Shown one piece after another: positions 1 to 64,000 of a stretch of DNA of 64,000 nucleotides. The notes beneath the pieces are model-generated. The model had not been told where the DNA came from. It did not search any database and was given only the letters and a program-made list of their open reading frames with translations. The stretch spans positions 106,996-170,995 of the forward strand of contig CAZKVR010000001.1 in the NCBI GenBank assembly GCA_964556395.1, in the 5' to 3' direction. Within the stretch, counting starts at the first letter, position 1. Each line of letters begins with the position of its first letter. The position numbers and the translations under genes were made by a program. Origin of the DNA: an uncultured Methanosarcinales archaeon (GTDB taxonomy: Archaea > Nanobdellota > Nanobdellia > Woesearchaeales > WJKR01).

Positions 1-768
1 GGAGGCCTGGACGAGCAGGTCCAAGAGGTCAAGGAAGTCATCGAACTGCCTTTGAAGAAGCCCGACCTGTTCAGGAAGATCGGCATCAACCCGCCGAAAG
101 GCGTCTTGCTGCACGGGCCTCCGGGGACGGGCAAGACGTTATTGGCGAAGGCCGTGGCCGCGAGCACGAACTCCACGTTCATCGAGATCGTCGGCTCCGA
201 GCTGGTGCAGAAGTTCATCGGCGAAGGCGCGAAGCTGGTCAAGGACATCTTCAAGATGGCGAAGGAGAAGGCGCCCGCCATCATCTTCATCGACGAGCTG
301 GACGCGCTCGCCGCCAAGAGGGTGGACATGGGCACCTCCGGTGAAAGAGAGGTGCAGCGGACGTTCATGCAGTTCCTCGCCGAGATCGACGGGTTCAAGA
401 GCCTGTCTGATGTCAAGGTGATCGGGTGCACGAACCGCAAGGACATCCTCGACCCCGCCATCATCAGGCCTGGACGGCTGGACCGGCTCATCGAAGTGCC
501 GGCGCCGACCCGCGAGGGGTTGGAGCAGATCTTCGACATCCACACCCGCAACATGGAGCTCGCCAAGGACGTTGACCGTGACAAGCTGATGCGGCAGATG
601 GAGGGTTTCTCAGGCGCGGAGGTCAAGGCGGCCGTGACCGAGGCTGGTTATTTCGCCATCCGTAAGGACCGGACGAGGATCAACCAGAAGGACCTGTCCT
701 CGGCTATCGAGAAGGTGCGTCGCTCCGAGGAGGAGCACCCAGGCGAGTATTCCTCCATGTTCGGATAG
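1..768 (+). CDS. pan: Proteasome-activating nucleotidase (AAA+ ATPase), 5'-truncated by the window edge
   Basis: The reading frame is open from position 1 and translates [24 protein letters not shown] upstream of the first Met. Walker A is GPPGTGKT and Walker B is IIFIDELD. The protein is near-colinear with archaeal PAN. Confidence 0.95.
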
Positions 769-769
769 G

Positions 770-1606
770 TTATTTTTCCAGTTCTTCTTTCGCTTCCACG
801 TAGGCCTTGTCGATGGACTCCTTGATGGCGGTCTTGGCAGGCCTGACGAGGGGTTTCGCCAGTGGCTTGAGGCGTTTGATGTGCGGGTGTTTCTTGAGTT
901 CTTCCTCGAAGGATGGGAAGAAGTATCTCCGGTGCATGACTGAGACTGCTTGGACGAAGACCTGAGATTTCTTCGGGTCGTCGGGGTCGATGTAGTCAAG
1001 AGAACCGGTGGTTTGGACGATGATGACCTCATCGTACTTTTCAGGGTCTATGAGGTCGAGGGCTATCGGGTTGAGTAGCCCTCCGTCTGCGAGGAGGAGC
1101 TTGCCTTCTTTTTTGGGTTGGAAGATGAAGGGTATGGCGATGCTGGCTCCGACGGCGTCGGTGATGCGGTTGTGTTTTCTTATGGTCTTGTCGGTTCCTT
1201 TCTCTTTGAGGCCTTCCTTGCTGTAGACGTACTCCTTGCCTGTGAGGAGGTCAACGGCGTTTATGAGGAGTTCCGTTTCCGTGTCCTGGAAGGTCTTGTC
1301 CTTGATGTAGGTGGAGAGGATGTTGTGGATGCCTTTGCCTTTGATGAGGCCTGGTCCTGTGAGGGAGACGTCGTTGATGGAGAACGGTATGAATCGTCGT
1401 GATTCTATGAGGTCTATGGCTTGTCGGGCTTTGATGCCGGTGGCGAGGAGGCTTGCTGTTATCGATCCTACAGAGGTTCCGACGACTGTTTCTAGTTTCA
1501 GGTCTTGTTGTTCGAGGTGTTCTTCGATGGCTTTCAAAACTCCAATTTGTGCTAATCCTTTGAGTCCTCCTCCTGAGAACACGACGGCGGCTGTCTTCTT
1601 GGGCAT
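770..1606 (-). CDS. Patatin-like phospholipase
   Basis: The protein carries FSGGGLKG (oxyanion GGG), GTSVGS (GxSxG serine) and ADGGLLNP (DGG aspartate) motifs. Confidence 0.85.
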   Translation of the reverse strand: MPKKTAAVVFSGGGLKGLAQIGVLKAIEEHLEQQDLKLETVVGTSVGSITASLLATGIKARQAIDLIESRRFIPFSINDVSLTGPGLIKGKGIHNILSTYIKDKTFQDTETELLINAVDLLTGKEYVYSKEGLKEKGTDKTIRKHNRITDAVGASIAIPFIFQPKKEGKLLLADGGLLNPIALDLIDPEKYDEVIIVQTTGSLDYIDPDDPKKSQVFVQAVSVMHRRYFFPSFEEELKKHPHIKRLKPLAKPLVRPAKTAIKESIDKAYVEAKEELEK

Positions 1607-1754
1607 TGTTTCTGAGTGGTAGAAGAGGTTTTTAAGGGTTTGGGAGAGGGAGTCCCTCGATAGTTACTCCAATCATCATTTGGTGTCAGTTGGTGTTCAC
1701 TATCTCATTGGGAGATGGGTGGTAAGCGGTCAGGGTTTATAGGAGTATTTATTA

Positions 1755-1778
1755 ACTATATAGAAAATAAATTGTGTT
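1755..1778 (-). promoter_or_regulatory. Conserved promoter-like motif, copy A (CTATATAGAAAATAAATTGTGTT on the plus strand)
   Basis: The motif is near-identical to copies at 37959-37980 and 35202-35222. All three lie 40-140 nt upstream of minus-strand starts. Confidence 0.5.
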
Positions 1779-1808
1779 AAAAAAAAAGGGTTCAAAAAAG
1801 AACCCTTT
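1779..1808 (-). terminator. Intrinsic-type terminator (hairpin AAGGGTTC/GAACCCTT followed by a T-run on the minus strand)
   Basis: An 8-bp stem with a 6-nt loop is followed by about 9 T on the minus strand, directly 3' of gene 1897..2412. Confidence 0.6.
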
Positions 1809-1896
1809 GATGAGAAAAAGACTAAGAGCCTAAGCTGTCACGAAGCTCCTCGACCCAGCGTTTTCGCGCCTCGCAATCCTGAACTTCCGCGCGCCA

Positions 1897-2412
1897 CTAT
1901 TCCCGATGATACTCTATCTTTCTCGCCAGGTCATCCAACTCCATATAAAGAGCCCTCTCAGCAGATAATTTCTCAGGCTTGCTCTTCTCAAGACTTGCGA
2001 AATCACAATTTCCGATGGACTCTTTAAGCTGACGTATCATGTATTCTTTTACACCAACATGCTGTGGTGTGGGAGGAACCCAATCCTCGACTTTACCAAG
2101 CATGTCTTCATACTTCTTCTTGAGAACGCGCATCTCCTTCTCGCGACGTTCATAGTATTCGACCGCGTCATGATACGCCTTGTCATACTTCTCACCGCAA
2201 ACCCGTAACGCCTCCGCTACAGAGAGTCGAGAGAGTTCATCATATTCCTCTTTGGCCTCCTCCAAGCATTTCTCATGATGATCGGAAGGCACAAAGGATT
2301 GTTCGGAATCGAAAGATATGCCTCCCGTAAAAGGAGCGGCAATAGGAGCGCACCTCTTGACAAAATCCTCGAAAGACATTTCAGCAATTACAGAATCTAG
2401 ATTTGATGACAT
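1897..2412 (-). CDS. Hypothetical small acidic cytoplasmic protein
   Basis: The ORF appears monocistronic, with its own upstream AACACA/T-rich element and a downstream hairpin. Confidence 0.5.
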   Translation of the reverse strand: MSSNLDSVIAEMSFEDFVKRCAPIAAPFTGGISFDSEQSFVPSDHHEKCLEEAKEEYDELSRLSVAEALRVCGEKYDKAYHDAVEYYERREKEMRVLKKKYEDMLGKVEDWVPPTPQHVGVKEYMIRQLKESIGNCDFASLEKSKPEKLSAERALYMELDDLARKIEYHRE

Positions 2413-2459
2413 AATAAAAAAGTTTTGAGATTAAAAAAAAAATGTGTTAAAAGAAAAAA

Positions 2460-2478
2460 GCGCTCGCAAGAGGAGCGC
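2460..2478 (-). terminator. Hairpin GCGCTC-GCAAGAG-GAGCGC plus T-run (minus strand), 3' of gene 2485..3078
   Basis: A perfect 6-bp inverted repeat is followed by TTTTTTCTTTT on the minus strand. Confidence 0.5.
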
Positions 2479-2484
2479 GTTATT

Positions 2485-3078
2485 TCAGTCGCAGAAAGCG
2501 GCCGGGTCACCGTTCCGCAGGGCTTCCTCCCATGATTCCTGGCTGCTATGCACGTCTTCCCTATGGGATCTCATATCTTTCACCATCCGCTCTTGCCGCC
2601 GTTGGAAGGAATCGTATTCCTCTGCAGCCTCCTCGTATAATTCGCGGAATTTCCCTTCGTAGAAAGCCATGATTCCCTGATTCCTGGGATCCCTCTGGTG
2701 GTGGACGCTTTCTTCGATGAGGGCTTGTTCGACATGAGAGTTTATCATACGGGCTTGGTTCGCCCACTCCTCACCGTCAGCTCCTGCGCAGAGGTTGCTC
2801 TGAAGAGGCGGCCTCGTCCAGCAAAGCCTGAAGAGTTCCGCTTCACGACGGCCCTGCAAGCAGCACGCCGCCAAGACAAGGTAGTAGAGGATCGTCGAGA
2901 TATGAGGGTGTTCAAAACCACACCATACAGGGCCTCTCATCTCCCACGTCTTGTCGAAGATGTCCTTGATGGCGGTTTCGGACTCGGAGACATACCCTGC
3001 CAGCTGTTTCGCATAGTCATGCTCGCAGAACTGATCCAGGGGAATCTCAGTGACTAAAATATTATTATCATGTGCCAT
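2485..3078 (-). CDS. Hypothetical protein
   Basis: The ORF has no recognisable motifs. The start matches MAHDNN and lies downstream of a TATA-like TTTTCTATAATATTTTTT. Confidence 0.5.
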   Translation of the reverse strand: MAHDNNILVTEIPLDQFCEHDYAKQLAGYVSESETAIKDIFDKTWEMRGPVWCGFEHPHISTILYYLVLAACCLQGRREAELFRLCWTRPPLQSNLCAGADGEEWANQARMINSHVEQALIEESVHHQRDPRNQGIMAFYEGKFRELYEEAAEEYDSFQRRQERMVKDMRSHREDVHSSQESWEEALRNGDPAAFCD

Positions 3079-3162
3079 AAGCTATTTTTTAAGTGTTAAA
3101 AAATATTATAGAAAAGAAGCGCTCGCAAACAGGAGCACCTCTAGAAAAATAAGAGGACCTTA

Positions 3163-3699
3163 TCAGAGCTTCACCAGCAGCCGTTTCCCTTTGGCGAAAG
3201 GGATGGAGTGTATGTCCTCATGCTTCTCCTCACCTTCCAAGTAGGAGTAGGCCAACTCAACCTTCTCAGGGTCTATCCAGAAGAATGATTCAGTCCGTGT
3301 CTTCTGGTAGTTGTCAGGGTGCAAGACAAGCAGGCCACCATCTGCTCTTTCATCTGACTCTCCGAAGAAATAGAATCCAAAATCAAAGTGAGCGAGCACC
3401 AACGAGCAGAAAGGCAACCTAAAACCTCCAGCAGGATTGGTTTTTAGGATATCCTCCACTACAGGCATGCAAGGCGTATCCTCTGACAACCGGGTGGAGC
3501 CGCTCTCGCCGGAATCGAAAGGATCCGTAATCGCCATATCATACAATCGAGTCTTCTTATAAGGCCCATAATAGTCATAGCCCACGCACTCGGCGCGGTA
3601 GGACTCATAAAATCCTTCGTCGCGCTCGACGATGATTATCAGCTCTCTCCCTTCATGGAAGAGATCCTTCAATTGCTGTGCTTTTATCGATATAACCAT
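3163..3699 (-). CDS. Hypothetical protein
   Basis: The ORF is preceded on the minus strand by AACACATTTTTTTAAC about 33 nt upstream of the ATG. Confidence 0.5.
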   Translation of the reverse strand: MVISIKAQQLKDLFHEGRELIIIVERDEGFYESYRAECVGYDYYGPYKKTRLYDMAITDPFDSGESGSTRLSEDTPCMPVVEDILKTNPAGGFRLPFCSLVLAHFDFGFYFFGESDERADGGLLVLHPDNYQKTRTESFFWIDPEKVELAYSYLEGEEKHEDIHSIPFAKGKRLLVKL

Positions 3700-3746
3700 A
3701 ATTAATGAAATTTAAAGTTAAAAAAATGTGTTCTCACGAAGACAAG

Positions 3747-3769
3747 AAACGCTCATAAATGGAGCGTTT
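3747..3769 (-). terminator. Hairpin AAACGCTC-ATAAATG-GAGCGTTT
   Basis: An 8-bp perfect stem sits in the intergenic region 3' of gene 3873..4274. Confidence 0.4.
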
Positions 3770-3872
3770 CGTCAGGGTTTATCCCTTCCTTTTCGGGAAG
3801 AGTTTGTTTACGACGTGGTCCCGGAGCTGTATGTTTCTCGCGCTTGCCAGGTCGTTGGGGGCTTCGAGTTCT

Positions 3873-4274
3873 TTAGCCGGTGTCTCCTTCCTCCGAGTTC
3901 TCTTCCCGTAGTGCAGAGACGTACGTCCAGTACTCTTCGAGCGTCAGTTCATGGAGCAGCGCTTTCTCGAAGTAGCAGGCGCAGGCGTTCAGGTCTCCGA
4001 AGAACGACCTGAACACGGGCTCTTCAAAGCAGGCCTCATAATAGGCTAACCCTAAGTTTGGGCCGTAGTACATGGTCTCGCCATGGTCTGACACGGCCTT
4101 GTGCGCGAACGTTATCTTCCATTGCTCGGAAGCGTTACAGAAGATGCTGAGTTGTTCTCGCAAATCATCCTTTGTCCGGCAGTCGTGCGCGAACAAGGTC
4201 GAGAAGCAGGTGAAGAGGTGCCGGTCCTTCATCTCAGACAGGCACTGCGCTTGTGTCAATGAGTGATGTTGCAT
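3873..4274 (-). CDS. Hypothetical protein
   Basis: ORF only. Confidence 0.45.
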   Translation of the reverse strand: MQHHSLTQAQCLSEMKDRHLFTCFSTLFAHDCRTKDDLREQLSIFCNASEQWKITFAHKAVSDHGETMYYGPNLGLAYYEACFEEPVFRSFFGDLNACACYFEKALLHELTLEEYWTYVSALREENSEEGDTG

Positions 4275-4633
4275 AAAAAAAGATGGTGTTTTAAGGTTTT
4301 CAGAAAGCTTTTGACAAGTTCATGTATGTCATCCATTATTGAATTTTAAGGATAAGTATTGTCAATACCGCCGCCATCCCTGCGAGGTAGAGGAGCGGAA
4401 AGTGTTCCAGCCACAATTCCTGGAATGGTTCTGACTTCTTCAGGATTATCTGGATGTATCGTTTCATAATAAGAACATTTTTAGGGATTCATGAAAGAAT
4501 CCTGATAATTTGGGAATCTGATTTATCGGAGGAGAGGCGCCGCGTCCGCAGCGCTTCCCTTGAGAGTTGGTTCGGTCTTCACGTCTCTGTACAAGACTCG
4601 TTTTTTAGTTGTTTCACAATTTTTTTCAGATAT

Positions 4634-4885
4634 CTACGCGTGTGAACGTTCTACCGCGTGTTCTTGCTGAGGAACCAATTCTTTCCTGATACGCCGCAGC
4701 GCTTCCTTCTTGGTATCGATGGGGATTCCTTTGTCCTTGAGCAGACCTGCAACGGCGATTAGCTTGATGGTCACGCTTCCCGGACCCGCCATCTTCTCTT
4801 CCACTTCATCAGTGAGGCGGATGTCTTTTCCGGTTACGTCTTTTATGGTCTCTTCGATGTGTCGGGAGAAGTTTTTTTCTTTCAT
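4634..4885 (-). CDS. Small hypothetical protein (83 aa)
   Basis: ORF only. No confident family assignment. Confidence 0.4.
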   Translation of the reverse strand: MKEKNFSRHIEETIKDVTGKDIRLTDEVEEKMAGPGSVTIKLIAVAGLLKDKGIPIDTKKEALRRIRKELVPQQEHAVERSHA

Positions 4886-4980
4886 AATAATATTATTTTT
4901 TATGGTTAGAAGTGAAGAGGAAAAAGGGTTCCGATGAACCTTTTTCCTCTCTTAAGTTTTTATGATCTCTGCGCCTCCTG

Positions 4981-5655
4981 TTACCGATGATTTCTCCTGT
5001 TATCGATGATTTCGAAAGCCTGCAGGACACCTTTTTCGCACAACATGATGTTCTGACCCCAAGGACCCTTGCAGATATAGTGTTGTTCTTCATCCCGCTC
5101 GTTGGTTCCGATGAGGTATATCCTCGGCAGCCTTTCGAATAACGTGTCCTGGATGTCTTTATATGCCTTCAAGGACTCCTCATCACCTCTTGATAGGAGG
5201 TGTCTTATCATCTCGAGGCCGGCACTGACGGCATCGTCTATCCTGATGAAGATGTATCTGACGTCATCCATGTTCGTGGTGTATTCCTCGAAAACCCGTA
5301 ACGCTTGTTTTCCACCTCCTCTGAGGATGATTACGATGGGTTCCGTCCTGTCAGTGCCTTCTACAGGAAAATGGTTTTCGGCGTCCATCACTTTAAGTGA
5401 TAGTCTGAGTGCGTCCTCCGCGTTCATACTCCTGAAACACTTGTCAAGCTTTCCTTTCCGTAGCTTCTGCTTCTGCCTCCACGTGAGGGGAATATCCGAA
5501 ACGTCAGGAGTTAAAAGAACCTTGTCCAAGCATGGGGACACAGCATCGAGTCGCTTTTTAGTCTTGACGATTCTGACTGAGCCTGTGCGGCCCCTTCCAC
5601 GGTCGACGTGCCAGTCCGGCCGCTTATTCTTGTGGAAAAACATTTTTTTGCTCAT
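4981..5655 (-). CDS. Hypothetical protein with a Rossmann-like core (IVIILRGGGK...IDD), possibly SLOG/LOG-like
   Basis: A Gly-rich loop follows a hydrophobic beta-strand. The family assignment is tentative. Confidence 0.4.
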   Translation of the reverse strand: MSKKMFFHKNKRPDWHVDRGRGRTGSVRIVKTKKRLDAVSPCLDKVLLTPDVSDIPLTWRQKQKLRKGKLDKCFRSMNAEDALRLSLKVMDAENHFPVEGTDRTEPIVIILRGGGKQALRVFEEYTTNMDDVRYIFIRIDDAVSAGLEMIRHLLSRGDEESLKAYKDIQDTLFERLPRIYLIGTNERDEEQHYICKGPWGQNIMLCEKGVLQAFEIIDNRRNHR

Positions 5656-5836
5656 TCCTTAACGGTTTTTTATTTTTTGATTAATACTGAAATTTTTCGT
5701 GATATCTCAAGGACTCAACATCCTTGATGAGACGAGTTCCTACGATGTCTTGCAAAATACTTAGCAGCCAACCCTCGAGGGTCGCCGGTACGATGCCTTT
5801 GGGCAAGCGTTCGTTTCTCAGACATAACACATCGTC

Positions 5837-6133
5837 TCATAACGACCTTCGATATTCCTCCTCGAAGGCTTTGACCGCCTCTAAAGAGTCGGTGAACTCA
5901 TGGTCTCCATTACAGCTTCCGACGACGAACTCTTCAGGACCATTTATGGTGAGTGAGAGTTCGACATCGCCGTACTCGTTGTGGACACCGACCATCAAGG
6001 GATAGTCTTCTCTCTCTGGTTGCCCGTTGCTCCAGACGACCCTATGGTCCTTTTCCAGTTCTTCTAAGAACTGGATGATAGTGTTGACCGCGACCAGTGA
6101 TCGGTATAGCTTTTCATCAGTGTTATCATTCAT
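5837..6133 (-). CDS. Hypothetical protein (start adjusted to MNDNTDEKLY)
   Basis: ORF only. The internal Met gives a compact, soluble-looking protein. Confidence 0.4.
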   Translation of the reverse strand: MNDNTDEKLYRSLVAVNTIIQFLEELEKDHRVVWSNGQPEREDYPLMVGVHNEYGDVELSLTINGPEEFVVGSCNGDHEFTDSLEAVKAFEEEYRRSL

Positions 6134-6218
6134 ATCGATTTGTTTTTTTGTTTGAAAAAAAAGTGCAGGCGCTTTCCCCCAATATCCTCTGAAAAACGCC
6201 AAGAGAAGGCTCCCCACC

Positions 6219-7223
6219 CTAGAAGAGCATCGTCCCTAGGATGAAGAGGCACCACACGACGGCTGCGTAGAAGACTAACAGCGTAGCCAGTGGCGTGAAC
6301 AACACGTGCTTGTCAGGCTTGACGAAAGGGTATTGCGAGTATCGCCTCCTTTCCAAGGGCCTCAAGGTCTTGACGACCATCATGCCTCCGATGACGAGGG
6401 GTAGCAAGGACATCGAGAAGAGCATGTCATCACCGGCGCGGTAGAAAAGCATCCCTGCGGTGGAGACCGCTGTCAAGAACATCGTGAGAAGAACAACAAC
6501 CCATAAGGGAAGCCTCCTGAAAAGCACTGTTCGGATGCTGTTTGAACGCCCGAAAGAGTGTTCCCAACAGTTCGTCCTCCAGAGGAGGAAATCCTTAGCT
6601 ATCGTCTCCAGGACCTCATAGAGGTCTTCAGCGCTTTCGGTCGTGAAAGCCCAGTCACCTTCGACCTTCCCGTTGGCGTATCTCTGTATCGGGAATCGTG
6701 AGGGGGCCTTGTAACGCATGGAGAAGACTCCTTGCGAGTAATGCATCAGGATATTGAATCCTTGTATAGTCGAGATTGAGAACCAGTGTCCTGTCTGCTT
6801 CGGGACTGCCTTGTGAACCCCTCCTGCGAGTTTGAAACCTCCTTTAATCTTAAGCATGTCTTTGGCTCTTTCCGGAAGGTTGTATATCTCTAGGAATTGT
6901 CGGAAGAACACCGTTATCTTTTCAGGATTCTCCGAAGAGTACATTTTCTCGTCATCCTCGACGCCTTCCGCGCGGAGGAACGATTCCAATGGGAATGTGT
7001 CAGGCCACTTTTCGAAGAATACGTGGTACTCGCCGTAATCATACCCTGCTATAAGGGAGAATCCTCCTTCCAACATTATCCGGCGCCACTTGCGCTTGCT
7101 CCTGTCAAAGGGATTTGGGACTTTTTCTATCCCTATAATGGATATCCTTCCTTCCAAACCGTCGTTGATGGCTTGTTTGATGGTCTGATTTCTGGTTTTT
7201 TCTCTTTCTTCTTTCTTTGTCAT
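6219..7223 (-). CDS. Hypothetical membrane protein (C-terminal TM helices)
   Basis: Hydrophobic C-terminal segments are present. An AT-rich TATA-like sequence lies upstream. Confidence 0.5.
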   Translation of the reverse strand: MTKKEEREKTRNQTIKQAINDGLEGRISIIGIEKVPNPFDRSKRKWRRIMLEGGFSLIAGYDYGEYHVFFEKWPDTFPLESFLRAEGVEDDEKMYSSENPEKITVFFRQFLEIYNLPERAKDMLKIKGGFKLAGGVHKAVPKQTGHWFSISTIQGFNILMHYSQGVFSMRYKAPSRFPIQRYANGKVEGDWAFTTESAEDLYEVLETIAKDFLLWRTNCWEHSFGRSNSIRTVLFRRLPLWVVVLLTMFLTAVSTAGMLFYRAGDDMLFSMSLLPLVIGGMMVVKTLRPLERRRYSQYPFVKPDKHVLFTPLATLLVFYAAVVWCLFILGTMLF

Positions 7224-7240
7224 AATAAATTTTTTATTGT

Positions 7241-7990
7241 TTATGTATTAATGAGACTCTTTCGTCTACGGATGAGGATGAAGAAATATTTCAGGGCTTC
7301 TCTCCAATCCTCGTAGTGCATCCACGACTCTTCACTTTCGTCTGGGCCCTTGTCTTTCTCATCGTAGATGGAACAGATCTCATCGTGGATGGAGCAGTAG
7401 TGCGGGTGCATCCTGAACGTGGTCTCGTAGCGTCTTTCATCATAGATGTAGGCTTTCTGCGCCTTCAACAACACCATATTCAGAGGGTCTGCCACGGTCA
7501 TTCTCGTGTTCTCGTCAGCTAATTGCGCCAGAATCCTCGACCCACTCCTTATCTCTGGCGGGATGTGATGGTATGCGATCTCCACGTCCGTCCATGTGTA
7601 AGGCTTGTACAAGTATGGGTAGTAGAGATTGAACCCGTACTTGCGGACTGAACACCCAACCCGATGGGTGAAGCTCCTCAAGGCTTTGCGCGGATCCTTG
7701 AAGCTTTCTTTGAAGGGGAGTCCGATGCTCGAATCTTTGTCCGTAGCAGAACAAACCTCTATAGAGCTCTCGAACATGGTCAAGGAAGCCACCCTATGCG
7801 GGATTCCGCTGCAGGCGGAGTGGAGTGCCGCCCTGAGCAGCACACCCCACTTTCCAGTTCCTTTCCATTTCTTCAGCCATTCTGGCTGGACTTCATCCAT
7901 GTAGGACCAGACGTTGATACGCGGATCGTCCATGAGTGCTGCTCTGAAGAGCAACACGTCCTTGTCTTTGAATCTTTTTCTTTTGAACAT
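7241..7990 (-). CDS. Hypothetical protein (start at MFKRKRF)
   Basis: ORF only. Confidence 0.45.
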   Translation of the reverse strand: MFKRKRFKDKDVLLFRAALMDDPRINVWSYMDEVQPEWLKKWKGTGKWGVLLRAALHSACSGIPHRVASLTMFESSIEVCSATDKDSSIGLPFKESFKDPRKALRSFTHRVGCSVRKYGFNLYYPYLYKPYTWTDVEIAYHHIPPEIRSGSRILAQLADENTRMTVADPLNMVLLKAQKAYIYDERRYETTFRMHPHYCSIHDEICSIYDEKDKGPDESEESWMHYEDWREALKYFFILIRRRKSLINT

Positions 7991-8009
7991 AATAATAATT
8001 TTATTGTTT

Positions 8010-8804
8010 TTATACTGAGATTTTCCCTTTGATATGAGGATGGGGGTCATACCCTTCCAGTTGGAAATCCTCATAATCGAATGAGAAAATATCTTTCTTC
8101 TCAGGGTTTATCCTCATCGTCGGCAGGGGCCTAGGCTCTCGTGAGAGCTGCAGTTCCACCTGCTTGAGATGGTTGAGGTAGATGTGGTAGTCTCCGAAGG
8201 TGTGTATGAACTCTCCAGCTTCCAGTCCGGTCACCTGTGCCATCATCATCGTCAGCAACGCGTAGCTCGCGATGTTGAAAGGGACCCCTAAAAAGAGGTC
8301 GGCGCTTCGCTGGTACAATTGACAGCTCAGCTTTCCTTCGTTGACGTAGAACTGGAACAAGACGTGGCAGGGAGGCAATCCCATCTTGTCGATGTCCGCG
8401 ACGTTCCACGCCGAGACGATGTGCCTCCTGCTCTTAGGATTATTCTTGATGGAATCTACCACTTCTGCTATCTGGTCTATGTGGCCGCCGTCCGGTTTCA
8501 GCCAGCTGCGCCACTGGTAGCCGTACACAGGTCCTAGGTTTCCGTCTTCGTCGGCCCACTCGTTCCAGATACTGACCCCTCTTTCCTGGAGCCATTTGAC
8601 GTTGCGACTCCCTTTGAGGAACCAGAGCAACTCGTAGATGATGCTCTTCAGGTGTATCTTTTTCGTCGTCACCAATGGGAAACCTTCGCTTAGGTCGAAG
8701 CGTTTCTGAGATCCGAATTTGGAGATGGTCCCGGTTCCGGTACGGTCTTCCTTGAATTTGTTTTCATCAAGGACTTCTTGTAATAGTTCTAGATATTGTC
8801 TCAT
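8010..8804 (-). CDS. thyA: Thymidylate synthase ThyA (bacterial-type)
   Basis: The sequence aligns along its whole length with E. coli ThyA. Conserved blocks include DRTGTGT, LPPCH with the catalytic Cys, and QLYQRSAD. Confidence 0.97.
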
Positions 8805-8842
8805 GGTAGTCTTATTTTTTTTCTACAACAGTTTTCAATCCC

Positions 8843-9091
8843 TCAGGACAATCCTAAGATGATCAGGAAGAGTAACAGCAGTACCGCTATTAAGAGCAAT
8901 CTCTTCGGTGCGAAAAGCCAAGCCAAGACTTGGATGAAGGAAGCTATGATGTACGCACCTACTAGGAGGATGAATTTTCCGAATGCGAGTAATATCATCA
9001 GGAAAAGTATTCCTATGATGATGTAAGGCACTATATGCTCCATAGTATCTATTTTTATGGTTATGAAAAAAAAAGAAGAAGGAACGGCCAA
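8843..9091 (-). CDS. Small membrane protein
   Basis: Two or three hydrophobic helices are present. Confidence 0.4.
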   Translation of the reverse strand: MAVPSSFFFITIKIDTMEHIVPYIIIGILFLMILLAFGKFILLVGAYIIASFIQVLAWLFAPKRLLLIAVLLLLFLIILGLS

Positions 9092-9106
9092 CGGCCGTCC
9101 TTGCTC

Positions 9107-9628
9107 TCAGAATATGTCCGGGAAGCCGAGGCGATGGCTCTTGAAGCTCTTGAGAGTCTTCTCGAACCGGTGCCGGTCCTCTCGGGTATCCTCGTAAGGT
9201 TCCCTGAGGATGTCCTTCGAGGATTCCATCTTTTCAAGGAACCTTTCGGCCTCCCTGGAAAGTTCGTTCCGTTGTATTCGGAACTCACCTCGGGTCATGC
9301 CGTCCAGTTCCCTCGCGAAGCGCGTGGCTTCCTGTCCTAGCGACTGGTACGCAGCCTGGATGTCGTAGAATCGTCTTATCCTGACAGGATTCTCGTTGTT
9401 CCAGGGGGAGTAGTGTTCGCAGACGTGCTGCTCGTACTCCAAAGCAACAGTCCGGTAGTGGCTGAAGGCGGCATGAGCGTCTTTCACGACTCGTTCCGTC
9501 TTCTCAGTCATCATCGCCCGTTTCTCCTCGCTCAATGGCAATCGTGGAAAGACCAATATGAGAGTGGAGATGAATACGACAATCGCGACAATCACGACGC
9601 CAAGTATTATTGAAGTTGTTCTCTTCAT
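9107..9628 (-). CDS. Membrane-anchored coiled-coil protein
   Basis: An N-terminal TM helix is followed by a charged helical region. Confidence 0.5.
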   Translation of the reverse strand: MKRTTSIILGVVIVAIVVFISTLILVFPRLPLSEEKRAMMTEKTERVVKDAHAAFSHYRTVALEYEQHVCEHYSPWNNENPVRIRRFYDIQAAYQSLGQEATRFARELDGMTRGEFRIQRNELSREAERFLEKMESSKDILREPYEDTREDRHRFEKTLKSFKSHRLGFPDIF

Positions 9629-9641
9629 AAGGATATTGTTT

Positions 9642-11336
9642 TTATAATGTGAAACTTAATGTAAAGAGCGCTTTGCTCAGGTAGAAGTCACTACCGCCAC
9701 CGCTGTCTAGAGTGCGAGTACTACCGTCCTGTAGCGTCCGGGTGGTGTGCCAACCCTTGTAATCGTCGCCTGGAACGTAGAATCCGAACTCTGCACCGAG
9801 GGCGATGTTCTCCCAAGGGAAGAATCCTATGCCGAAGCCTAGTGCAGGGAGCTTTCGCTTGGTGTCGAGGTCTTCGATGGCTATGGATTGCTTGGGAACG
9901 CCTTGGAGGTCTGTAATCTCCTCATAGGAGTTCTCCTTCCCTTTATAGGAGTCATAGCCTAACGAGCACCATGCCAGGAAGTCTTTCCGTTCCCGCTGCC
10001 TGAACATCACCAAAGCTTTCCAGCCGGTGAAGGTGGCGTCGCGTTCGATGTAGCCTTGGCCTCTCAGGTCTCCGACGGGCGGCCTCTTCTTCTCGATCTT
10101 TGAGTAGAAGCCGCCGTAGTTGAAGCCTGCTCCTAAGCCGAGATTCATCCACAAGCCTTTGTCAGGGTCGTCTGAAAGGAACGCGCCGGCCCAGAGGCCT
10201 CCTACGAAGGAGGGAGTGTTCTGATCCTGACCTGTCGCCGGCATGAAACCTGCGTGGGGGGTTATGACGAAGTGCTGTCCTCCCCATGGGTTCTTCTCGG
10301 GTACGGAGTCCTTACGGATAGTTTCTTTCTCCACCGTATCCTCAGCTTCCTCGACGAGGGTGATGTTGAAGGTCTGGTTGTAGTTGTTCACCACGCCAGG
10401 CTTCTCATCGCCTTCCACTATCACCGTGTCCTTCGCAGTCTCTTGTTCAGGCTTTTCCTTTTTCTTCGGACTTTGTTCCTTCGTGCGCTGAGCGGGCTTG
10501 GCTCCTCCTTCTTCCTTGACGAAGAAGTGGACTTTCCCCAACTTTCGACCATTGGGCAGAACGTAGTCTTCCTTGTTGCCGTATCGGAAGGCTGCGTAGA
10601 AGCCCTTTTGCAACTCTGTCGCATCGAGTTCGCCGTCCTCAAGGTTTTTCAAGACCTCTGAGCACTGCTTCCTCGCGGGTAGGCCGTAAGACTTGTATCG
10701 TTTCAGGCGGTTCAGGGCACGGAGTGGTTCCAACTGTTCAGTTTGGAGGGAGTACGAGAAGCTGGAGTCCAGCGCACGCCTCACCATCCGTATCCCTTTG
10801 ATACCATCGGTCACCATATGTATGGTGCCTAGTTCTAGCTTCTCTCCGGGGGAGAGCTTGCTGAATGCGTAGGTGGACACGGGCGAGATGAACAACGCGT
10901 CCTCCTCAGACTCCTTCAGGTCCTCTCCCAAGCGTTTTGCAGCATTTCCCTGGTCATAGTCTATCCTCAGGCCTTTCTTCTTCCGGTTAGGGATTCTGAG
11001 CTTCCTGAGGGCTTTGTTGTCTTCGAGCGCTTCTCGTTGTTTTGAGGTCAGCTCGATGACGGTCTTCCAGTCTCGTTCCTTGAATGGTACGAGCACGTCC
11101 GCGTAGCGGCGGGCGGGTTTGAGCGTATTATCCTCTAAGAGGATGATATCGACGTCCTTCCAGATGGATGCCGGAAGGTTCTCCTTGAAGTTGAACCCTG
11201 TGACATGTTCCGTCACCTCATCGAAGGACTTCTTGTTCGCCGTCGTGGAGTAGTCCCACGCGGGTACCCCGACCTGGCCGAGCAGCGTCGTATGCGCCAG
11301 CAGGACGAGGAAACATAGTGTGGTTATGGTTTTCAT
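9642..11336 (-). CDS. Secreted protein with N-terminal signal peptide and a beta-rich C-terminal domain
   Basis: The signal peptide reads MKTITTLCFLVLLAHTTLLGQ. The C-terminus has an alternating hydrophobic pattern ending FTLSFTL. Confidence 0.55.
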   Translation of the reverse strand: MKTITTLCFLVLLAHTTLLGQVGVPAWDYSTTANKKSFDEVTEHVTGFNFKENLPASIWKDVDIILLEDNTLKPARRYADVLVPFKERDWKTVIELTSKQREALEDNKALRKLRIPNRKKKGLRIDYDQGNAAKRLGEDLKESEEDALFISPVSTYAFSKLSPGEKLELGTIHMVTDGIKGIRMVRRALDSSFSYSLQTEQLEPLRALNRLKRYKSYGLPARKQCSEVLKNLEDGELDATELQKGFYAAFRYGNKEDYVLPNGRKLGKVHFFVKEEGGAKPAQRTKEQSPKKKEKPEQETAKDTVIVEGDEKPGVVNNYNQTFNITLVEEAEDTVEKETIRKDSVPEKNPWGGQHFVITPHAGFMPATGQDQNTPSFVGGLWAGAFLSDDPDKGLWMNLGLGAGFNYGGFYSKIEKKRPPVGDLRGQGYIERDATFTGWKALVMFRQRERKDFLAWCSLGYDSYKGKENSYEEITDLQGVPKQSIAIEDLDTKRKLPALGFGIGFFPWENIALGAEFGFYVPGDDYKGWHTTRTLQDGSTRTLDSGGGSDFYLSKALFTLSFTL

Positions 11337-11938
11337 GAGTTTGTGTTCTTTTTGTTCGTGATTTGGTCTTTTACATTCTCATCCGTGCGGATGGTTTGAG
11401 AGTTGAGTTCTTCGAGTTTTCGGAGTAGTCCATCAGAGGTGATGAATTTTTCACGAGCCCTCGATAAAACCCCGTTTCCTCCGACTCCGTTTTGGTGGTG
11501 CCTGACGTATTGCAGGGCTTGTTCTTCGACATTCTTTCGTAGCTCGTCGCGCACGTATCCGCTGTAGAGGAGGTTCAACATCTTGAGAACGTACTCTAGG
11601 CAGAGGTGGTCGACCAGTCCTCTGAGGAGGACGTGCTTCTCATAGTAGAGGGCCATGTATACCAGGTAAGGCGAGTAGTATGACCTGTCCTGTATGAGGG
11701 CGAGCGCTTCCTCGTCCTTAGGCAGCTGGTATTTTGGACAGTTCTCGAAGAAGACGAACCCTCTTTCAGGGTTCCTGTCGACTATCTTCTTGAATTCACG
11801 CATGTTTTCTCGGAAGAATTCGTACGTCAAGGGTTCCCCTTTGTTGATGTTTGAGAAGAGGTTGTAGCGGAGATTTGTAAGGTTTAACACCCCAAACATG
11901 AGGTTTGACACCAAGTTGTTCTTGAATCTTCTTTTCAT
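11333..11938 (-). CDS. Hypothetical protein
   Basis: ORF in a tightly packed array, with 4-nt overlaps to its neighbours. Confidence 0.5.
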   Translation of the reverse strand: MKRRFKNNLVSNLMFGVLNLTNLRYNLFSNINKGEPLTYEFFRENMREFKKIVDRNPERGFVFFENCPKYQLPKDEEALALIQDRSYYSPYLVYMALYYEKHVLLRGLVDHLCLEYVLKMLNLLYSGYVRDELRKNVEEQALQYVRHHQNGVGGNGVLSRAREKFITSDGLLRKLEELNSQTIRTDENVKDQITNKKNTNS

Positions 11939-11971
11939 AATAGTATGTTTATGGTTGTTAATCCGTTATCA

Positions 11972-12229
11972 TCAGTTCAACATATTGAGTAGTCCGTCAA
12001 GTCTCATGACCAAATCCTCATTGTTGAAGATTTCCGATAGATGTTCCGATATTCGTAGGTACGCTTCGAAGAGATCCTCATCTGACGAGGTATTCTGCTT
12101 CTGGCAAGGTACTAGTTCTACGCCTGCATCGTTCAGGTCGTCGAGGACCGTCGGGTGCAGGGTTTGGAGATAGGGATCTTGGATAGTCAGGTTCTCGTCT
12201 GTTTTCGGTTGTTTTCTCATATCAATCAT
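11972..12229 (-). CDS. Hypothetical small acidic protein
   Basis: ORF only. Confidence 0.4.
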   Translation of the reverse strand: MIDMRKQPKTDENLTIQDPYLQTLHPTVLDDLNDAGVELVPCQKQNTSSDEDLFEAYLRISEHLSEIFNNEDLVMRLDGLLNMLN

Positions 12230-13115
12230 TTTTTGTTATTATTGATTCTGTTACTAATGGTATCACGAATGCGGCCGCTAATGTGATATAAAACACGAAT
12301 TGGCAGAACGAGGTGATGAACAGTCCTTCGTCTCCGAATGCGGTTCGCATATGGTCTATCTCTGGCCTTAGGCTCAGGTATGCTGTCAACACGGACAAAG
12401 CAGGTATGAAAGCCGTTATACGGGAAGCGCCTCTCGACCACCTATATTTCTTTTTGAAACAGAGGATGATGATCCAGAGGACAAATCCCCACACTGCAAT
12501 ATTCAGTACTCGTTCGAGGTCTATCTGTGACTCCGTACTTTGACATGAGGAGTCATAGGTGTAACTGCCAGCATTCTTAGCCACATTGAACGTCTCTCCT
12601 CGTGCGGTCATCGCCAGCGTGTCATAAGTAGCCTTGTGTATTATAGTATCCCTCACAGAACCCTTCTCGTGAAGCTCTAGGAGTTGCCAGCGATTAAGCT
12701 TTCCTAAGATACCGACCTCTTTCTTGATGGCGTTCTCAATGCTTGAGAAGTATAGGCTCTCTCCGTGAACGAAGAGCACGTAGCCGTCCCTGTAAACTGC
12801 CGTATCCGGTGATTGTAGGATTGCTTGTCCGTCCTCGAAGCTTACTATACGCCTCTGAGGAATCCATTTGTACACGGAGATGTCTGTCACGCAGCCTTCT
12901 CGTTGGTTGAAGCTCAATACTGTCCTGCTGTAGGTGAAAGGCCCTCTCTTGAAGGTATCGTCCTTGTCCCATCTCAGATATCTCTGGTTGGCCAGGAGCA
13001 GTAATGAATCTCCTTTTTGGAGCGCAACGCTGTCCCCTAGGGTTGTGATGACTCTATCTTGGCTCGCCGCTAGCTGCGACAGCAGTATCAGGAGTAATAT
13101 TGGTATCTTTTTCAT
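12222..13115 (-). CDS. Secreted or membrane protein (signal peptide plus C-terminal TM helices)
   Basis: The N-terminus is MKKIPILLLILLSQLAASQD. Hydrophobic segments lie at the C-terminus. Confidence 0.55.
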   Translation of the reverse strand: MKKIPILLLILLSQLAASQDRVITTLGDSVALQKGDSLLLLANQRYLRWDKDDTFKRGPFTYSRTVLSFNQREGCVTDISVYKWIPQRRIVSFEDGQAILQSPDTAVYRDGYVLFVHGESLYFSSIENAIKKEVGILGKLNRWQLLELHEKGSVRDTIIHKATYDTLAMTARGETFNVAKNAGSYTYDSSCQSTESQIDLERVLNIAVWGFVLWIIILCFKKKYRWSRGASRITAFIPALSVLTAYLSLRPEIDHMRTAFGDEGLFITSFCQFVFYITLAAAFVIPLVTESIITKND

Positions 13116-13834
13116 GTTTTATTTTCGTTTCTTGTCATTGTGAATCTTATTATGTTAAGCAAACCGGACCAACACAGAGCGTATGAGACTGCGTAGATCG
13201 TGGAAGCCCAAGGGGCTACTCCTATCGGGAGCAGTAGTAGCAACAATGCTGCCACCACTATAGTGAGTATGATGAATTGTACCCCTAGACGCAACAGCAA
13301 ACGAGGTAAGTTCATATTTTGAACCAGTGAAACTATGAAAAGCATAATCAGTCCTAGAGGGAGCATCATGAGGTCTTCGCTCCGATGCTTGGTTTTCTTT
13401 CCTACATGGAAAGATCTATCCTTGTCCTCATAGCTTATCACGAGCGATTCCGAACGCTTATGCAGTGTCGGCCCTTTGAACCAGTCTCCAGGTATCTCCG
13501 CGCCGAGCATGTCCTCACGGATTATCAGGTCCGTTTGTTGGCAATCCTTAGTGCGGAGAGCTTCCAGCAGGACATGAGGGTTTAGTGCGAGGGCTTCTCG
13601 GTGCAGATCGATGCAATCGCTCCGTATAGGAATCGTGTGGAGCGTTGATGGCTCGGCATCACCTTCATAGAATATGACGAAGGTGTCGTCTCGGACCTCG
13701 AATCCTAGTCGGTACAGTTCCATAGGGGCCCTGAAGGCATGGCCGTGCGGCAACTCCACCTTGACGGGGAGTTTTTGGGTCTGGGCGCTCGCCTCTATGG
13801 AGAGGAGGAGCGCCATCAGGATTATTGTTCTCAT
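13112..13834 (-). CDS. Secreted or membrane protein
   Basis: The signal peptide reads MRTIILMALLLSIEASAQ. TM helices lie at the C-terminus. Confidence 0.55.
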   Translation of the reverse strand: MRTIILMALLLSIEASAQTQKLPVKVELPHGHAFRAPMELYRLGFEVRDDTFVIFYEGDAEPSTLHTIPIRSDCIDLHREALALNPHVLLEALRTKDCQQTDLIIREDMLGAEIPGDWFKGPTLHKRSESLVISYEDKDRSFHVGKKTKHRSEDLMMLPLGLIMLFIVSLVQNMNLPRLLLRLGVQFIILTIVVAALLLLLLPIGVAPWASTIYAVSYALCWSGLLNIIRFTMTRNENKT

Positions 13835-13844
13835 ATCGTTGTTG

Positions 13845-14504
13845 TTATGAAGGGTATTCGCACAGGGAGCAGCGCTCTCCGTCGTCGATGAGACTGATGA
13901 GTTCGCGCCTCATATCCTCGTATTCTTCCTCCTCGGAACGGGAGGGGATGTCTGCTTGTATCAGGACTTCCCTGAGTGTCTTGCCGTCTAGATCTATCAG
14001 ACGCTTGTAGCCAGCGGTGAACCTCAAGGCTGTGCAGAGGTCGAAGCCGAAACCTTCCCGTTCGCATATCTCGACATCTGATGCTTCAGGCCGTACTTGG
14101 ATGTACTTGTCGAGCAGTTCTTCCTCCAGTTCCCTTTCCGCTATCCCTTCAAGGATCGATTCCGCTTGTTCTAGGGTTATGGGGAAATCTGGGTCAGCCC
14201 CGGAGGCTTCTCGTATGCGGCTCTTGAGTTCTAGCCACAGATTCTCGACTTCCTCTTCTTTTTTACCTGTCAACGCTGCGATGTCTTTGATAGTCGTCAG
14301 TTTTCCTTCAGTGAACATCATGCTGGCGACTTGCCTTTTGCGGTCGTGTGCTTGCGGGTCTTCGAACCCTCGTAGCTTGTCAAGTATGTTTATTATCCTT
14401 ATCGTTTCCATAATCTTGTTTTTTTTGGTTGCGGATTTTTTTTCATTATTCTTGATAGAGTCCTCCATATCGATTTCTCGGGTTTTTTCCGAGGCGGTAT
14501 CCAT
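13845..14504 (-). CDS. Hypothetical acidic protein with a possible HTH
   Basis: An HTH-like segment TIKDIAALTGKKEEEVENLW is present. Confidence 0.45.
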   Translation of the reverse strand: MDTASEKTREIDMEDSIKNNEKKSATKKNKIMETIRIINILDKLRGFEDPQAHDRKRQVASMMFTEGKLTTIKDIAALTGKKEEEVENLWLELKSRIREASGADPDFPITLEQAESILEGIAERELEEELLDKYIQVRPEASDVEICEREGFGFDLCTALRFTAGYKRLIDLDGKTLREVLIQADIPSRSEEEEYEDMRRELISLIDDGERCSLCEYPS

Positions 14505-14875
14505 AAGAGGACTCCTAGCAGCCAGGAGATTCCCAGCGAGATTATCGTGGTCAGCACCGATGGCACGTCCTCAGTGTTCTCAGTCATGAAAGATTCTGAG
14601 AGGAAGTAAGAGGCAGACCATACGAGCGCCACCAAGAGTATGAGGTTCCATAGGATGACGCCTTGGAGGGCTAGCATGTTCTTCCAACGCTCCCATCTTT
14701 GTGATTCCTCCATCCATAAGGCCTTCAACAAAGGGTTTGACGAGCATATTGTTATCGAACCTAGAGTTATGAGGAATCCGGTGAGGAAACTCTCTACGCC
14801 CAGCCATATCGACAGGGCTACAGGTATTGTTATTGTGGCGGTCATTGCGGACCACAGTAAAGATGTTCTTTTCAT
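14399..14875 (-). CDS. Membrane protein
   Basis: Multiple hydrophobic helices are present. Confidence 0.45.
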   Translation of the reverse strand: MKRTSLLWSAMTATITIPVALSIWLGVESFLTGFLITLGSITICSSNPLLKALWMEESQRWERWKNMLALQGVILWNLILLVALVWSASYFLSESFMTENTEDVPSVLTTIISLGISWLLGVLLWIPPRKKPEKSIWRTLSRIMKKNPQPKKTRLWKR

Positions 14876-14998
14876 AGTCTTGTTTTGTTTTATTTTGTGA
14901 AACCTCTCCGGAGTCTCCGGAGCGGGGTTTAGTCGGATCGTCGCTCTTGACAGGGTTTTTTGCGGACCTTTTTCTGGAGATGTTGAACACGTATCCGG

Positions 14999-15415
14999 CT
15001 ATAGGTTCTCTTCGTAACGGTAACCGTAGCGGGTCTCTACGGGCTCTTCTTCCAATAAGAGGGAAACCGTTCTTGTGAGATAATCCTCTTCTCCCAGCAG
15101 GACCACTTGTTTCACTCGTTCCCTTGTTCTTGAGTCACTTACTTTCGCTCGCAGCCATAGGGCCAGATTGAGCTTTTGTCCTTCTGACGCTTCGACAGGT
15201 TTCATCCTTTCTGTGAGAAAGATTGTTGAGAAACTCCAGATATAATTTTTGAACTCTTCCATGGCTTTGAAAGCCATCTCGTTCCCCTGCTCGACGAAGA
15301 GCAGTATGTCATTTTTTTCGAGTTCTTCCAGCGCATACTTAACAGTCTCTTTGATCTCTTGGTATCGCTGTGCGGTTCCTGTTTTTTTACTTAATCGTAA
15401 GATAATGGTGCACAT
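14999..15415 (-). CDS. Hypothetical protein
   Basis: ORF only. Confidence 0.45.
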   Translation of the reverse strand: MCTIILRLSKKTGTAQRYQEIKETVKYALEELEKNDILLFVEQGNEMAFKAMEEFKNYIWSFSTIFLTERMKPVEASEGQKLNLALWLRAKVSDSRTRERVKQVVLLGEEDYLTRTVSLLLEEEPVETRYGYRYEENL

Positions 15416-15433
15416 AAGCTTTTTTGTTTTGTT

Positions 15434-15772
15434 TCAAATTGATTTTTCTTTTCCTGTATCCTGACGCTTCTCCCGATCAGGACATGATAGTGTTACAGTT
15501 GCCAACATTAGCAGAACGAACAATGCTAACAGCAACAACACCATCCCTGTCAAGGCATAGGACGTGAAGGTGTACAGTATGTCGACTAGGACATTCGTAT
15601 TTCCTCGCTGCGGGAGTTCTATCAGATCAGGGATAGATGTTCCACGGAGCGCCATGACGATGCTCGCCCCTATTACGAGGGAGAGCAGCGGCGCGATGAT
15701 GAGAATAGCATGTCGATGAAGACGCGCTATCAAACCTCTGATTCCATCGCATAGTTTTTCTTGGTTCATCAT
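15434..15772 (-). CDS. Small membrane protein
   Basis: Hydrophobic helices are present. The ORF overlaps the upstream gene by 4 nt. Confidence 0.45.
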   Translation of the reverse strand: MMNQEKLCDGIRGLIARLHRHAILIIAPLLSLVIGASIVMALRGTSIPDLIELPQRGNTNVLVDILYTFTSYALTGMVLLLLALFVLLMLATVTLSCPDREKRQDTGKEKSI

Positions 15773-16245
15773 AGTATTATCCTTTTTACGGTTAATGGTA
15801 TCCTTTCATCGGAGACCTTCTGCTCGTAACGCATGATGTGCTTGTGCAGGATTGCTTCCGATAAGGGATATCTTAGGACGATTTTTTGGAGCAAGGTTCT
15901 TTTTTCCCACGAGATGTACGGGGTGCCGAGGAGGATTATCATCCGCCAGCGTATTTCCTGATCAGAAGTCATAATTTTCTCCTCGATCGTCGTGAACTCG
16001 CTCCCGACCTTCAACTGGTAATATCGAATACGGAGTTTTCCGTCGCACCTATTTCTGAGGCTCTTACAGAGACCTCTGAGGAACGAGCGTTGGGCCTTCC
16101 TTAATATTTGATTGTGATCCATATCATTTGTTTGAATAGTAATGAAAAAATCTTTTTCTACAGGTCGCGTCAGGATCAGGCACTTGAGTCCACGCCACAA
16201 CATTGGGCCTTCAATTTTACAGTTGTCGTCATCTGAGTTCGACAT
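15769..16245 (-). CDS. Hypothetical protein
   Basis: ORF only. Confidence 0.45.
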   Translation of the reverse strand: MSNSDDDNCKIEGPMLWRGLKCLILTRPVEKDFFITIQTNDMDHNQILRKAQRSFLRGLCKSLRNRCDGKLRIRYYQLKVGSEFTTIEEKIMTSDQEIRWRMIILLGTPYISWEKRTLLQKIVLRYPLSEAILHKHIMRYEQKVSDERIPLTVKRIIL

Positions 16246-16266
16246 TCTCTGTTTTTTCTCTTGTCC

Positions 16267-16758
16267 TTACCGTCCTTTCTTGTTCGACATCTTTTTTTCA
16301 GGGCGAGTTTCCATGCACCTCATGACCCGATAGCGCATGGGCAAAGGCCGTTCAATCCCTTTGAGATTTACGGCCAACCATGACGTGATACTTTTGAACC
16401 CCTGATAATAGTGCATTACTGCCTGGAGGAGTTCTTCGCCATCGTTGGCGGTCACCTCCCGGTAATAGACTAGCTTGTCATAGATCCCGTCATCTTCCGT
16501 CGAGGCGTAGTGGAACTCCTCATAGTAGTCATTCCCAGTGAGTTTTTTCATTCTGATGATATCGAATGAACCGTCTTTGTCAGTATCAGTGTAGCGTTTG
16601 TATATCGTCTTTTCCACTAAGCCACGGTCTGATATGACGACTATAGAGTCCAAGCGGGTCTCAGTAAGCCTCAACAAGTATGTAGAGGTATCCTTTTCCT
16701 GTGCTGAAGTCCAGAGTGAGACCGCTGACAACACCATTATAATTATTGTTTTTCTCAT
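16267..16758 (-). CDS. Secreted protein (start at MRKTIIIMVLSAVSLWTSAQ)
   Basis: A signal peptide begins at an internal Met. The upstream ORF extension is Arg/Gly-rich and not protein-like. Confidence 0.5.
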   Translation of the reverse strand: MRKTIIIMVLSAVSLWTSAQEKDTSTYLLRLTETRLDSIVVISDRGLVEKTIYKRYTDTDKDGSFDIIRMKKLTGNDYYEEFHYASTEDDGIYDKLVYYREVTANDGEELLQAVMHYYQGFKSITSWLAVNLKGIERPLPMRYRVMRCMETRPEKKMSNKKGR

Positions 16759-16826
16759 ATCGGCTATTTTTTTGGGTGACATCGACCGCTTCACGGATTC
16801 TCCGTCTGCGGCTTTTCGAACGCGGT

Positions 16827-17555
16827 TCATCCCAAGACGTTCAGGAGACCATCCCAGCGTTTGAGGAAGAAAGGGAGTGAGGTCGTCATCGGTCCTGAGA
16901 GGTCGTCCTCCTCTGATGCATGATGTTCGTCCTTTACGCCCCAAGAGTTTGAGCGGTCATTCCATACGATGGTGTAGAGGTGTGAACCTGATTCTTCTAA
17001 CAGGTCTCCGCAGTATAGAGGCTTGCCTCTATATTTGTAACCGGTCTCCATACCTTTCGCTGGTCGTTCTCGCCATTCAAGTCTTGAGAGGAGAATCGCC
17101 CTCACGTAGGGGTCTATGACTGTGAGCGTCCCTTTCTTCTGGTTTATCGCCTTGAGCTGCCTTCGTGACGTGCTCTCGATCCATGTCGCAAGGGGGTAGC
17201 CACGGAGGCTTTCCAGGTTATAGGGTATCTCTGACTCCCATATGTGCAGGGGGTTGTTGAGTATCGCATACGCGGTTGAGGGGAGGTAGATATCCCTTGT
17301 CAAGCGTTTCCGATAAAATGTGGGAAATCTTCTCTTGATGACCCACGGTATCTTATCGAGAACGTATGATACCCCATATAACAGTGAGAGCGATAGTATG
17401 ATGACTATCGGACCTGCTACGAGCATTCCTTGGGACTGGTATAACAACCTGCCAAGGACGATCCATGTGACGGCTATGAGCATTACGGCCAATACTGGTA
17501 CGAGCATCATGAGCGCCGTCTTTTCAGGCATTCTTCTTCTTATTATCTTCTTCAT
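16827..17555 (-). CDS. Membrane protein
   Basis: Two N-terminal TM helices are present. Confidence 0.5.
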   Translation of the reverse strand: MKKIIRRRMPEKTALMMLVPVLAVMLIAVTWIVLGRLLYQSQGMLVAGPIVIILSLSLLYGVSYVLDKIPWVIKRRFPTFYRKRLTRDIYLPSTAYAILNNPLHIWESEIPYNLESLRGYPLATWIESTSRRQLKAINQKKGTLTVIDPYVRAILLSRLEWRERPAKGMETGYKYRGKPLYCGDLLEESGSHLYTIVWNDRSNSWGVKDEHHASEEDDLSGPMTTSLPFFLKRWDGLLNVLG

Positions 17556-17977
17556 TTTCGCGAATTTTTATGTTCTTGTCCGATACTTATTCTGGTGAGG
17601 TATTCTTCTGCCTGTTCTTTCGAGCAGACCAGTTCTGGAAGCCCATCAAGATTCATGAACTGGAGGTATTTCCAGAGCTTTGGGGACGGCATCAGATACA
17701 TCCTTGTCGCTCTCGTAACCGACCTGAAGAGGCGGCTGCAAAGTAGGATGGCGTGCATGCCGTAGAGGTCTATGCTCTCGACTCCTGTGAGGTCGAGGAT
17801 TATAGGGATGTTTCTCTTCATGGTTGCGGAAGCTTCCACGAATTCGGACTTGAAGAGTTTTAAGTCCTGATTGTTGTTCTTATCGCCGTTCGTCAGAGCG
17901 GCTCCGGGGGCGACCTCTAGTATAGCGTAGAGCATGCCGTCACCCGTCTTCGAGTATGATTCTGTTAGTATCCTCAT
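17552..17977 (-). CDS. STAS-domain protein (SpoIIAA-like anti-sigma-factor antagonist fold)
   Basis: The segment IILDLTGVESIDLYGMHAILL matches the STAS core pattern. Confidence 0.55.
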   Translation of the reverse strand: MRILTESYSKTGDGMLYAILEVAPGAALTNGDKNNNQDLKLFKSEFVEASATMKRNIPIILDLTGVESIDLYGMHAILLCSRLFRSVTRATRMYLMPSPKLWKYLQFMNLDGLPELVCSKEQAEEYLTRISIGQEHKNSRK

Positions 17978-18474
17978 TTCTTATGCTGGTTTTGGGTTTG
18001 TAATCTTTCTTTTTTCATCTTCGATAACCATCGGGCGTGCCGCTTCATCTTCTTAATCTCTTTTGACAATAGTAGCAGAAGCCCGACGATGATTATCGGG
18101 GCGAGCCAAGAGTGGATCGATGGCGGCATGGCCGAAGGTTTCAGCATCGGCATGCAGATCACCAGCAAGGAGTAGGTGATGCTGCAGAAATGTATCCTGA
18201 AGAATGTTCCTTCAGCTCTCATGCGAGGCGTCTTCCTCGGTATGAAGACTGGTACGAGTATGAGAAGGAGGAACATGGTCAGCGATGACTTCATCCAGGA
18301 AAGTTCGTCATATGTCAATACGACGGTCAACCCGACGAAGGCGCATAGCATTCCGGAGAATGCGTCTGTTCTTCGGTGCTTCTTGATGACTTTGTGTATT
18401 CCGAAGAATTTGAAGAAGTAGAAACCGAGCAATATAGTTATTATAAATACAAATATGGTTATGGGCAGAGACAT
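17974..18474 (-). CDS. Membrane protein
   Basis: Four or five TM helices are present. Confidence 0.5.
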   Translation of the reverse strand: MSLPITIFVFIITILLGFYFFKFFGIHKVIKKHRRTDAFSGMLCAFVGLTVVLTYDELSWMKSSLTMFLLLILVPVFIPRKTPRMRAEGTFFRIHFCSITYSLLVICMPMLKPSAMPPSIHSWLAPIIIVGLLLLLSKEIKKMKRHARWLSKMKKERLQTQNQHKK

Positions 18475-18492
18475 TCGTGTTCCTTTCGGTTT

Positions 18493-18999
18493 TTAGGTGT
18501 TTGTCAGTGATTCTCGTAATAGCTGGGAAACGTCTCTTAGGCGTTGGACGCTTCTAGCGACGTACTTCTTGGCATGGTGGTCGTGTATCACATGCCAGAC
18601 GGTAAAATCCCCTTGGATTCTGTGGTTCTCGGCGAGGGTTCGGTACTTGAGCCAGTAGGAGACTTTTCTCCAAGGCACTCCTAGTTCAGGGTCTCCTATG
18701 TAGATGGTCTCCCCAGTGATATCTTCAAGGTCCGGGGATTCCAGGTAGGGTGAACGTATGATATCGATCGTTTCCGTCCTGAGCATCCTTAGAGGGGGCA
18801 GAATCGTTGACAGCCGGAGATTCTCTGCGTTCTTGATGAGGTCTGCTAGACCTTCTTCCCGTTCCAAGTGTAAGGCTGTCTTCAGCAGTTCGAGAAGGGA
18901 CTGTATCTTGTTGTCCTCGTCCTCGATAGCCAATAGTCTTATGTCGAGGCCTGTCAGGAGTTCTGAGAGGTCCTCTTTGAATAGTTGTTTCTCGTCCAT
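18493..18999 (-). CDS. Hypothetical protein
   Basis: ORF only. Confidence 0.45.
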   Translation of the reverse strand: MDEKQLFKEDLSELLTGLDIRLLAIEDEDNKIQSLLELLKTALHLEREEGLADLIKNAENLRLSTILPPLRMLRTETIDIIRSPYLESPDLEDITGETIYIGDPELGVPWRKVSYWLKYRTLAENHRIQGDFTVWHVIHDHHAKKYVARSVQRLRDVSQLLRESLTNT

Positions 19000-19009
19000 T
19001 TTTTATTTT

Positions 19010-19861
19010 TTATTTGTATCCGCTCGCCATGGTTGATTGTTCGTTCCAGGCGTTTCCGTAGAGTAAATTTTTCACGATAACTGATATGTCAGTAGCCCGG
19101 GATGTGGTGTGCAACAGTCTTAGGAGTTCTGAAGTGTCCTTGATGCTCTCCGGTATCCGTTCGAGCGCTTGTTCAGCATTCTTTGTGAGTTGGTCTTCAG
19201 TGCCTGCCGGTATGACCCACAGTACCTTTCGCTTCCGAATCTCCAGGAACTCCATGAGTATGAGTTCTCTCCTGACTAGTCGGGACTGGCATATCGATAA
19301 GAGTCCTTCCCGCGATTTGTTTACGACCGCATCTAGCGCTACGTGCTCGTACCACCTGCATTCCTTTTGGAACTGTAGGAAAAGATAGTTATGATAGCAA
19401 TAGTTATCAGCGAGAGAGAAGAAATCCTTATCTATCGAGATGATATTCTCTTCGACCAAACGCGATAGCACCGCTTTGAGGGTTTCGTGGCAGTCGTGAG
19501 GCTTCCGATGCTTCAGGCACCACAGGTATAATATCTCTGCGGGCCTCAGTTTCGGTATTAATTTTTCTTGTGCCATAGGTAGATCCTTTTTTGAATTTTT
19601 GAATATGAATCCTGGTAAAAGCAGCATTGTGACTGCTGCGAAGCACAGAATGAGGTTGATGAGATACGAGACCATCCCGGCTGCTAGGAGTGACGCAGGT
19701 ATGAAGATAAGTCTGGCGTAGCCGACAACCATTCTCTTGAACGATTCGAGGTTGTGTCTCATGACAATCTGTTTTAGGATTGTGAGAAGAAGGGGCGCGG
19801 CACCCTTGATGCCATCCGCGCCCTCTTGAGATAGTCTTACTTCCTCTGATGTTCGGATCAT
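19010..19861 (-). CDS. Hypothetical protein with internal TM helices
   Basis: ORF with hydrophobic segments. Confidence 0.45.
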   Translation of the reverse strand: MIRTSEEVRLSQEGADGIKGAAPLLLTILKQIVMRHNLESFKRMVVGYARLIFIPASLLAAGMVSYLINLILCFAAVTMLLLPGFIFKNSKKDLPMAQEKLIPKLRPAEILYLWCLKHRKPHDCHETLKAVLSRLVEENIISIDKDFFSLADNYCYHNYLFLQFQKECRWYEHVALDAVVNKSREGLLSICQSRLVRRELILMEFLEIRKRKVLWVIPAGTEDQLTKNAEQALERIPESIKDTSELLRLLHTTSRATDISVIVKNLLYGNAWNEQSTMASGYK

Positions 19862-20478
19862 CTTGCCTTCCAGGGATTGTCTTCTCCCATAAGATAGTGT
19901 TCTCCTCCGCCTTCTATGGCAGCGTAAGGTACGACGTCCGTGATGACGAATCGTGGATTCCCGTATTCCGGAGCGATGTCAAGATATTCCTCCAGTGTCT
20001 GTATGACTCCTCCCATCATCCCGCCTGGCAGGAAGGTTCTCAGGGTAAGAGGATACTTCTTGACATATGGCAGCAGTTCGTGATAGCCCCACACCTTGTC
20101 TTCTAAGTCTCGTCGGACGGTGTAGGTGGTTTCGGGTTTCTTCTTCGGCTTCAGTACCTGGCCACCTGGTATGATGACGTTTCCGTCCGCCCAGAGGGCT
20201 GTGACTTTTTCAGGGTTCTTTCCAGTATACTCTTTTCCGTCTTTCCTGATTGTCATCTGTTGCCCTTTCCGGTAAGAGACTCTTCCTATCTCCTTCGCTT
20301 CGGTATGGAGGGTTTTGAAGAGGAATGATTCCATCTCCGTCGGATACCCTTTCAGTTGTTTCTCGAAAGCCTCTTGTCGCGCTTTCTGCTCTGCTGCTTT
20401 TTCGTCTTGCGGCTGTTCTTTCTTGCAGCCCGTTACAAATGCGATGATGATCGCTGCGATGATGATTGTTTTTCTCAT
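19858..20478 (-). CDS. Lipoprotein (lipobox VTGC)
   Basis: The N-terminus is MRKTIIIAAIIIAFVTGCKKEQ. Confidence 0.55.
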   Translation of the reverse strand: MRKTIIIAAIIIAFVTGCKKEQPQDEKAAEQKARQEAFEKQLKGYPTEMESFLFKTLHTEAKEIGRVSYRKGQQMTIRKDGKEYTGKNPEKVTALWADGNVIIPGGQVLKPKKKPETTYTVRRDLEDKVWGYHELLPYVKKYPLTLRTFLPGGMMGGVIQTLEEYLDIAPEYGNPRFVITDVVPYAAIEGGGEHYLMGEDNPWKAR

Positions 20479-20548
20479 GATTGAAACGTTTTAGATTAGA
20501 CATAAATGTTATTTTAACTGTTTTTGATGTCTTTTGGCGTGTTCTCGT

Positions 20549-20929
20549 TTAGAGGAATGCCACGACACCGTATTTTAGGTCTTCCAGGCTCGTGTAGAAT
20601 ACCAGTTTCTTCCTGCTTATCCCGAGTATCTTGGCTTTGTTCGCTATCCTGTCCGGAACGATGAGATGGCAGGTGATGTCTTTCTCACCAGCCAGTTCTG
20701 CTATAGGGACGAGAGTCTCGAGATATGAGGTCTGGATGCTCCTAAGGTCTATGGCGACGTTTTTTCGTCCTTTGAGGATGCTATTGACGTGCCTCTTGAG
20801 GAATAAGACTGTGAGCTTCCGATTCTGTATTGGTCGTCTCTTCAGAGACAGTAAGGGCATCTCGCCTCTTAAGGTTTTTATGGAACCTTCAGGCTTGGTG
20901 ATCTGATTGTTAGCATTCTTTTTTTCCAT
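20549..20929 (-). CDS. STAS-like small protein
   Basis: The region VAIDLRSIQTSYLETLVPIAELAGEKDITCHLIVPDRIANKAKILGI resembles an anti-sigma antagonist. Confidence 0.4.
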   Translation of the reverse strand: MEKKNANNQITKPEGSIKTLRGEMPLLSLKRRPIQNRKLTVLFLKRHVNSILKGRKNVAIDLRSIQTSYLETLVPIAELAGEKDITCHLIVPDRIANKAKILGISRKKLVFYTSLEDLKYGVVAFL

Positions 20930-20940
20930 TTTTTTGGTTT

Positions 20941-21801
20941 TTATTTGATAAAGACTGTTATGTTCTTGAAGACTATCTTGGAACCTTCTTTTTCCAGTAT
21001 CAGCGAGCAGGCTCGCTCCTCTTCGAAACCCTTGCTATAGGCTGAGACCTTGAGGGGTTCTATGGCAAGGTGTCTTGCAAGTTTGTTGTAGGCATCCTTG
21101 ACATTGGAGGCCTCAAAGTGAGTCGAGAATGATGGGTTGTAGTGCCATAACGCCTCGTCGTGCGGCGTGAAGAAGCCGTCTGCGGGCGTCAGCCGTACCA
21201 GTCCGGCAACCTCTTCCCTTTGTAATCGGAACATTTCAGGGAGTTTTGGGTCGTTGGTCAGGTCCTTGAGCAGTTCTTCGGCTTGTATGTCGGTATCTGC
21301 TTCCGTGAGTATCGGACCTTCCACGAGTTGTAGCGTGTGGAAAATCCTCTTGTTAAGGCTGACTGACCTCATGTTTCTCATCATCGTCGTCATCCTCTTC
21401 GCCGTGGCTTTCCGATGGAAGTCGCTCATCGAGAGGTAGAATGAGATGCCTTTCACACCTTCGAGACATGACTTCTTCACCACTCTCTCATAGGCTTCCG
21501 GGGAGATGATAATATGCACTCCGTCAGGGAAGCGGAATACGAGTGAGTGGATCGCCTGGGAGGAGGATGGGTCGAATCCGACTCTTGAGATGTCGAGTAT
21601 CAGGGCACTTTCAGCCGCAATCCTTGGTAAGACCTCATATTTGAGGAATTGCTTGGCATTGCGGCAGGTCAGCTTCTTCTTGAGAGCGAACACTGGCACC
21701 GTTCCGGAGCCTTCCATGTGCTCGCTCCTTGGATTATACGATAGTTTCATTTTCATTACTTCGTCAATATTGGCGTTTTTCTGTTTTGAAAAGAGCGACA
21801 C
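20941..21801 (-). CDS. Hypothetical protein
   Basis: ORF only. Confidence 0.45.
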   Translation of the reverse strand: MSLFSKQKNANIDEVMKMKLSYNPRSEHMEGSGTVPVFALKKKLTCRNAKQFLKYEVLPRIAAESALILDISRVGFDPSSSQAIHSLVFRFPDGVHIIISPEAYERVVKKSCLEGVKGISFYLSMSDFHRKATAKRMTTMMRNMRSVSLNKRIFHTLQLVEGPILTEADTDIQAEELLKDLTNDPKLPEMFRLQREEVAGLVRLTPADGFFTPHDEALWHYNPSFSTHFEASNVKDAYNKLARHLAIEPLKVSAYSKGFEEERACSLILEKEGSKIVFKNITVFIK

Positions 21802-21867
21802 CCTCGAACCTTGTTCACGTTCCTCAAAGGACGTGGATGGTGTGGGTGTCTCGTGTCAGAAATTTTT

Positions 21868-22452
21868 TCATAATACTACAATCCTTGGCCAGAAGGCCAG
21901 TATTCCTAACAGTATCGCGTTCAATGCGGCTAGCAGGTACAAACCGTTCTTCAATTGTTTCTTGTCCAAGCCGATTAACTTGACCTGCGGTCCGGGTTGG
22001 TTCTCGTCCTCGGTCCATCGGTTGATGTATCCGATGCTTAGGTATGCTTGGTATCCAAAGTAAGCTGCTATTAAAAGCTGGAGGAATGGGATGATAGATC
22101 TTGATTCTCCTATCCATGAAAGATATATTAGCGCAGAGTAATATATGAAATTCAACGATAGCAGCGCGAAGAGCGAGGCTATAACTGCTATACTAGGACC
22201 ACCGTAGCGTTTCTCGAAGCCGAGCTTATTGATAGAGATTACCAATATCAGGACTGTTGTGAACAATGAGAGTATGACTGCAGCCCCGTGGCGTACCTGT
22301 GATGAGAGGCGCTCTGGGATGTCGATATCTCCCAGGCTTGTGAGCAGGCTCATCGGCTGCAGTAATAGTATGAAGAGTGCGGCAGTGGCAAGTACTATGA
22401 TGACGCCTCTTGATAAAAGGCTCTTCTTGGTGATTGTGGCGTGTTGTTGCAT
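21868..22452 (-). CDS. Integral membrane protein
   Basis: About six TM helices are present. Confidence 0.5.
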   Translation of the reverse strand: MQQHATITKKSLLSRGVIIVLATAALFILLLQPMSLLTSLGDIDIPERLSSQVRHGAAVILSLFTTVLILVISINKLGFEKRYGGPSIAVIASLFALLSLNFIYYSALIYLSWIGESRSIIPFLQLLIAAYFGYQAYLSIGYINRWTEDENQPGPQVKLIGLDKKQLKNGLYLLAALNAILLGILAFWPRIVVL

Positions 22453-22473
22453 GTATCTTTATGTTTTGGTGCG

Positions 22474-22893
22474 TTATCGTTTGTCCTTATTCGCTTTTTC
22501 CCCGAATTTCACCCTTATCCTTCGTAACTCCCGTACCTGTTCTTCCGCGAGGAGTATCATGGCGGTGTCTGCCGGGTTGTCCGCGTCGAAGTGCACTGCC
22601 GGCTGTTCCGAATACAGGTCGGCGACGTAGTATCGTTTGATCTTCGTGCCGTCCCCCATGGACACCGTGTACACCGCTAGGTGGTCTTCCGCGACTTTCC
22701 AGTAGTATTCTTCTCCTTCTTCAGGGGCGGGGTCGTAGGTGAACGCCAGTGTGGAGTCGGAGGTGTCATAGTATCTCTCTATGTCGCCTGTTTGCTGGCA
22801 ATAGTACGTCGGTTCTTGTTGTTCTGGCTGTGCTTGCTGGCAGCCGATGATGATTAGTCCTAGTAGGATGAGTGTTTGTCTCATAAGATTCAT
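22474..22893 (-). CDS. Lipoprotein
   Basis: The N-terminus is MNLMRQTLILLGLIIIGCQQ. Confidence 0.5.
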   Translation of the reverse strand: MNLMRQTLILLGLIIIGCQQAQPEQQEPTYYCQQTGDIERYYDTSDSTLAFTYDPAPEEGEEYYWKVAEDHLAVYTVSMGDGTKIKRYYVADLYSEQPAVHFDADNPADTAMILLAEEQVRELRRIRVKFGEKANKDKR

Positions 22894-22996
22894 TTTTTTT
22901 GTTAATACGTTTTTTTTTAGGGACTTCTGGAAAAGTATCCTTGTGAGGGGGCGCTTCCCTCTTTGGTTGGCGCCCCGTCACGAGCGGAGGTCTGCG

Positions 22997-23371
22997 TTAT
23001 TGTGGCGGCCTCTTGGGTACGATGAAGACCTTCTCGTGCTCTGAATCGTCCAGCAGGTAGTCCTTTAGTGATGCTGCGTAGACTCCCATGTAGTCGTCAT
23101 AGGCTTCGAGGGTGTCGTTTATGGCATGTTTGTACACCACCTGGTAGACATCCTCGTCTGCATCTATGGTTGTTATGTAGAGTTCGTAGAAGCCGTCGAC
23201 GAAGTCTTCGCTTGCCGTTCCTGAGAGGAGCAGGTCTACTATCTTTGAGTCTGCTGGGGAGTAGAGGTCTGCTGCCGTATTGACGGTCTTTTTCGTGTCT
23301 TTCTCCACCTGTCCGTAGCTTGTTGCTATGGTGGCGAGCATGATTGTTATTATGATGATGTTTTTTCTCAT
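22997..23371 (-). CDS. Secreted small protein
   Basis: A signal peptide is present. Confidence 0.45.
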   Translation of the reverse strand: MRKNIIIITIMLATIATSYGQVEKDTKKTVNTAADLYSPADSKIVDLLLSGTASEDFVDGFYELYITTIDADEDVYQVVYKHAINDTLEAYDDYMGVYAASLKDYLLDDSEHEKVFIVPKRPPQ

Positions 23372-23548
23372 GAGTTTTTTGCAGTTTTGTTAATATCTTT
23401 CGAAAAAGGACACTTGTTAAAAGTGCCCTTCCTCAGGAATTGTTTAGTTTGCAGAAGAATCCTTTGACGTGTAATCAAGTTTTTCTGCATTGCTGATGAC
23501 GTGGTTTCCGATCGGATGCTCTAGTGCGATGCTTTCCTGATGTTCACT

Positions 23549-23890
23549 TTATTGGGAACCAGTCCAGGTGTAAGTGTATTCTTCACAGGCTGAAAGAGTG
23601 TAAGATCTTGTGTGCCAAGTGTGCTGGTATCCTGTCGTGGAAGCCCAGAGCGTGATGCTTCCTGCGTCGATATCTTTGTAAGTTGTGAAGCTTCCAGGGT
23701 TTATCCATCTTTCATCATTCATTTCGCTTGACCCGTAGGTGACATCTACTACGATTTTCGTGCTGGTGTTGTTTTCGACAACAACAGTGCCGTGGTTGTA
23801 TTTTTCGCAGTCTTCCTCTTGCTCGCAACTAATGGCGAATATTGCAATCGTTGCAATGAGGACTGTTGAAATAGTGCTTGTAAGTTTCAT
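23549..23890 (-). CDS. Lipoprotein (start at MKLTSTIST). Shares a conserved upstream leader with gene 23974..24453
   Basis: The lipobox is AISC. The ORF-track extension uses a TTG start. Confidence 0.5.
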   Translation of the reverse strand: MKLTSTISTVLIATIAIFAISCEQEEDCEKYNHGTVVVENNTSTKIVVDVTYGSSEMNDERWINPGSFTTYKDIDAGSITLWASTTGYQHTWHTRSYTLSACEEYTYTWTGSQ

Positions 23891-23973
23891 AAGCTGTTGA
23901 TTTTTTTGGTTGAACAATGGTTTGACCTACCTGGCAAGGTATTTTGGGTTTTTGGAGTATCTGTATAGGTTTT

Positions 23974-24453
23974 TTATAACGAGAACCCGATAGAGATGTC
24001 TATCGCAGCGCCGTCATAAACTCTTGAATAAAGGTATCCTATGCCTATCTTGAAATCGATGTTTTCTCCGCCCCACCTATATCCTCCTATGAAGTTTACT
24101 GTGCCGCTCACATCATCCACTTCTCCGTTGATCGTCTGGACAGCATTAGTCGTGCTGTAGCCCAATGCTGTATACCATCCGTCTTGAAAATAGTCTTGAA
24201 TCCCATACCAATAGAGTGAGATATCAAAACATCCGTAGGATGCATCAGCTATGGAAGGGGCAAATTTATGCCAACCGAACGCTATGCTAGTGTTATCAAC
24301 AAAATATTCTATACCTACAAAACCTGTCATGTCTGAAAGGCCTGCTCTTAGATAAGTGTTCTCGTTTTGAATGTCACTTTGGGCATTTGCTTCAGTTGTA
24401 GAGACTAAAGCCAAAGCGATGACAACTGTTGAAATGATAATTGTAAGTTTCAT
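23974..24453 (-). CDS. OMP-like beta-barrel protein (signal peptide plus amphipathic beta-strands)
   Basis: The N-terminus is MKLTIIISTVVIALALVSTTEANAQ. Segments GYRWGG and GIGYLYS show the alternating pattern. It is paralogous in style to genes 39980..40453 and 40505..41080. Confidence 0.5.
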   Translation of the reverse strand: MKLTIIISTVVIALALVSTTEANAQSDIQNENTYLRAGLSDMTGFVGIEYFVDNTSIAFGWHKFAPSIADASYGCFDISLYWYGIQDYFQDGWYTALGYSTTNAVQTINGEVDDVSGTVNFIGGYRWGGENIDFKIGIGYLYSRVYDGAAIDISIGFSL

Positions 24454-24949
24454 AAGCCGTTAAATTTTTGGTTGAACAATGGTTTGACCTACCAGGGACG
24501 GTAGTTTGGGTTTTTTGGAATAGTTTTTGAAATGCAATACCTCCTTTCTTATTTTAAGAGTTTTTTGATGAAATAGAAGAGGTGGGCGTAGATAGAAAGA
24601 ACGCCCAACCTCCTGAAAAAGAATCGCTTGAAGTTCATTGAGAATTTGAACCGAATGTGTTGTTCTTTATTAAGAATGAGAGCCTAAAGCGGTTCTAGGA
24701 AGTAATCTACTCTTTCACCGCCGAACAGCGTTCTCTTCCTCCTTACGCTTCCTCGGGAACCTCTTCCTTGTTTTGCGAATTCGGCTGCAGCTGGAGCGAG
24801 GGTGTCTTTAGCAACCTCGTCTTGTGAAGTCCTTTCAAGGACTTTGGCTGCCCGGTCCGCATCTTTTTCGGCGATTGTCGTCTTAACATCCGGTATGATG
24901 ACTGGATTTGTGTTGATGTGGGGAGTGGAAGGACATGTTGTATTAGGTA

Positions 24950-25207
24950 TTAGTCTTCCGTTTTCCCATACATAATGTAACATATTGCTTTTCCTCCTTT
25001 CTTTTTGTTCTGTTTGTCGCTTTTTTCCTCTTTCTCTTCCTGGTTGATTTGGGAAGTCGCTCCAGCGGTGGCGAGAGCGCCGAGAGGAGTTGCGAATAAG
25101 CTCAGACCGCCGGTAAAGGGAGCGGCCACTATGGTCGCTATAGTCCATGCTATGCCATATCCCTTCACATCTCTCCTTTCTTCATTATAATCGCGTGCCA
25201 TTTTCAA
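24950..25207 (-). CDS. Small Gly-zipper membrane protein
   Basis: The hydrophobic stretch is GIAWTIATIVAAPFTGGLSLFATPLGALATAGA. It partly overlaps ORF 24684..25148. Confidence 0.35.
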   Translation of the reverse strand: MKMARDYNEERRDVKGYGIAWTIATIVAAPFTGGLSLFATPLGALATAGATSQINQEEKEEKSDKQNKKKGGKAICYIMYGKTED

Positions 25208-25415
25208 AGCCTCCTTTCTTTTTTGTCAATTTGGTTATTATTAAATTGAAAACTGTATGTAGTGTGAGGAAAATATCTATGAGAGACTTGCGCGGATAGG
25301 AAGAAATGTCCGGCATCATTAGAAAGGATCATTTGAGGACCTCGTTGACTCCTCTCTTTTTCCTCGGCGTCTCTCTCCGTTGCTAATGCCTCAAAGATAT
25401 CCTTCTTGTTGTTCT

Positions 25416-25952
25416 CTAGGCCGACAGTCCCGCTTTCTCCATGAGGTATTCCCACAAGGGTGGTATCGTGATGTCGAATCCGCTTTCCTCATGGAGGTTT
25501 TGCGTGTACTCGCTCGCTTTCTCCAGCATCTCTATCCAGTTGCCGCTCACATTTTCGAATAGCGAGTTACTTCCTTGTACCAGTATGATGGCATGATCGT
25601 CGGAGCAGAGCGCCAGCGTCATGCATTCTGCCTTCTCATCCTTGTCGTCGGGCCAGAATCTTCCTGCGGCGACTTGTGCTGTCGTGATCGGCAGGGTCAC
25701 TGTCAACAATACCTCGTTGCCTATCCAGTCGCGGTAGGTGTCCATCTGGTCATGGATCGGCCAGATGCCTTCTACAGAGCAGGCTTCGATGTCGTCTCCT
25801 TTCTCCATCATGGTTTGTATCTTCTCTTCCATCTCGTTGATGTCAAAAATGCTTCGTAGGACTCCTTCGAAATACTCGTCTATCCATTCTCTCAGGATGA
25901 TTACTTTCTTTGCGTTCTCTTGGTCTTTCGGAGTTTGCTGTAGATTTTTCAT
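25416..25952 (-). CDS. Hypothetical cytoplasmic protein
   Basis: ORF only. Confidence 0.45.
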   Translation of the reverse strand: MKNLQQTPKDQENAKKVIILREWIDEYFEGVLRSIFDINEMEEKIQTMMEKGDDIEACSVEGIWPIHDQMDTYRDWIGNEVLLTVTLPITTAQVAAGRFWPDDKDEKAECMTLALCSDDHAIILVQGSNSLFENVSGNWIEMLEKASEYTQNLHEESGFDITIPPLWEYLMEKAGLSA

Positions 25953-26071
25953 AACTCTATTTTTAGGTGTTTAACAATATTTGATATTTAGTCTGGCGGT
26001 ACGCCCTTTTCTTGTCCGTCCAGGGCGAGGATAGGTGTCTTACACCGTACCGGCCGGTGGTTCGTCGTGGT

Positions 26072-26470
26072 TCAGTCGTTCGTCTTTCGGTATGGGCAGA
26101 TGAGTTCGTCGACGCCTTCGTATGCGTCTTCGTTGACGAGTTCCTCTAGGGATCGTTCGTCCGTGGGTGCTAGGGTCGTCGGGTGTTCGTCCACCATTGG
26201 TGGCCATTCGTGTGCTTGTGAAAACAATGGGTATTCTTCTATCATATCTGGTGATTTTGCTTGTTGCTGTTTTTCCGTCGTGAGAGCTGTTTTTTCGGTG
26301 GTTTTCCGTCGTATCTCTTGTTTTGATAGTGCTCTCGCTAAGAATTCTGGGTGTCCCAGAGCCGTTCTCGAGGGGTTTTTCACCGTTGGTCTCGATCTTT
26401 GTGGCTGTGGGTTTGCGACGCATGTCTTTGGCTTGTTGTCTTCGCGAATCGTGGTTCGTTCTGGCGACAA
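26072..26470 (-). CDS. Hypothetical acidic, disordered protein, possibly third gene of the ATPase operon
   Basis: The ORF lies downstream of gene 26604..28640 on the same strand. A TATATA sequence sits in the gap. Confidence 0.35.
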   Translation of the reverse strand: MSPERTTIREDNKPKTCVANPQPQRSRPTVKNPSRTALGHPEFLARALSKQEIRRKTTEKTALTTEKQQQAKSPDMIEEYPLFSQAHEWPPMVDEHPTTLAPTDERSLEELVNEDAYEGVDELICPYRKTND

Positions 26471-26603
26471 TGCCTGTGGTTGGTGTAGAGTCCCTCGTTA
26501 GGGATTCTTGCGTTTGTGCGGCGTCGCTGTGGTTGTGTGATGTGTTGTTGAGTGTGAGTTCGTCGTGAAAGACGAGGTGATATATAAGGATTGCGATTTG
26601 TAA

Positions 26604-28640
26604 CTACTTATTGGTGGCTAAAACTTTATCCACTTGTGCCGTGTGGTTCACCCGGGCGTACTTGGTCCAACCCTTCTCAGACCGTTCCTCCTCGACGAGG
26701 ATGGCGTCCTTCTCCTCCAGGGACTTCTTCACCTCGTTCCCCTTCCGGGGAGAGAAACCCGCTTCCTTATACAATTGCGATATCGGCATGCCGGGCTTGT
26801 CCTTCGCCGCCTTGAGGAATGCCAGCTCCTCCGCAGAAAGGCTGAGGGGCTTCTCTGCTCGAGCAGCAGCCTTTCTCGCCAGTCTCTTCGCCAGGCCTGA
26901 CCGTTTGATGTACTGGAACGTGTGCATGACATCCGCCCGTTTGAATCCTGCTTGCAGGAACCATTTCCGCAGTTCGTCGAAGCCTTCCCCGTTGAGCATG
27001 CGCTTCTTCGCCTGGTCGAGAATCTTCTGCTGCAAATGATTGCGGATACCATAGCCCGCCGGCCCGTCCTGCACCTTCTTGTGGTGCTCGTCCTGCGCCT
27101 GCTGCGCCGCTTTACGCGCCTCGTCGAATTGCAGGTGTTCTTTCAGCACGGTCCTGTTCGGCTCGGTCCCGCTCTTGATGAACGTGTACTCGAGCTTTGA
27201 GAGTTTCCGCGCCAGTTCTTCTTCTTTCACGCTTTTCTCGAAGACTTCTTTGCGTCTCTTCGTCTTGAGCAGCGCCTTCATCCGCTCTCGCAGATCGTCA
27301 TCGTCGATGGCCTGGCTTTTCAGCCTCATCAAGGGTGCCTTGATGACGAACGGCTCGTGGTGGCGTTCCACCAGTCGCACGAGCGCCTCACCCACTGGCA
27401 ACTTGGTGAAGAACTCTTTCTGGTCGCGTAGTTGCATGAGCCTGCTGATGGCTTCCACGTCCGCCGGGAGCATCTGTTGGAAGGCGATGTTCGTCGCCGA
27501 GTTACCTGACACGACGTCGGACAGCTTGCTGACGTGCTGGTCCAGCGTTATCAATGAGACGCCGTACTCTCGGATCTCTCGGAAGATGACGTCGGATATC
27601 GATTCGGAGATGAAGTTGGGGCGTTCCTTGAGGAAGATGTTGTGCGCCTCGTCCACCAATACCGCGTAGCGGAACTTCTCGGTCGGGTCGATGTTGCCGG
27701 CTTTCGCGTACTTGTAGATGTAGGAGAGCATGAACTGGGTGAAGAACTTCTTCTCAGTGTTGGACAGCGCCGCCAGTTCCATGACGGTCTCTTCGCGGAA
27801 GAGCTCTTCGATGCTGCTCTCCTCAGGCCCCTTGTAGCAGATGGCTTTCCCGAAGTTGCCGAACGTCAAGGCATAGGCGACTCGCAACGCTGATTCGAGC
27901 CATTCCGACTCGCGTGTCTTCCGAGTCTGGGCTTGCGCCTTCTCTTCCAGCCGGTCCCTGATCTGGTACCATGTCGGGTAGTTTTCCGAGCCCGCGTAGA
28001 CTCCGAAGTCCTTGTACGCCTTGTCCAGGGTTTCGACGACTATCTTGTGGACGCCGAACGATCCTGCGAACACTTCTGTGATGATGTCTGCCAGGAGGCT
28101 GACCCATTCCAGTGGTTCGACGCCTTTGGGTGGCTTGTTGATGTTGAGCTTGAAGTTGGCGACCTTGTCGTTGCCGACCGTGTACACCCTGAGCTTGTCG
28201 TTCAGCTTTACGAGTGGCCGGAAGCTTTTCTTCCAGTCGAAGACGAGGAATGGTTTCTTGTTGAAGATGAAGTTCCCTAGGACTTGGAATGCGAAGGTGG
28301 TCTTGCCGGATCCCGACATGCCAGTCACACAAACATGCCGCATCCAGTCCTGTTCTCGCAAACCAAAAGGATAGAGTTCTTTCTTACCGTACATCACCGT
28401 GCCGAGGGGGTACTTGCCTTGGATGACGTCTTTCTTCGGCGGTTCCAGGAGCAGTTGCTCGTTCAACAGACTGTCGGTCAGGTGTTTTTGGTACAGGGCG
28501 TTGATGGCTTGTTCCATCTCGGCTTTGGCGTCCCTGTCCGTGGTGAGGACGTATTTGAGGTAGAGTTGGTCGATTCTCTTGCCGAATATCGGCCTGAGCC
28601 GCCTGCAGATGTCCTCGACGCTGTTCGTCCGGCTGTGCAT
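26604..28640 (-). CDS. HerA/FtsK-superfamily (DUF87-like) P-loop ATPase with a C-terminal winged-helix domain
   Basis: Walker A is GMSGSGKT, Walker B is VLVDEAHNIF, and a sensor ITLDQ is present. A C-terminal HTH-like stretch reads MPISQLYKEAGFSPRKGNEVKKSLEEKDAILVEE. Confidence 0.75.
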   Translation of the reverse strand: MHSRTNSVEDICRRLRPIFGKRIDQLYLKYVLTTDRDAKAEMEQAINALYQKHLTDSLLNEQLLLEPPKKDVIQGKYPLGTVMYGKKELYPFGLREQDWMRHVCVTGMSGSGKTTFAFQVLGNFIFNKKPFLVFDWKKSFRPLVKLNDKLRVYTVGNDKVANFKLNINKPPKGVEPLEWVSLLADIITEVFAGSFGVHKIVVETLDKAYKDFGVYAGSENYPTWYQIRDRLEEKAQAQTRKTRESEWLESALRVAYALTFGNFGKAICYKGPEESSIEELFREETVMELAALSNTEKKFFTQFMLSYIYKYAKAGNIDPTEKFRYAVLVDEAHNIFLKERPNFISESISDVIFREIREYGVSLITLDQHVSKLSDVVSGNSATNIAFQQMLPADVEAISRLMQLRDQKEFFTKLPVGEALVRLVERHHEPFVIKAPLMRLKSQAIDDDDLRERMKALLKTKRRKEVFEKSVKEEELARKLSKLEYTFIKSGTEPNRTVLKEHLQFDEARKAAQQAQDEHHKKVQDGPAGYGIRNHLQQKILDQAKKRMLNGEGFDELRKWFLQAGFKRADVMHTFQYIKRSGLAKRLARKAAARAEKPLSLSAEELAFLKAAKDKPGMPISQLYKEAGFSPRKGNEVKKSLEEKDAILVEEERSEKGWTKYARVNHTAQVDKVLATNK

Positions 28641-28642
28641 TC

Positions 28643-29131
28643 TTATGCCTCCGGGCCGTTGAGGAGGCCGTCGATCATGCTGGCGTTGTTCTCTTGTTCT
28701 CGGAACTCGTGCATCCGGTCCCTGAGCTCTTTCTTGAGGTCTGCGATGTCTCGGAACGCGTTGATCTTCTCGTTGAGCTTGAATGATTCTATGTCGAGCA
28801 TCTTCTCCTTGAGCTCGGCCCGTTTGACCTCGTCGATCTTATCGCCTGCCGCTGCGAGGAAGTTGTTCATGTTCATCATGATCTGTTCGACATCCTTGAA
28901 CACGTCTTTCTGGAGGTCCTTGCGCTCGTCGATGAGGCTTTCGATGTCGTCGATGACCTCTTTCGTGTTCATGATCTTGGCGCCTTGGATGTCTTTCAGG
29001 ACGGAGTCCATGGACGTGTCAGTGTAGTTCTCCTTGACGTCGTCTACAGTGGGCATGAGCTTGTAGTCCTTAGAGGGTTCCTCGTTGCGCAGGAAGCCGT
29101 CCAGGAGTTCGTTGTCGAGCGTGTCAGCCAT
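28643..29131 (-). CDS. Acidic coiled-coil protein, co-transcribed with the ATPase (2-nt gap)
   Basis: Heptad-rich helical sequence. It sits immediately upstream of gene 26604..28640. Confidence 0.6.
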   Translation of the reverse strand: MADTLDNELLDGFLRNEEPSKDYKLMPTVDDVKENYTDTSMDSVLKDIQGAKIMNTKEVIDDIESLIDERKDLQKDVFKDVEQIMMNMNNFLAAAGDKIDEVKRAELKEKMLDIESFKLNEKINAFRDIADLKKELRDRMHEFREQENNASMIDGLLNGPEA

Positions 29132-29246
29132 TGTCGTGCCTCTTTTTTACTGTTTGGAGTCGGGAAAACCCTGAAAAACCGAGGGAAACGGTTTCTTTCT
29201 TACCGAGTGATAGAGAAGGTCCTATATAAAACTTTCCTTTTTTGTT

Positions 29247-30308
29247 TCACTTAGTAGTGACGAAATCTACGCAGAACCTGTAGATGTGCGGCGCTTGCTG
29301 GCCGCACCGCACCGTCTCGCGGATGTCGCAGCCGACGCCGGCGGCCTCGCACGCCTCGCGGATCCAAGAATATGCGCTATCGACCTTGTCCTCGTGGAGA
29401 AAGGCGTAGAAATGTATCGTCGCCGTGTCGTTCGCAGCCTTCAAAGCCACGTCGAGGAAGGTCTCTGCCCCTTTGGGCAGGGGCATGAGGATGCGGTCGA
29501 AGCCGCCTTTCTCCGAGACCAGCGTCGGCACGACCTCTCGGGCGTCCCCGACGTGCGTCGTGGCGTTGGAGAGCTTGTTCCGCTGGATGTTCTTGAGGGC
29601 GAGCTCGTGGCCACGCGGGTTGATCTCCACCCCGACGACCTCCGACGCATCGGTGTTCTTGCCCAGGACGCAAGTGTAGGGTCCGCAGCCCGAGAACATG
29701 ACGAGCACCCGCTCGTCCGGCTTCACGAGTCCCATGATGCGTTTCCGCTCGGTCGACAGCCTCACGGAGAAGTAGACATCCTCGACATCGACCTCGAGCG
29801 TGACGCCGTTCTCCTTGTGGAGCGTCACCCGCTTGTCCTCGCCCGCCAGCAACCGCATCTTCTGCGTCCGGTACGTACCCTCATGACTGGCGTCCTTGGC
29901 CAGCGCCGTGGACACGCGAGGGTTGGTCTCGAGCAGAGTCGCACCTATAACCTTGTCGTATTGTTTCAGGTCCTCATCGACTTCCAGGATGGCGATGTCG
30001 CCCACCTGGTCGTACGCCGTCTTGAGCCTTTCCAGGACGTCCGAGGGCAGCTTGCCTTGCAGGGCTTCGCGGAGGCTCTTGGGCCGTTCCTGCTGTCCCG
30101 GCAGGTCGCGCTCCTCGAACTCATAGGACGTGTCGAACCGTTCCTTGACCGGCAGGTAGAGGTGGCCGTCCTCCTTGACCGCCTTGTAGCCCGGCAGGAA
30201 GAGCCCTCGTTCTACGAGGTCTTTCCGGGCCTGTTCTGCGTCCTTCAAAGGCACCTTGAGCGCGAGCATGGGCGTCGTGAGCCAACGGGCGTTTTTAAGG
30301 TTATCCAT
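29247..30308 (-). CDS. trm5: tRNA (guanine37-N1)-methyltransferase Trm5
   Basis: VYFSVRLSTERKRI, MFSGCGPYT and LMPLPKGAETFLDVAL align with M. jannaschii Trm5. The start is placed at MDNLKN. Confidence 0.9.
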   Translation of the reverse strand: MDNLKNARWLTTPMLALKVPLKDAEQARKDLVERGLFLPGYKAVKEDGHLYLPVKERFDTSYEFEERDLPGQQERPKSLREALQGKLPSDVLERLKTAYDQVGDIAILEVDEDLKQYDKVIGATLLETNPRVSTALAKDASHEGTYRTQKMRLLAGEDKRVTLHKENGVTLEVDVEDVYFSVRLSTERKRIMGLVKPDERVLVMFSGCGPYTCVLGKNTDASEVVGVEINPRGHELALKNIQRNKLSNATTHVGDAREVVPTLVSEKGGFDRILMPLPKGAETFLDVALKAANDTATIHFYAFLHEDKVDSAYSWIREACEAAGVGCDIRETVRCGQQAPHIYRFCVDFVTTK

Positions 30309-30349
30309 AATTAGTTTCAATAAAGAAAAGAAAAGAGTCTGAAAAATCA

Positions 30350-30368
30350 GAGAACGCCTGCTGCTCGA
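30350..30368. repeat. 19-bp direct repeat copy 1 (GAGAACGCCTGCTGCTCGA)
   Basis: It is identical to copy 2 at 31960..31978. Both lie about 45 nt upstream of minus-strand ATGs. Confidence 0.8.
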
Positions 30369-30500
30369 ACACACGAAAGCATAACGGGCTCTCCGGAAAA
30401 ACTAGTGGACCCGTTGACACAAGGCATATATTCATCCGGACATATCTCCAAATAAGGAAAGGAACACAACAGTTATATACCTGCTATAACTACCTATAAG

Positions 30501-30737
30501 GTGATGAAGACTACAATCCAGCTCGACAAGCAGACCATCAGTCGCCTGCAGGAGCACAAGCTCTATCCGAGGGAGCCATACGACGCCATCGTCAACCGGC
30601 TCATTGACGAAGCAGAGGATGACGAAGAACTCACCCCTGATGAGATCAAGGATATCGAGGTTGCCCTGGAGCAGGTGAAGCAGGGTAAGACTATCAGAAT
30701 CGAGGACCTCGCGAAGGAGTTGGGTGTGAAGCTCTGA
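30501..30737 (+). CDS. RHH-type antitoxin (type II TA)
   Basis: An N-terminal beta-strand TTIQLDKQT is present. The stop overlaps the start of the RelE gene. Confidence 0.7.
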   Translation: MMKTTIQLDKQTISRLQEHKLYPREPYDAIVNRLIDEAEDDEELTPDEIKDIEVALEQVKQGKTIRIEDLAKELGVKL

Positions 30738-30988
30738 TGTACGCTCTCGAATTCTCGGATGAGGCCGCGAAGACTATCAGGAAACTACCCAGGAACGAGC
30801 GCGACCGCATCCTCAAGAAGATACAGAGCATCCGCGACTACCCCTTCGCGCATCTCAAGAAGCTGGAAGGCAATACGTTCTGGCGCCTCCATATCGGCAA
30901 GTACCGCGCCATCGTGGATGTCATCGTGTCCGGCAGGCGCATCATCGTCCTCAGGATCGGGAAGCGTGGCGATGTCTACGACCGCTGA
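30737..30988 (+). CDS. relE: RelE/ParE-family toxin
   Basis: The protein is about 83 aa and contains ...FWRLHIGKYRAIVDVI...RIGKRGDVY. Confidence 0.8.
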   Translation: MYALEFSDEAAKTIRKLPRNERDRILKKIQSIRDYPFAHLKKLEGNTFWRLHIGKYRAIVDVIVSGRRIIVLRIGKRGDVYDR

Positions 30989-31017
30989 GAACCCAACCTA
31001 CAAGAGCAGCAGCTCTT

Positions 31018-31917
31018 CTACACGACGACGAGCACGACACCCACGAGCATGACGCAGCACGCCATGAGCTTCAATCCCAGCCGGTGCTCGTGGAACAACC
31101 GACCCCCTATCAAGGAGGTGAAGAACGTCGACAAGCGCCTGACAGGGATTATGAGGCTGACCAGCGCTCCGGGAACACCCATGGCGAAGAGCAGAGCCAC
31201 GTCGGACATGAAGCTGGAGAATGTGCTGCTGAATATCTGCATCCCATCCTGCCTGATATCCCTGAGAATCTCGTTGAAGCCATGCTTGGCAGTCTCGAAC
31301 GCCACATAGTTGAAGCCCATGAAGAGCCTCACGAGGACGACGATAGTGAACACGTCGATACCCCAGTTCACCACAGCCTTCTGCATAGTGACTGTAAAGC
31401 TGAAGATGAGCATGGCGAATATCATGTACAGGGCGTACCGCGACCTCGCCAGGATTCTGAACGGCGACCAGATGCCATTGTACCGGCCAGCCGTAGCCAT
31501 CTGGAGAAGGTATGTCCCCATGACGAGGAGGAACACGCCGATGATAGCGAGGGCGTCGGGCGACTCTCCCAGCAGGACGAACGCTATGACGAGGAGGAAT
31601 AACGGACTGATATTCATCAACGGCATGCAACTGGACAGTTCGGAGTGACGCAGGCTCCTCAAATAGTAGAGGTTGCCGGCCGCGAGGATGATACTGATCA
31701 CGTACAACGCTACGAAGACGCGCCAGTCGTATGCTAGGTTGATGAACGGCAGGACGAATATGAGCAACAAGAGGTATATCCCTTGGGACGCGCCGTATTC
31801 GAGGGCGTGCTCGTGCTGGAGCACTTTCTTCCCGACGATGCTTGCCATGGCGTGGAAGACGGCCGATGCGAATGCGTAGGCTACCCAGAGCATGAGCCCT
31901 TCACCGCAACCATTCAT
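31018..31917 (-). CDS. EamA/DMT-family transporter
   Basis: Ten TM helices are predicted. An EamA-like motif SPLFLLVIAFVLLGESP is present. Confidence 0.7.
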   Translation of the reverse strand: MNGCGEGLMLWVAYAFASAVFHAMASIVGKKVLQHEHALEYGASQGIYLLLLIFVLPFINLAYDWRVFVALYVISIILAAGNLYYLRSLRHSELSSCMPLMNISPLFLLVIAFVLLGESPDALAIIGVFLLVMGTYLLQMATAGRYNGIWSPFRILARSRYALYMIFAMLIFSFTVTMQKAVVNWGIDVFTIVVLVRLFMGFNYVAFETAKHGFNEILRDIRQDGMQIFSSTFSSFMSDVALLFAMGVPGALVSLIIPVRRLSTFFTSLIGGRLFHEHRLGLKLMACCVMLVGVVLVVV

Positions 31918-31959
31918 TTATAAACGTTACTGTCACTCCAGATAATGACAGGATGCCGC

Positions 31960-31978
31960 GAGAACGCCTGCTGCTCGA
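31960..31978. repeat. 19-bp direct repeat copy 2. Includes the palindrome CTGCTCGAGCAG
   Basis: See copy 1. Confidence 0.8.
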
Positions 31979-31991
31979 GCAGAAGCCCTTT

Positions 31992-33023
31992 TCAGAAATA
32001 ATCGCCGAGTCCTTTCTGGGCTCGTTCCTGGCCGTGCTTGGCGAGCTGCTCCACCGTTTTCTGGACGCGTTCGGGCGAGAAGTCGTGGCGTTCCACCAGG
32101 ATCTCGTGCAGCGCGTCGCCATCCACCCCTTTCCATTGCAGGTCGTACTCGTCCGTGACTGGCATCTGCTTGAACAGGGCGAAGGCTTCCTGCCATGAGG
32201 ATTGGAACTCTTCTCGCCAGTTGACGTCTGCGAACACCTTGCCGACGTCTTCCTGGGCTTTGACGAGCTTGAGGCCTTTCTTCGGCCCTATCCCTTTGAT
32301 GCCGCCGACGTTGAAGTCCGTGCCTATCAGCAATCCTAGGGCTATGAGCTGGTCCCTTGTGATCTCTAGCTTCTGCAGCACGTCCTGGAGTGTTATGAGT
32401 TCGGGCTTGATGCCTTCGGTGGCGTAGGCGCCTTTCTTCTTGCGCCGGGCGGTGATGCTGAGGTTCTTCACCATCCGCGGGGTTCCGAACAGGAGGCAGT
32501 CGTAGTCTTGGCTGATGAGCGCCCACGCGTCGCCCTTGTAGACCATGTGGGCTGCTTGTGCCTCTCCTTCAGAGGGTGCTTGGATGGTCGGGATGCCTAA
32601 TGCTGTGAGGAGCTCTTTCGCCTCGTCCACCATGTCTCTCGTCAGCCTCGAGGTGCGGCCGGCGTATTTCTTCATGCCTTCTACATCCTCGGCTTCCTTG
32701 GCGGCGTCGTATGATGCTTGGGCGTCCTGCTTGAGCTTCTGCCGCCGCTCCTGCTCTTTCCGTTTGAGCTCTGGGGCTTTGCCGTCGAAGACGAAGACGA
32801 GCCTGAGGCCTTCTCGCATGAGTTTGGTGGTCCTTGAGAAGAGGCCTACGAGGTGGCTGGTGACGTTGCCGTGCTTGTCCGAGAGCGGCGCGCCGTCCGG
32901 GCCTCGGATGGTGGTGAGGAACTGGTAGAGGACGTTGTACGCGTCGACGACGAAGGTCTTGCCTGACAGGTCTGCCAGGCTGACCGGTTCTCCTTTGACG
33001 AGTTCTGAGAGCGAGACGCCCAT
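31992..33023 (-). CDS. fen1: Flap endonuclease 1
   Basis: The N-terminus is MGVSLSELV...VDAYNVLYQFLTTIR. A PCNA-interacting C-terminus is present. Confidence 0.95.
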   Translation of the reverse strand: MGVSLSELVKGEPVSLADLSGKTFVVDAYNVLYQFLTTIRGPDGAPLSDKHGNVTSHLVGLFSRTTKLMREGLRLVFVFDGKAPELKRKEQERRQKLKQDAQASYDAAKEAEDVEGMKKYAGRTSRLTRDMVDEAKELLTALGIPTIQAPSEGEAQAAHMVYKGDAWALISQDYDCLLFGTPRMVKNLSITARRKKKGAYATEGIKPELITLQDVLQKLEITRDQLIALGLLIGTDFNVGGIKGIGPKKGLKLVKAQEDVGKVFADVNWREEFQSSWQEAFALFKQMPVTDEYDLQWKGVDGDALHEILVERHDFSPERVQKTVEQLAKHGQERAQKGLGDYF

Positions 33024-33149
33024 GGCGGTGGTGAGAATATGGTTCTTCTTAAGGGTTTGGATGGTGGTTCTCTAGAAAACCAGTTGAATATTAAAAAAAC
33101 CAATTGGTTTCCAAAAAGTTTATATAGTTTCGAACGAAACCAAAAGAAT

Positions 33150-33722
33150 ATGGAAGGAGTCAATAAGGAAAGCTATGAAGAAGAGGACGCTTATACGAAG
33201 GTGTTGTACTGGTTCTTCGCCCACCCCACCATTGAAGTCAGCCTCAACGACCTCGTCGAGGCGGTGAACATCTCCAAGACCTCGGCGAACAAGGCCGTGC
33301 ACAGGCTCGTGGATGAAGGATTCCTTCGCCTCAAGCAGCTGGGACGGCTGTGGCGCATCACTTGTAACCAAGAGCACGAGTACAACATCACCAGGAAAGT
33401 CCCGTTCAACCTCCAGACAGTCTACCAGGCAGGCATCCTCGAAGAGATTCGCAAGCGCATCCCGAACCCCCGCGCAGTCGTGCTCTTCGGCAGTTATCGC
33501 AAGGGCGACGACACGGAGGAGAGCGACATCGACATCGCAGTGGAAGTGATGGATGACAAGGATTACAGGATAGTGGAATTAGGGGTCCTCACGACCTTAG
33601 GTTTCCGCGAGCACGTGCCCGTCAACCTGCACGTATTCTCACGCAACCATGTGGACCTCAACCTGTTCGCCAACATCGCCAACGGCATCGTCCTTGAAGG
33701 GTTCCTGGAGGTGCGACCATGA
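33150..33722 (+). CDS. MNT-type nucleotidyltransferase with N-terminal wHTH (antitoxin of a HEPN/MNT pair)
   Basis: The GS...DxD motif reads VVLFGSYRKGDDTEESDIDIAV. A TATA box TTTATATAG lies 24 nt upstream of the ATG. Confidence 0.75.
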   Translation: MEGVNKESYEEEDAYTKVLYWFFAHPTIEVSLNDLVEAVNISKTSANKAVHRLVDEGFLRLKQLGRLWRITCNQEHEYNITRKVPFNLQTVYQAGILEEIRKRIPNPRAVVLFGSYRKGDDTEESDIDIAVEVMDDKDYRIVELGVLTTLGFREHVPVNLHVFSRNHVDLNLFANIANGIVLEGFLEVRP

Positions 33723-34105
33723 GGAGGAAACGTCCCGATATCAAGAACGCCGACAGCCTGCTGGAGGCCAGCAAGAACACCCTGAGGTTCACCATGAAGC
33801 TGGAGGTGTCGGAGGAGTCGGCCGACACTATCATCAGGAACGTGCACGAGGCGTTCCGGATGCTCGGCGAGGCATTGCTTCTCAAGCAAGGAGGGGTCGC
33901 CGTCGATCACACCCAGCCGATCGAGGCCCTCATCCGCACGAACGTCCAAACAGAGAGGCCCTTGTCGGTGTTGACGACCATCAGGAAGACGAGGCATTCC
34001 ATCAATTACTACGGCTACCGGCCGACGGTGGCGGAAGCGCGGGATGCGGTGTCTGTGGCCGAGGCTTGTTTCGACAAGCTGGCAGAACATGTCAAGAGCC
34101 TATAG
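33719..34105 (+). CDS. HEPN-domain protein (putative toxin partner)
   Basis: The protein is all-alpha and about 128 aa. It contains an RKTRHSINY Rx(n)H-like motif and overlaps MNT by 4 nt. Confidence 0.55.
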   Translation: MRRKRPDIKNADSLLEASKNTLRFTMKLEVSEESADTIIRNVHEAFRMLGEALLLKQGGVAVDHTQPIEALIRTNVQTERPLSVLTTIRKTRHSINYYGYRPTVAEARDAVSVAEACFDKLAEHVKSL

Positions 34106-35148
34106 CTGTACCAACAATAATCCTTTGAATTCGTGGTTGAGCTTCTCCTTCGCTTTCTTCGTCACGTCGCCTGTCGTGAGGTAGATGACCGGTAGCTTCT
34201 TCATCTGTCCTTGGACGTACGCGTTGGAGAGGTCGCCGTCGTTGCTCTTCTTCTTGTTCTTCGCCTTGCAGAAATAGGTGACGCGACCGACGGCTGTCGG
34301 TACTGAGATCTCGAATTCGATGTCCGAGTTCTTGCGCTGGACCTCTTTGGCGATGACCTGGATTCGCTTCTCGGCGAAGTATTCCAGGACTTGTTTGAGG
34401 AAGTCGTCGCCGGTGTCGTCCTGTTGCTTGAGGAGTGTCTTTGCGGGCACCGCTTCGGGCGTTCCGGAGGGTTCTTCCGACCCACTCTCTTCTTGCATCT
34501 CAGGCTCTGCTGCTTTTGTATGCTCGTGTTTCACGGCTTCTGACTGTTCTTGCGTTGCTGGTTTCGGGGCTTGTCTCGTGGATTTTTGTGGCGCTTGCTC
34601 AGGAGATTGCCGGGCGTCTTGCGAGGGTTCTGTCGGTGACGCTTCCTTGGACTGTTCTTCCTGGATTGGTGCTGGTTGTTCTGCTGGCTTGGTCTGCTTG
34701 GGCGTGATGCCTAATGCCTGTTTGATGAGCGGCTCCGCCTCTTTCGTCTGGAGCTGGTACCATTTCCAGAACAGGACGGTGCCGTCTTTCGTCTTGACTT
34801 CCAGTGGTACGGCGAAGTCTTTGACCTGTCGGAGGCTGACCCTGGCGAGGGGTTCTTGCTCGTCGTCTTTGAGTATCTGTTTCTGCTTGAGGAGTTCTGC
34901 CGTCCGCCTGTCCTTCTCGCCGAGGTATTGTATGAGTTTGGTCAGCTTGTCGGCGTGTTCCGGGATGTAGTAGAAAGGCCCTCCGCGTTTGGTGTTGCTC
35001 ACCTTGACCTTCCCTGCGCCTTTGAGCTCTGACAGGACGGCGCCGATGGTGAACGAGTCGCCTTCGCCGAGGGCTTTCCTGATGTGGAGGGGTTGGCACG
35101 GGCCTTTCTGTCGGAGGACTTGCAGGACGGCGTCTCTGTTGAGCATGT
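34100..35148 (-). CDS. wHTH + PD-(D/E)xK nuclease-like protein with a low-complexity linker
   Basis: The start is placed at MLNRDAVLQVLRQKG. The C-terminus has a SDIEFEISV...CKAK restriction-endonuclease-like motif. Confidence 0.5.
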
Positions 35149-35201
35149 TTTCTTCGAGGTGTCGGTGATTTATAATCCTGTTGCTTGCCACATAGATAAT
35201 T

Positions 35202-35222
35202 TCTATAGTGAAAATAATCTGT
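35202..35222 (-). promoter_or_regulatory. Conserved promoter-like motif, copy C (TCTATAGTGAAAATAATCTGT on the plus strand)
   Basis: It lies about 55 nt upstream of minus-strand gene 34100..35148, in the divergent region shared with the sigma-factor gene. Confidence 0.45.
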
Positions 35223-35263
35223 AAAACAAAAATAGTCTTATAGTACACTACTATCGCGTCAAT

Positions 35264-35851
35264 ATGGCAGGAGACAGGCTCATCCACGAGGAATTCATAC
35301 AGGCCAAGACAGACCCCCTCATGAGAGAGGCAGTGATGGGCAAGGTGTGGACGAAAGCATACCACATCGCGTCGAGATACACCCGCTCATCAGCAGAGGC
35401 GGAGGACATCGCCCAGGAAGCCTCGTTGAATGTCCACAAGAACTTCCACGTCTACGGCAGCAAGAGGCAGAACAACCCATACGCATGGGTGCACACCATC
35501 ACCACGAACATCTGCGTAAATCACTACCGGAGGCGGCCGAAAACCCCCATCATAAGCCTCGACGAGGAGGAAAGGGCAGAGGGCCATACCAGGATGAAGA
35601 GGGATGTCCCGGACGAGCGCAACAACATCGAGGACTACCTCAACCTCAAGGAGTGCGAGGAGGTGTTGGCCAGCCTGCCTGAAAAGAAAGGGAAGGCCTA
35701 CCTGTTGTCCTATCTCGAAGGATACAAGTACGACGAGATCGCAGCGATCACCAAGGAGCGGATGGGCACCGTGAAAAGCAGCATCCATAGGATGAGAGAA
35801 CGGGCGAAAGAGCTGTTCCAGGAACGCGCTCCCGTCTACATCAGGAAGTGA
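35264..35851 (+). CDS. ECF-type RNA polymerase sigma-70 factor (regions 2 and 4)
   Basis: Region 2 reads AEDIAQEASLNVHKNF...YAWVHTITTNICVNHYRRRP. Region 4 reads LPEKKGKAYLLSYLEGYKYDEIAAITKERMGTVKSSIHRMRERAKEL. Confidence 0.8.
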   Translation: MAGDRLIHEEFIQAKTDPLMREAVMGKVWTKAYHIASRYTRSSAEAEDIAQEASLNVHKNFHVYGSKRQNNPYAWVHTITTNICVNHYRRRPKTPIISLDEEERAEGHTRMKRDVPDERNNIEDYLNLKECEEVLASLPEKKGKAYLLSYLEGYKYDEIAAITKERMGTVKSSIHRMRERAKELFQERAPVYIRK

Positions 35852-35856
35852 ACCAC

Positions 35857-36564
35857 ATGCAGGCAGTCATCATCAGCGGAGGGTTGGGGACGCGGTTGAA
35901 GCCCCTGACAGATACCATTCCGAAAGGCCTCGTCGAAGTGCAGGGGCGGCCGTTGTTGGAGCACGTCCTCGACCTGCTCAAGGAAGCCGGTGTGGACGAC
36001 GTCATCATTTCCATCGGCTATCTCGGCGATAGGATAAAAGAGCATTTCCAGGACGGGAACAGCCATGGCGTCCGCATCAGGTACGTGGAGGAGGATAAGC
36101 CCCTAGGGACGGGTGGCTGGCTCCACAAAGCAAGAGGGATGCTGTCAGGCGATTTCCTCGTCGTCAACGGCGACAACCTCTTCGCCTTGGACCTCCACGA
36201 GATGCTGCGGTTCCACCGGGAGCGGGGAGCGACGGCGACGATAGGCCTCACCAGGGTGAGCGACCCGTCGTCGTTCGGCATCGCTGCGATGGACGGCGAC
36301 CGTATCGCGAGGTTCGTGGAGAAGCCTTCGCGAGAAGACGCTCCTTCTGACTTGGCGAACGGCGGCTACTACGTCTTCAACGAATCGGTTTTCGGCATGA
36401 TACCGTCGCGAGAGCGTTTCATGCTCGAGCAGGACGTCTTCCCAGCACTTGCGGGAAAAGGTAGGTTGTTCGGCTTCCCCTCAGGTGCGCAGTGGTTCGA
36501 CACCGGCACGTTCGAACGCCTCCAAGAAGTGGAATCCTTCTGGCGGAAAGGCAGCAACGTTTAA
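35857..36564 (+). CDS. Sugar-phosphate nucleotidyltransferase
   Basis: The N-terminus is MQAVIISGGLGTRLKPLT. A GTGGW motif is present. Confidence 0.8.
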   Translation: MQAVIISGGLGTRLKPLTDTIPKGLVEVQGRPLLEHVLDLLKEAGVDDVIISIGYLGDRIKEHFQDGNSHGVRIRYVEEDKPLGTGGWLHKARGMLSGDFLVVNGDNLFALDLHEMLRFHRERGATATIGLTRVSDPSSFGIAAMDGDRIARFVEKPSREDAPSDLANGGYYVFNESVFGMIPSRERFMLEQDVFPALAGKGRLFGFPSGAQWFDTGTFERLQEVESFWRKGSNV

Positions 36565-36594
36565 AAAGGGAAGGGTGTTGGGTTTCCTCAAGCC

Positions 36595-37275
36595 ATGATA
36601 CAGCAACGACACGTTGACGAGTGCAAGCGACAGCTCATAAGGGCGGGCTGGGCGTGTGACATCGACAACACCGTCTCCGCCACGGCTGAAGCGTTCTTCG
36701 ACCGCATGGATGGGCTGTTCCCCCGCCCTGAAGGGGATGAGGGCCTCTCCGTGAGTGAGCTCGTGCGGAAATATGTGAGCGATGACCAAGTACCGACTTG
36801 GCAGACACCTGAGGCCCGTGCCGCCAGCAAGGCTATCATCTCAGACCCCGAGTTCTATCGGGAACTGCCTCCCATAGCGGGTTCTGATACGGTCTTGAGG
36901 AGGTTCACGGAAGCCTTGCCTTTCACGTGTTTCATCACCGCCCGTCCTAATGTGGTGGCTGATGAGACGAGGGCTTGGCTGGAGAGCCGCTTCCCCACCC
37001 TGCCGCTCATCACCAAGCCTGACAGCGTGGATCCTTCTCGGAACAATGAGTGGAAGGCTCGGCTGCTGGAAGCGTTGTATCCGCAGGTGCGAGGTATCGT
37101 CGACGACGATCCGCGCCTGGTAGAGCATCTCTCGCCTGGTTATGGGGGGACGGTCATCATCTTCGGCGCGTCAAGTGTGGAGCACGATCACGTCGAGGCT
37201 TATGCTTGCTTGACGTGGAAGGATGTGGAGAGGAAGCTGGAGGAGCTGGCGAGTCTCAAGGCCGCATCCATTTGA
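36595..37275 (+). CDS. HAD-superfamily hydrolase
   Basis: A DxDxT motif (CDIDNTV) and a downstream DDD motif are present. Confidence 0.55.
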   Translation: MIQQRHVDECKRQLIRAGWACDIDNTVSATAEAFFDRMDGLFPRPEGDEGLSVSELVRKYVSDDQVPTWQTPEARAASKAIISDPEFYRELPPIAGSDTVLRRFTEALPFTCFITARPNVVADETRAWLESRFPTLPLITKPDSVDPSRNNEWKARLLEALYPQVRGIVDDDPRLVEHLSPGYGGTVIIFGASSVEHDHVEAYACLTWKDVERKLEELASLKAASI

Positions 37276-37909
37276 TCTCCCAGTACGACACGTCGCCTTC
37301 GTCGTCGACGACGCCGATGAGCAGCCTTTTCTTCGTCGAGTGGGCCACGCGGTTCTTGGCTGCGAACTCGTACCATGTCAGCGTCGAGCCTTCGTGGACG
37401 GGGTAGACAACCCATCTTGCGTGGTCTTCGCCTGGCTTGACGCCGCGGTCGTACACGCGGAAGTCGGCTCCGAACTTCAGGGCTGTCTTGACGATGTAGC
37501 CTCTGTTCCTGAGGTCTTTGAAGACGGAGTAGCGTATCCAGAACTGCGGTTCGATGCGTTTGGCCTTGCGGAGGAATTGCTGGAAGTCGAGGGTCTTGCC
37601 GTGGTAGTCTTTCACGTGGAGGCGTCCTTTCTCGAGGAGGTAGAGGGCTTCGTGGAGGCTGAGCTGGACCTTGCCGTCTTCCAGCATGACGCCGTAGCGG
37701 CTCTGCGCGTAGAGGTCTCGCGCCGCGTCGGTGTTCTCGGTGATGACTCGTTCCTTGGCGAAGATGGCGTTGACCTTGACCTTCTTGCGGCCGTTGCTCA
37801 CGGCTTTGGGGATGATGCCTTTGAAGTCTTCCTCGTGGTTGAGCGGGTCTTCGAAGGTGAACTCGTCCTCGTGGAGGTGGATGCCGCTCTCGTCCTTCTT
37901 CTTGGCCAT
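37256..37909 (-). CDS. endA: tRNA-splicing endonuclease
   Basis: The protein carries GADFRVY, HARWVV and AHSTKKRLLIGVVDD. Confidence 0.85.
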   Translation of the reverse strand: MAKKKDESGIHLHEDEFTFEDPLNHEEDFKGIIPKAVSNGRKKVKVNAIFAKERVITENTDAARDLYAQSRYGVMLEDGKVQLSLHEALYLLEKGRLHVKDYHGKTLDFQQFLRKAKRIEPQFWIRYSVFKDLRNRGYIVKTALKFGADFRVYDRGVKPGEDHARWVVYPVHEGSTLTWYEFAAKNRVAHSTKKRLLIGVVDDEGDVSYWEIKWMRP

Positions 37910-37958
37910 GGCTGTGGAGAGGAGAGGGTGCTTTATAAATATTTGGCAGAATATATTA

Positions 37959-37980
37959 CTATATAGAAAATAATTTGTGT
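37959..37980 (-). promoter_or_regulatory. Conserved promoter-like motif, copy B (CTATATAGAAAATAATTTGTGT on the plus strand)
   Basis: It lies about 45 nt upstream of the endA ATG. It matches copy A at 21 of 22 positions. Confidence 0.5.
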
Positions 37981-38009
37981 AAAAAAAAGGCTGCGGAGAT
38001 GCAGCCTTT
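37981..38009 (-). terminator. Hairpin AAGGCTGC-GGAGAT-GCAGCCTT plus T-run (minus), 3' of gene 38022..38912
   Basis: An 8-bp stem is followed by 8 T on the minus strand. Confidence 0.6.
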
Positions 38010-38021
38010 GATTTGCAGAGT

Positions 38022-38912
38022 TCAACGATCCACAGGCACGAACTCGAATTCTATCTCATCAGTATCATTGAAGCCGAGCTCGGAAAAAAAGAACAATGCA
38101 TGATGATTATCATCAAGCGGTCTTTGGAAGATGACACGGAAACCCCTGCCATCCTCATCGACATCTCCAGTACATCTGAGCTTGCACTCTTCGTATGAGT
38201 ATTCAGGAGAACGTGAGTATCTGCTCCTATACCTATCATATTTGATATCATAGATGCGATTGAAATGCCAACCTATCAGACCGCCTCGGTGTTTCATCGT
38301 TGCAGGGTGGATTTCGGCTTGTTTGACAAAATAAATCTTCTCGCCATACGTGTACCTCGAAAGGTACTTGCGATATATCTTATCGAATGAATCCTTCCAC
38401 CCATCCGAAATTGTGTTCCGTTTCCTGATGGTCCAAGCGAAGACTCCGGACCCGTCAACAGGATCGACATCAGCGTACGCTATGATACAGGTTTGTTCCA
38501 TATAGTTATCGCGGCGGAACAGAGAGGACTTCTCTTCCTCCTTATAGACACCAACATAATATCCGCGTGGACGCGGAAATACGGGTTCGAACGAAGAGGT
38601 AGAGAACTCGAAATAGTTTACTCCTTCCTCGACATGGATCGTGTGCTCTTCTATAGAGCCGTCACCTGACTTGATAGCGAGCGTGTGCTTGCCAGTATCG
38701 ACATCTCTGATAGGGAGCCTGCCATACACCTTCTTGACATTGAATGATGAGTCGATCACATCGTATTCGTTAGATGTGAATCCCTTAAATTCCCCATCGA
38801 GGTAGACCCCACAGCCAGGATCGCCTGAAACACCTAGCGTTTGCGCGACCCCTTCGATGCTGAGCATCGCGAGAAGGAGTCCGAATGAACTGATAAGAAA
38901 TGATGTTTTCAT
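38022..38912 (-). CDS. Secreted PEGA-like domain protein (paralog 1)
   Basis: The start is at MKTSFLISSFGLLLAMLSIEGVAQ. A CxPGxxVYLD...G.H.L pattern is shared with gene 38993..39766. Confidence 0.55.
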   Translation of the reverse strand: MKTSFLISSFGLLLAMLSIEGVAQTLGVSGDPGCGVYLDGEFKGFTSNEYDVIDSSFNVKKVYGRLPIRDVDTGKHTLAIKSGDGSIEEHTIHVEEGVNYFEFSTSSFEPVFPRPRGYYVGVYKEEEKSSLFRRDNYMEQTCIIAYADVDPVDGSGVFAWTIRKRNTISDGWKDSFDKIYRKYLSRYTYGEKIYFVKQAEIHPATMKHRGGLIGWHFNRIYDIKYDRYRSRYSRSPEYSYEECKLRCTGDVDEDGRGFRVIFQRPLDDNHHALFFFSELGFNDTDEIEFEFVPVDR

Positions 38913-38992
38913 AATTATTATTTTTGTGAGTTTATTACAATTAGTTTTATTTGATGTTCTGGACGTCAAGACGCCTTTTCTCAGCGAGAGAT

Positions 38993-39766
38993 TCAATAGG
39001 GTGAAGAAGGCATCGGCACGAACTCGAAAGTCAGCTCCTTATTGTCGAATATCTTATCATACCCTTTCGTGGAGCGCAGGCGAAGGGTGAAACCCTCGCC
39101 ATCCTCTTTTATCCGGCCATTCCCGATCAGGATAGGCTTGCTACCGCTATGCTGGCTGGCAGATAATATCATACGGACACTCACATCGCCAGAAGAAGCC
39201 ACTTTCATCTCCCCTGAGAAGAGGGTCGTATAACGCTTCTGACGCAAGTCCTCGATGTCATAGACATCGAGAAAGAAACCGTAGAACATGTCCTTGAAGG
39301 TGTAGGAGTTCCTGCTTTCATCCCCATACCTCGAAAAAGGCGCCCACGTGAATTCGATGTTTTTAGTGGTCGTGTCGTCCTCACCCATATAGAGCATGAG
39401 GTGATGGTGTATCGTGGTTGATTTGAACAACGATTTCTTCTCCTCTACATTGTAGGAAGCGACATAGTAACCGTCCTTGCGAGGGAAACCAGCACTCTTA
39501 TCGATGTTGACCACAAGTTCGTTCACGCCTTCATGGATGTCGAGAGAGTAGCGTTTCACGAATCCCGTGCTTTTCTTCACCGTGAGTTCATGAGCCCCTA
39601 GGGCTACATCGTCGATGAACAGACCGTCCTGCGCGTCGCTCGTGACGCCTTTGAGCGTGTCATCGAGGTAGACCCTGTAGCCCGGCTCGCAGATGACAAA
39701 AAGTTGTTGTGATACTCCTTCGCTCCAGAGAGCGAAGAGCATGATAATAAAGATTAGATGTTTCAT
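38993..39766 (-). CDS. Secreted PEGA-like domain protein (paralog 2)
   Basis: The N-terminus is MKHLIFIIMLFALWSEGVSQ. It is arranged in tandem with paralog 1. Confidence 0.55.
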   Translation of the reverse strand: MKHLIFIIMLFALWSEGVSQQLFVICEPGYRVYLDDTLKGVTSDAQDGLFIDDVALGAHELTVKKSTGFVKRYSLDIHEGVNELVVNIDKSAGFPRKDGYYVASYNVEEKKSLFKSTTIHHHLMLYMGEDDTTTKNIEFTWAPFSRYGDESRNSYTFKDMFYGFFLDVYDIEDLRQKRYTTLFSGEMKVASSGDVSVRMILSASQHSGSKPILIGNGRIKEDGEGFTLRLRSTKGYDKIFDNKELTFEFVPMPSSPY

Positions 39767-39979
39767 GAATCATAAGATTTGAAGTTTGACAAATGTTTTG
39801 AAAGATACGCCGTAGGTTCCGACTGCTCCGAGAACCACCCCCCATCATTGAGCCAACCCGAAGGTGGTGTCGAAGGATGGTATCACGACACCTCCACCAT
39901 AGTGATGGCGCCGTGATTGCTTTCATAAGCATTGTTTGTTTCATAAGCTAACGAGCGATACAATAATTGTTTATAACTA

Positions 39980-40453
39980 TCAGTAGGAGATGACCCCCCA
40001 TCCGAGACTGACCTCGAACGCAGGGACTATTTCAGGCGCCCCGAAAGCGACACCACCTCCAAACCTGAAGTCGAAGTTTTCTCCTAAGATAAAACGGTAG
40101 CCGGTGACGACGGCGATAACATCATAATACGTGTCAGACGCGTCCTCAGTCACCATGACGTAGTTCGTTAAATTAGAGGCAAATAAGAAGTAGCCTGACT
40201 GAAACGGATCGGGTTCGAAGAAAAAATTGACACCTACTCCGGTTACAACATCACCATTCGGTTTCCGTCCTCCATATCCTAATGAATAGCTCAAAGAGTA
40301 ATTGTTTGAGACGTCAAGGAAGTGTTCGAGGCCAAAGACACCTGTGATAGTAGAGGCTCCTCCCCGGAAATACCAGATATCTTGAGATTGCGCTGGTCGC
40401 GCCATCAGCAACGTGATGGCCGTGATTGCGATGATAAGGATTGTTTTTTTCAT
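39980..40453 (-). CDS. OMP-like beta-barrel protein
   Basis: A signal peptide is present. TGYRFILGENFDFRFGGGVAFG-type amphipathic strands run to an aromatic C-terminus (ISY). Confidence 0.55.
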   Translation of the reverse strand: MKKTILIIAITAITLLMARPAQSQDIWYFRGGASTITGVFGLEHFLDVSNNYSLSYSLGYGGRKPNGDVVTGVGVNFFFEPDPFQSGYFLFASNLTNYVMVTEDASDTYYDVIAVVTGYRFILGENFDFRFGGGVAFGAPEIVPAFEVSLGWGVISY

Positions 40454-40504
40454 GATGTAAAGGTTTTTGAGTTATACAATGTGTTCTCGTGAATTGATGT
40501 AGGG

Positions 40505-41080
40505 TTATTTCAGCCACGGCTTCCACAGCGCGAACCCTGCTCTGATTTCGAGGTAGAGTCCGCTTGCGATGTAGCTGTGCCTGTAGCCGGCTCCCGCTTT
40601 TATGAAGTAGTGGTCTCCTGCGAACCTGTAGCCGAGCGTTGCCGTGATGGCTGGAGTCCAGCCTTCGGTCTCGCCGTCGTGCGTCCGTTTGTAGGTGCCT
40701 TGTTCTGCGTTCGTCAGGAATCCCGCGCTGAGGTATGAGCCGTCGTTCAGGATTGCGCCGTTGATCGCGAGGTCGAATCCGAAGGACCATCGGTCTTCGA
40801 GAGGTCCTGGTTTCCCGAGCCTGACGTCGAGGGCTACCCGGTCGTAGTTGAATGATACTCCTCCGTAGGGGATGGTGTACCAGTCGAGGCCTCCCATGAG
40901 GTATATCTGGGTTTCGGCTCTCGTTTCCGGCAGTCCATGGTTGTAGTATCGCGGACGGTGCACTTTCTTAGGGGTGTAGTTCCGTCCGAACTTGCTCTTC
41001 TCGTCCTCTTGTGAGGATGCTTGCTGTGCTCCTGCGATGAGCAGGAGTGATGCGATCGCTGTGATGAGTGTGCTTTTCAT
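40505..41080 (-). CDS. OMP-like beta-barrel protein
   Basis: A signal peptide is present. Segments TATLGYRFAGDHYFIKAGAGYRHSY and LYLEIRAGFALW show the same pattern. Confidence 0.55.
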   Translation of the reverse strand: MKSTLITAIASLLLIAGAQQASSQEDEKSKFGRNYTPKKVHRPRYYNHGLPETRAETQIYLMGGLDWYTIPYGGVSFNYDRVALDVRLGKPGPLEDRWSFGFDLAINGAILNDGSYLSAGFLTNAEQGTYKRTHDGETEGWTPAITATLGYRFAGDHYFIKAGAGYRHSYIASGLYLEIRAGFALWKPWLK

Positions 41081-41450
41081 ATCTGTGGTTTTTCGGGTTT
41101 TTACTGTGTTTGTTAGAGATATCTCTAGCGCTTCGTGCGCGGCGAGAGCCTCTCTGTCAGGGTTTTCCGGTGTTTTTGGCTCTCTGTCTGTCGCTGGTGT
41201 TCGCGTTGGCGTAGGGTTTCCCTTTTTTCTGCGCTTTCGCGTTGTGCCAGGCGTTGACGGCGGGCGTGTGCAAGGGCATGGTTCATGCTGGTGTTCTTGT
41301 TGGCCCTGTGGCCGTCGTGCGTGTTTGGTGGTTTATAGTGACTACCAGAGGATGACGAATAGTATAAAAATGTTTACGTGAAACAGGATAAATTCTATAT
41401 AGAAATTAATTCCCGCAACTCATTTAAACCACCTCTCCGCCGCCGAAGAC

Positions 41451-42023
41451 ATGCTCGGCAACAAGCGGAAAGAAGAGCTCGAAAAGCTCAAGCAGGACGT
41501 CACGGAGAAGGCAGAAGAAACAAAAAAGCTACAAGAGGACGCCAAGGCCCAACGCTCGAGTATACAAGAGCAGCAGGCCTTCCTGGAGAAACTCAGCAAG
41601 AAGCAGGATGACCTCATCAACGCGTTCTCAGGGGAGCTCGACACCCTGCGCCGGACGAACGAGCAGGCCAAGGCAGAGGTCCATAACCTGAAGACCACCC
41701 GGGTCGAGCTCAAGGACGACGTGGCGGAACGGTTCCAGCAGCAATTGTCAAAGTCGTTGAAGGCCATGGAGGGCAAGCTGGAAGCGGACACCGGCAGGAT
41801 AGATGCCTTGTCGGAGTCATTCCAGGCCATCACCAAGGAGCTCAAGGACGCGAGGGCGCAGATCGGCAAGTTCAAGGACCTCGCCGAGACCATCAAGGAG
41901 TCGGACTACAGGCTGAAAGAGCACGCCAAGGCCTTGGAGCAGGCGGACCAGGAGAAGCTGCGGCTGATGAAGCGCGTGGACGAGCTGGAATCCATGATGG
42001 CGAAGATGAAAAGACGTCACTGA
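41451..42023 (+). CDS. Coiled-coil protein
   Basis: The protein is helical along its whole length. A TATA box CTATATAG lies about 50 nt upstream. Confidence 0.55.
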   Translation: MLGNKRKEELEKLKQDVTEKAEETKKLQEDAKAQRSSIQEQQAFLEKLSKKQDDLINAFSGELDTLRRTNEQAKAEVHNLKTTRVELKDDVAERFQQQLSKSLKAMEGKLEADTGRIDALSESFQAITKELKDARAQIGKFKDLAETIKESDYRLKEHAKALEQADQEKLRLMKRVDELESMMAKMKRRH

Positions 42024-42075
42024 ACAGTGATAAAAAATAGAAATATTTATATAATGTTATTACCATAAGATAGTT

Positions 42076-42615
42076 ATGAAAGTCCTGTTGGAACAAGCCA
42101 CGCCGGACCTCGCCGCCAAGGCGCAAAAGGAATACGACGCGCTCTTCTCACAACAACCGGACAAGTACCGCACACACCTCAACAACTACGACCTCGACAA
42201 CCCCGAGAAGGCGGAGCTCGAACCGGACGAGGACGAGGACCTCTACCTCATCAAGGACCAGCAGGACAACCTCCTCGGATACCTGCAAGCGTGTCAAGAA
42301 CAGCCAGGAACCCCCGCCCCCGACGCGCCAGTGCTGAGAGACTACACCAACCAAGGCGACAGCCTCACCATCAACAAGCTCGAGATCTTCAAGAAATACC
42401 AAGGGATAGGACTCGGCAGCGAAGTCATGGAACAACTGCAAGGACGAGGCTACGAGCTCATAGACCTCACGGCAAGGGAGAGCGCCGAGAGGTTCTACCT
42501 CAAGCACGGCTTCAAAGACACCGGCCTGAGGGATGAAGGGAAGAAGGTGCTGGCCTGGCACAACCCGGAGTACGAATCCCGAGAAGCATCCCTGCTTGAG
42601 CAGCAAGCCTTCTAA
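42076..42615 (+). CDS. GNAT-family acetyltransferase
   Basis: The protein carries Q/RxxGxG/A-like QGIGLGSEVMEQL and RFYLKHGF. Confidence 0.55.
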   Translation: MKVLLEQATPDLAAKAQKEYDALFSQQPDKYRTHLNNYDLDNPEKAELEPDEDEDLYLIKDQQDNLLGYLQACQEQPGTPAPDAPVLRDYTNQGDSLTINKLEIFKKYQGIGLGSEVMEQLQGRGYELIDLTARESAERFYLKHGFKDTGLRDEGKKVLAWHNPEYESREASLLEQQAF

Positions 42616-42887
42616 CGGTATTTGAGTATGAGAACGAGGGATAGCACCGAACCCCCGACGCCGAACCCGAACCCGATGATGATCGGCCACGCGCCAAGCA
42701 CCAAGCCATACGCCAACCACACGCTCGTCCCGAGCGAGAAGATTATGTACGTCCACAGGCTGACGTCATGGGATGACTTGCGCTGCCAGAGCCGCCACGC
42801 CTGCAACCAGTGGCCGAAGCTCATGAGCACGCCGAAGACAGACGCCACCACCTCCAGAACGGCCAGGAACATCCCCCACCAGAACAA
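42612..42887 (-). CDS. SemiSWEET / PQ-loop sugar transporter (3-TM)
   Basis: It aligns to bacterial SemiSWEET: ...WLQAWRLWQRKSSHDVSLWTYIIFSLGTSVWLAYGLVLGAWPIII. Confidence 0.65.
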   Translation of the reverse strand: MFWWGMFLAVLEVVASVFGVLMSFGHWLQAWRLWQRKSSHDVSLWTYIIFSLGTSVWLAYGLVLGAWPIIIGFGFGVGGSVLSLVLILKYR

Positions 42888-42922
42888 GAGCCTTTTTAAA
42901 TAATCTTCGCTTCCCGAACCTT

Positions 42923-43828
42923 ATGAAGATCGTCTTCCTCGGCACCGGCGGCATGGTGCCGACCAAGGACCGGAACGTGCAATCGACCTACCTCGAATAC
43001 CGGGGAGAAGGCATCCTGATGGACTGCGGCGAAGGCACGCAGCGCCAGATGAACCTCGCAGGCATCAACCGGATCAAAGTAAGGAAGATACTCATCAGCC
43101 ACTGGCACGGCGACCACGTCGCAGGCCTCATCGGCCTCATCCAGACCCTCGGCAACATCGACGAGCCAGGCACGGTACGGCTGTACGGCCCGGAAGGCAC
43201 GAAGGACTACCTGGACCACATGCTGAAGTGCTGCTCGTTCGACATGCGCCTCGACCTCCAAGTACAGGAGATCAGGCCCGAGGACGACGAGCCCGTCACG
43301 TTCTTCGAGAACGACCGGTACGAACTCCAAGCAGTGAGGCTGCGCCACAGCACCCCTTGCCTAGGCTACGCCTTCGTCGAGAAGGACCAGCGCAACATCA
43401 GCATGGCAAAGGCCGAGAAACTAGGACTCGAAGAGGGCCCGGTCCTCGGCAGGCTCCAGAAAGGGGAGACGATAACGAAGGACGGCGAGACCATAAGCCC
43501 GGACGACGTCTCCACCATCAAGAAGGGCCGGAAGGTCTCGTTCGCACTGGACACCGAGCCGTGCCCCGGCCTGAACAACCTCGCCCGGGACGCGGACATC
43601 TTCATCGCGGAAGCCACGTACGAATCATCCTTGGATGAGAAGGCCGAGGAGTACAAGCACCTCACCGCCCAGCTCGTCGCCCAGGTCGCCTCGCAGGAGA
43701 ACGTCAAGAAACTCTACCTCACTCACTTCTCCCAACGCTACAAGACACCTGAGAAGCTGGAGGAGGACGCCAGGAAGGTCTTCCCAGACACGGTGTGCGC
43801 GTACGACTTCCTCCAGGTCAAATTATGA
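42923..43828 (+). CDS. rnz: Ribonuclease Z (tRNA 3'-processing)
   Basis: The HWHGDHVAG metallo-beta-lactamase motif is present. The size and termini are typical of short RNase Z. Confidence 0.85.
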   Translation: MKIVFLGTGGMVPTKDRNVQSTYLEYRGEGILMDCGEGTQRQMNLAGINRIKVRKILISHWHGDHVAGLIGLIQTLGNIDEPGTVRLYGPEGTKDYLDHMLKCCSFDMRLDLQVQEIRPEDDEPVTFFENDRYELQAVRLRHSTPCLGYAFVEKDQRNISMAKAEKLGLEEGPVLGRLQKGETITKDGETISPDDVSTIKKGRKVSFALDTEPCPGLNNLARDADIFIAEATYESSLDEKAEEYKHLTAQLVAQVASQENVKKLYLTHFSQRYKTPEKLEEDARKVFPDTVCAYDFLQVKL

Positions 43829-44041
43829 GCGGTCCTTGACGACGAGCCTGATGTCCTCGTCCTTGATAGTCTTGCGGCCGGCGTGCTGCGCGACGCGCGC
43901 CGCCTTCTCAGCGATATCTTCCGCGACGCGCTCCATCTCCATCTTCAAGGCGGCCTTAGCCCCCTCGCTAATGCGGAGACCGGTGAAATCCCTCAATAAT
44001 CGCTCCATCGCGGCCAATGGAAGTCCTTTTTTCATGACCAT
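43823..44041 (-). CDS. Archaeal histone (HMf-like)
   Basis: AQHAGRKTIKDEDIRLVV matches HMfB ARHAGRKTIKAEDIELAV. The protein is 72 aa. Confidence 0.9.
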   Translation of the reverse strand: MVMKKGLPLAAMERLLRDFTGLRISEGAKAALKMEMERVAEDIAEKAARVAQHAGRKTIKDEDIRLVVKDRS

Positions 44042-44238
44042 GGTCGAATCACCCGCAATTCCGTAAAAGGAGGTTGTTCTAAAGCTTTTCGGCCCACTGG
44101 ACAGGGACGGGCGAAGGGTTTAAGAAGAGCTTTTTCTAAAGGACAGGGGAAAACAAAAATAGCCGGGAATCCCGGGAAAAACAAAAAAACCACCTAATCC
44201 CGGGAAAACTATATAAATGAGAGACCATTACGACCACT

Positions 44239-45192
44239 ATGCGCATACACCTACCTAACAGCGCGTTCCTCGGCAACATCGACCCAGTCCTCAAAAGATT
44301 CGACCCGAGCGCACCCGACAAGCTCACCATCACAGCGAACGAGCACTGGATATCGATCCATCCTATCGTCGTAGCGATGATAGGCGCTCTAGGCCATGGA
44401 ATGGAAAGAGAGAACATCGAGTGGCAGAACAGGACCGCAAAGTCGTTCCACTACCTCCAGCGCATCGGGCTGACCAAACACATCCCGACGAAAGCCCAGG
44501 ACGACATCACGGAGCACGAGCCCGCGGGACGTTTCATACCCCTTACCAACATCAGGGACGCAGAAGGGCAGACGAGGTTCATCAATGATATGATACCACT
44601 CCTACACCTCGATTACGAGCAGGCAGAACCAATCAAGTATGTCATCAGCGAACTCCTCCGGAACGTCCTCGAACACGCCCACACAGCAGCAGGCGCATGG
44701 GTGTGCGCCCAGTACTACCCCAAGACCAAGAGAGTGGGCATCGGCATCGCAGACACCGGCATCGGGCTGAAAGCCAGCCTCGAAAGAACCCACCCTATCA
44801 CGACGGACCTCGAAGCCATAAGGTACGCCCTCATGCCAGGCGTATCGGGCTCCGCAGAGCAAGACCTCAACGCAGGAGCAGGATTATTCTTCACCAAGAC
44901 CATCGCCAAGGCGAACAAGGACTTCTTCGTCACCTACACCGGCAACGCGTCGTACAAGCTCCTCAAACCCGACAGTAAGACAAGGCGGCCGAGATACTAT
45001 GCGGACCCGTTCAAGGACCGCCACAACACCAACGAAGGCCTGCCATACTGGCAAGGCACGGTCATCGGCATCGACATCTCCACGGACAACACCACCGCAT
45101 TCTCAGAACTCATGCAGGAGATGAGAGAACTCTACACAGAGAAGCTGAAGGAGAAGAAAGAGATAATCAAGGTGAGGCCGAAGTTCACATGA
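44239..45192 (+). CDS. GHKL-family ATPase (histidine-kinase-like ATP-binding domain) with a ~140-aa N-terminal region of unknown function
   Basis: An N-box ELLRNVLEHAH and a G1 box DTGIGL are present. A TATA box TATATAAATG lies 28 nt upstream. Confidence 0.65.
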   Translation: MRIHLPNSAFLGNIDPVLKRFDPSAPDKLTITANEHWISIHPIVVAMIGALGHGMERENIEWQNRTAKSFHYLQRIGLTKHIPTKAQDDITEHEPAGRFIPLTNIRDAEGQTRFINDMIPLLHLDYEQAEPIKYVISELLRNVLEHAHTAAGAWVCAQYYPKTKRVGIGIADTGIGLKASLERTHPITTDLEAIRYALMPGVSGSAEQDLNAGAGLFFTKTIAKANKDFFVTYTGNASYKLLKPDSKTRRPRYYADPFKDRHNTNEGLPYWQGTVIGIDISTDNTTAFSELMQEMRELYTEKLKEKKEIIKVRPKFT

Positions 45193-45467
45193 ACATCAAC
45201 ATACGGGAAGAAGCAGGAACATTCGCCGAGAACAAGGATAAGGCAGCCGCCATGAGAGAGAGGATGCTGCCAACCCTAAAAGATGGAAAAGAAGTGACCC
45301 TCGACTTCGGAGGGGTTGACGGAGCGACACAGTCGTTCATCCACGCCCTACTTGCCAAGCCGATGAGGGAACTGTCATCAACGGTCCTTAACCGCATAGA
45401 GTTCAAGCGCTGCAACGACCGTGTGAAGGCCATCATCAGCACCGTCACAGACTACCTCCAGGAGTGA
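45189..45467 (+). CDS. STAS-like small protein (DUF4325-type), partner of the GHKL ATPase
   Basis: The protein is 92 aa and contains VTLDFGGVDGATQSFIHALL. It overlaps the upstream gene by 4 nt. Confidence 0.55.
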   Translation: MNINIREEAGTFAENKDKAAAMRERMLPTLKDGKEVTLDFGGVDGATQSFIHALLAKPMRELSSTVLNRIEFKRCNDRVKAIISTVTDYLQE

Positions 45468-45471
45468 AATC

Positions 45472-45858
45472 ATGTCGCACAAGAGCAGAGGCATCAACGC
45501 CGAGCGGGACCTCATCCACAAGTTCTGGGAGCAAGGCTGGGCAGCCCTCAGGGCGGCCGGCTCGGGCTCCTCGCAATTCCCTGCGCCCGACGTGGTGGCG
45601 AGCAACAACGTGCGCAAGCTGGCCATGGAGGTCAAGCTCACCACGGAGTCGAGGAAGTACTTCACGCAGAAGGAGATCCGGGAACTACTCTACTTCGCCG
45701 AGAAGTTCGGCGCCGAGGCGTGGGTGGGCGTCAAGTTCTTCCGCCGACCGTGGGCGTTCCTCGCGGTGGAAGACCTTGAGGAGACGGGGAAGTCGCACGC
45801 CGTCACGCCGGAGATCGCGGAGCGGCGCGGACTCTCCTTCGAAGAGCTGATAGGGTAG
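45472..45858 (+). CDS. hjc: Holliday junction resolvase Hjc
   Basis: The protein carries ERDLIHKFWEQGWAALRAAGSG...PDVVAS...EVKLT... in the Hjc pattern. Confidence 0.9.
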   Translation: MSHKSRGINAERDLIHKFWEQGWAALRAAGSGSSQFPAPDVVASNNVRKLAMEVKLTTESRKYFTQKEIRELLYFAEKFGAEAWVGVKFFRRPWAFLAVEDLEETGKSHAVTPEIAERRGLSFEELIG

Positions 45859-45883
45859 AAATCAGGAACAAAAAAAATGTTTT

Positions 45884-46144
45884 TCACTTCTTCTTTTTCG
45901 GGCGGCCACGCTTCTTCGTCGTCTTCTTCGTGGTCGTCTTCTTAGCGGAGCCGCGGCGGTGCTTGAGCATGTCCTCAATCTCTTCCTCATCCTTGAGGAT
46001 GCTCTTCGCCATGAGCTCTATGTGCGTGTCGATCCTCGCGATGCGCCGCTCCAACAGGATGAGGACGCGCAAGGAGTACACTATCGCCGCCAACGTACCG
46101 ATGATGATTGCCAGAATGACAGCCGCTTCGTTTTCCCAAGCCAT
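45884..46144 (-). CDS. Small TM protein with a basic AT-hook-like tail (KRGRPKKKK)
   Basis: One TM helix is present. The C-terminal GRP motif is as in AT-hooks. Confidence 0.45.
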   Translation of the reverse strand: MAWENEAAVILAIIIGTLAAIVYSLRVLILLERRIARIDTHIELMAKSILKDEEEIEDMLKHRRGSAKKTTTKKTTKKRGRPKKKK

Positions 46145-46290
46145 TGTGATTGAACACCTCTTTACCTACGGACTGACACCATTAATATATAAAGCTTTTG
46201 TTGTCGACCTCACGAAGAGTCTTTTGACGAGGGAGAACCAATGGAAAGGTTTAAATAAGAGCCGGAGTTAGAGGGATTCATCAACACAAG

Positions 46291-46575
46291 GTGGTTCACA
46301 TGCTGAAGATGAACAGGATCACGGACACGTACGACATGCGCGTATTCACCGACAACGGCGACTACTTCGGAGACGTCGAAGAGGCCATAGTCACCAACAC
46401 GAAGATATTCGGATGGAAGGTCCGGGCGACGAAGAATAGCTTCCTCAACCGCGTCCTCGGATCCGCCAAAGGCGTCATCGTCCCGCACCAGCTGGTGAAG
46501 AGCATGGGCGACATCATCATCATCAGCAAACAGGCCATGCCGTCGTACAACCCGGACGAGGACGACGCGGCATAA
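46291..46575 (+). CDS. PRC-barrel domain protein
   Basis: The protein is about 94 aa with a VFTDNGDYFGDVEEAIV...GWKV pattern. Confidence 0.45.
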   Translation: MVHMLKMNRITDTYDMRVFTDNGDYFGDVEEAIVTNTKIFGWKVRATKNSFLNRVLGSAKGVIVPHQLVKSMGDIIIISKQAMPSYNPDEDDAA

Positions 46576-46719
46576 AACTTTTTTCCCAGACCTCTTCCTT
46601 GCTCAGACCTTTTCAGAGCCAGCCTAAAATAGGTCTAAATTCAGGAACCGCTACCAGTCTTTTTTAAACCGTCCTCTCTCGCAACCTTTAAGAAACAAGA
46701 CCCCGTCCTGACACCAGCC

Positions 46720-48246
46720 ATGCCGACTCACCGGAAGGACAAGGCAGCCACAATCACGCTCTGGACCCTCTTCCTCGTCATAGCAGCCATCAGGGTAACC
46801 CTCGCGTTCCAGTCAGGACTGCCGGACTTCGAGGCGTACGACCAGCTGCGCCACGTCGAGAGCATCCGCGAGACAGGGACACCCCTGTTCCAGGACGACC
46901 TCGGCTTCGGCGGACGCGAACAGCTCTTCTCACCTCTCTACCACTACCTCCTCGCAGGCCTCAGCTTCCTCCTCCCGACCGTATGGCTCGTCAAGGTAGT
47001 CCCGACAATCCTCACCGCAGCCATCGTCTTCCCGGCCTACAAGCTAGGCACGCTGCTGACGGGCAAGCGCCGCCTCGCACTCATCACAGCCCTCTTCGCA
47101 GGCGCGGTCCCGGCGTTGTTCTTCATCAGCGTGAACGACGCCTCACCCCTCGGGCTCGTCCTCACGCTTTTCTACACGACGTGGTATCTCCTCCTCAAGA
47201 GCCGCAAGACCGGCCGGCACCTCAAGTGGCTCCTAGCGGCCTTCATAACCCTCACCCTCATCCACCCCTTCGCTATAGTCTTCGTCGTCAGCGTCGCGCT
47301 CTACCTAGTACTCCTCCAGCTCCAGGGCGTAAAGACCACGCCGAAGGAGAGCGAACTACTCCTGTTCTTCACACTCTTCAGCACGTGGTTCCTCCTCATC
47401 CTGTACAAGCGGGCGTTCGTCGCACACGGCGCGGCCGTGATATGGCAGAACATCCCATCGGTCGAGCTCAACCTCATATTCACCAACATCACGCTCCTGG
47501 AAGCCATCGCCAGCACGGGCCTCGTCGTCCTCGTCCTCGGAGCCATAGCCCTGTACAACGGCATCACCTCGGTGAAGCGGAAACCCCTCCTCGCCATGAC
47601 CGCCGTCATCGCGACAGCCCTCCTACTCCTCGGATTCCGACTCGCGCCCCTACGCGTCGGCCTAGCCCTCCTCAGCACGTCCCTCGCAGTCGCAGGCGCC
47701 CACGCCCTGGAATCCCTGGACGGCTACCTGCGCAAGACGCGAGCCCCAGCCCTGGCGAACTGGAGCCTCGCAGGCCTCGTCATCCTCTTCGGACTCGCCA
47801 CCCTTCCCACACTGGCGGGCCAGGCCATGGTCGACCCACCCTCGCAAGGGACGGTGGACGTCCTGGAATGGGCCCGGCAAAACACTGACGAAGACGCGGT
47901 CATCCTCGCCACCCCGCGGGAAGGAGACCTCATAGCCGCGGTGGGGGAGCGGCAGACGGTCATCGACGACAACTACCTCCTCATACCACGAGCCGAGGAG
48001 CGCTACCGAGACGCGAGGGAGACCTACACCTCGTTCTTCAAGACCGACGCCATCGGGCTGATGCAGCGCTACGGCGCCACACACCTGCTCGTCAGTCCTG
48101 AGACGCGGGCGTGGAGCGGCAAGGACGAGCCAGCCTACCTCGACGACGACTGCTTCAGACGCGTCATAGCCTCCACCGACGATCGGGGGCGGACGACGAG
48201 GCTCTACGAGCGGACATGCACCTTGAGGGGTGAGCACGATGCGTGA
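46720..48246 (+). CDS. Polytopic membrane protein, putative GT-C fold glycosyltransferase
   Basis: About 11 TM helices are followed by a soluble C-terminal domain. The architecture matches genes 48230..49630 and 51636..53087. Confidence 0.5.
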   Translation: MPTHRKDKAATITLWTLFLVIAAIRVTLAFQSGLPDFEAYDQLRHVESIRETGTPLFQDDLGFGGREQLFSPLYHYLLAGLSFLLPTVWLVKVVPTILTAAIVFPAYKLGTLLTGKRRLALITALFAGAVPALFFISVNDASPLGLVLTLFYTTWYLLLKSRKTGRHLKWLLAAFITLTLIHPFAIVFVVSVALYLVLLQLQGVKTTPKESELLLFFTLFSTWFLLILYKRAFVAHGAAVIWQNIPSVELNLIFTNITLLEAIASTGLVVLVLGAIALYNGITSVKRKPLLAMTAVIATALLLLGFRLAPLRVGLALLSTSLAVAGAHALESLDGYLRKTRAPALANWSLAGLVILFGLATLPTLAGQAMVDPPSQGTVDVLEWARQNTDEDAVILATPREGDLIAAVGERQTVIDDNYLLIPRAEERYRDARETYTSFFKTDAIGLMQRYGATHLLVSPETRAWSGKDEPAYLDDDCFRRVIASTDDRGRTTRLYERTCTLRGEHDA

Positions 48247-49630
48247 GCCCAAGAAAGCCTTGGTGATAACGGTCATTATAGCCTTGGCTGCGGTATTCCT
48301 CGCCACGCCATTCATCGTGCGCTCGGCGATGGGCAACGACGCGCTTGTCGGCGAGGCGAGCTACTTCCACCTCGGCGTGGCGCAGAACATCCTCCAGCCG
48401 GGAAGCTACCCTCTGCCGGATGTCACCCCAACCCTGTTCGACTGGTTCCTCGCAGGATTCCTCACCATCACCTCTCCCGCTGTTTTGAGCAAGGCAGTCC
48501 CTCTAGTCTTAGGATTGCTGGCGGCGTGGCTGTTTGCGAGCAAGGCAGGCAGTCTCGTCTCGGATGAGAAGGAGCGCGCCCTAGCAGGGCTATTCTTTGT
48601 CATCTCGCCGTTGTTCATCGTCACGTTCACCTCACTCTCCCCGTTCAGCCTCGCCCTCGTCCTCGGGCTCGCGGCGTGGCGGCTGCAGGATTCCTCGAGG
48701 GTAGGCTCAGGCCTCTTGCTCCTGTCGGTCCTCTTCGTCGACGCGCAGGCGTTCATCCTCACGACCCTCCTCATGACAGCTTACGGCCTCCTCAAGGGGT
48801 CGTGGCGCGGCCCTGTGGCTACCGGCGTGCTCGGAATACTTGTCATGGCGGCGCTCGACGCCTTCAAAGGGTTCCTCGCGTCGGAGCAGCTCGCCCTCGG
48901 CTCAGCGATGGGCGGCTTCTTCGTCAGCCTCGGCGCCGACATGGGGTACTCGTTTTTCATACTCCTCCTCGCCCTTATAGGGCTCATGGCGCGGTGGTCG
49001 CGGCAGCGGTCAGCAGTGGCCGCATCCCTCATAATGGTAGGGGTGTTCATCTTCTCGTTCTCAGACCCCTTGACCCGTATACTGATGGCGCCGGTCCTGG
49101 CAATCCTTGCCTCCAGGGGTGGTGTGGAGTTGTTGGAGCGGCAGTGGAGCGTCAGACTCGTCCGGGACGTCACGCTGTTCCTCGTCGCGCTCAGCCTGTT
49201 GTTCACGCTCGTCCTCACCTTGTCGGAGCAGGCTGAGGAAGAGCCTTCATTGGCCAAGCTGGAGGCGTTGCAGTTCCTCCGCACGGTACCTGAAGACGAG
49301 GTGGTGCTGTCGAGCCCTGAGAACGGCGTGTTCATCCAGCGCATCGCGCGCCGCCAGGCGTTCCTCGACCATGTGGAGATGGACCAGCACGTAGAGGCCG
49401 AGCGCCGTCGTGCCGCAGACAACATCTTTTCGGCCCAACGCCTCGACCCTGCTGCGTCCTTGCTGGAGTCGCATGGTATCTCGCACGTCCTTGTCGATCA
49501 GGACATGCGTCATGGGGGTGTCTGGACGGCTGAGGAGCAGGGGTTGCTGTTCTTGATGGAGCACAACGACCGGTTCGTCAAGGTGTACGATCGTAAGAGT
49601 GTCGCGGTGTACCGTTTCTTCGACGGTTGA
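48230..49630 (+). CDS. Polytopic membrane protein, putative GT-C glycosyltransferase
   Basis: Multi-TM region plus a C-terminal soluble domain. Confidence 0.5.
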   Translation: MSTMREPKKALVITVIIALAAVFLATPFIVRSAMGNDALVGEASYFHLGVAQNILQPGSYPLPDVTPTLFDWFLAGFLTITSPAVLSKAVPLVLGLLAAWLFASKAGSLVSDEKERALAGLFFVISPLFIVTFTSLSPFSLALVLGLAAWRLQDSSRVGSGLLLLSVLFVDAQAFILTTLLMTAYGLLKGSWRGPVATGVLGILVMAALDAFKGFLASEQLALGSAMGGFFVSLGADMGYSFFILLLALIGLMARWSRQRSAVAASLIMVGVFIFSFSDPLTRILMAPVLAILASRGGVELLERQWSVRLVRDVTLFLVALSLLFTLVLTLSEQAEEEPSLAKLEALQFLRTVPEDEVVLSSPENGVFIQRIARRQAFLDHVEMDQHVEAERRRAADNIFSAQRLDPAASLLESHGISHVLVDQDMRHGGVWTAEEQGLLFLMEHNDRFVKVYDRKSVAVYRFFDG

Positions 49631-49684
49631 CCGTCGAGAAATAGTCGAAACCTTTATTAACGTTCCTGCCTTTTCGGCCACCAT

Positions 49685-50950
49685 ATGGGATTCGTCAGCG
49701 TGCTCGTCTGGGTGAGTTACGTCCTCACGCTCTACTTTCTGGTCTACTGGTTGCTATTGTTCTTCGAGAACCGGAGCCGTATCAAGGAGGAGTGGTCCGA
49801 GGAGGTCTCGTTCAAGCGGTACCCGTTCGTCAGCGTCGTCGTCCCCGCATATAATGAGGAGGCGACTATCCGTCAGACCGTCGAGTCCCTCTTCGCCTTG
49901 GACTGGCCTAAGGATAGGGTGGAGTTCCTCGTCATCGATGATGGCAGCAGGGATCGGACGGGCGCTATCGTGAAGGCTATGAAGCGGGAGTTCCCTCAGG
50001 AGCCTTTGAAGCTGGTCCGGCAGAAGAACCAGGGCAAGGCTGTCGCGTTGAACAACGGGCTCGATGTCGTCAAGGGTGAGTATTATGCTTGCTTGGATGC
50101 GGATTCCTTCGTCGACCCGCAAGCTCTCAAGCATATCATTTATTGGCATGAGAAGTACCCTGACATGGCGATCGCCACGCCGGTGATGAAGATAGCCTCT
50201 CCCAAGACGTGGGTTCAGAAGTTCCAGCGCCTCGAGTACATGGCTGGCATGTTCCTCACCAGGCTGATGAGCTATGTCCATTCCAACTACGTCGCCCCCG
50301 GTCCTTTCTCCGTCTACAAGAAGGATGTCGTGAAGAAGCTTGGCGGCTTCGATAAGGAGAGCCTGGTCGAGGATCAGGAGATCGCTTACCGCGCCCAGAT
50401 GGAGCATTATCGTATCATGCAGGTTCCTAACGCGTTCGTCCACACCGTCGGGCCTTACACGGTGAAGCAGTTGCAGGACCAGCGTAACCGTTGGATGAAG
50501 GGGACGTTGATGAACCTGGTGAAGTATCGTAAGGCGATCTTCAACCGCAAGTATGGCGACTTCGGCATCTTCCAGCTTCCTCTCAACATGGCCCAGTTCG
50601 CCTTGTCCTTGGTGGCCGTCGTCGCCTTCCTCTATTATGTGGTCAAGCCGTTGGCGCGTCACGTCCACGAGCTCTGGCTCGTCAACTTCGACCTCATCCC
50701 TTACATCCAGTCCTTGTCCTTCAACCTTCACATACTCCAGCTCCGTGTCACGCCGGTCTTCATCCTCGCTTTGATGCTCTTGCTCGGCGCGACGTTCCTC
50801 TTCCTCGCCGGCCGTATCAACAAGGATAGGGTCCGGCAGTATGGGACGCTTCACATCGTGCCGTACTTCTTGGTGTTCTACCTCATCATCGCGTTCATCG
50901 CGATCAAGGTGATGGCCGAGCTGGCCGTCGGTAAGAAGCAGAAATGGTGA
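49685..50950 (+). CDS. Processive GT2 glycosyltransferase (NodC/PgaC/cellulose-synthase-like)
   Basis: VVPAYNEE, DDGSRD, LDADS (DxD) and QDQRNRW (QxxRW) motifs are present. TM helices lie at both termini. Confidence 0.85.
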   Translation: MGFVSVLVWVSYVLTLYFLVYWLLLFFENRSRIKEEWSEEVSFKRYPFVSVVVPAYNEEATIRQTVESLFALDWPKDRVEFLVIDDGSRDRTGAIVKAMKREFPQEPLKLVRQKNQGKAVALNNGLDVVKGEYYACLDADSFVDPQALKHIIYWHEKYPDMAIATPVMKIASPKTWVQKFQRLEYMAGMFLTRLMSYVHSNYVAPGPFSVYKKDVVKKLGGFDKESLVEDQEIAYRAQMEHYRIMQVPNAFVHTVGPYTVKQLQDQRNRWMKGTLMNLVKYRKAIFNRKYGDFGIFQLPLNMAQFALSLVAVVAFLYYVVKPLARHVHELWLVNFDLIPYIQSLSFNLHILQLRVTPVFILALMLLLGATFLFLAGRINKDRVRQYGTLHIVPYFLVFYLIIAFIAIKVMAELAVGKKQKW

Positions 50951-50958
50951 CACTCTAA

Positions 50959-51642
50959 ATGGTAAAACGTTCTATCTCTAAGCAGCGGTACCTGACGGCC
51001 GCCATCATCACAGTCCTCGTCTTCGCCTTAGGGGTGTTGTTGGGCATGGTGATGGATTACGAGCGCGTCCAGTACCTCGAGAACCAGTATGAGAAGCACG
51101 AGCTTGATTATCGTAGCTTGCAGTTGCAGTTCTCCTTCTTGGACATGGCGACGCAGGAAGATAGCTGCGCGGCGTTCGAGGCTGCGATGGAGGATGCCGT
51201 GACCGAGCTGTCGGATTCTTTGCAGGAGGTGGAGCAGTACCAAGGGTTCTCCCAGACGCAACAGGGGAATTTCGATTCTATCAAGCGTCGTTACACTCTT
51301 GATAACATCCGTTATTGGATATTGGTGAAGGAGGCTCAGGAGCGCTGCCCGATGGATCGGTTGAGCATCTTGTACTTCTTCAGCACGGATGATTGTCCTC
51401 GTTGTCCTGACCAGGGCGTCATACTCACGTATTTCAAGAAGAAGTATGGGGATTCCTTGCTGGTCTTCCCGATCGACGTTGACCTTGCTGATGATGAGCC
51501 TATCGTCGACATGTTGGGGAGCCATTTCAACATATCTAGATATCCTTCCATCGTCATGGGTGACGAGACGTTCAATGGCGTCAAGTCTCAGCAAGAGCTC
51601 GCACCCCTGATATGTGAGGGCTTGAACAGAGGTGATTGCTGA
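50959..51642 (+). CDS. Membrane-anchored thioredoxin-like protein (CxxC)
   Basis: An N-terminal TM helix is present. A DCPRCPDQG motif sits in a Trx-like context. Confidence 0.4.
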   Translation: MVKRSISKQRYLTAAIITVLVFALGVLLGMVMDYERVQYLENQYEKHELDYRSLQLQFSFLDMATQEDSCAAFEAAMEDAVTELSDSLQEVEQYQGFSQTQQGNFDSIKRRYTLDNIRYWILVKEAQERCPMDRLSILYFFSTDDCPRCPDQGVILTYFKKKYGDSLLVFPIDVDLADDEPIVDMLGSHFNISRYPSIVMGDETFNGVKSQQELAPLICEGLNRGDC

Positions 51643-53087
51643 TGTCTCGTTGGTGGAAGTCGTGGCCGTTTCTCGTCATCGCCTGTACGTTTGTCCTGGC
51701 GTTGGCGTTGAGGATTTGGTATGCGTCCTTGCCGGCTGTTGCGTGGTGGGATGAGACTATCTATGTCAGTATGGCGAAGCACCTTTTCTCCAGCGGCTCT
51801 TTGGGGTATTGGGAGGTGTTCCGTCCTCCTATCATGCCTGTCTTGATGGGGTTTGGCTGGTGGCTTGGCTTGCCCGCTTTGGCTGTGGGCAAGGTCGTCG
51901 GTGTCGTCGCCAGCCTCGGCGTGCTCGTATTCACGTATCTTATCGGCGAGCGCTTGTATAAGAACGCGGGTCTCGTGGCTGTGGCCGTCCTGGCGTTCAT
52001 CCCGACCTTCTTTCGTTTCGGTGGCATGGCGCTCTCCGCCATCCCCGCTACGTTCCTGTCCTTCTTGGGCTTGTGGTTGGTCCTCAATAAGAAGTGGTAT
52101 TGGGCTGGCTTGGCGTTCGGCGTCGCCTTCCTGACGAGGTTCGTCCTCGCGTTGTTCGGTGTCGGCGTAGCTTTGGCGTTGGTCGTGGCGTGGTTGTCGT
52201 CCGGCCGGCTCCGGGTCGAGTGGCGTTCTTGGCTGAATAGCATCTCGTTGTTCGTAGTCGGTGGGTTCTCTGTTCTCATCCCTTACTTGCTCGTCCATCT
52301 CATCATCATAGGAGACCCTCTCTTCCCTATTTTGGAGGCGAGCCAGGTGTTCACCCAGTACAACAATTGGGTGTATGATTATGGTAATTGGTATTACGTG
52401 GTCGAGGTGCTCAAGAACAGCGTGTTCTTCCTCTTCTCGTTGTTGGGCCTGTATCTTTTTGTGAGGTGGCGGAAGTGGCGCGACACCGCTTGGATGGGCG
52501 TGCTCGTCCCGTTGGTGTTGCTCGTAGCGTACTTCTTGACCGTGCAGCACAAGGAGATCAGGTTCTTCACGCCGATGTTCCCTATGTTGGCCATCCTGGC
52601 AGGGGTGGGGGTCTCGTGGCTCTTGGGTCGTTTCCGTCGTTGCGGTGATCGGTGTGTGGCGCTCGTCCTGTTTGGCATCGTGGCCTTATCGTTGTTCGTC
52701 GGTTGGCAGGGCTTGTCTTCCGAGGCGATGCCTGCTGACCTTGAGGGTGATAAGAGGGACTTCTATCATTATTTCGAGAACGCTTCGAAGGAGGATGACA
52801 TGTTGATCGCGTCCAACCCGTTGTTCGTGGTCTATTCCGACAAGCCTATCACGTTCGTCAGGAACTGGGATTTGTCCAAAGAGATTATGCGTCGTTACGG
52901 TGACCGCGCGGATTATGTTGCGGTGGACTTGTGCGACCATCCGTGTCAGCCTGGTTCGGAGTGCGAGTCGAATCGTGAGTCTTTCGTCGAGCGTCGGTCT
53001 TCTGATGAGCTCGTGTTCGAGGGATCGTATACCAATTGGGATGATGAGGTGTGCGACTTGCGTATCTGGCGTCTCAACGCTTCTTGA
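51636..53087 (+). CDS. GT-C glycosyltransferase, PMT/ArnT-like
   Basis: The first loop carries a WWDETIYVSMA DE-motif. About 11 TM helices are followed by a C-terminal domain. Confidence 0.7.
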   Translation: MLMSRWWKSWPFLVIACTFVLALALRIWYASLPAVAWWDETIYVSMAKHLFSSGSLGYWEVFRPPIMPVLMGFGWWLGLPALAVGKVVGVVASLGVLVFTYLIGERLYKNAGLVAVAVLAFIPTFFRFGGMALSAIPATFLSFLGLWLVLNKKWYWAGLAFGVAFLTRFVLALFGVGVALALVVAWLSSGRLRVEWRSWLNSISLFVVGGFSVLIPYLLVHLIIIGDPLFPILEASQVFTQYNNWVYDYGNWYYVVEVLKNSVFFLFSLLGLYLFVRWRKWRDTAWMGVLVPLVLLVAYFLTVQHKEIRFFTPMFPMLAILAGVGVSWLLGRFRRCGDRCVALVLFGIVALSLFVGWQGLSSEAMPADLEGDKRDFYHYFENASKEDDMLIASNPLFVVYSDKPITFVRNWDLSKEIMRRYGDRADYVAVDLCDHPCQPGSECESNRESFVERRSSDELVFEGSYTNWDDEVCDLRIWRLNAS

Positions 53088-53550
53088 TGAGGTCTCCGAT
53101 GGTGACTGGTCCGGTCTGGCGCTTGTCGCTCTTCGGCCGCTTCTCTTCGTGGTGTTCGACGAGCGTGATGCCTAGTTTCTTCTCGAGTTTTCGGGCTAGT
53201 TTCATGCTGGGCTCGTGCTTGCCGCTCTCGATGGCGTGGAGGACGCTTTCTTTTTCGGCTAGTTGTTGAGCCAGTTGTTCTTGCTTGAGAGCTCTTTTCT
53301 CTCGGGCTTGCTTGACGCGCGTGGAGTAGTCGGGTGTGATCATCTGTATGATCTCTCCTCGTTCTTCCTGTTCCGGTTCTTGTTCCGGGGTTGCTCGTTT
53401 CTTTTTCTTCTTCTGCGGTTGTGGTTCCCGCAGTTGGCGGGCTTCGGTGGCGTAGCGCTTGCAGTTCTGGCATACGCGCATGCTTGTGCCTTCCACCTTG
53501 GCGTTGTAGAATGGTCCTTTCTCTGTGCCGCACATGTCGCAGGTCGTCAT
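53074..53550 (-). CDS. Archaeal MBF1-type regulator (zinc ribbon plus HTH_3)
   Basis: A CDMCG...CQNC zinc ribbon is present. The HTH reads LKQEQLAQQLAEKESVLHAIESGKHEPSMKLARKLEKKLGITL. Confidence 0.85.
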   Translation of the reverse strand: MTTCDMCGTEKGPFYNAKVEGTSMRVCQNCKRYATEARQLREPQPQKKKKKRATPEQEPEQEERGEIIQMITPDYSTRVKQAREKRALKQEQLAQQLAEKESVLHAIESGKHEPSMKLARKLEKKLGITLVEHHEEKRPKSDKRQTGPVTIGDLIKKR

Positions 53551-53717
53551 GCTGTGTCCCCTCCTCGTTGTTTTTGAGGTTCTTTGGGTTTTAAGCTTAA
53601 TCGTAACGAAGAATTATTTTCAGTATAGAATTTAAAAGTGCTGAAAAACCCCTGTCCAAATCCCACCCCAAATATGAATCAGAAAATATTATATACTAAG
53701 TAGATAATATTATATTT

Positions 53718-54344
53718 ATGATGATTAAAAATAATCCTGAATACAAAATGATAGGAGCGCTCCTGAAGCAGCCGCTAGAAAGCAGGACTCTCCGCCAAGC
53801 AGCCCTGGAAGCAGGCATCACGTACGCGACAGCCCATAAGAACCTCACACGACTCCTCGAGACAGGAATGGTACGAGAGCGACGGAAAGGCAAGGCACGC
53901 CTCATCAGCGTCGACTTCGAGCACGCACCTACGGACGCGTTGTGCACGGCAGCAATACACGTCAGGGAAGCCTTCAAGAGGCACCACCCGAACATCGCCG
54001 TCCTCGCCAACGACCTCGAACGAGCCCTGGCCGGCCGGTTCTACACCCTAATACTCTTCGGATCGAGAGCCCTCGACAATGAGGAGCAGGACTCCGACGT
54101 GGACCTCATCATCATCACGCCGTCCCGGAAACTGTCCGAGGACTACGACGCAACGATTAACAAGACATTGGAGCTCTCGCCTTTGGAGGCGGACGTCAAG
54201 GTAGTGACGACGAACGACTTTGAGGAGATGCTCAATCAGAAGTACAGCGTCGGCAGGGAAGCGTTCGAGAACGGCATCGTACTCTTCGGGGTTGAGCAGT
54301 ATTACGCCACGGTGAAAAGACATGCTCAGACCAAAGGATTGTGA
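53718..54344 (+). CDS. MNT-type nucleotidyltransferase with N-terminal wHTH
   Basis: The motif LILFGSRALDNEEQDSDVDLIIIT is present. Confidence 0.7.
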   Translation: MMIKNNPEYKMIGALLKQPLESRTLRQAALEAGITYATAHKNLTRLLETGMVRERRKGKARLISVDFEHAPTDALCTAAIHVREAFKRHHPNIAVLANDLERALAGRFYTLILFGSRALDNEEQDSDVDLIIITPSRKLSEDYDATINKTLELSPLEADVKVVTTNDFEEMLNQKYSVGREAFENGIVLFGVEQYYATVKRHAQTKGL

Positions 54345-54954
54345 GGACGCGAAAGGACTTTTCAAGGACTGGGACCTCAAAAGACGATGGGCAACACCTA
54401 CACAAGCGTTCATCGAACACACGAGGAGGAAGGCGAAGGACTCGTTGGAACTAGCGAACTACCTCATGGAGAAGGTGGAAGGCACGAGCGAACTCTCCCA
54501 AAACAGTACAGCTACCATCTGGGTGGTGACCGTCGCGTACTACTCGATGTTCTTCCAAGCGGAATACCTGCTCGGCCTGGACGGAAGGAAGTTCCCGAGA
54601 GGGACAAAGGACACGCATAAGACGGTGTACCTCGCATTCATCTACTATTACCTTATCAAAGGGTCTGACCAGGAGCGGACGACGAGCACAAAAACGACCA
54701 CCAGTAGGATGTCACGCGCACTGGCGCTCTTCAAGGAACTGCAGGATGAGACCATGGAATTGCAGCGGGTGGAGAGAAAGGCGGAAGACCTGGACCGACA
54801 ACGACGGAAGAGGCAGGATTTCACCTACGAGATGAACCGGACGGCAAAGATATCAGAGGCGAAGAACAGCTTGATGAAGGCCAAGGAATTCCGGACCCTC
54901 ATAGAAGAGTGCCTGTTGGCACGCAAGACAGGCATCACTTCCGCACGAACCTGA
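54322..54954 (+). CDS. HEPN-like protein
   Basis: The protein is all-alpha with an RGTKDTH (Rx5H) motif. It overlaps the MNT gene. Confidence 0.5.
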   Translation: MLRPKDCEDAKGLFKDWDLKRRWATPTQAFIEHTRRKAKDSLELANYLMEKVEGTSELSQNSTATIWVVTVAYYSMFFQAEYLLGLDGRKFPRGTKDTHKTVYLAFIYYYLIKGSDQERTTSTKTTTSRMSRALALFKELQDETMELQRVERKAEDLDRQRRKRQDFTYEMNRTAKISEAKNSLMKAKEFRTLIEECLLARKTGITSART

Positions 54955-56101
54955 CGACCCATTGCGGCAGCTTGCCCGTGAACACCTGTTCCTGCGTGTC
55001 CACGACGAAGCCGTACTCGTCAGCGGCGGACGTGAGGTCTTCCGGCTTCTGGCACAGGAACGTCAAGGAGCCAGCCTTGGCGAGGACGAAGTCGGCCTGG
55101 TAGAAGAGCTGCTTGTTCAGGTCCGACACCTTCTTCTGCGGGACGTGCTTGCTCGCCTCGATGGGCTGCGTGACGATGCAATCGACCGACTTCTCCGTCA
55201 GCTTCGTGTCCAGCCACTCGACGTCCATCTTGGAGAACTCGACCGCCTTGTCGACACCGGCGATCTTCGCGTTCTTCTTCGCAGCGGTGATGTTCCGCAG
55301 CTGCGCGTCGAAGCAGTGCACAGTCTTGTCCGCCACGTCGACGATGGCCTTGTCCATCTCTGCCAACACCTTGTCGGCGTGCTCGACGAAGAAGTGATGC
55401 TTCTTCACCAAGAGGTCCTTCTCGTAATACCGCAATGACTTGCCGGAGGCCATGAGCGCCGCCTCGATAGGGACTTCGCCGCCGCCGGCGTACGGGTCGA
55501 CGAGCACCTTGCCGGGCGTCCAGCCGGACGCCATGAGGAGCGACGCCGCGGTCGGCCCTTTCATGCTGTGCGGGTTGTTGAACACCTTGTACGGGCGTTT
55601 GGAAGCGTCATATCCGAGGAGGTCGAGGCTGAGCCACGCCTGGTCCTCGTCGACGTGGAGGTAGAGTAATATGTCAGGCTTCTTGATATCAACCCGCGGA
55701 GCCTCTCCGAGCGACTCCTTGGCCAATCGTCGGATGACGCGTCCGGTCTCCTGGGCGAGGTCGATGCTGTTGTAGTCGTGCGTGCCCTCGCGGCTGCACA
55801 CGACGGAGAACGACTTGTCCTTGCTGAGGAATCGTTCGAAGTCGAGCGATCCGATGGCGGTCTCGAGGTTGTGCAATGACTCCTCCAGGGAGGGCGTCAC
55901 CTCGGCGCTGCAGAGCAACGCGCCTACACGGGTGGGCGTCTGCATGAGGTAGGCGGCGGCGAGGAGGTCTCGGACTGATGACTCGTGGAACACGACGCAC
56001 GTGTCACCCTTGGTCACCTCGTGGCCGAAGCTCCGCAGTCGGGCTTCCGCCTCGACGTAGGGGCTGCAGCCGCGCTCGCACGCGAGGAACAGGTCTTTCA
56101 T
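54935..56101 (-). CDS. THUMP-domain RNA methyltransferase (Trm11/Trm-G10/RlmL family)
   Basis: LVDPYAGGGEVPIEAALMA matches a class I SAM-binding site. A THUMP-like region lies N-terminal to it. Confidence 0.65.
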   Translation of the reverse strand: MKDLFLACERGCSPYVEAEARLRSFGHEVTKGDTCVVFHESSVRDLLAAAYLMQTPTRVGALLCSAEVTPSLEESLHNLETAIGSLDFERFLSKDKSFSVVCSREGTHDYNSIDLAQETGRVIRRLAKESLGEAPRVDIKKPDILLYLHVDEDQAWLSLDLLGYDASKRPYKVFNNPHSMKGPTAASLLMASGWTPGKVLVDPYAGGGEVPIEAALMASGKSLRYYEKDLLVKKHHFFVEHADKVLAEMDKAIVDVADKTVHCFDAQLRNITAAKKNAKIAGVDKAVEFSKMDVEWLDTKLTEKSVDCIVTQPIEASKHVPQKKVSDLNKQLFYQADFVLAKAGSLTFLCQKPEDLTSAADEYGFVVDTQEQVFTGKLPQWVVRFVRK

Positions 56102-56178
56102 AAGGTGGCGGGAAGAAGAAGGGGTTTTTAAAGGTGATGGGGGAATCTATATGTAGCACCACATTCCTATGAGACTTC

Positions 56179-56751
56179 ATGGAAGGATTGGAGGAGGCGT
56201 TGGCAAGTATAAGGGAGGACCTCGAGTTCAGGCACGCGTACAACGTCGCGCGGCAGAACAGCTTGAAGGCGTACCTCGTGGGCGACTTCCTGGTCCGAAA
56301 CATCGCCCACGTCCTGTACGGTACGTCCAGGCCGGAGCACGACGTCGACCTCCTCGTGGAGGGAATGGACGAGAATTTGAAGCTACCTCCTGGCTGGAAG
56401 GAGGGGCAGAACCGTTTTGGAAACCCGAAGATTATCAGTGCCACGACCGTGGCAGACATCATCCCGTTGGAGAATGTAGACTTCATCAAAAGAAAGGGGT
56501 TGGAGCCTTCTTTGGACGCATACCTCACAGGCGTGCCGCTTACCATACAATCCTTGGCGTATGATGTCGAGAACGACGAGCTCAGAGGGAACGTAGGCCT
56601 GAAAGCGCTCAAGGAACGAAAAGTGGCCGTGAACAACCACTACTTCGCGGACCTGACTGCGAGGAAGTACGGCAGATTCATCGAGGACTACGTGCAGGAG
56701 CAGGCGCAGAGACTCGGCTTCACACCGTTTTTTTCCCCTTGGTACTCCTGA
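56179..56751 (+). CDS. Minimal nucleotidyltransferase, polyA-polymerase/CCA head-like
   Basis: The motif AYLVGDFLVRN...HDVDLLVEG resembles yLVGGaVRD...DiDl. Confidence 0.4.
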   Translation: MEGLEEALASIREDLEFRHAYNVARQNSLKAYLVGDFLVRNIAHVLYGTSRPEHDVDLLVEGMDENLKLPPGWKEGQNRFGNPKIISATTVADIIPLENVDFIKRKGLEPSLDAYLTGVPLTIQSLAYDVENDELRGNVGLKALKERKVAVNNHYFADLTARKYGRFIEDYVQEQAQRLGFTPFFSPWYS

Positions 56752-56789
56752 CGACCACAAATGATTTCAATCAGTGAGACCTTCTCTTC

Positions 56790-56841
56790 CGTAGAGCCTC
56801 CCGATTACCGGCCGGCCTCCGCGCCCGGTCCTCAAAGGCGC
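56790..56841 (+). terminator. Hairpin CCGCGCC-loop-GGCGCGG plus T8
   Basis: A 7-bp GC stem is followed by TTTTTTTT. It lies between convergent genes. Confidence 0.5.
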
Positions 56842-56843
56842 GG

Positions 56844-57296
56844 TCAGTCTCTTTTTTTTGAGGCGTAACTGATGAAGTCCTTCACCGATAAGACCTCGTC
56901 GACCAACCCTCTCACTGACAGTTCCCCGACCGGTTCTGAGGAGATGATGGTCACGCCTCTCGCGTGCGCGTATGCCGCTTCCATGGCGACCGTCTTGCCG
57001 ACGTAGCCGTCCTCGGCGAGGATGTAGAGGGTGTCCGCGTCGTCGATGCCTCGGAATGCGCGCAGGAGCGCGTCGCGTTGGTTCTCAAGCGTGTCTTCCT
57101 GGGTCTGCTCCCATTTCCCTGACGTCAGCGCCGTGACCCCTCGTGCGTCGAGCTCGTCCTTCAATCGTTCTATCTCGTGGTAGAACTTCCTGCTGCCTGC
57201 GATGAATATCATATCTTCTTCGAGAGAGGATGTCGCTTGCTTTTTAAGTTTTTGAATCGAAACGACAGGCTTAAAAGACTCTTTCTGATAACACAT
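56844..57296 (-). CDS. Rossmann-like protein, possibly nucleoside 2-deoxyribosyltransferase-like
   Basis: The pattern is MIFIAGS...LYILAEDGYVGKTVAMEAAYAHARG. The assignment is tentative. Confidence 0.3.
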   Translation of the reverse strand: MCYQKESFKPVVSIQKLKKQATSSLEEDMIFIAGSRKFYHEIERLKDELDARGVTALTSGKWEQTQEDTLENQRDALLRAFRGIDDADTLYILAEDGYVGKTVAMEAAYAHARGVTIISSEPVGELSVRGLVDEVLSVKDFISYASKKRD

Positions 57297-57681
57297 GTAT
57301 ATGCGCTACCTCGACGAGCTCAAAGCCCTCGACCTGCCGCCAGACCGGTACGTCGTGTCCGGCAGCGGCCCCCTCGCCGTCCGCGGCATCCGGGAGAACA
57401 GGGATATCGACCTCGTCTTGTCAGCCGGGTTGTGGGAGGCGCTCAAGGAGGATTATCCTTTCAACCGGAATGGCGGGCTCCAGTTGTCGGAGCATGTGGA
57501 AGCGTTCCCGCGCTGGCCTGGTGTGGAAAAGCCTTGGAAGCTGATAGAGCGTGCTGAGATTATCGACGGCGTCCCGTTCGCCCTTCTGGAAGACGTCGAG
57601 GCGTGGAAGGTGAGAAGCAGTGATTCCAAGGATGTGGAGGACGTCAGGCTTATCCGGAACTACCGAGAGGGACACGGATGA
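57295..57681 (+). CDS. KNTase-like nucleotidyltransferase
   Basis: The motif VVSGSGPLAVRGIRENRDIDLVLS is present. Confidence 0.4.
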   Translation: MYMRYLDELKALDLPPDRYVVSGSGPLAVRGIRENRDIDLVLSAGLWEALKEDYPFNRNGGLQLSEHVEAFPRWPGVEKPWKLIERAEIIDGVPFALLEDVEAWKVRSSDSKDVEDVRLIRNYREGHG

Positions 57682-57684
57682 CCT

Positions 57685-58358
57685 TCACATGCCATCGTTG
57701 AGAGGTCTGACCGACAGTCTCGAGGCGAGTTCTCGGATGGCTTCCGCGGCTTTCGACGTCGGGTAGGCGTGGAGGTGCGCTACCCGTCTGGCTTGCGCTT
57801 CTTCGAACGTGTCGTCGTGCGGTATGGCTGCCAGGACCGGTGTTTCGAGGAATTCTTCCACTTGTTCCTTGGTGAGGCCGTGCGGCGCGCCGTCCCTGTT
57901 GACGATGATTCCTAGCAGCATCTTCCTGCTCCGTTCCAGTTCTTTCAATGCCCGTTTGGCTTCGAGTATTGAGGGATAGTGCGGCGTCGTGATGATGAAT
58001 GCTTGGTCGCACGCGTCCAGTACGTGGCTGTAGTCGCCTGGCGGGGCGTCGAACAGGACCGTGTCGGCGGCGTGCTTGTACTTGCCGATGGCGGAGGTGT
58101 CGTATTCTCGCGGCCTCGCTCCGATGGAGCCCGGGACGATCTTGAGTCCTGAGTCGTGGAGGTGGACTGCTTTGGAGTAGGGGGTGCGGTTGGCTAGTAC
58201 GTCGTGGAGTGTGTCGGTGAACCTGCCCGGCCCTAGTGCGGTGCCGACGTGCGGCGCTTGCAGGTTGCCGTCGACCAGCAGGGTGTTCTCGCCGAGCTCG
58301 TGCAGCGCCGCTGCCAGGTTGATGGCGAGCGTCGTCTTGCCCGTGCCTCCTTTGCCGT
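57685..58358 (-). CDS. MinD/ParA-family ATPase (deviant Walker A GKGGTGKT) with no canonical in-frame start codon
   Basis: The frame GSIGRNIGILNGKGGTGKTTLAINLAAA... is open only back to a TGA. It contains no ATG, GTG or TTG before the P-loop. Confidence 0.55.
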
Positions 58359-58862
58359 TCAGGATTCCGATGTTCCGTCCGATGCTTCCTCACCTTCTTT
58401 TCCGGCCTCGTAGTTCTTCACGAGTTCTTGCACGCGCCGGTAGAATTGGAGCATGTACTGGTAGTAGTTGGTGATGATGTCGATGTTGACGATCTCTTCC
58501 CGGCCTTCGACGACGGTCCTCATGGTGACGTTGCGGCGGTATTCCTGTTCCCGTTGCGGGTTGCTTCGGAACAGTTTTCGGAGTAGGAAGAAGAGTCCTA
58601 TGTTGTCGATGATGACCTCGTCGTCGGGGTAGAGCTCTTTCACGAGGTTTCCTCGTTCGATGGGTGACGCCGGTATGCGTTCCACCTTGCCTTCCTCGAT
58701 GCGTATCTTGAGCAGTGCTTGTATGAGGTATTCGTAGCCGTCGATCATCCTATTGAGGATGTTGAGGAGGACGTCAACCGTCCGCGTGTATTTGAGGCTG
58801 ACGTAGATCTGGTGGTCTACCCTTTTGAGTTCTTCTTGCGCGTCTTCGAGGCTTTGCATCAT
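58359..58862 (-). CDS. Hypothetical protein (start at MMQSLEDAQ)
   Basis: It overlaps the upstream gene by 4 nt and ends where the MinD-like frame begins. Confidence 0.5.
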   Translation of the reverse strand: MMQSLEDAQEELKRVDHQIYVSLKYTRTVDVLLNILNRMIDGYEYLIQALLKIRIEEGKVERIPASPIERGNLVKELYPDDEVIIDNIGLFFLLRKLFRSNPQREQEYRRNVTMRTVVEGREEIVNIDIITNYYQYMLQFYRRVQELVKNYEAGKEGEEASDGTSES

Positions 58863-59329
58863 TTTGCGGTCACCAGTTGTAGGAGCTCGTGGACCAGCTC
58901 CTTGGTCTTCTTCAGGTAGTCTTTGAGGAGTGCTTCGTCGAGGGTTTTGAGGCGGTAGTCCTTGTCTGCCATGACGTATTTGCCCTTGCGGGGGAATTCC
59001 GTGGTCGATTGTTGGTGTTCTTGCACGGCTTCTCGTAGCTCTGCGATGAACCGGACCCATTTGAGATCGAGGCCGTGTTGGTGCACCACCTTGCTCTTGA
59101 AGGTGGAGAACTTGCTGTCGAACGTCTCGTTGAAGGCTGGGACGCGCTTGTGCAGTCGTTCGTAGTGGAGGACTGATGCCATGCTGTTGGTGACGGCCAT
59201 GAACAGGTTCTCCAGGACTCCGAGTAGTATCTTTGGGTCTTTCACGAGCGGGTAGGTCATCGTGAGCATGTGGTCCGCCAACTGTATGTTGCGCCGCGCC
59301 TTGTCCTTGTACTGGACGAATCGTTCCAT
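58859..59329 (-). CDS. Hypothetical helical protein
   Basis: ORF in the operon. Confidence 0.5.
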   Translation of the reverse strand: MERFVQYKDKARRNIQLADHMLTMTYPLVKDPKILLGVLENLFMAVTNSMASVLHYERLHKRVPAFNETFDSKFSTFKSKVVHQHGLDLKWVRFIAELREAVQEHQQSTTEFPRKGKYVMADKDYRLKTLDEALLKDYLKKTKELVHELLQLVTAK

Positions 59330-59346
59330 GGAGAAGTTCTTCCTAC

Positions 59347-59955
59347 TCAGTGGAGGTTTATATATGTTTGGGTGGTGTGTATTGTGAGGTTCGGCTGGTG
59401 TTCGATCTCTTTGTGGTAGCGGGCGAAGCGTTCGGGCGTGTTGTCCTTGAGGAGACCGTTTATGTGCTCTTCCAGCAGTCTATAGAACTCCTTCACCGGT
59501 GGTTCGTGCCAGTAGTTCTCGAAGAAGTTCTTCTTCGGGTCGAGTTCGCCGTGCATAGGCCATGTCCCTTTGGTAGTGACGTCTTGCGGGTTCTGGTAGG
59601 GGGTGGGTTTGATGATGACGTTGGTGCGGTCTCGGAAGTCGATGATCTGGTTTCCGTCTCTGAGGAAGTAATGGAGGCCTTCGCGGCCGTTGTTGTGGTC
59701 GTGGAGGTGTTCCATGAAGAGTTCGGGCTTGCGGCCTGCTAGTTGGAGGTACCATTGGGTGAGGAGTGTGCGGTCGAGGCAGGCTCCCATGAAGCTGGTG
59801 TCCTTGTCTTGGAGCAGTTGGTGGACGCTCCGTTGTGAGAATTTCTGCTTGAATTCGTCAGGCGTCCAGAGCTTGGTCTCAAGGTTCTCGTTCATCCAGC
59901 CTTCGATGAAGGGTTCGAGGAGTCTCTTGAGGTACGCTTCGGATGCGGCGCTCAT
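59347..59955 (-). CDS. Hypothetical protein (first gene of the MinD-like operon)
   Basis: ORF only. Confidence 0.5.
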   Translation of the reverse strand: MSAASEAYLKRLLEPFIEGWMNENLETKLWTPDEFKQKFSQRSVHQLLQDKDTSFMGACLDRTLLTQWYLQLAGRKPELFMEHLHDHNNGREGLHYFLRDGNQIIDFRDRTNVIIKPTPYQNPQDVTTKGTWPMHGELDPKKNFFENYWHEPPVKEFYRLLEEHINGLLKDNTPERFARYHKEIEHQPNLTIHTTQTYINLH

Positions 59956-59991
59956 GGCTCGTCGGGAAAGAAAGGGTGTTTTTTAAGGTTT

Positions 59992-60342
59992 TCACTCGCT
60001 TTGGAGGTCCATGATGGCTTGTGCGAGGTCGCCGTCCGCCTCTTCGATGGCTTTTCGGGCTTCCTCTTCGGAGACGCCTGCTTGTTCCTTGACGGTCTCG
60101 ACGTCCTCGTCCGAGATTTCAGGGGTTGTTTCTAGGGCTCGTTCTTGTGGTTCTCCGATGACTTGATAGGTCTGCTGGCCCATCATGTTGATCTTCGCCA
60201 CTTGGGGTTGGTCGAAGACGTATTCCTTGTCTTCCGTCCGGATGATGACTTGCGTGGCAGGCATGTCTTCTTGCTGCATGCCCATGCGTTTCATGGCTTG
60301 TTTCATCTGTCTGGAGTTCATGCCGGGCATCATGGGTATCAC
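59992..60342 (-). CDS. nac: Nascent polypeptide-associated complex alpha subunit
   Basis: A NAC domain is followed by a C-terminal UBA-like EEEARKAIEEADGDLAQAIMDL. Confidence 0.9.
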   Translation of the reverse strand: MIPMMPGMNSRQMKQAMKRMGMQQEDMPATQVIIRTEDKEYVFDQPQVAKINMMGQQTYQVIGEPQERALETTPEISDEDVETVKEQAGVSEEEARKAIEEADGDLAQAIMDLQSE

Positions 60343-60497
60343 AACGAGAGCCAGAGGAGCAGTTCTATAAGGATGACGACGACGGCGAAGATGACGATGT
60401 GGATCGGCTGGAAGACTATCTTGGATTTGTAGTCGTCGAAGTATTGCGTGATGCCTGCGCCGCTGGAGGGCATCCTGACCTTGTCGTTCTTGGCCAT
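60339..60497 (-). CDS. secG: Preprotein translocase Sec61-beta (SecG, archaeal)
   Basis: The sequence MAKNDKVRMPSSGAGITQYFDD is followed by a TM helix. The start is placed at an internal Met of ORF 60339..60623. Confidence 0.8.
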   Translation of the reverse strand: MAKNDKVRMPSSGAGITQYFDDYKSKIVFQPIHIVIFAVVVILIELLLWLSL

Positions 60498-60576
60498 GTC
60501 TTTGAGTAAACCCTTGTTGTTTAAAAATGTAATGGATGACGGAAGCTTCTTATAGGAGTGATGGAGAGTATAGGAT

Positions 60577-61302
60577 ATGGCCGAGGCTTCCCCATCGCAG
60601 CTGGTCCAGTACGTGAAAGGCACGTTGCGGCAAGGCTATTCTGAGCAGCAGGTCCGGCAGACGCTGCTGCAGAACGGCTACGATCAGGCTTCCGTCGACC
60701 AGGCGTTCTCCCTGGCGAAGGGCGAGAGGCAGCAGGGTCCTGCCAGGCCGGCTTCTTCCCGTACGAACAGGCTGGGTATAGTCGCGTTCGTCCTCGCCTT
60801 CGTCGGCCCTCTGTTTATCGGCGCTAGCCCTTCCTTCTTCCTTCAGGGTGTTGTCACTCCGGTGCTGGCAGGGTTGGGTGTCTTGGCGGTGCTAGCGACA
60901 CTCATATTGGGTATAGTCTCGTTACGTCAGGTCCGTCGTCGAGGGGAGAAGGGTAAGGTGTTGTCCATCCTGTCCATAATCTTCGGCGGTCTTCAGGTTC
61001 TAGGCGTGATTCTTCTCGTCGTGGGTTTATTCTTTATGAGAAGTCTTTTCAGTGCCGGTGCCGATAGTATGGGAGGTCTTTTGGAGTCGCAGTCCGTCCA
61101 AGGGAGTGTGGACGGAGCGGATTCTGGAGACGCGCTCTCAGGTTTGATGGAGTCTCCTGATTTAGGGTGTAAGGAGGCTGGCGGCAGGTGTCTTACGCAA
61201 GAGATATGCGATGCGACGAACGGGACTGTCTTGGATTCCTTCAATGAAGGTTGCAAGGATGATGGTGAGAGTTACGTTTGTTGTGAGTCGTCGTCCGGCT
61301 GA
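60577..61302 (+). CDS. Membrane protein with a Cys-rich C-terminal extracellular tail
   Basis: Three TM helices are present. Confidence 0.5.
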   Translation: MAEASPSQLVQYVKGTLRQGYSEQQVRQTLLQNGYDQASVDQAFSLAKGERQQGPARPASSRTNRLGIVAFVLAFVGPLFIGASPSFFLQGVVTPVLAGLGVLAVLATLILGIVSLRQVRRRGEKGKVLSILSIIFGGLQVLGVILLVVGLFFMRSLFSAGADSMGGLLESQSVQGSVDGADSGDALSGLMESPDLGCKEAGGRCLTQEICDATNGTVLDSFNEGCKDDGESYVCCESSSG

Positions 61303-61310
61303 AAAAAAAG

Positions 61311-61680
61311 GTGTCGGGTGGCGGTAAGCTGCCTTGTGTGCGGCCCCGGAGCACCGCCTTGGTGGTGCCGTCGGGCCTGACGACATTCGACTGAGCGTCT
61401 TTGTGGACTTGCACAGGCGGGGGCTCGCCGTTTCATCCTTTCCATGGGCGTCGTCGGCAGGTTATCTCACACCGGTTGCCTGGTGCTTCGCGTGCGTCAT
61501 CCCATGCCCGTGGGGGTCTCGTTTCGGGGCGGTTGCCGCGGCTTTCGCCGCCTCCCCACTACGGGGAGCCGCCGTTGTCCAGCGACGACCCTGGCTTGTT
61601 GCAGCCAGTGGTTGTCATCGCGTTGTGTGGGCAGACTTTCCTCAGCGCGTTGGCCGTGGGTCGTCTCGCCACCCGACGTG
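61311..61680 (-). ncRNA. rnpB: Candidate RNase P RNA
   Basis: The ~370-nt region is about 65% GC and non-coding. P1 pairs as GUCGGGUGGCG with CGCCACCCGAC. The P4 5' strand is GAGGAAAGUCUGCCC and the 3' strand ACACAAGGCAGCUUACC, leaving a bulged U as in bacterial and archaeal P4. A GAUGAAACGG CR-II-like segment is present. Confidence 0.55.
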
Positions 61681-61829
61681 TTGGTGGAAGATTGATTGAT
61701 TTATAAGAGTATATTATTTTCAATAAAGAAAAATAAGAAACGACAGGATAACAACAAAGAATACAAAAACCAATTAATTTCCATAAAGAAACAATATAGT
61801 TTTAAACCAACACGAACCAACAAGAAACC

Positions 61830-62627
61830 ATGGACAAGGTGAAAGCCCTCCAACAAAAAATCCTCGACTTCTACAAGCAACGAGGAAGAAGCCTGCCCTG
61901 GAGGGACACGACAGACCGCTACAAGGTCCTCGTCTCAGAGATCATGCTCCAACAGACCCAGGTCGACCGCGTCACCCAAAAATACGAGGCGTGGATGAAG
62001 AGATACCCCACAGTCAAAGCACTGGCGGAAGCACCCCTCTCGGAAGTCCTCAAGCTCTGGTCAGGCCTCGGCTACAACAACCGCGCCAAACGGCTCCACG
62101 ACGCCGCCAAGAAAGTCATGGAAGAACACGACGGAGAAATACCTGACGAAGAAGAAGACCTCAAGCAGTTACCAGGCATCGGACCCTACACCGCCCGGAG
62201 CGTACTCATCTTCGCAGACAACCGAGACCTAGCGACGGTGGACACGAACATCAGGCGGATACTCATCCACGAGCTCGGACTATCAGAAACGACCACTGAC
62301 AAGGAACTCTTCAAGCAAGCAGAAAAACTGCTGCCGAAAGGCCGGTCGAGGGACTGGCACAACGCCCTGATGGACTACGGCGCGCTAGAACTCACGAGCA
62401 GGAAGTCAGGGATAAGACCGAAAACAAGACAAAGCAAGTTCGAAGGCTCGAGAAGACAGGTCCGCAGCACCCTCCTCAAGCACGCGCTAGAGAAAGGAAG
62501 CATCAACGGACGAGAAGCGAAAAAGCACTTCCCAGACACGGAGCACGACCCTAGAGAAGTATTGGAAGAACTCCGAGAAGAAGGACTCGTGGAAAGACAC
62601 GGAAAGACATACAAGCCTAAAGGATGA
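61830..62627 (+). CDS. HhH-GPD DNA glycosylase, MutY/Nth-like, lacking the Fe-S cysteine ligands
   Basis: LQQTQVDRV...LWSGLGYNNRAKRL...LPGIGPYTA aligns to the MutY catalytic core. The C-terminal loop has no Cys cluster. Confidence 0.8.
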   Translation: MDKVKALQQKILDFYKQRGRSLPWRDTTDRYKVLVSEIMLQQTQVDRVTQKYEAWMKRYPTVKALAEAPLSEVLKLWSGLGYNNRAKRLHDAAKKVMEEHDGEIPDEEEDLKQLPGIGPYTARSVLIFADNRDLATVDTNIRRILIHELGLSETTTDKELFKQAEKLLPKGRSRDWHNALMDYGALELTSRKSGIRPKTRQSKFEGSRRQVRSTLLKHALEKGSINGREAKKHFPDTEHDPREVLEELREEGLVERHGKTYKPKG

Positions 62628-63998
62628 CTAATCCTTCCCGAGCTTCTTCACGCAGTGCTCGATCTGCGCGGGCGTCCAACCCTTGTCCAACAGCAGGGGA
62701 CGCAAGTGGTCCATGAGGTATCCTTTCTCGAAAGCCTTACGGAGGAAATCAGTAAGCATCTCCTCATCGTTATCGACGAACAAAGGCTCCTCCATATGTT
62801 CCTCTGAAGCGGATGGCTTCTCCTCCGCTTCAGCCTCGGACCCTTCGACGACGGCAGGCTTGCCAGAACCCTCGTCATGAGGCTTTTCCTTCTCGCTGGC
62901 CCCGCCATGTTCTTGCTTGCCGTCAGCCTCGCCGGGTTTTTCCTCTTGAGCCTTGGAATCCTCGCCTTCACCCTGCTCGTCCTCCTTGCTCTTACGCCGC
63001 TTCATCTGGACGACGAGTCCGATGACGACCGCGGCAACAACGAGCAACCCTGCCCCGAGCCACAACGGGTTAGCGCCGCCGCTCGCGTCGGAAGAAGTGC
63101 CGTAAGGGTCCTCCTCGGGAGCGGTTTCCTGCGGCGGTGCAGACTCGTTACCAGGAGCGGCAGACTCGTTAACATCCTCGGAGGCGTTCTCGGACACGGC
63201 GTTGCCCGTCACCGAGGACGGGTCGTCATCGCCTTCCGCGCCGACGAGGAACGTGCTCAGGCCAGGCGACTCGGCCTCGTAGAACACGAACGTCATGTTC
63301 TCATCCACCTCCTCCGTCTCCAAGGAGTCCCACTCGAAGCCGTCGTAGCGGAACAGGACGACCTCGTCCTCAGCGACACCCTCCCCCTCGAGCCAGTCCT
63401 TGTCGACCTTGAACGACAGCTGAGCCGACGATATATCATCACCTGACACGTCGTCGTGGTCGATGTCGAACAGGCGGTACAGCCGGCCGTCGAAGGAGGA
63501 CGTCTCCTGACGGCTGGCGGCGTCGACCGCCTCCACCACCTTGATGCGCGCGTTGCTCACCTCGGCCTTGACGGAGACCTCCATGGCGGCGAACGACATG
63601 TCGCTACGCGGGTTCGACACACGGAGAGAGTCATTGACAGAATCGGCATAGCTGGTGAACGACCGTGCCGTCTCGGCAGGCTCCGGTTCCGAACCCCCAG
63701 ACGGGTAGAACGTGCCGCCACCACTACCGCTACTGCTGCTATCGTCATCGTCACCATCATCCTCAGGTGGAGGTGGCATGTCCGCGTCCGCGTCGAACGA
63801 GTAGGACGAGCCTTCGAGCGTGTAGTTGGACGAGTTGCCCGACACCACGACAGTGCCAGTCCCTGCAGTAGCGGTGTAGTTCGACGAGTTACCGCTGGTC
63901 GCGACCCCGTCAGTCGTGGCCGTGCCGGTGTACTCCTCGGCGGAAGCCGCTGCCAGGAGCAGCAGGGCCATGACGATTATGGTAGTCGCGGTTCTCAT
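62628..63998 (-). CDS. Cell-surface protein (signal peptide, Ser/Thr/Asp-rich ectodomain, single TM, acidic cytoplasmic tail)
   Basis: The N-terminus is MRTATTIIVMALLLLAAASA. The TM helix is PLWLGAGLLVVAAVVIGLVV. Confidence 0.6.
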   Translation of the reverse strand: MRTATTIIVMALLLLAAASAEEYTGTATTDGVATSGNSSNYTATAGTGTVVVSGNSSNYTLEGSSYSFDADADMPPPPEDDGDDDDSSSSGSGGGTFYPSGGSEPEPAETARSFTSYADSVNDSLRVSNPRSDMSFAAMEVSVKAEVSNARIKVVEAVDAASRQETSSFDGRLYRLFDIDHDDVSGDDISSAQLSFKVDKDWLEGEGVAEDEVVLFRYDGFEWDSLETEEVDENMTFVFYEAESPGLSTFLVGAEGDDDPSSVTGNAVSENASEDVNESAAPGNESAPPQETAPEEDPYGTSSDASGGANPLWLGAGLLVVAAVVIGLVVQMKRRKSKEDEQGEGEDSKAQEEKPGEADGKQEHGGASEKEKPHDEGSGKPAVVEGSEAEAEEKPSASEEHMEEPLFVDNDEEMLTDFLRKAFEKGYLMDHLRPLLLDKGWTPAQIEHCVKKLGKD

Positions 63999-64000
63999 AA

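Follow-up and report, generated by a model that had tools for sequence, protein, structure and literature searches.

Between the genes for the tRNA methyltransferase Trm5 and the flap endonuclease Fen1, the archaeal DNA analysed here (the window, a contiguous stretch of 64 kb) carries two perfect copies of a 19-mer. The question raised by this locus is what these copies are: the ends of a small mobile cassette, as the first-pass annotation suggested in one of its readings, a shared operator, as it suggested in the other, or something else.

The repeat pair and the genes around it

The sequence GAGAACGCCTGCTGCTCGA matches exactly at 30350-30368 and at 31960-31978, both on the plus strand, which agrees with the pair originally described. 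The match ends precisely at the edges of the 19-mer and gives 21/22 when widened to 22 nt. In 100 dinucleotide shuffles the 19-mer with up to three mismatches was matched 0.04 times on average and no shuffle reached three matches, while by our own estimate about 0.008 perfect 19-bp pairs are expected anywhere in 64 kb. The repeat pair is far beyond chance. Pfam also confirmed which genes it brackets: the pair first called RHH-RelE (DUF7557 and ParE/RelE) and the EamA transporter lie inside the repeats, trm5 and fen1 outside. The features of the locus are as follows.

29247..30269, minus strand: trm5, tRNA m1G37 methyltransferase (Pfam PF02475, PF25133, PF18093)
30350..30410, plus strand: E1, boundary element upstream of trm5; its first 19 nt (30350-30368) are copy 1
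30411..30984, plus strand: predicted toxin-antitoxin (TA) mini-cassette, the variable cargo, 574 bp, with its own TATA-like box at 30473-30479
30504-30737, plus strand: DUF7557 antitoxin-like gene (Pfam PF24434, E=8e-11)
30737-30988, plus strand: ParE/RelE-family toxin (Pfam PF05016, ParE_toxin, E=2e-8)
30985..31019, minus strand: E2, boundary element of 35 nt between the convergent DMT and ParE genes (nhmmer E=1.3e-6)
31018..31893, minus strand: EamA/DMT transporter (Pfam PF00892)
31960..31994, plus strand: E3, boundary element at the fen1 stop; its first 19 nt (31960-31978) are copy 2 (E=2.5e-7)
31992..33023, minus strand: fen1, flap endonuclease (Pfam XPG_N, XPG_I; homologues in relatives)

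Read along the plus strand the order is trm5 <- E1 -> [DUF7557-ParE] -> E2 <- DMT <- E3 <- fen1. The C-terminus of Fen1 is a PCNA-binding motif (PIP box), QKGLGDYF. Loci of relatives that were compared with the window are given L-numbers, L082 being the closest relative. The distance of the 19-mers to the neighbouring starts was only partly as first described: the copies do start 42-43 nt upstream of minus-strand ATGs at 30308 and 31917, but the starts kept in relatives lie further downstream, at 30269 (Trm5) and 31893 (DMT). The likely trm5 start (MLALKVPL) has a TATA-like box at 30292-30298 and is kept in L082, L002 and L003, as is the DMT start (MLWVAY) together with its TATA box at 31917-31924; these boxes are placed 22-23 nt upstream of the conserved starts.

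The stop of the DUF7557 gene and the start of the ParE gene overlap as TGATG (30735-30739), the ParE stop codon falls inside E2, and a TATA-like box is located 24 nt upstream of the pair. With small overlapping genes, a known toxin family and a promoter-like box, the two genes have the marks of a type II toxin-antitoxin pair and are predicted to form one. A pair of this type is also present in L087.

A family of palindromic elements

Copy 2 holds the perfect palindrome CTGCTCGAGCAG at 31971-31982 that had been noticed earlier, and this palindrome enlarges to an imperfect one of 34 nt (31960-31993). E1 and E3, of which the two 19-mers are the best-conserved halves, belong to a family of imperfect palindromes of about 35-60 nt with the form AGAAnGnCTGCTGC-N4-GCAG-N6-TTCT, or ideally AGAAnGnCTGCTGC-N4-GCAGCAGnCnTTCT. 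E1, a degenerate palindrome of about 61 nt, has GAGAACGCC and GGGCTCTCC as its two ends. E2 reads TAGAAGAGCTGCTGCTCTTGTAGGTTGGGTTCTCA on the minus strand; its left end holds the DMT stop (TAG) and its right arm the ParE stop (TGA). The right arm of E3 is formed by the fen1 stop (31992-31994).

A search of the 64-kb window for further copies, which the first-pass annotation had proposed, returned several that it had overlooked. These are E2 itself (minus strand, 30985-31019), a stretch inside a HerA-like gene (26854-26879) that agrees with copy 2 plus flanks at 24/26, and three weaker copies.

26835..26877, minus strand: element-like compound palindrome of 42 nt in the HerA-like gene, in a linker coding RKAAARAEKPLSLS
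34506..34533, plus strand: weaker family-like stretch in the low-complexity linker of a 421-aa gene
41554..41583, minus strand: family-like stretch in a coiled-coil protein gene, coding IQEQQAF (E=7e-6)
42580..42615, minus strand: family member over the stop of a GNAT acetyltransferase gene (42076-42615, plus strand)

The HerA-like linker site is also element-like in L084 and L002, and the stretch in the 421-aa gene recurs in its orthologues (L084 9575-9600, L086 7282-7308, L088 3677-3706). The core AGAANGNYTGCTGCT, with at most one mismatch, is found six times in the window against 0.19 expected. A profile search over 175 kb of close-clade DNA, a sample centred on fen1, revealed 30 non-redundant copies. 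In 17 of these the stop codon of a real gene lies in an element arm, the genes ending in this way being fen1, DMT, DMT2, Fic, Hjc, histidine phosphatase, GNAT, ParE and HicA; nine of the 30 are located inside coding regions. The family is thus real and non-random, and most of its members adjoin or include a stop codon. Most of the approximately 85 genes of the window are without an element, and the three intergenic copies in its 64 kb (E1, E2 and E3) all belong to one locus of 1.7 kb.

The family is restricted to a narrow clade of Woesearchaeota. A scan of JGI metagenomes with AGAANGNCTGCTGCTTTTGYA gave 48 single hits and a scan of IMG/VR with a broader pattern 23 hits, all in unrelated contigs; these matches showed no tblastx similarity to the window, no stop-codon fusion and no right arm. 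They are chance matches, and the family is therefore not seen beyond the small clade or in viral contigs. In the literature on palindromic or intergenic repeats of Woesearchaeota and on TA hotspots of DPANN archaea no earlier description was found.

Two other ways of reading individual copies were dismissed. Conservation at the peptide level (L[LQ][KE]QQxF on one strand, CCFC in frame after TAG on the other) does not hold, as stops close the frames one codon away in L003; the peptide patterns arise because the DNA itself is conserved. An in-frame inversion of the HerA linker element between the window and L084 is also only apparent, since the element is symmetric and its orientation reflects the better-preserved half.

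What is old at the locus and what varies

The order fen1-DMT-trm5, with the DMT gene in the same orientation, occurs in at least 14 genomes of Woesearchaeota; the DMT gene is syntenic between fen1 and trm5 in L002, L003, L005, L008, L010-14, L016, L019, L024, L056 and L082-84. Orthologues are 57-62% identical for DMT and 62-69% for Trm5. By this synteny the DMT gene is ancestral at its position and did not arrive with a recent insertion.

Two blocks of the window are collinear with L082 at 82% nucleotide identity, one reaching from fen1 to the right arm of E2, the other from E1 into trm5. Both repeat copies are in place in L082 (copy 1 22/22, copy 2 16/19), its own two copies matching each other at 16/19, and the cargo is different. 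E1 has its homologue at L082 3655-3716; the 22-mer GAGAACGCCTGCTGCTCGAACA is unchanged between them, and the blastn homology ends at 30410, the edge of E1. The slot between E1 and E2 is occupied by the 574 bp of DUF7557-ParE in the window and by 1081 bp with HicA and a PIN/VapB-like pair in L082, which are unrelated; both toxins terminate at the TGA within E2. In this alignment the only variable DNA with respect to L082 is the TA pair, 30411-30984. Similarity to L082 stops at the outer edges of E2 and E1, not at a loop, and for this reason the idea that present-day variation arose by insertion of cargo into the middle of one palindrome was discarded.

The DUF7557-ParE cassette is absent from L003 and L083. 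E2 is orthologous to elements at the DMT stop in L003, L002, L082, L083 and L084. Orthologues of E3 follow fen1 in L082, L084/L085, L003 and L093; L088 has a degenerate version. In the window, E3 and E1 agree at the variable positions of E3, at which the orthologues in L082, L084, L003 and L093 differ from one another. Across otherwise collinear genomes the same slot contains DUF7557-ParE, HicA and a VapBC-like pair, Fic, a second transporter or nothing. When near-identical copies of the ParE toxin were sought elsewhere, the best match was only 59% identical, which gives no sign of recent mobility of this particular cassette.

These comparisons bear directly on the reading of the 19-bp repeats as the attL and attR ends of a mobile cassette of 1.6 kb that contains the TA pair and the DMT gene and was inserted between trm5 and fen1. 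The identity is sharply limited to 19 bp between unrelated flanks, as in att cores, and fen1 directly adjoins trm5 in more distant Woesearchaeota (L006, L007, L009, L015 and others). However, these "empty" genomes carry no copy of the motif, and all close relatives, in which an empty site was to be looked for, keep the DMT gene; between the window and L082 only 30411-30984 varies. Since DMT orthologues are found at the same place in all close and many distant relatives, any insertion of DMT must be ancient, too old for a perfect 19-mer to have lasted; the two copies of L082 already agree at no more than 16/19. E3 orthologues also follow fen1 in genomes with other cargo or none. The direct repeats are identical (19/19), but Pfam showed no integrase or recombinase within or beside the element. 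We therefore consider this origin of the repeats very improbable, and the att-like duplication first suggested is not upheld.

Cassettes with target duplications in relatives

Several relatives carry short toxin cassettes at the same locus. In L088 a perfect direct repeat of 48 bp (48/48), which takes in the last 13 nt of fen1, surrounds a 599-bp TA pair of the YafQ/ParE family; the GC content of this cassette is 0.31 compared to 0.48 for fen1, and the 48-bp sequence is a single copy in L084. The 26-nt sequence CTCTAGAAGGTCTGCTGCTTTTGTAT is single in L003 and aligns to both flanks of a 1125-bp Fic insert in L002. In L082, E1-type repeats of about 60 nt flank the VapBC-like pair. The alignments indicate that toxin cassettes in the relatives sit exactly at elements, with a duplicated target and matching empty sites.

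The idea of a mobile cassette without an integrase, which the first-pass annotation had raised, thus stands for this locus in relatives (L088 with 48/48 bp, L002 versus L003 with 26 nt, L082 with about 60 nt) but not for the 19-mer pair of the window as boundaries of TA plus DMT. E1 and E2, which flank the TA pair in the window, are best described as inverted; in direct orientation they share only the arm GAGAAC.CC, and there is no clean direct duplication of the kind seen in L088 and L002.

The nature of the site

The elements do not behave like RNA structures. Covariation was not found for the hairpin (67% of cells pair, versus 71% in shuffles), the folding z-scores are weak, mostly 0 to -2.5, and a scan for hairpins followed by a T-run called neither E1, E2 and E3 nor other copies. 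An intrinsic terminator was rejected on these grounds. No Rfam family matched 26000-34500 at E<=1. Conservation of a palindrome without covariation is more readily explained by a protein-recognised DNA site than by an RNA hairpin. By architecture only, the 14-4-14 layout is of the tyrosine-recombinase core type, for which two inverted arms of 11-15 bp and a spacer of 4-10 bp are described (PMC2958812). Among the ORFs of the 64-kb window, including about 75 further ORFs, Pfam revealed no recombinase, integrase or transposase family, as had been noticed for integrases before.

It has to be asked if the elements are nothing but gene-end punctuation, that is, a lineage-specific termination, roadblock or 3'-end signal (in DNA or RNA) of a compact genome. 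The flanking duplications would then be incidental, produced by homologous recombination between dispersed copies, and the 19-mers would be two such signals. The 17 of 30 copies that abut stop codons, often serving two convergent genes, are in accordance with this, as is the copy at the fen1 end, which is kept in at least five genomes while the remaining spacer diverges. In a common TTTTGTA variant there is a T4 run, and the sense strand gives the better fold. On the other hand, the CGAGCAG variants of the window have no T-run, and the covariation, folding and T-run results given above speak against a signal of this kind. E1, its L082 orthologue and the copy at L084 1467 are located in divergent promoter regions with no gene end upstream, most genes of the window lack an element while the intergenic copies are gathered in one locus, and the duplications of L088 and L002 include upstream coding sequence. 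Punctuation on its own appears unlikely to us.

The second reading of the first-pass annotation, a shared operator, can be extended to an upstream activating site about 70-110 nt upstream of starts, at which a dimeric transcription factor would bind the palindrome and co-regulate DMT, trm5 and other genes. Conservation of the primary sequence without covariation is what a protein-binding site would show, and E1 is identical in L082 over 22 nt. The centres of copies lie about 70-108 nt upstream of the start of the next gene in several genomes, but very short spacers force such distances. The proposed link to trm5 and DMT is not specific, as the family is also found at the stops of Fic, Hjc, histidine phosphatase and GNAT genes and in coding linkers. 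L002 lacks the copy upstream of DMT. Many copies, located between convergent genes (E2, L086 10046-10077) or in coding regions, have no promoter downstream, and an exact in-frame fusion of stop codons to the arms in unrelated genes would be unexpected for an operator. Common regulation is in our view quite improbable as the function of these sites.

A proposed model of cassette exchange at boundary elements

Our preferred reading, to which we give a probability slightly above one half (about 0.55), is that the 19-mers belong to two copies of the element, E1 and E3, at a spot where a putative recombination acting in trans exchanges toxin cassettes. A protein would recognise the elements as DNA sites, and circular or incoming cassettes would recombine there with the chromosome. 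The recombinase may be encoded elsewhere and act in trans, for example a XerA-type tyrosine recombinase; alternatively, the exchange could proceed through short homology. As a result the fen1-trm5 interval would have become a small array of cassettes. That E1 and E3 agree at 19/19 positions would be due to sequence constraint on the site together with probable gene conversion between the copies, and it is not the footprint of an insertion of DMT plus TA.

Some findings count against this exchange model. Elements are also found at the ends of non-mobile housekeeping genes and in the coding linkers of the HerA-like and 421-aa genes, where a recombination site need not sit. Pfam found no recombinase gene in the window, the flanks of its TA pair are inverted and not a direct duplication, and the nearest toxin homologue elsewhere is no closer than 59%.

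Relation to known systems

Integron cassettes and CALINs (attC clusters without an integrase) were reported in Archaea, including Nanoarchaeota of the DPANN group (Ghaly et al. 2022, PMC9668308). The locus resembles them in its small, often TA-coding cassettes, imperfect palindromic sites, array arrangement and the frequent lack of an integrase nearby. It differs in that the sites are 35-60 nt long without R''/R' boxes, incorporate the stop codons of housekeeping genes and, unlike in integron insertion, go along with the duplication of 26-48 bp of target; an IntI gene is not present in the window. A regular-expression scan for the attC boxes R'' (RYYYAAC) and R' (GTTRRRY) in the cassette regions of the window, L088, L082, L002 and L084 gave no hits. 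An attC site or CALIN was therefore rejected, given the absent boxes, elements of 35-60 nt versus about 57-141 nt and no covariation.

The pdif/dif modules of Acinetobacter depend on Xer (PMC6449649, PMC13141974). Like the cassettes described here they are short modules without a recombinase, often carry TA genes and have sites with inverted arms, and pdif modules are shuffled by a host recombinase in trans. They are, however, found on bacterial plasmids with XerC/XerD sites of 11-6-11, whereas the present sites of about 14-4-14 lie on an archaeal chromosome; the likeness is one of architecture.

The elements also share with REP/BIME sequences that they form a family of imperfect palindromes of about 35 nt located directly behind stops, in many cases between convergent genes. 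Measured against the definition of a REP as an extragenic imperfect palindrome of 20-40 nt close to the 3' ends of genes, 17 of the 30 copies are at stops but nine in coding regions. Differences are the low copy density in the sampled DNA, the conservation of sequence rather than pairing, the link to cassette junctions, and the in-frame copies in coding linkers, which are more like the Rickettsia palindromic elements. In the window neither a REP-associated tyrosine transposase (RAYT) nor an IS200-type transposase was seen, and no Y1 transposase is present in its 64 kb.

Some integrative elements insert at the 3' end of a conserved gene, for which their attP supplies a replacement. Those of archaea are reviewed in PMC8371274. 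Similarly, the duplicates in L088 and L002 hold the last codons and the stop of fen1 and DMT, respectively, and the gene stays intact; the inserts here are only 0.6-1.1 kb and encode no integrase.

A further-reaching possibility, which we regard as tentative and rather doubtful, is a cassette system of DPANN archaea that is not integron-based. The stop-codon palindromes of about 35 nt would be its candidate sites, at which mini-cassettes with a toxin or TA pair and their own promoter are inserted, excised and swapped. Insertions would duplicate 26-48 bp of target, and the recombinase would be host-encoded and act in trans.

For the annotation of the locus it follows that the likely starts of trm5 and DMT have to be corrected, that the putatively mobile part is 574 bp and not 1.6 kb, and that the transporter is core and not cargo. 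DPANN archaea have tiny genomes with few recognised mobile elements. For the question of how they gain and lose defence and addiction genes the locus provides a concrete and testable case, with junctions that are base-exact at a conserved palindrome and in some cases show fresh target duplications. If the element is indeed a recombination site, cassettes would be exchanged here by a mechanism other than that of integrons; should it serve as a termination or boundary signal instead, it would represent a new archaeal gene-end motif.

Genes of the fen1-trm5 locus

The relatives of the window's Fen1 are Woesearchaeota, i.e. DPANN archaea, and the Logan assembly of SRR11308339 contains the same stretch.

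Genes (Pfam assignments) and boundary elements (E1 to E3) of the locus
29247-30308 (as ORF), minus strand: Trm5
30350-30410: E1, boundary element before trm5
30501/30504-30737, plus strand: DUF7557 protein
30737-30988, plus strand: ParE/RelE-family toxin
30985-31019: E2, whose two ends carry the stop codons of DMT (TAG) and ParE (TGA)
31018-31917 (as ORF), minus strand: EamA transporter (DMT)
31960-31994: E3, whose right arm contains the fen1 stop
31992-33023, minus strand: Fen1
33150-34105, beyond fen1: MNT (nucleotidyltransferase) and HEPN pair, between fen1 and a 421-aa gene

Judging from relatives, Trm5 probably starts at 30269 (MLALKVPL) and DMT at 31893 (MLWVAY). A TATA-like box lies 22-23 nt upstream of each, and the toxin-antitoxin (TA) pair has its own at 30473-30479. 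The window lacks tRNA genes, and its composition shows no marked break at the TA cassette.

Core genes and cargo

Window proteins were compared by tblastn with 80 fen1-centred loci. The order fen1-DMT-trm5, with every gene in the same orientation, is shared by L002 and L003, the two GTDB genomes nearest to the window, and by no fewer than ten Woesearchaeota at greater distance. Among these loci only the window carries the DUF7557-ParE pair. Closer relatives were obtained via Fen1 homologues, so that all DNA used for comparison is fen1-centred. Among the closer relatives the cargo of the DMT/trm5 junction differs from genome to genome.

Cargo at the DMT/trm5 junction (Fen1 identity in brackets)
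L003 (71%): none
L083 (73%): none
L002 (70%): Fic/DOC gene
L084 (73%): second EamA gene
L082 (83%): HicA and a PIN/VapB-like pair

Locus L088 has a YafQ/ParE-family TA pair immediately after fen1, and L087 a DUF7557-ParE pair near the locus. By blastn, the window aligns collinearly with its closest relative L082 (82% identity) between the fen1 start and position 30985, and once more from 30410 into trm5; the intervening DNA (574 bp in the window, 1081 bp in L082) is unrelated. These homology limits argue decisively that DMT is core, that the mobile part comprises 30411-30984, and that both copies of a 19-mer found here lie within conserved flanks. The first-pass annotation had proposed, as one of two readings, insertion of a TA and DMT cassette with the 19-mers as att sites, which is wrong. 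Its att-like reading fails for DMT plus TA, but holds in spirit for the locus, where cassettes of relatives are flanked by duplicated element sequence. Fen1 directly adjoining trm5, as in the empty site it called for, is seen in other, more distant Woesearchaeota; L003 and L083 lack cargo between DMT and trm5.

The 19-mer repeats

As had been claimed, GAGAACGCCTGCTGCTCGA is found on the plus strand at 30350-30368 and 31960-31978 without mismatch (19/19). Identity stops exactly at the edges of the 19-mer, and the flanking DNA cannot be aligned. Allowing up to 3 mismatches, the window contains 3 matches, compared to a mean of 0.04 in dinucleotide shuffles; the third is found within the gene of a HerA-like ATPase, on the minus strand (2 mismatches, 24/26 once the flanks of the second copy are counted in). 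The perfect palindrome described at the second copy, CTGCTCGAGCAG, is present within a 34-nt imperfect one. In both E1 and E3, GAGAACGCCTGCTGCTCGA covers the left half together with half of the centre.

In L082 a 22-mer at the position of the first copy is identical and a 16/19 version occupies that of the second. Because E1 is identical between window and L082, while the orthologues of the fen1-end element in L082, L084, L003 and L093 disagree at its variable positions, the match between E3 and E1 is best read as conserved-letter constraint plus gene conversion, or as chance agreement at the three or four positions free to vary (roughly 1-5% by our estimate). Its reading as an insertion relic was rejected, since any DMT insertion predates the divergence of genomes in which the DMT proteins share only 57-62% identity.

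A family of palindromic boundary elements

The ideal form of the element is a symmetric palindrome, AGAAnGnCTGCTGC-N4-GCAGCAGnCnTTCT, frequently extended at its two ends by CTCTAG... and ...TTCTCAG, respectively; one half is usually better preserved. The core AGAANGNYTGCTGCT occurs 6 times in the window with up to 1 mismatch (0.19 expected), and its exact matches are confined to the closest relatives among 81 loci scanned. Searched with a profile built from 20 copies, 175 kb of DNA from the close clade yielded 30 non-redundant copies. These counts support a real family. Scans of JGI metagenomes and IMG/VR did not reveal it, and the searchable literature yielded no earlier description.

Like the window, five relatives (L002, L003, L082, L083, L084) have the motif at the stop of DMT and four (L003, L082, L084, L093) have it after fen1; it is also present at stop codons of Fic, second DMT, Hjc, histidine phosphatase and GNAT genes. 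In 17 of the 30 copies an arm contains the stop codon of a genuine gene; nine lie inside coding regions, mostly in low-complexity linkers, and four in promoter-side spacers. The earlier reading of the palindrome as a shared operator is less likely, and too narrow. The main rival to recombination at the elements is a gene-end termination or roadblock signal. Stop codons are the commonest location, and no copy matches a hairpin followed by a T-run.

Some copies lie within genes or at their ends. The linker of the HerA-like protein, between ATPase domain and C-terminal winged-helix-like part, is encoded by a 42-nt compound palindrome of the family, AGAAAGGCTG-CTGCTCGAGCAG-AGAAGCCCCT-CAGCCTTTCT, at the same site in three genomes (window 26835-26877, L084 16437-16469, L002 16607-16630) with differing peptides (RKAAARAEKP, LQKQQPVSEP, RKASAKAGAP). 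In several genomes (window 34506-34533, L084 9575-9600, L086 7282-7308, L088 3677-3706) the antisense strand of the DNA for the 421-aa protein's charged, low-complexity linker contains a stretch similar to the element (CTGCTGCTTTTGYA...). The GNAT acetyltransferase gene (42076-42615, plus strand) ends (…LLEQQAF*) within a copy, overlapping the end of a convergent gene for a small SWEET/PQ-loop-like membrane protein (42612-42887, minus strand).

Cassettes flanked by duplicated element sequence

Duplicated element sequence delimits cassettes in three relatives (L088, L002, L082). The 599-bp TA cassette of L088, whose GC content is 0.31 compared to 0.48 for fen1, lies between the two copies (11020-11067 and 11667-11714) of a perfect 48-bp direct repeat. 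The repeat includes the last 13 nt of fen1 with its stop, a degenerate element copy and the stop codon of the toxin, the latter on the opposite strand; L084 has a single copy of it. L089, a second assembly of the same organism, breaks within the first repeat copy.

The 26-nt sequence CTCTAGAAGGTCTGCTGCTTTTGTAT occurs once in L003, and in L002 the DNA on either side of the inserted 1125-bp Fic segment aligns with it, so these loci are an empty and an occupied site. In L082 the PIN/VapB-like pair lies between two E1-type repeats of ~60 nt that share about 80% identity; the stop codon of the PIN gene is fused with the element. The ENA contig of L082 terminates at 3869-3900 in Illumina adapter (AGATCGGAAGAGCACACGTCTGAACTCCAGTCA), therefore its last ~30 nt are not genomic. 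ParE of the window and HicA of L082, unrelated toxins, both end at the TGA in the right arm of E2; hence cargo is exchanged at the element borders precisely to the base.

Other features of the window

Fen1 is immediately adjacent to the 421-aa gene's orthologue in L003, L084 and L093, which makes this a second insertion slot on fen1's other side, filled by MNT/HEPN in the window and likewise in L088. Another nucleotidyltransferase gene and, after it, an ORF without Pfam match lie at ~53718-54954. About 35 consecutive minus-strand ORFs at 1900-26500, adjoining the HerA-like DUF87 ATPase, have no Pfam match at E<=1e-4. Many have lipoprotein-like N-termini, their DNA recurs (e.g. ...ATGATTGTTTTTCTCAT at 16739, 20441, 23334 and 40416), and GC is lower (0.38-0.48) at 24-26 kb. 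The block may represent a surface-protein island, a provirus or an integrated element. At 35264-35851 (plus strand) this archaeal genome encodes a protein that combines the Sigma-70 domains region 2 (PF04542) and region 4 (PF08281); the gene is also called in Logan contig L001.

RNA hairpin or DNA site

In folding energy the element surpasses shuffles only modestly, and Rfam gave no match. In 22 aligned copies 67% of cells are paired, compared to 71% in column shuffles, without excess of compensatory changes. Therefore, the palindromy resides in conserved letters, with variable positions drifting independently, and the element behaves like a site read by a symmetric protein, not like a selected RNA stem. 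Its 14-4-14 layout fits generic search criteria for tyrosine-recombinase sites (11-15-bp arms, 4-10-bp spacer; PMC2958812), a resemblance only. Pfam revealed no recombinase of any kind among the window ORFs, which bears out the earlier remark that no integrase is left in the window. Integrons and CALINs with TA cassettes are known in Nanoarchaeota (PMC9668308); however, identity with attC was rejected, as the element has no R''/R' boxes and is of the wrong length, and the window has no IntI.

The best-supported account is a clade-specific palindromic boundary element together with a fen1-trm5 cassette hotspot, whose current cargo is DUF7557-ParE. Its descriptive part is well supported. The odds are about even that recombination would take place at the elements through a factor acting in trans.

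Follow-up and report, generated by a model that had tools for sequence, protein, structure and literature searches.

We find, in a 64,000-nucleotide stretch of DNA (hereafter the window) that is part of an archaeal (Woesearchaeota) chromosome, an open reading frame that is an intact two-domain bacterial-type ECF (group 4) sigma-70 protein. The overall reading that we put forward, and to which we give slightly better than an even chance, is that an acquired ECF sigma gene was inserted into an archaeal operon and domesticated as a DNA-binding regulator. The features on which the analysis draws are the following:

8013-8822, minus strand: ThyA
31992-33023, minus strand: FEN1 flap endonuclease (XPG_N and XPG_I matches), an upstream backbone gene
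33039-33722: wHTH plus nucleotidyltransferase (MNT) protein, paired with a HEPN protein
34100-35146, minus strand: conserved gene, 348 aa, no Pfam or NCBIfam family match, divergent from the sigma gene
35147-35263, no strand: divergent intergenic promoter region, 117 nt, between the sigma gene and 34100-35146
35169-35176: TATA-like box TTTATAAT, about 27 nt upstream of the ATG of the minus-strand gene
35196-35218: A/T-rich TATA-like element ATAATTTCTATAGTGAAAATAAT, common to sigma-less relatives
35234-35246: AGTCTTATAGTAC, present only in sigma-bearing loci
35264-35851, plus strand: ECF-type sigma-70 gene, 195 aa (Pfam and NCBIfam matches above cutoff)
about 35357-35536 (aa 32-91): sigma2 domain (Pfam)
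aa 92-126: disordered linker of about 35 aa between sigma2 and sigma4
about 35657-35800 (aa 132-179): sigma4 domain (Pfam)
35857-36564, plus strand: sugar-1-phosphate nucleotidylyltransferase (NT), 235 aa, GGxGTRL motif, second cistron (PF00483, 157.6 bits)
36595-37275, plus strand: HAD-superfamily NT5C-like protein, 226 aa, DIDNT motif (DxDxT), third cistron (PF06941, 30.8 bits, GA 24.8)
37256-37909, minus strand: tRNA-splicing endonuclease EndA, convergent, bounding the operon (PF01974, PF02778, TIGR00324 at 115.9 bits)

Consistent with the sigma-70 regions 2 and 4 that an earlier note had recognised in 35264-35851, the motifs quoted there are present (AEDIAQEA...WVHTITTNICVNHYRRRP corresponds to residues 46-92 and EGYKYDEIAAITKERMGTVKSSIHRMRERA to residues 152-181), and both of the Pfam profiles it had named score above their curated cutoffs: Sigma70_r2 (PF04542; E 6.7e-14, 51.9 bits, GA 24) and Sigma70_r4_2 (PF08281; 3.1e-11, 43.2 bits, GA 25.7). 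Together with Sigma70_ECF (PF07638; 23.5 bits, GA 21.1), these are the only domain models that match, with neither a region 1.1 nor a region 3 domain, and the length of the protein falls inside the ~170-220 aa expected of ECF sigmas. Among NCBIfam models, only the superfamily model TIGR02937 (sigma70-ECF) passed, at 69.4 bits against a cutoff of 42.9; no curated ECF subgroup was reached, and all equivalog and subfamily models remained below cutoff, the best being SigW PRK09641 with 79.8 bits against 209. The canonical motifs of regions 2.2 (AEDIAQE), 2.3/2.4 (W..I..N...RRR) and 4.2 (GTVKS.I.R.R) are shared with bacterial ECF sigmas, and the sigma2-linker-sigma4 order, in a protein of ~190 aa, is that of SigH/SigE, SigW and sigmaE (PDB 6jcy, 5zx2, 5wuq, 6jbq, 1or7).

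The structural comparisons are in line with this assignment. The nearest solved structures, by sequence and by fold, are M. tuberculosis SigH/SigE, E. coli sigmaE, SigW and AlgU, and the PDB matches obtained in both ways are ECF sigmas exclusively. An AF2 model computed from 16 sequences (with 3 sequences the sigma4 domain came out poor) reaches a pLDDT of ~90 over aa 11-90, which cover sigma2, and of 60-77 in sigma4. The top Foldseek matches to this model are all ECF sigmas, and its sigma4 domain aligns with region 4 of E. coli sigmaE (2h27) at a TM score of 0.75-0.80 on the target. A simple hydropathy scan detected no transmembrane or hydrophobic segment in the protein.

The surroundings of the gene are archaeal. 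MFP4523811.1 [Candidatus Woesearchaeota archaeon] is an exact match of one window protein (54935-56101), a protein at least 90% identical to the window's FEN1 carries the same Candidatus Woesearchaeota archaeon label, and the archaeal markers FEN1, EndA, Hjc, NAC, Trm5 and HerA are all present, with FEN1 upstream and EndA downstream of the sigma gene as the earlier note had stated. An independent Logan contig (L001) matches the window at 100% identity over 8,723 bp, from Trm5 through EndA. The order sigma-NT-HAD-EndA is repeated in three further contigs (L003, L085, L086), and a short one (L084) shows sigma followed by NT; these four derive from three other samples, whose sigma alleles, at 81%, 70% and 50% identity, have the same flanking archaeal genes. 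No break in GC, GC3 or codon usage was found at the sigma gene (GC 0.56; GC3 0.80, compared with 0.78-0.89 in core genes), the composition of which is fully ameliorated to that of the host.

Close inspection of the locus supports a predicted same-strand operon composed of sigma, NT and HAD and headed by sigma, a position in which the gene again resembles bacterial ECF sigmas. NT starts 5 nt past the sigma stop, its SD-like sequence AGGAAGTGA sits within the sigma 3' end, and the three genes are not separated by any terminator-like site on the plus strand. NT scores below cutoff in all NCBIfam equivalogs, and its homologues carry Woesearchaeota/Nanoarchaeota labels; the sugar nucleotidyltransferase and HAD protein that the earlier note had placed behind sigma in the same orientation are both recovered by profile. 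The EndA gene and the 3' end of HAD share 20 nt. The absence of an anti-sigma gene adjacent to sigma, also pointed out previously, holds as well: no protein flanking sigma has a zf-HC2 or other anti-sigma domain or a TM segment. A cognate anti-sigma next door is typical of the ECF family, though not strictly defining. The divergent gene at 34100-35146 occurs in sigma-bearing and sigma-less relatives alike, at 90% aa identity over 133 aa to L003 and ~56% (local tblastn) or 66-68% (global alignment) to the orthologues of two sigma-less loci (L092 and L094), and its protein has no TM segment; judged by eye, the N-terminal segment resembles a winged helix. The 'wHTH-nuclease' that had been placed upstream of sigma could not be confirmed: 33039-33722 encodes the wHTH and MNT protein listed above and 34100-35146 matches no family.

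The region upstream of sigma has a mean column identity of 87% in an alignment of three sigma-bearing loci, and the TATA-like archaeal promoter proposed earlier is borne out by A/T-rich TATA-like elements that are conserved there and common to the sigma-less loci. In contrast to bacterial ECF sigmas, which it matches at no more than 41% identity, the gene has an archaeal host with TBP/TFB-type promoters and no co-transcribed anti-sigma, and no conserved autoregulated promoter of the AAC-N16-17-CGT type is visible by eye in the aligned upstream regions. Within the window, a conserved 13-mer of this region recurs no more than by chance, a conserved 20-mer has no further copy, and no repeated motif ties the sigma promoter to other genes; among metagenome contigs scanned for the invariant 20-mer GATTTATAATCCTGTTGCTT, a single chance match (L091) came from a contig with no similarity to the window.

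Relatives that lack the gene suggest how this arrangement arose. L092 and L094 (L094 belongs to NCBI assembly GCA_014729015.1, where the NT protein is labelled Woesearchaeota) have in common with the window the backbone HerA-orf162-Trm5-EamA-FEN1-ORFan, followed by the divergent NT and then EndA, and L094 reaches further to carry MBL-Hjc as well. Their proteins are ~56-82% identical to those of the window (tblastn), neither contig gave a match with either sigma allele as query, and the NT-upstream region of both aligns to the sigma-upstream region of the window. Because these sigma-less relatives keep both the backbone and a homologous promoter before NT, sigma is a single-gene insertion at the head of an older operon: a single ORF would have entered between the native archaeal promoter/5'UTR and the start codon of the NT-HAD operon, so that sigma would now be the first cistron of an operon driven by an archaeal promoter. 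Since the three lineages are roughly equidistant, one gain of the gene is the most parsimonious history. The bacterial-type ECF sigma in an archaeal operon described by the earlier note is therefore upheld, whereas the 'extensive bacterial gene flow' it envisaged gives way to the insertion of one gene into a conserved backbone of archaeal genes; of the bacterial-type features cited elsewhere in the window, ThyA is present and the 'OMP-like barrels' have no Pfam match even at E<=0.5.

As regards the wider setting, the backbone is an insertion hot spot: it contains toxin-antitoxin-like pairs (ParE, MNT/HEPN) and, close to the sigma operon at 38-41 kb, a cluster of hypervariable genes for secreted proteins. 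A search on both sides of sigma for direct or inverted repeats of the kind left by transposition returned only short chance matches, no integrase was found at the locus, and the window contains neither a tRNA nor an Rfam element that would point to an integration site. Viral contigs scanned for the sigma family, and for a 564-aa ORF of the low-GC block of the window, gave no match, nor did PHROGs for ten ORFs of that block.

The sequence neighbours of the protein point to a bacterial source. Among 1.84e9 representative proteins, just one 50%-identity cluster was found at E<1e-30, the next match scoring 88 bits, and four sigma alleles were recovered in total. The nearest outsiders checked are 31-41% identical to sigma, and the five with inspected contigs all lie in bacterial contexts, which include zf-HC2 anti-sigma, FliS, RuvC/MutL and YidC/RnpA/L34 (at least two of these bacterial relatives, P0004 and P0029, adjoin zf-HC2 anti-sigma genes). 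Apart from the four alleles, no archaeal-labelled sequence in the searches run is closer to sigma than the bacterial ones, and a generic pattern from the 3-sequence alignment, applied to genome contigs, retrieved only bacterial ECFs among the matches listed, at 29-35% identity. Several of these comparisons, the NCBIfam scores included, hint at Bacillota-like relatives. Horizontal acquisition of a bacterial ECF (group 4) sigma-70 gene by a narrow clade of Woesearchaeota (DPANN) is, on this evidence, the best explanation.

As for its present role, we favour a domesticated DNA-binding regulator. The host should have no bacterial RNAP, and we infer that the protein no longer serves as a promoter-specificity subunit of that enzyme; it would instead bind DNA in a sequence-specific manner and regulate archaeal promoters by working with or against TBP/TFB/RNAP, with an activity set by its own transcription level and not by an anti-sigma. 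Cell-surface or glycan functions are the likely targets, given the predicted co-transcription with sugar-activating enzymes and the neighbouring cluster of hypervariable secreted proteins. In its proposed modulation of promoters, and in being encoded beside its likely targets, such a protein would resemble those archaeal one-component HTH regulators that work together with TBP/TFB; it would differ from them in binding DNA through a bacterial sigma4/sigma2 pair and not a native wHTH, with no kinship in sequence or fold.

Part of the conservation pattern speaks against this reading, and some contact with RNAP may have been retained. The best conserved internal segments are regions 2.3-2.4 and the sigma4 HTH, and alleles only 50% identical have in common, without change, both the region 2.2 motif D48-x-x-Q51-E/D52 (E52 in the window) and the motifs ISLD and RNNIE of the linker, which is not obviously needed by a free-standing DNA-binding protein. 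Taken further, the same invariance could mean that the protein is a true sigma-like initiation or specificity factor on the archaeal RNAP, redirecting or stimulating initiation at a private promoter set, with region 2.2 docked on the Rpo1N clamp coiled-coil and the linker entering the cleft. The Rpo1N clamp coiled-coil, where TFE and Spt5 bind, is the homologue of the beta' clamp helices, a homology that extends across all three domains of life; the protein keeps both domains of the full ECF architecture, and there is neither an anti-sigma nor any bacterial core gene nearby (no RNAP genes lie within the window). We nevertheless consider this role unlikely. Archaeal RNAP has a different beta-flap tip, the partner of sigma4, the need to fold the helical bundle of sigma2 could by itself account for the conserved region 2.2, the gene's own operon gave no sign of an ECF-like -35/-10 promoter, and we know of no sigma that binds an archaeal or eukaryotic-type RNAP. 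A fuller version, in which the ECF sigma is domesticated onto the archaeal (RNAPII-like) RNAP via the clamp coiled-coil as an extra factor alongside TBP/TFB and is kept diverse by allele exchange, the diversity between strains following from control of variable cell-surface functions, is slightly less probable again; if true, the docked sigma would amount to a naturally occurring hybrid between initiation systems that otherwise exclude one another.

The domesticated regulator also has to be weighed against a sigma gene with no current function, a remnant that horizontal transfer left behind and that is now neutral or in decay. Sigma is the fastest-evolving gene of the locus (strains with 99% identical EndA, a protein 96-99% identical among sigma-bearing loci, have sigma proteins at 50% aa identity), its dN/dS rises to 0.44-0.51 between allele classes, and the sigma-less relatives manage without it. 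However, the ORF is intact in 4/4 alleles at 194-196 aa, the diagnostic sigma motifs are conserved, and dN/dS, at 0.25-0.29 within an allele class, stays well under 1 throughout: the gene is under purifying selection, although the constraint is only moderate, because these values exceed the 0.03-0.14 of neighbouring housekeeping genes. The combination of elevated dS and sharp, gene-exact boundaries argues for allele exchange and not decay, and indicates that sigma diversifies fast via whole-gene exchange among co-occurring strains. The HAD gene likewise shows gene-exact allelic replacement between strains, the window being 55% identical at the aa level to L003 and L085, which are 90% identical to each other; as a co-varying, anti-sigma-like partner of sigma it was rejected, sigma class A pairing with both HAD allele types. 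We consider such a remnant quite improbable.

Lower still do we place a role aimed outside the cell or at a mobile island. Bacterial ECF sigmas that control defence islands are known, for example in the DdvS/DdvA loci, and the gene could in a similar way be cargo that regulates a mobile or defence island, for which the insertion hot spot with its ParE and MNT/HEPN pairs and the hypervariable secreted-protein cluster would offer a setting; alternatively, it could act on bacterial RNAP outside the archaeon by manipulation of a host or partner, in keeping with Castelle et al. (2021; Front Microbiol 12:660052, PMC8204110), who speculate that Woesearchaeota might be attached to the cell walls of bacteria. 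Both versions are very unlikely, as the hydropathy scan found no TM segment in sigma, the window has no secretion system, integrase, flanking repeats and viral relatives are lacking in the searches described above, and the gene belongs to a sugar-nucleotide operon of housekeeping type and not to a defence cassette. Finally, sigma factors are otherwise bacterial and MiST2 counted zero ECFs among 67 complete archaeal genomes in 2009, yet a bacterial fragment joined to an archaeal contig by assembly or binning, the chimera against which the earlier note had cautioned, is rejected and has practically no probability left, given that L001 reproduces the junctions at 100% identity, divergent alleles from other samples keep the same order and archaeal flanks, composition is unbroken, and the promoter upstream of sigma has a homologue in the Woesearchaeal loci that lack the gene.

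The existence of sigma genes in Woesearchaeota is not new, since Castelle et al. (2021; PMC8204110) reported sigma-70 genes to be 'particularly prevalent in Woesearchaeota' (fam00359), ruled out mis-binning and noted that anti-sigma factors were lacking. Like fam00359 (PMC8204110), the gene described here is of sigma-70 type, has archaeal neighbours and no anti-sigma that we could find, and lies on a contig with Woesearchaeal genes, as seen from the labelled window protein, the archaeal flanks and the orthologous Woesearchaeal loci. What is new relative to that study (Castelle et al. 2021) is the site of the insertion, downstream of a native archaeal promoter, together with the orthologous loci that lack sigma and the exchange of alleles. 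Unlike fam00359 as described, the four alleles here form a tight orphan clade whose next relatives, at <=41% identity, are bacterial, and which may for that reason represent an independent acquisition.

Sigma factors and TBP/TFB are the textbook example of mutually exclusive solutions to promoter recognition. A sigma factor under selection in an archaeon would mean either that a bacterial specificity subunit has been re-used as an ordinary DNA-binding regulator, as we favour, or that it talks to the archaeal RNAP. The locus offers a clean natural experiment in this respect: close relatives with and without sigma on the same backbone, an insertion point known to lie behind a native archaeal promoter, a shared sugar-enzyme operon and several divergent alleles.

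The ECF sigma-70 gene reported in the earlier note (hereafter sigma) is real and was recognised correctly there; it is the only sigma gene in the window, and its translation contains the motifs that had been quoted. Sigma and the features discussed with it are as follows:

8013–8822, minus strand: ThyA, bacterial/eukaryal-type (PF00303 at 423 bits, a strong match)
within 30501–30988: toxin–antitoxin-like pair, DUF7557 and ParE
31992–33023, minus strand: flap endonuclease FEN1
within 33039–34105: toxin–antitoxin-like pair, wHTH-nucleotidyltransferase (MNT) and HEPN
34100–35146, minus strand: conserved 348-aa protein, divergent from the apparent sigma operon, for which no family match was found
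35264–35851, plus strand: sigma ORF, 195 aa
35857–36564, plus strand: sugar-1-phosphate nucleotidyltransferase (NT)
36595–37275, plus strand: HAD/NT5C-like protein (HAD)
37256–37909, minus strand: tRNA-splicing endonuclease EndA
38022–41080, minus strand: four small proteins with hydrophobic N-termini of signal-peptide-like appearance and lower GC3 (0.51–0.69)

In Pfam, the two profiles proposed earlier as a check, Sigma70_r2 (aa 32–91, 51.9 bits vs GA 24) and Sigma70_r4_2 (aa 132–179, 43.2 bits vs GA 25.7), both matched above GA, as did Sigma70_ECF (23.5 bits vs GA 21.1). The NCBIfam ECF superfamily model TIGR02937 was passed (69.4 vs cutoff 42.9), and the subgroup/equivalog models SigW, RpoE, SigH, SigM and others all scored far under cutoff. 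By sequence, the closest solved structures are M. tuberculosis SigH/SigE, AlgU, SigW and E. coli sigmaE. An AF2 model built from an alignment of 16 sequences shows a confident sigma2 bundle and a moderate-confidence sigma4 domain separated by a disordered linker of ~35 aa, and a Foldseek search with it yields almost exclusively ECF sigma chains at E < 1e-3.

The neighbourhood is archaeal, as had been claimed. The THUMP methyltransferase (54935–56101) is identical to MFP4523811.1, a protein encoded on a 277,225-bp contig and labelled Candidatus Woesearchaeota archaeon; that label is shared by a FEN1 protein at least 90% identical to the window's, and the window holds the archaeal hallmark genes FEN1, EndA, Trm5/TYW2, HerA, Hjc, NAC and an MBF1-like HTH protein. 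A Logan contig from an independent assembly (SRR11308339), covering Trm5, FEN1, sigma and EndA, is 100% identical to window 29661–38383, ending inside the first gene of the small-protein cluster. Sigma alleles at 81%, 70% and 50% identity lie on contigs from three further samples; L003, L085 and L086, the only contigs long enough to display the full gene order, all run sigma, NTP transferase, HAD and then opposite-strand EndA, and the 1.1-kb L084 carries sigma followed by the NTP transferase. Sigma (GC 0.56, GC3 0.80) agrees in composition and codon usage with archaeal core genes (GC3 0.78–0.89) and is thus ameliorated to its host. The independent match, the repeated gene order and the matched composition rule out mis-binning and the chimeric join or GC break raised in the earlier note, and an artefact is excluded.

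The insertion site was defined by comparison with two sigma-less Woesearchaeal relatives, L092 (a 103-kb ENA contig) and L094 (GCA_014729015.1), whose proteins are ~56–82% identical to their window counterparts (tblastn) and which gave zero tblastn matches with either sigma allele as query. Both carry the backbone HerA-orf162-Trm5-EamA-FEN1-ORFan, a divergently transcribed NT and then EndA; HAD accompanies NT in L092, and MBL and Hjc lie past EndA in L094, the further-reaching contig. NT homologues are labelled Woesearchaeota or Nanoarchaeota, that of L094 being Ca. Woesearchaeota. In these relatives the ~119 nt preceding NT align to the 117 nt that precede sigma in sigma-bearing loci, with CCTGTTG.TT and AATAATT.CTATA.AGGAAAATAATT..G.AAAA in common, which places the sigma ORF exactly between a pre-existing archaeal promoter/5'UTR and the NT start codon. 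By this comparison, sigma is a single-gene insertion into a conserved Woesearchaeal backbone, and the TATA-box-like promoter region noticed earlier aligns with the sigma-less loci, showing an archaeal TATA-like promoter inherited from the sigma-less ancestor. A 5-nt gap separates sigma from NT, an SD-like AGGAAGTGA stands ahead of NT, and no plus-strand terminator-like site was found within the sigma/NT/HAD series; sigma is the first gene of an apparent operon with these two genes, whose same-strand arrangement had been described correctly. Since L092, L094 and the sigma clade lie at roughly equal distances from one another (EndA 80–83%, FEN1 71–73%), one gain on the sigma-clade stem is the most parsimonious history.

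Where the gene came from was addressed by scanning 1.84 billion representative proteins exhaustively with HMMER, which returned 18,755 relatives. Only one scored below 1e-30, P0028, a homologue 50% identical to sigma at the same syntenic locus; the runner-up reached 88 bits at 38% identity. A profile search recovered the same four alleles before scores fell from 356 to 95 bits. All five of the nearest outsiders whose contigs were inspected sit in bacterial contexts, with neighbours that include adjacent zf-HC2 anti-sigma genes, FliS, RuvC/MutL, SLH proteins and YidC-RnpA-L34; sigma is thus of bacterial ECF ancestry. A weak hint of a Bacillota-like donor comes from SigW being the top-scoring subgroup and from the Bacillota-like surroundings of these outsiders. 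The distant profile-search matches include the ECF-like sigma P0313, encoded on a 3.5-kb contig and labelled 'Candidatus Hermodarchaeota archaeon' (Asgard).

Sigma dN/dS (Nei–Gojobori) is 0.25–0.29 among the window, L084 and L003 and 0.44–0.51 against the L085 allele, compared with 0.03–0.06 for EndA and 0.10–0.14 for NT. A sliding-window DNA comparison with L085 revealed a mosaic with gene-exact edges: identity is 88% upstream and in NT and 90–99% in EndA, but only 54–67% in the sigma body (35315–35851). The HAD body (36572–37200) shows a similar pattern with a different partition of strains. Here a gene-exact allelic replacement (window 36595–37275; L003 1855–2535; L085 1460–2140) leaves the window HAD 55% identical in amino acids to those of L003 and L085, themselves 90% identical, between NT and EndA genes 86–99% identical across the three. 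The HAD allele type does not follow that of sigma. One sample (ENA ERZ27241908) yielded both L084 and L085, whose sigma alleles match the window's at 81% and 50% identity; the two are the same over 129 nt upstream and the first 18 codons and diverge afterwards, indicating strain-level polymorphism and recombination. We read the mosaic as homologous exchange of whole-gene alleles within the population; decay was rejected as the cause of divergence because the ORF stays at 194–196 aa with its motifs kept. When the 70% allele, called as 215 aa from an upstream ATG (L003 463–1110), is aligned with its counterparts, the match and the conserved intergenic region place its real start at the ATG at L003 520, giving 196 aa. 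Internal conservation between the 50%-identical alleles is highest in regions 2.3–2.4 (64%) and the sigma4 HTH (59%), and the region 2.2 D-x-x-Q-E/D and the linker motifs ISLD and RNNIE are invariant.

Away from the sigma locus, window 1–26000 has lower GC (0.42–0.50 vs 0.54–0.63 elsewhere), and its ORFs lie nearly all on the minus strand, almost all of them being ORFans with no Pfam or PHROG matches. This block, which includes ThyA, may be a genomic island or unrecognised provirus; no IMG/VR relative was found for its 564-aa ORF (9642–11336). Both toxin–antitoxin-like pairs are missing from L092 and L094, marking the backbone as a hot spot for accessory-gene insertion. In the 348-aa protein, an N-terminal segment that resembles a winged helix by eye leads into a low-complexity middle rich in acidic residues, Pro and Gln, followed by a conserved C-terminal domain; orthologues occur in sigma-bearing and sigma-less Woesearchaeota alike. 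The small-protein cluster is syntenic at L085 2903–6326, yet only 26–57% identical in amino acids between strains whose adjoining EndA is 99% identical; the OMP-like barrels suggested earlier were not borne out, as neither OMP nor any other Pfam family matched this cluster even at E ≤ 0.5.

On balance, we slightly favour a domesticated sigma that would act as a sequence-specific DNA-binding regulator with the archaeal basal machinery. Its activity would be set via its own transcription rather than by an anti-sigma factor, none having been found near the locus, as noted before. A role in surface-glycan or envelope functions is probable, as suggested by its partners in the operon and by the hypervariable cluster of secreted proteins next to it. 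The main rival, which we consider improbable, is that region 2.2 and the linker motifs are retained because the protein makes genuine contact with the clamp coiled-coil of archaeal RNAP. A decaying remnant is less likely than a domesticated regulator, given the nearly constant length and retained motifs, as is a factor acting on a bacterial RNAP. It is likewise less likely that sigma is carried by a mobile or defence island; the insertion is marked by neither flanking repeats nor an integrase or tRNA, and no viral relatives were found.

In MiST2 (2009), none of the 67 complete archaeal genomes covered had a listed ECF sigma. Sigma-70 in Woesearchaeota is already a published phenomenon, so its existence here is not new: Castelle et al. 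2021 (PMC8204110) described the family fam00359 as 'particularly prevalent in Woesearchaeota', ruled out mis-binning, found no anti-sigma factors and stated the mechanism to be unclear, a description that the present gene resembles in its lineage, its excluded mis-binning and its lack of a detected anti-sigma. Further full-text searches turned up no experimental follow-up. This locus adds several details: where the gene was inserted, orthologous loci that lack it, an orphan clade of four alleles, and the swapping of alleles.

What the first reader, a model, noticed from the sequence alone, without database searches (positions are those of the whole stretch)
44239..45467. GHKL ATPase + STAS-like (DUF4325-type) two-gene module next to Hjc. 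Partner-switching-like parts list in an archaeon
A 317-aa protein has a C-terminal histidine-kinase-like ATPase fold (ELLRNVLEHAH N-box, DTGIGL G1-box) and an unassigned ~140-aa N-terminal domain. It is translationally coupled by a 4-nt overlap to a 92-aa STAS-like protein (VTLDFGGVDGATQSF). The window holds two further STAS-like ORFs (17552..17977, 20549..20929) and an ECF sigma factor. These are the components of bacterial RsbW/SpoIIAB (GHKL kinase) plus RsbV/SpoIIAA (STAS) partner-switching. The GHKL protein is twice the size of RsbW. Co-occurrence of GHKL and DUF4325-type STAS also recurs in conflict and defence contexts. The function here is open.
Basis: partly seen in the sequence, partly recalled or inferred. 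Interest (0 to 1): 0.7.

Follow-up and report, generated by a model that had tools for sequence, protein, structure and literature searches.

The report
Self-regulated kinase and STAS-partner gene pair
A Woesearchaeota archaeon carries a two-gene switch, a protein kinase and the small protein it probably phosphorylates. The pair resembles a DNA-damage-sensing pair described in bacteria in 2026, but here it stands alone, carries its own conserved DNA control site, and has moved between archaea, bacteria and phages.

Summary
The two ORFs are real. K runs 44239-45192 (317 aa) and S runs 45189-45467 (92 aa), joined by an ATGA overlap.

- **S:** a DUF4325/STAS protein that matches the VapS crystal structure. 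T47 is invariant and sits at the N-cap of helix alpha-2, the canonical STAS phosphosite.
- **Conservation:** K and S always occur together in about 87 loci from DPANN archaea, bacteria and phages. No third gene is conserved and there is no defence-island context. Single-chain K-S fusions exist.
- **New here:** a 17-bp palindrome, TACCGGGAWTCCCGGTA, overlaps the pair's promoter in 77 of 87 loci. It sits next to TATA boxes in archaea and around -35/-10 boxes in bacteria. A phage clade has a different palindrome in the same layout.

The pair is most likely an autoregulated CapK/VapK-type phospho-switch, a new stand-alone variant. Its output is unknown. In this lineage Hjc appears to be co-transcribed with it. 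The ECF sigma gene is real but lies 9 kb away. The two "further STAS" ORFs are not supported. Classical partner switching is unlikely.

The parts
44161..44177 (.). Distal operator: AGCCGGGAATCCCGGGA. The core CCGGGAATCCCGG at 44163-44175 is an exact match to the family palindrome TACCGGGAWTCCCGGTA.
   Evidence: It is the only exact core match in the 64-kb window. Across the family there are 112 sites (<=1 mismatch) in the 12.1 kb upstream of K in 77 of 87 loci, against 3 sites in 675 kb elsewhere.
44197..44205 (.). Proximal half or short site ATCCCGGGA. It abuts the BRE/TATA element.
   Evidence: Read from the sequence. The orthologous locus L005 has TTCCCGGAA at the same place before its TATA box. 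Archaeal-type loci generally carry an extra half-site near the TATA box or transcription start.
44209..44217 (+). Archaeal TATA box CTATATAAA, about 26 nt upstream of the ATG. This implies a leaderless or near-leaderless K-S(-Hjc) transcript.
   Evidence: Read from the sequence. Nineteen related loci show the same TATA-type layout and 35 show a sigma-70-type -35/-10 layout. The promoter assignment is inferred from consensus, not measured.
44239..45192 (+). K, 317 aa. Residues 1-122 form an N-terminal alpha/beta STAS-like domain (W37, H41-P42, GRFIP 97-101). Residues 126-281 form the GHKL kinase domain (E138, N142, D172xGxG, N211AGAGL). Residues 285-317 form a C-terminal helix and basic tail.
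45189..45467 (+). S, 92 aa. A single DUF4325/STAS domain. The predicted phospho-acceptor is T47 (codon 45327-45329), inside the invariant motif A-T-Q-S-F.
45472..45858 (+). Hjc Holliday-junction resolvase. It is lineage-specific cargo, probably co-transcribed with K-S.
   Evidence: NCBIfam Hjc 7.5e-39. It starts 4 nt after the S stop, has a GGAG 8 nt upstream, and has no TATA-like element in between. The order is the same in L005. Hjc is not adjacent in the other loci.

Best explanation
K-S is a self-contained, autoregulated phospho-switch of the CapK/VapK type.

- **K** is a Ser/Thr protein kinase. Its GHKL domain is of the anti-sigma-kinase kind and is preceded by a STAS-like sensor domain.
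- **S** is its dedicated STAS substrate. It is made in fixed ratio through the ATGA overlap and is phosphorylated on T47, at the N-cap of helix alpha-2. S49 is the alternative acceptor.
- **Resting state:** a module-encoded protein occupies the palindromic operators that overlap the promoter and represses the operon. The best candidate is the basic K protein, alone or in complex with unphosphorylated S.
- **Trigger:** by analogy with CapK and VapK, single-stranded DNA from damage or infection binds between the two K domains, near W37, and activates the kinase.
- **Result:** phospho-S changes partner or oligomeric state and the operon is derepressed. In this Woesearchaeote that would also raise Hjc.
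- **Output:** not encoded next to the pair and unknown.

Shown here: the folds, the motifs, the strict pairing, the operator and its position, and the homology to VapK and VapS. Inferred: kinase activity on S, which subunit binds the operator, the nature of the signal, and any effect on Hjc.
For: - **Homology to the characterised systems.** The K profile aligns with the kinase of a Deinococcus K-S-PIN operon over both domains: probability 98.8%, E 5.8e-17. W37 aligns with its W53, next to the published VapK F54 (PMC13373217). The S profile hits the VapS crystal structure. The VapS phospho-Ser falls between T47 and S49.
- **Acceptor.** T47 is the N-cap of alpha-2. Position 47 is always S or T, also in natural fusions, whereas position 49 can be G.
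- **Functional linkage.** S follows K with a 4-nt overlap wherever the contig allows, in about 80 loci. Single-chain K-DUF4325 proteins exist: 8 of 10 long homologues tested, and phrog_5816.
- **Self-containment.** No neighbour family occurs in more than 4 loci. The next gene is convergent in 32 of 66 loci.
- **Autoregulation.** The 17-bp palindrome is enriched roughly 2000-fold upstream of K. Site centres peak in the -50 to -41 and -20 to -11 bins from the ATG. Sites flank -35/-10 in bacterial-type promoters and the TATA box in archaeal-type promoters. The 37%-identical phage clade keeps the layout with a different palindrome.
- **DNA-binding candidate.** The K family is basic (median pI 9.4) with a conserved basic C-terminal tail. 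The S family is acidic (median pI 5.6).
Against: - No kinase assay exists for this family. Neither K nor S has a recognisable DNA-binding domain, so the operator-binding subunit is a guess.
- The STAS nature of the K N-domain is not significant by sequence here: hhalign against SpoIIAA gives E 0.076, and Pfam STAS_2 appears only weakly, and only in distant homologues.
- S lacks both the wHTH of CapS and the C-terminal inhibitory helix of VapS, so neither published output applies.
- The ssDNA trigger is pure analogy.
- The HMM alignments place the VapS phospho-Ser opposite Q48, not T47.
- The operator occurs nowhere else in the window, so no regulon is visible that could explain an output.
Confidence: 0.55

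Rival explanations
1. Toxin-antitoxin or abortive-infection pair. K is a toxic kinase that phosphorylates a universal cellular target. S is its pseudosubstrate antitoxin and co-repressor. Infection or damage releases K. This rival overlaps with the best explanation and differs only in the output.
For: - Two small overlapping genes with palindromic operators over the promoter, as in type II TA modules such as hipBA (established knowledge).
- Wide horizontal spread between archaea, bacteria and phages: K is 71.8% identical between a Woesearchaeote and bacteria.
- Phage copies sit as a moron between head and tail genes. A Francisella prophage carries a 293-aa ORF plus DUF4325 between cI and integrase.
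- The relative VapKSC is a phage-protective TA system.
- A universal target would explain function in both domains without a third gene.
Against: - Natural single-chain K-S fusions do not fit an antitoxin that must be degraded or released.
- The pair is stably syntenic between relatives with 63% identical K.
- It sits among housekeeping genes, not in defence or TA islands.
- There is no PADLOC system hit apart from a domain-level DrmA match.
- Toxicity is untested.
Confidence: 0.2
2. Classical partner switching. K is an anti-sigma factor and S its anti-anti-sigma. Together they control the bacterial-type ECF sigma encoded at 35264-35851.
For: - The K GHKL domain is structurally closest to SpoIIAB/RsbW. 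JGI labels homologues as anti-sigma regulatory factor.
- The window does encode an ECF sigma.
- Sigma-70-family genes are reported as prevalent in Woesearchaeota, with no anti-sigma factor identified (PMC8204110).
- In L047 an ECF sigma gene lies directly downstream of K-S.
Against: - A sigma gene lies within +-6 kb in only 1 of about 87 related loci (L047). In the window it is 9 kb away and separated by unrelated genes.
- RsbW and SpoIIAB equivalog scores are 15.8-17.5 bits against cut-offs of 135-145.
- K is twice the size of an anti-sigma kinase and carries the CapK/VapK-type N-domain.
- There is no conserved PP2C phosphatase: 1 of 120 neighbours has a SpoIIE domain.
- SpoIIAB-type anti-sigmas act on group 3 sigmas, not ECF sigmas (established knowledge).
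Confidence: 0.07
3. K is an ATP-driven DNA-binding GHKL ATPase, in the manner of MORC, Topo VI-B or MutL, and not a protein kinase. It clamps or dimerises on the palindromic DNA. S is a nucleotide-state modulator and is never phosphorylated.
For: - Foldseek ranks Topo VI-B first by E-value (2.4e-5).
- E138 lies four residues before N142, as the catalytic Glu does in GHL ATPases (sequence).
- K is basic and the module has a specific DNA site.
Against: - K has no transducer domain.
- An invariant Ser/Thr at the STAS phosphosite of the obligate partner is hard to explain without phosphorylation.
- The relatives CapK and VapK are kinases (PMC13373217).
Confidence: 0.1

Closest known systems
VapKSC (VapK kinase, VapS STAS antitoxin, VapC PIN toxin; Chambers et al., EMBO J 2026, PMC13373217)
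   Same: - K has the same two-domain build (STAS-like plus GHKL, about 300 aa, no HTH) and is homologous over its full length to the kinase of a K-S-PIN operon.
- S is a DUF4325-type STAS that matches the VapS structure 9z7o.
- A conserved Ser/Thr sits at the alpha-2 N-terminus.
- The K-then-S gene order is the same.
- An aromatic residue (W37) sits at the position of the proposed ssDNA-stacking residue.
   Different: - There is no PIN/VapC gene in or near the module in any of about 87 loci.
- S ends at residue 92 and lacks the C-terminal helix (VapS 94-116) that inhibits VapC.
- A conserved 17-bp palindromic operator lies upstream of K; nothing equivalent is reported for VapKSC.
- The family occurs in archaea and is not enriched near defence genes.
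CapK/CapS (same paper)
   Same: - It is a kinase-STAS substrate pair that regulates transcription.
- The regulator binds palindromes that overlap promoter elements, including one of its own promoters.
- The proposed signal is ssDNA.
   Different: - K has no N-terminal HTH. S has no wHTH domain.
- The operator sequence is unrelated (TACCGGGAWTCCCGGTA against TTAA half-sites). It lies upstream of K rather than between K and S or downstream of S.
- There is no conserved downstream immune operon: the next gene is convergent in 32 of 66 loci.
SpoIIAB/SpoIIAA and RsbW/RsbV partner-switching modules
   Same: - The phosphosite geometry is the same.
   Different: - There is no sigma gene in the operon and no phosphatase.
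- K carries an extra N-domain of about 120 aa and a C-terminal helix.
- Equivalog HMM scores are far below threshold.
SiaB/SiaC of Pseudomonas aeruginosa (PDB 6kko)
   Different: It is part of the four-gene siaABCD operon, which includes a phosphatase and a diguanylate cyclase output. No such genes are present here.
Type II toxin-antitoxin operons with kinase toxins (hipBA)
   Same: Two-gene operon, palindromic operators overlapping the promoter, and a mobile distribution.
   Different: - HipA is a Hanks-like kinase, not a GHKL kinase. HipB has an HTH.
- The gene order is reversed.
- Toxicity of K is untested.

Membership tests
GHKL (Bergerat-fold) ATP-binding superfamily | N-box with Mg-binding Asn, G1 box DxGxG, G2 glycine-rich box | tested here: met
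   E138xxxN142, D172xG174xG176 and N211-A-G213-A-G215 are present, and the N, D and G residues are invariant in 69 sequences. The window protein itself is below Pfam gathering score (21.4 against 26.4 bits). Homologues pass it.
GHKL (Bergerat-fold) ATP-binding superfamily | Bergerat alpha/beta sandwich fold | tested here: met
   [not shown]
Anti-sigma-factor Ser/Thr kinases (SpoIIAB/RsbW) | Sequence membership (NCBIfam equivalogs TIGR01925, NF003144) | tested here: not met
   Scores of 17.5 and 15.8 bits against cut-offs of 135 and 145.
Anti-sigma-factor Ser/Thr kinases (SpoIIAB/RsbW) | Cognate sigma factor gene in the same operon or neighbourhood | tested here: not met
   A sigma gene lies within +-6 kb in 1 of about 87 loci. 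In the window the ECF sigma is 9 kb upstream.
Anti-sigma-factor Ser/Thr kinases (SpoIIAB/RsbW) | Binds and inhibits a sigma factor | not testable with these tools
   Needs pull-down or two-hybrid assays with the ORF 35264-35851 product.
STAS / DUF4325 (PF14213) | Profile match above the curated threshold, and STAS fold | tested here: met
   [not shown]
STAS / DUF4325 (PF14213) | Conserved phosphorylatable Ser/Thr at the N-terminus of helix alpha-2 (in phospho-regulated STAS proteins) | tested here: met
   T47 is invariant in 50 of 50 sequences and immediately precedes helix 48-61. Position 47 is S or T in all fusions inspected. Actual phosphorylation was not tested.
VapKSC | VapK-type kinase (STAS-like plus GHKL, no HTH) | tested here: met
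   hhalign gives probability 98.8% and E 5.8e-17 over 253 columns against the kinase of the Deinococcus gobiensis P5 K-S-PIN operon. That operon is assigned to VapKSC by architecture and by 34% identity of its S to VapS, not by experiment.
VapKSC | VapS with a C-terminal helix that inhibits VapC | tested here: not met
   S aligns with VapS chain residues 20-107 only and ends at residue 92, so there is no extension.
VapKSC | PIN-domain VapC toxin as the third gene | tested here: not met
   The next gene is Hjc. No PIN family recurs among neighbours in the related loci.
CapK/CapS | N-terminal HTH on the kinase and a wHTH domain on the STAS protein | tested here: not met
   No HTH family hits K or S. 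K starts directly with the alpha/beta domain. S is a bare 92-aa STAS domain.
CapK/CapS | Located upstream of an immune operon that it controls | tested here: not met
   The downstream gene is convergent in 32 of 66 loci and within 100 nt on the same strand in only 15. Neighbours are mostly housekeeping genes.
CapK/CapS and VapKSC | Kinase activated by single-stranded DNA | not testable with these tools
   The only support is a conserved aromatic residue, W37 (aromatic in 56 of 69 sequences), aligned with W53 of the VapK-type homologue.
Type II toxin-antitoxin module | Autoregulated bicistronic operon with palindromic operator(s) | tested here: met
   That a module protein binds the operator is inferred, not shown.
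Type II toxin-antitoxin module | One product is toxic and is neutralised by the other | not testable with these tools
   Needs expression assays.

The most novel reading that the evidence does not exclude
K-S is the missing control system for the bacterial-type sigma factors of Woesearchaeota. K would act as an anti-sigma kinase on the ECF sigma encoded 9 kb away, and S as its anti-anti-sigma. That would mean bacterial partner switching operates inside an archaeon, answering the open point in PMC8204110, which states that no anti-sigma factor could be found for DPANN sigma factors.

A second, more probable novelty (about 0.35) is that the K-S complex is itself a sequence-specific repressor with no canonical DNA-binding domain. 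Its 17-bp operator would then have travelled with it between the two prokaryotic domains while the core promoter was rebuilt.
Probability: 0.07. Interest if true: 0.85.

Novelty: new variant of a known kind. Interest (0 to 1): 0.62.

Why it matters
CapK/CapS and VapKSC were described only in 2026, and only in bacteria. In each case an obvious output is attached to the kinase-STAS pair: a wHTH repressor domain or a PIN toxin.

This family is the bare kinase-STAS core.
- It is abundant: thousands of 90%-identity clusters, mostly from DPANN archaea and uncultivated bacteria, plus phages.
- It has been exchanged between domains at up to about 72-74% identity.
- It carries an almost invariant operator that sits next to a TATA box in archaea and around -35/-10 boxes in bacteria.

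This makes three questions directly testable:
1. What does the core module do without an attached effector?
2. How does a STAS/GHKL complex with no HTH recognise DNA, if it does?
3. Do archaea use an ssDNA-sensing kinase as a damage or infection response? In this lineage that would include control of the Hjc resolvase.

It also supplies the only anti-sigma-like candidate so far for the unexplained sigma factors of Woesearchaeota.

Tried and rejected
1. **Extra STAS ORFs.** For 17552-17977(-) and 20549-20929(-), Pfam, phmmer against SpoIIAA, the S-family HMM and hhalign were all negative or insignificant.
2. **Conserved third gene.** All-against-all clustering of the +-4 neighbouring ORFs in about 87 loci gave a largest cluster of 4 loci. 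Pfam and PADLOC scans of 120 neighbours found no family in more than 2 of them and almost no defence hits.
3. **K-S as controller of a downstream operon.** Rejected as a general rule. The next gene is convergent in 32 of 66 loci.
4. **Regulon search.** The operator core occurs once in the window; the 2-mismatch matches are at chance level. The exact 17-mer was found in 29 viral contigs. None of these is next to K or S, several are terminator-like hairpins, and the number is about what chance gives by my rough estimate.
5. **Palindromes as mobile-element ends or recombination sites.** Rejected. They occur only upstream of K, at fixed distances from promoter boxes, and never downstream of S.
6. 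**Sigma linkage.** Only L047 and the window have a sigma gene in reach.
7. **Sequence searches of K and S against the PDB with single sequences** gave nothing. Only the S profile reached VapS.
8. **Fold of the K N-domain.** Foldseek on the whole K model listed only GHKL hits and no STAS hit for the N-domain. K profile against S profile showed no similarity. K profile against SpoIIAA gave a collinear but insignificant alignment.
9. **Genome-contig scan with the single protein** returned only one locus.
10. **Plasmid and phage GenBank hits** are distant GHKL relatives with other architectures and were not pursued.
11. **P0131**, the closest "fusion", looks like a frameshift artefact. The more distant fusions look genuine.
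12. **Complex modelling of K+S** was not attempted, because model coordinates are not returned.
Full report
**Observation**

The window holds ORF 44239-45192(+), 317 aa, here called K, and ORF 45189-45467(+), 92 aa, here called S. The K stop and the S start share ATGA. Hjc follows 4 nt after the S stop (NCBIfam Hjc 7.5e-39). An archaeal histone gene (43823-44041, minus strand) and an RNase Z-like gene lie upstream.

Pfam places S in DUF4325 (2.4e-12, above gathering). For K it gives only sub-threshold HATPase_c and HATPase_c_2 hits. Cluster mates above 90% identity are annotated in GenBank as "ATP-binding protein" and "STAS-like domain-containing protein" of a Candidatus Woesearchaeota archaeon.

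An ECF-type sigma ORF does exist, at 35264-35851(+).

**What K is**

- *Conservation.* K has more than 3000 relatives at 90% clustering. In an alignment of 69, N142, E145, D172, G174, G176, G213 and G215 are invariant and E138 is present in 68 of 69. The ATP site is therefore intact.
- *Model.* AlphaFold2 gives pLDDT 86.2 and pTM 0.88. It shows an N-terminal beta-alpha domain (1-122), the GHKL domain (126-281) and a C-terminal helix (285-311).
- *N-domain.* It has the secondary-structure order of a STAS domain. Distant homologues give weak STAS_2 hits there. By sequence, however, the STAS assignment is not significant here.

**What S is**

- *Conservation.* Fifty S homologues share an invariant L38-D-F40 and A46-T-Q-S-F50.
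- *Link to VapS.* The family profile hits one solved structure, 9z7o "Escherichia VapS", over its whole length (E 1.3e-3).
- *Acceptor.* In the HMM alignments the VapS serine falls opposite Q48, between T47 and S49. In natural fusions position 47 is always S or T, while position 49 can be G. In 80 of 81 distinct S proteins from related loci the motif is xTQSF. I therefore favour T47 as the acceptor.

**Link to the literature**

A 2026 paper (PMC13373217) describes two related systems.
- CapK (HTH-STAS-GHKL) is activated by ssDNA. It phosphorylates CapS (STAS-wHTH), a repressor of adjacent immune operons.
- VapKSC consists of VapK (STAS-GHKL), VapS (STAS plus a C-terminal helix, acting as antitoxin) and VapC (PIN toxin).

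Starting from the VapS fragment I found a K-S-PIN operon on Deinococcus gobiensis plasmid P5. The K profile aligns with its kinase over 253 columns covering both domains (probability 98.8%, E 5.8e-17). W37 aligns with its W53, adjacent to the published VapK F54. The two S families align more weakly (E 2.3e-5).

K-S is thus a relative of VapK and VapS. It lacks the PIN gene, the VapS C-terminal helix, the CapK HTH and the CapS wHTH.

**Conservation and distribution**

- *Pairing.* In 93 loci with a K homologue, S lies immediately downstream with a 4-nt overlap wherever the contig and ORF calling allow.
- *Hosts.* These include Woesearchaeota (L001-L003, with ribosomal protein S3Ae and RIO1 nearby). 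They also include clear bacteria: L007 (parAB, F-type ATPase), L008 (Omnitrophota) and L004 (Saccharimonadales). Tailed phages carry the pair between head and tail genes.
- *Identity across domains.* K of the Woesearchaeote L001 is 71.8% identical to the bacterial L007 and L008 proteins.
- *Fusions.* Eight of ten longer distant homologues are single-chain N-domain/GHKL/DUF4325 proteins. phrog_5816 covers both K and S.
- *Neighbours.* No neighbouring gene family occurs in more than 4 loci. Neighbours are mostly housekeeping genes and almost none hit PADLOC. The next gene is convergent in 32 of 66 loci.

**New finding: a conserved operator**

- *Enrichment.* Upstream of K, 77 of 87 non-redundant loci carry one or two copies of the palindrome TACCGGGAWTCCCGGTA. 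There are 112 sites with at most 1 mismatch in 12.1 kb upstream, against 3 sites in 675 kb elsewhere. Site centres peak in the -50 to -41 and -20 to -11 bins relative to the ATG.
- *Bacterial layout.* In 35 loci the order is palindrome, TTGACA, palindrome, TATAAT.
- *Archaeal layout.* In 19 loci, including the window, the palindrome lies upstream of a TATA box and there is an extra half-site.
- *In the window.* The exact core is at 44163-44175, a half-site at 44197-44205, the TATA box at 44209-44217 and the ATG at 44239.
- *Phage clade.* The clade that is 37% identical keeps the same architecture but has a different long palindrome around TTGACA.
- *Interpretation.* The operator is specific to this promoter, it moved between the two domains while the core promoter was rebuilt, it co-diverges with the proteins, and no third gene is conserved. 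The binding protein is therefore most simply encoded by the module. K is the better candidate: its median pI is 9.4 and it has a conserved basic C-terminal tail (R296, K304, K307, R313, K315, F316). S is acidic, with median pI 5.6. This assignment is an inference.

**Mechanism proposed**

K-S is an autoregulated phospho-switch. K, alone or with unphosphorylated S, represses the promoter. A signal activates K; by analogy this is ssDNA bound between the two K domains. S is then phosphorylated on T47, the complex changes and the operon is derepressed. In this archaeon that would also raise Hjc.

The physiological output is unknown. It may be kinase action on other targets, as in a toxin-antitoxin or abortive-infection system, or a partner encoded elsewhere.

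Rivals considered are a TA pair with K as the toxin, classical sigma partner switching, and a non-kinase DNA-clamping GHKL ATPase.

The sigma idea has some appeal. Sigma-70-family genes are reported as prevalent in Woesearchaeota with no anti-sigma factor identified (PMC8204110). Gene context does not support it: a sigma gene lies nearby in only 1 other locus.

**Verdict**

The partner-switching parts list is not there. The pair is a new stand-alone variant of the recently described CapK/VapK-STAS systems. It extends them to archaea and phages, and it has a previously unnoted, near-invariant operator.

Noticed in passing
window 35264-35851 (+): This is a bacterial-type ECF sigma factor gene in a Woesearchaeota contig (Sigma70_r2 6.7e-14, Sigma70_r4_2 3.1e-11, Sigma70_ECF 5.6e-5). 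It lies directly upstream of a nucleotidyltransferase-like gene. PMC8204110 reports such sigma genes as prevalent in Woesearchaeota, with no known regulator.
   Followed up: partly
window about 1900-26000, all genes on the minus strand: A low-GC block (44-52% in 2-kb windows, against 53-61% over most of the rest of the window) holds about 35 co-oriented ORFs. Many have signal peptides or transmembrane segments. None of 10 tested hit Pfam, and 8 of another 10 had no PHROG hit. No tRNA gene is present. It may be a foreign island or provirus of unknown kind, or a lineage-specific surface-protein locus.
   Followed up: partly
window 38000-41100 (-): A second low-GC patch (47%) encodes four secreted proteins with N-terminal signal peptides. 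It is embedded in high-GC archaeal housekeeping sequence.
   Followed up: no
window 33039-34105 (+): A wHTH-nucleotidyltransferase ORF (NTP_transf_2 2.6e-9) overlaps by 4 nt a weakly HEPN-like ORF (HEPN 0.0056). This looks like a MNT-HEPN toxin-antitoxin-type pair.
   Followed up: no
window 26604-28640 (-): A HerA-like ATPase of 678 aa (DUF87 1.8e-7, HerA_C 1.8e-5) is followed by a 162-aa ORF. It sits at the boundary of the low-GC block.
   Followed up: no
L083 3194-4239 (-); L034 8572-9330 (+); L036 4059-4787 (-): A second, smaller GHKL-like protein (242-252 aa, with a MerR-like HTH N-terminus in L034) lies within a few kb of K-S in three loci. In L083 it sits next to its own 97-aa DUF4325-like ORF. 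This may be a different HTH-GHKL plus STAS pair.
   Followed up: no
L047 7516-8091 (+): An ECF sigma factor gene lies directly downstream of K-S (274-nt gap) in a locus with a bacterial-type promoter. It is the only such case among about 87 loci.
   Followed up: partly
PADLOC model PDLC02567 (DrmA, 1750 positions), positions 75-251: Residues 70-245 of K match the N-terminus of a DISARM DrmA model (3.7e-19). Some DrmA-type defence helicases therefore appear to carry a K-like STAS/GHKL module at their N-terminus.
   Followed up: no
window 43823-44041 (-) compared with L005: The archaeal histone gene between RNase Z and K has no counterpart in the otherwise syntenic relative L005. It was either gained in this lineage or lost in the other, directly beside the K-S operator.
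   Followed up: partly
L001/L002 14872-16960 (+): About 6 kb from K-S in a Woesearchaeote lie a 623-aa HATPase_c_3 (MORC-like) protein and, next to it, a 341-aa protein with a faint Sigma70_r4 hit. This may be another GHKL-centred system.
   Followed up: no
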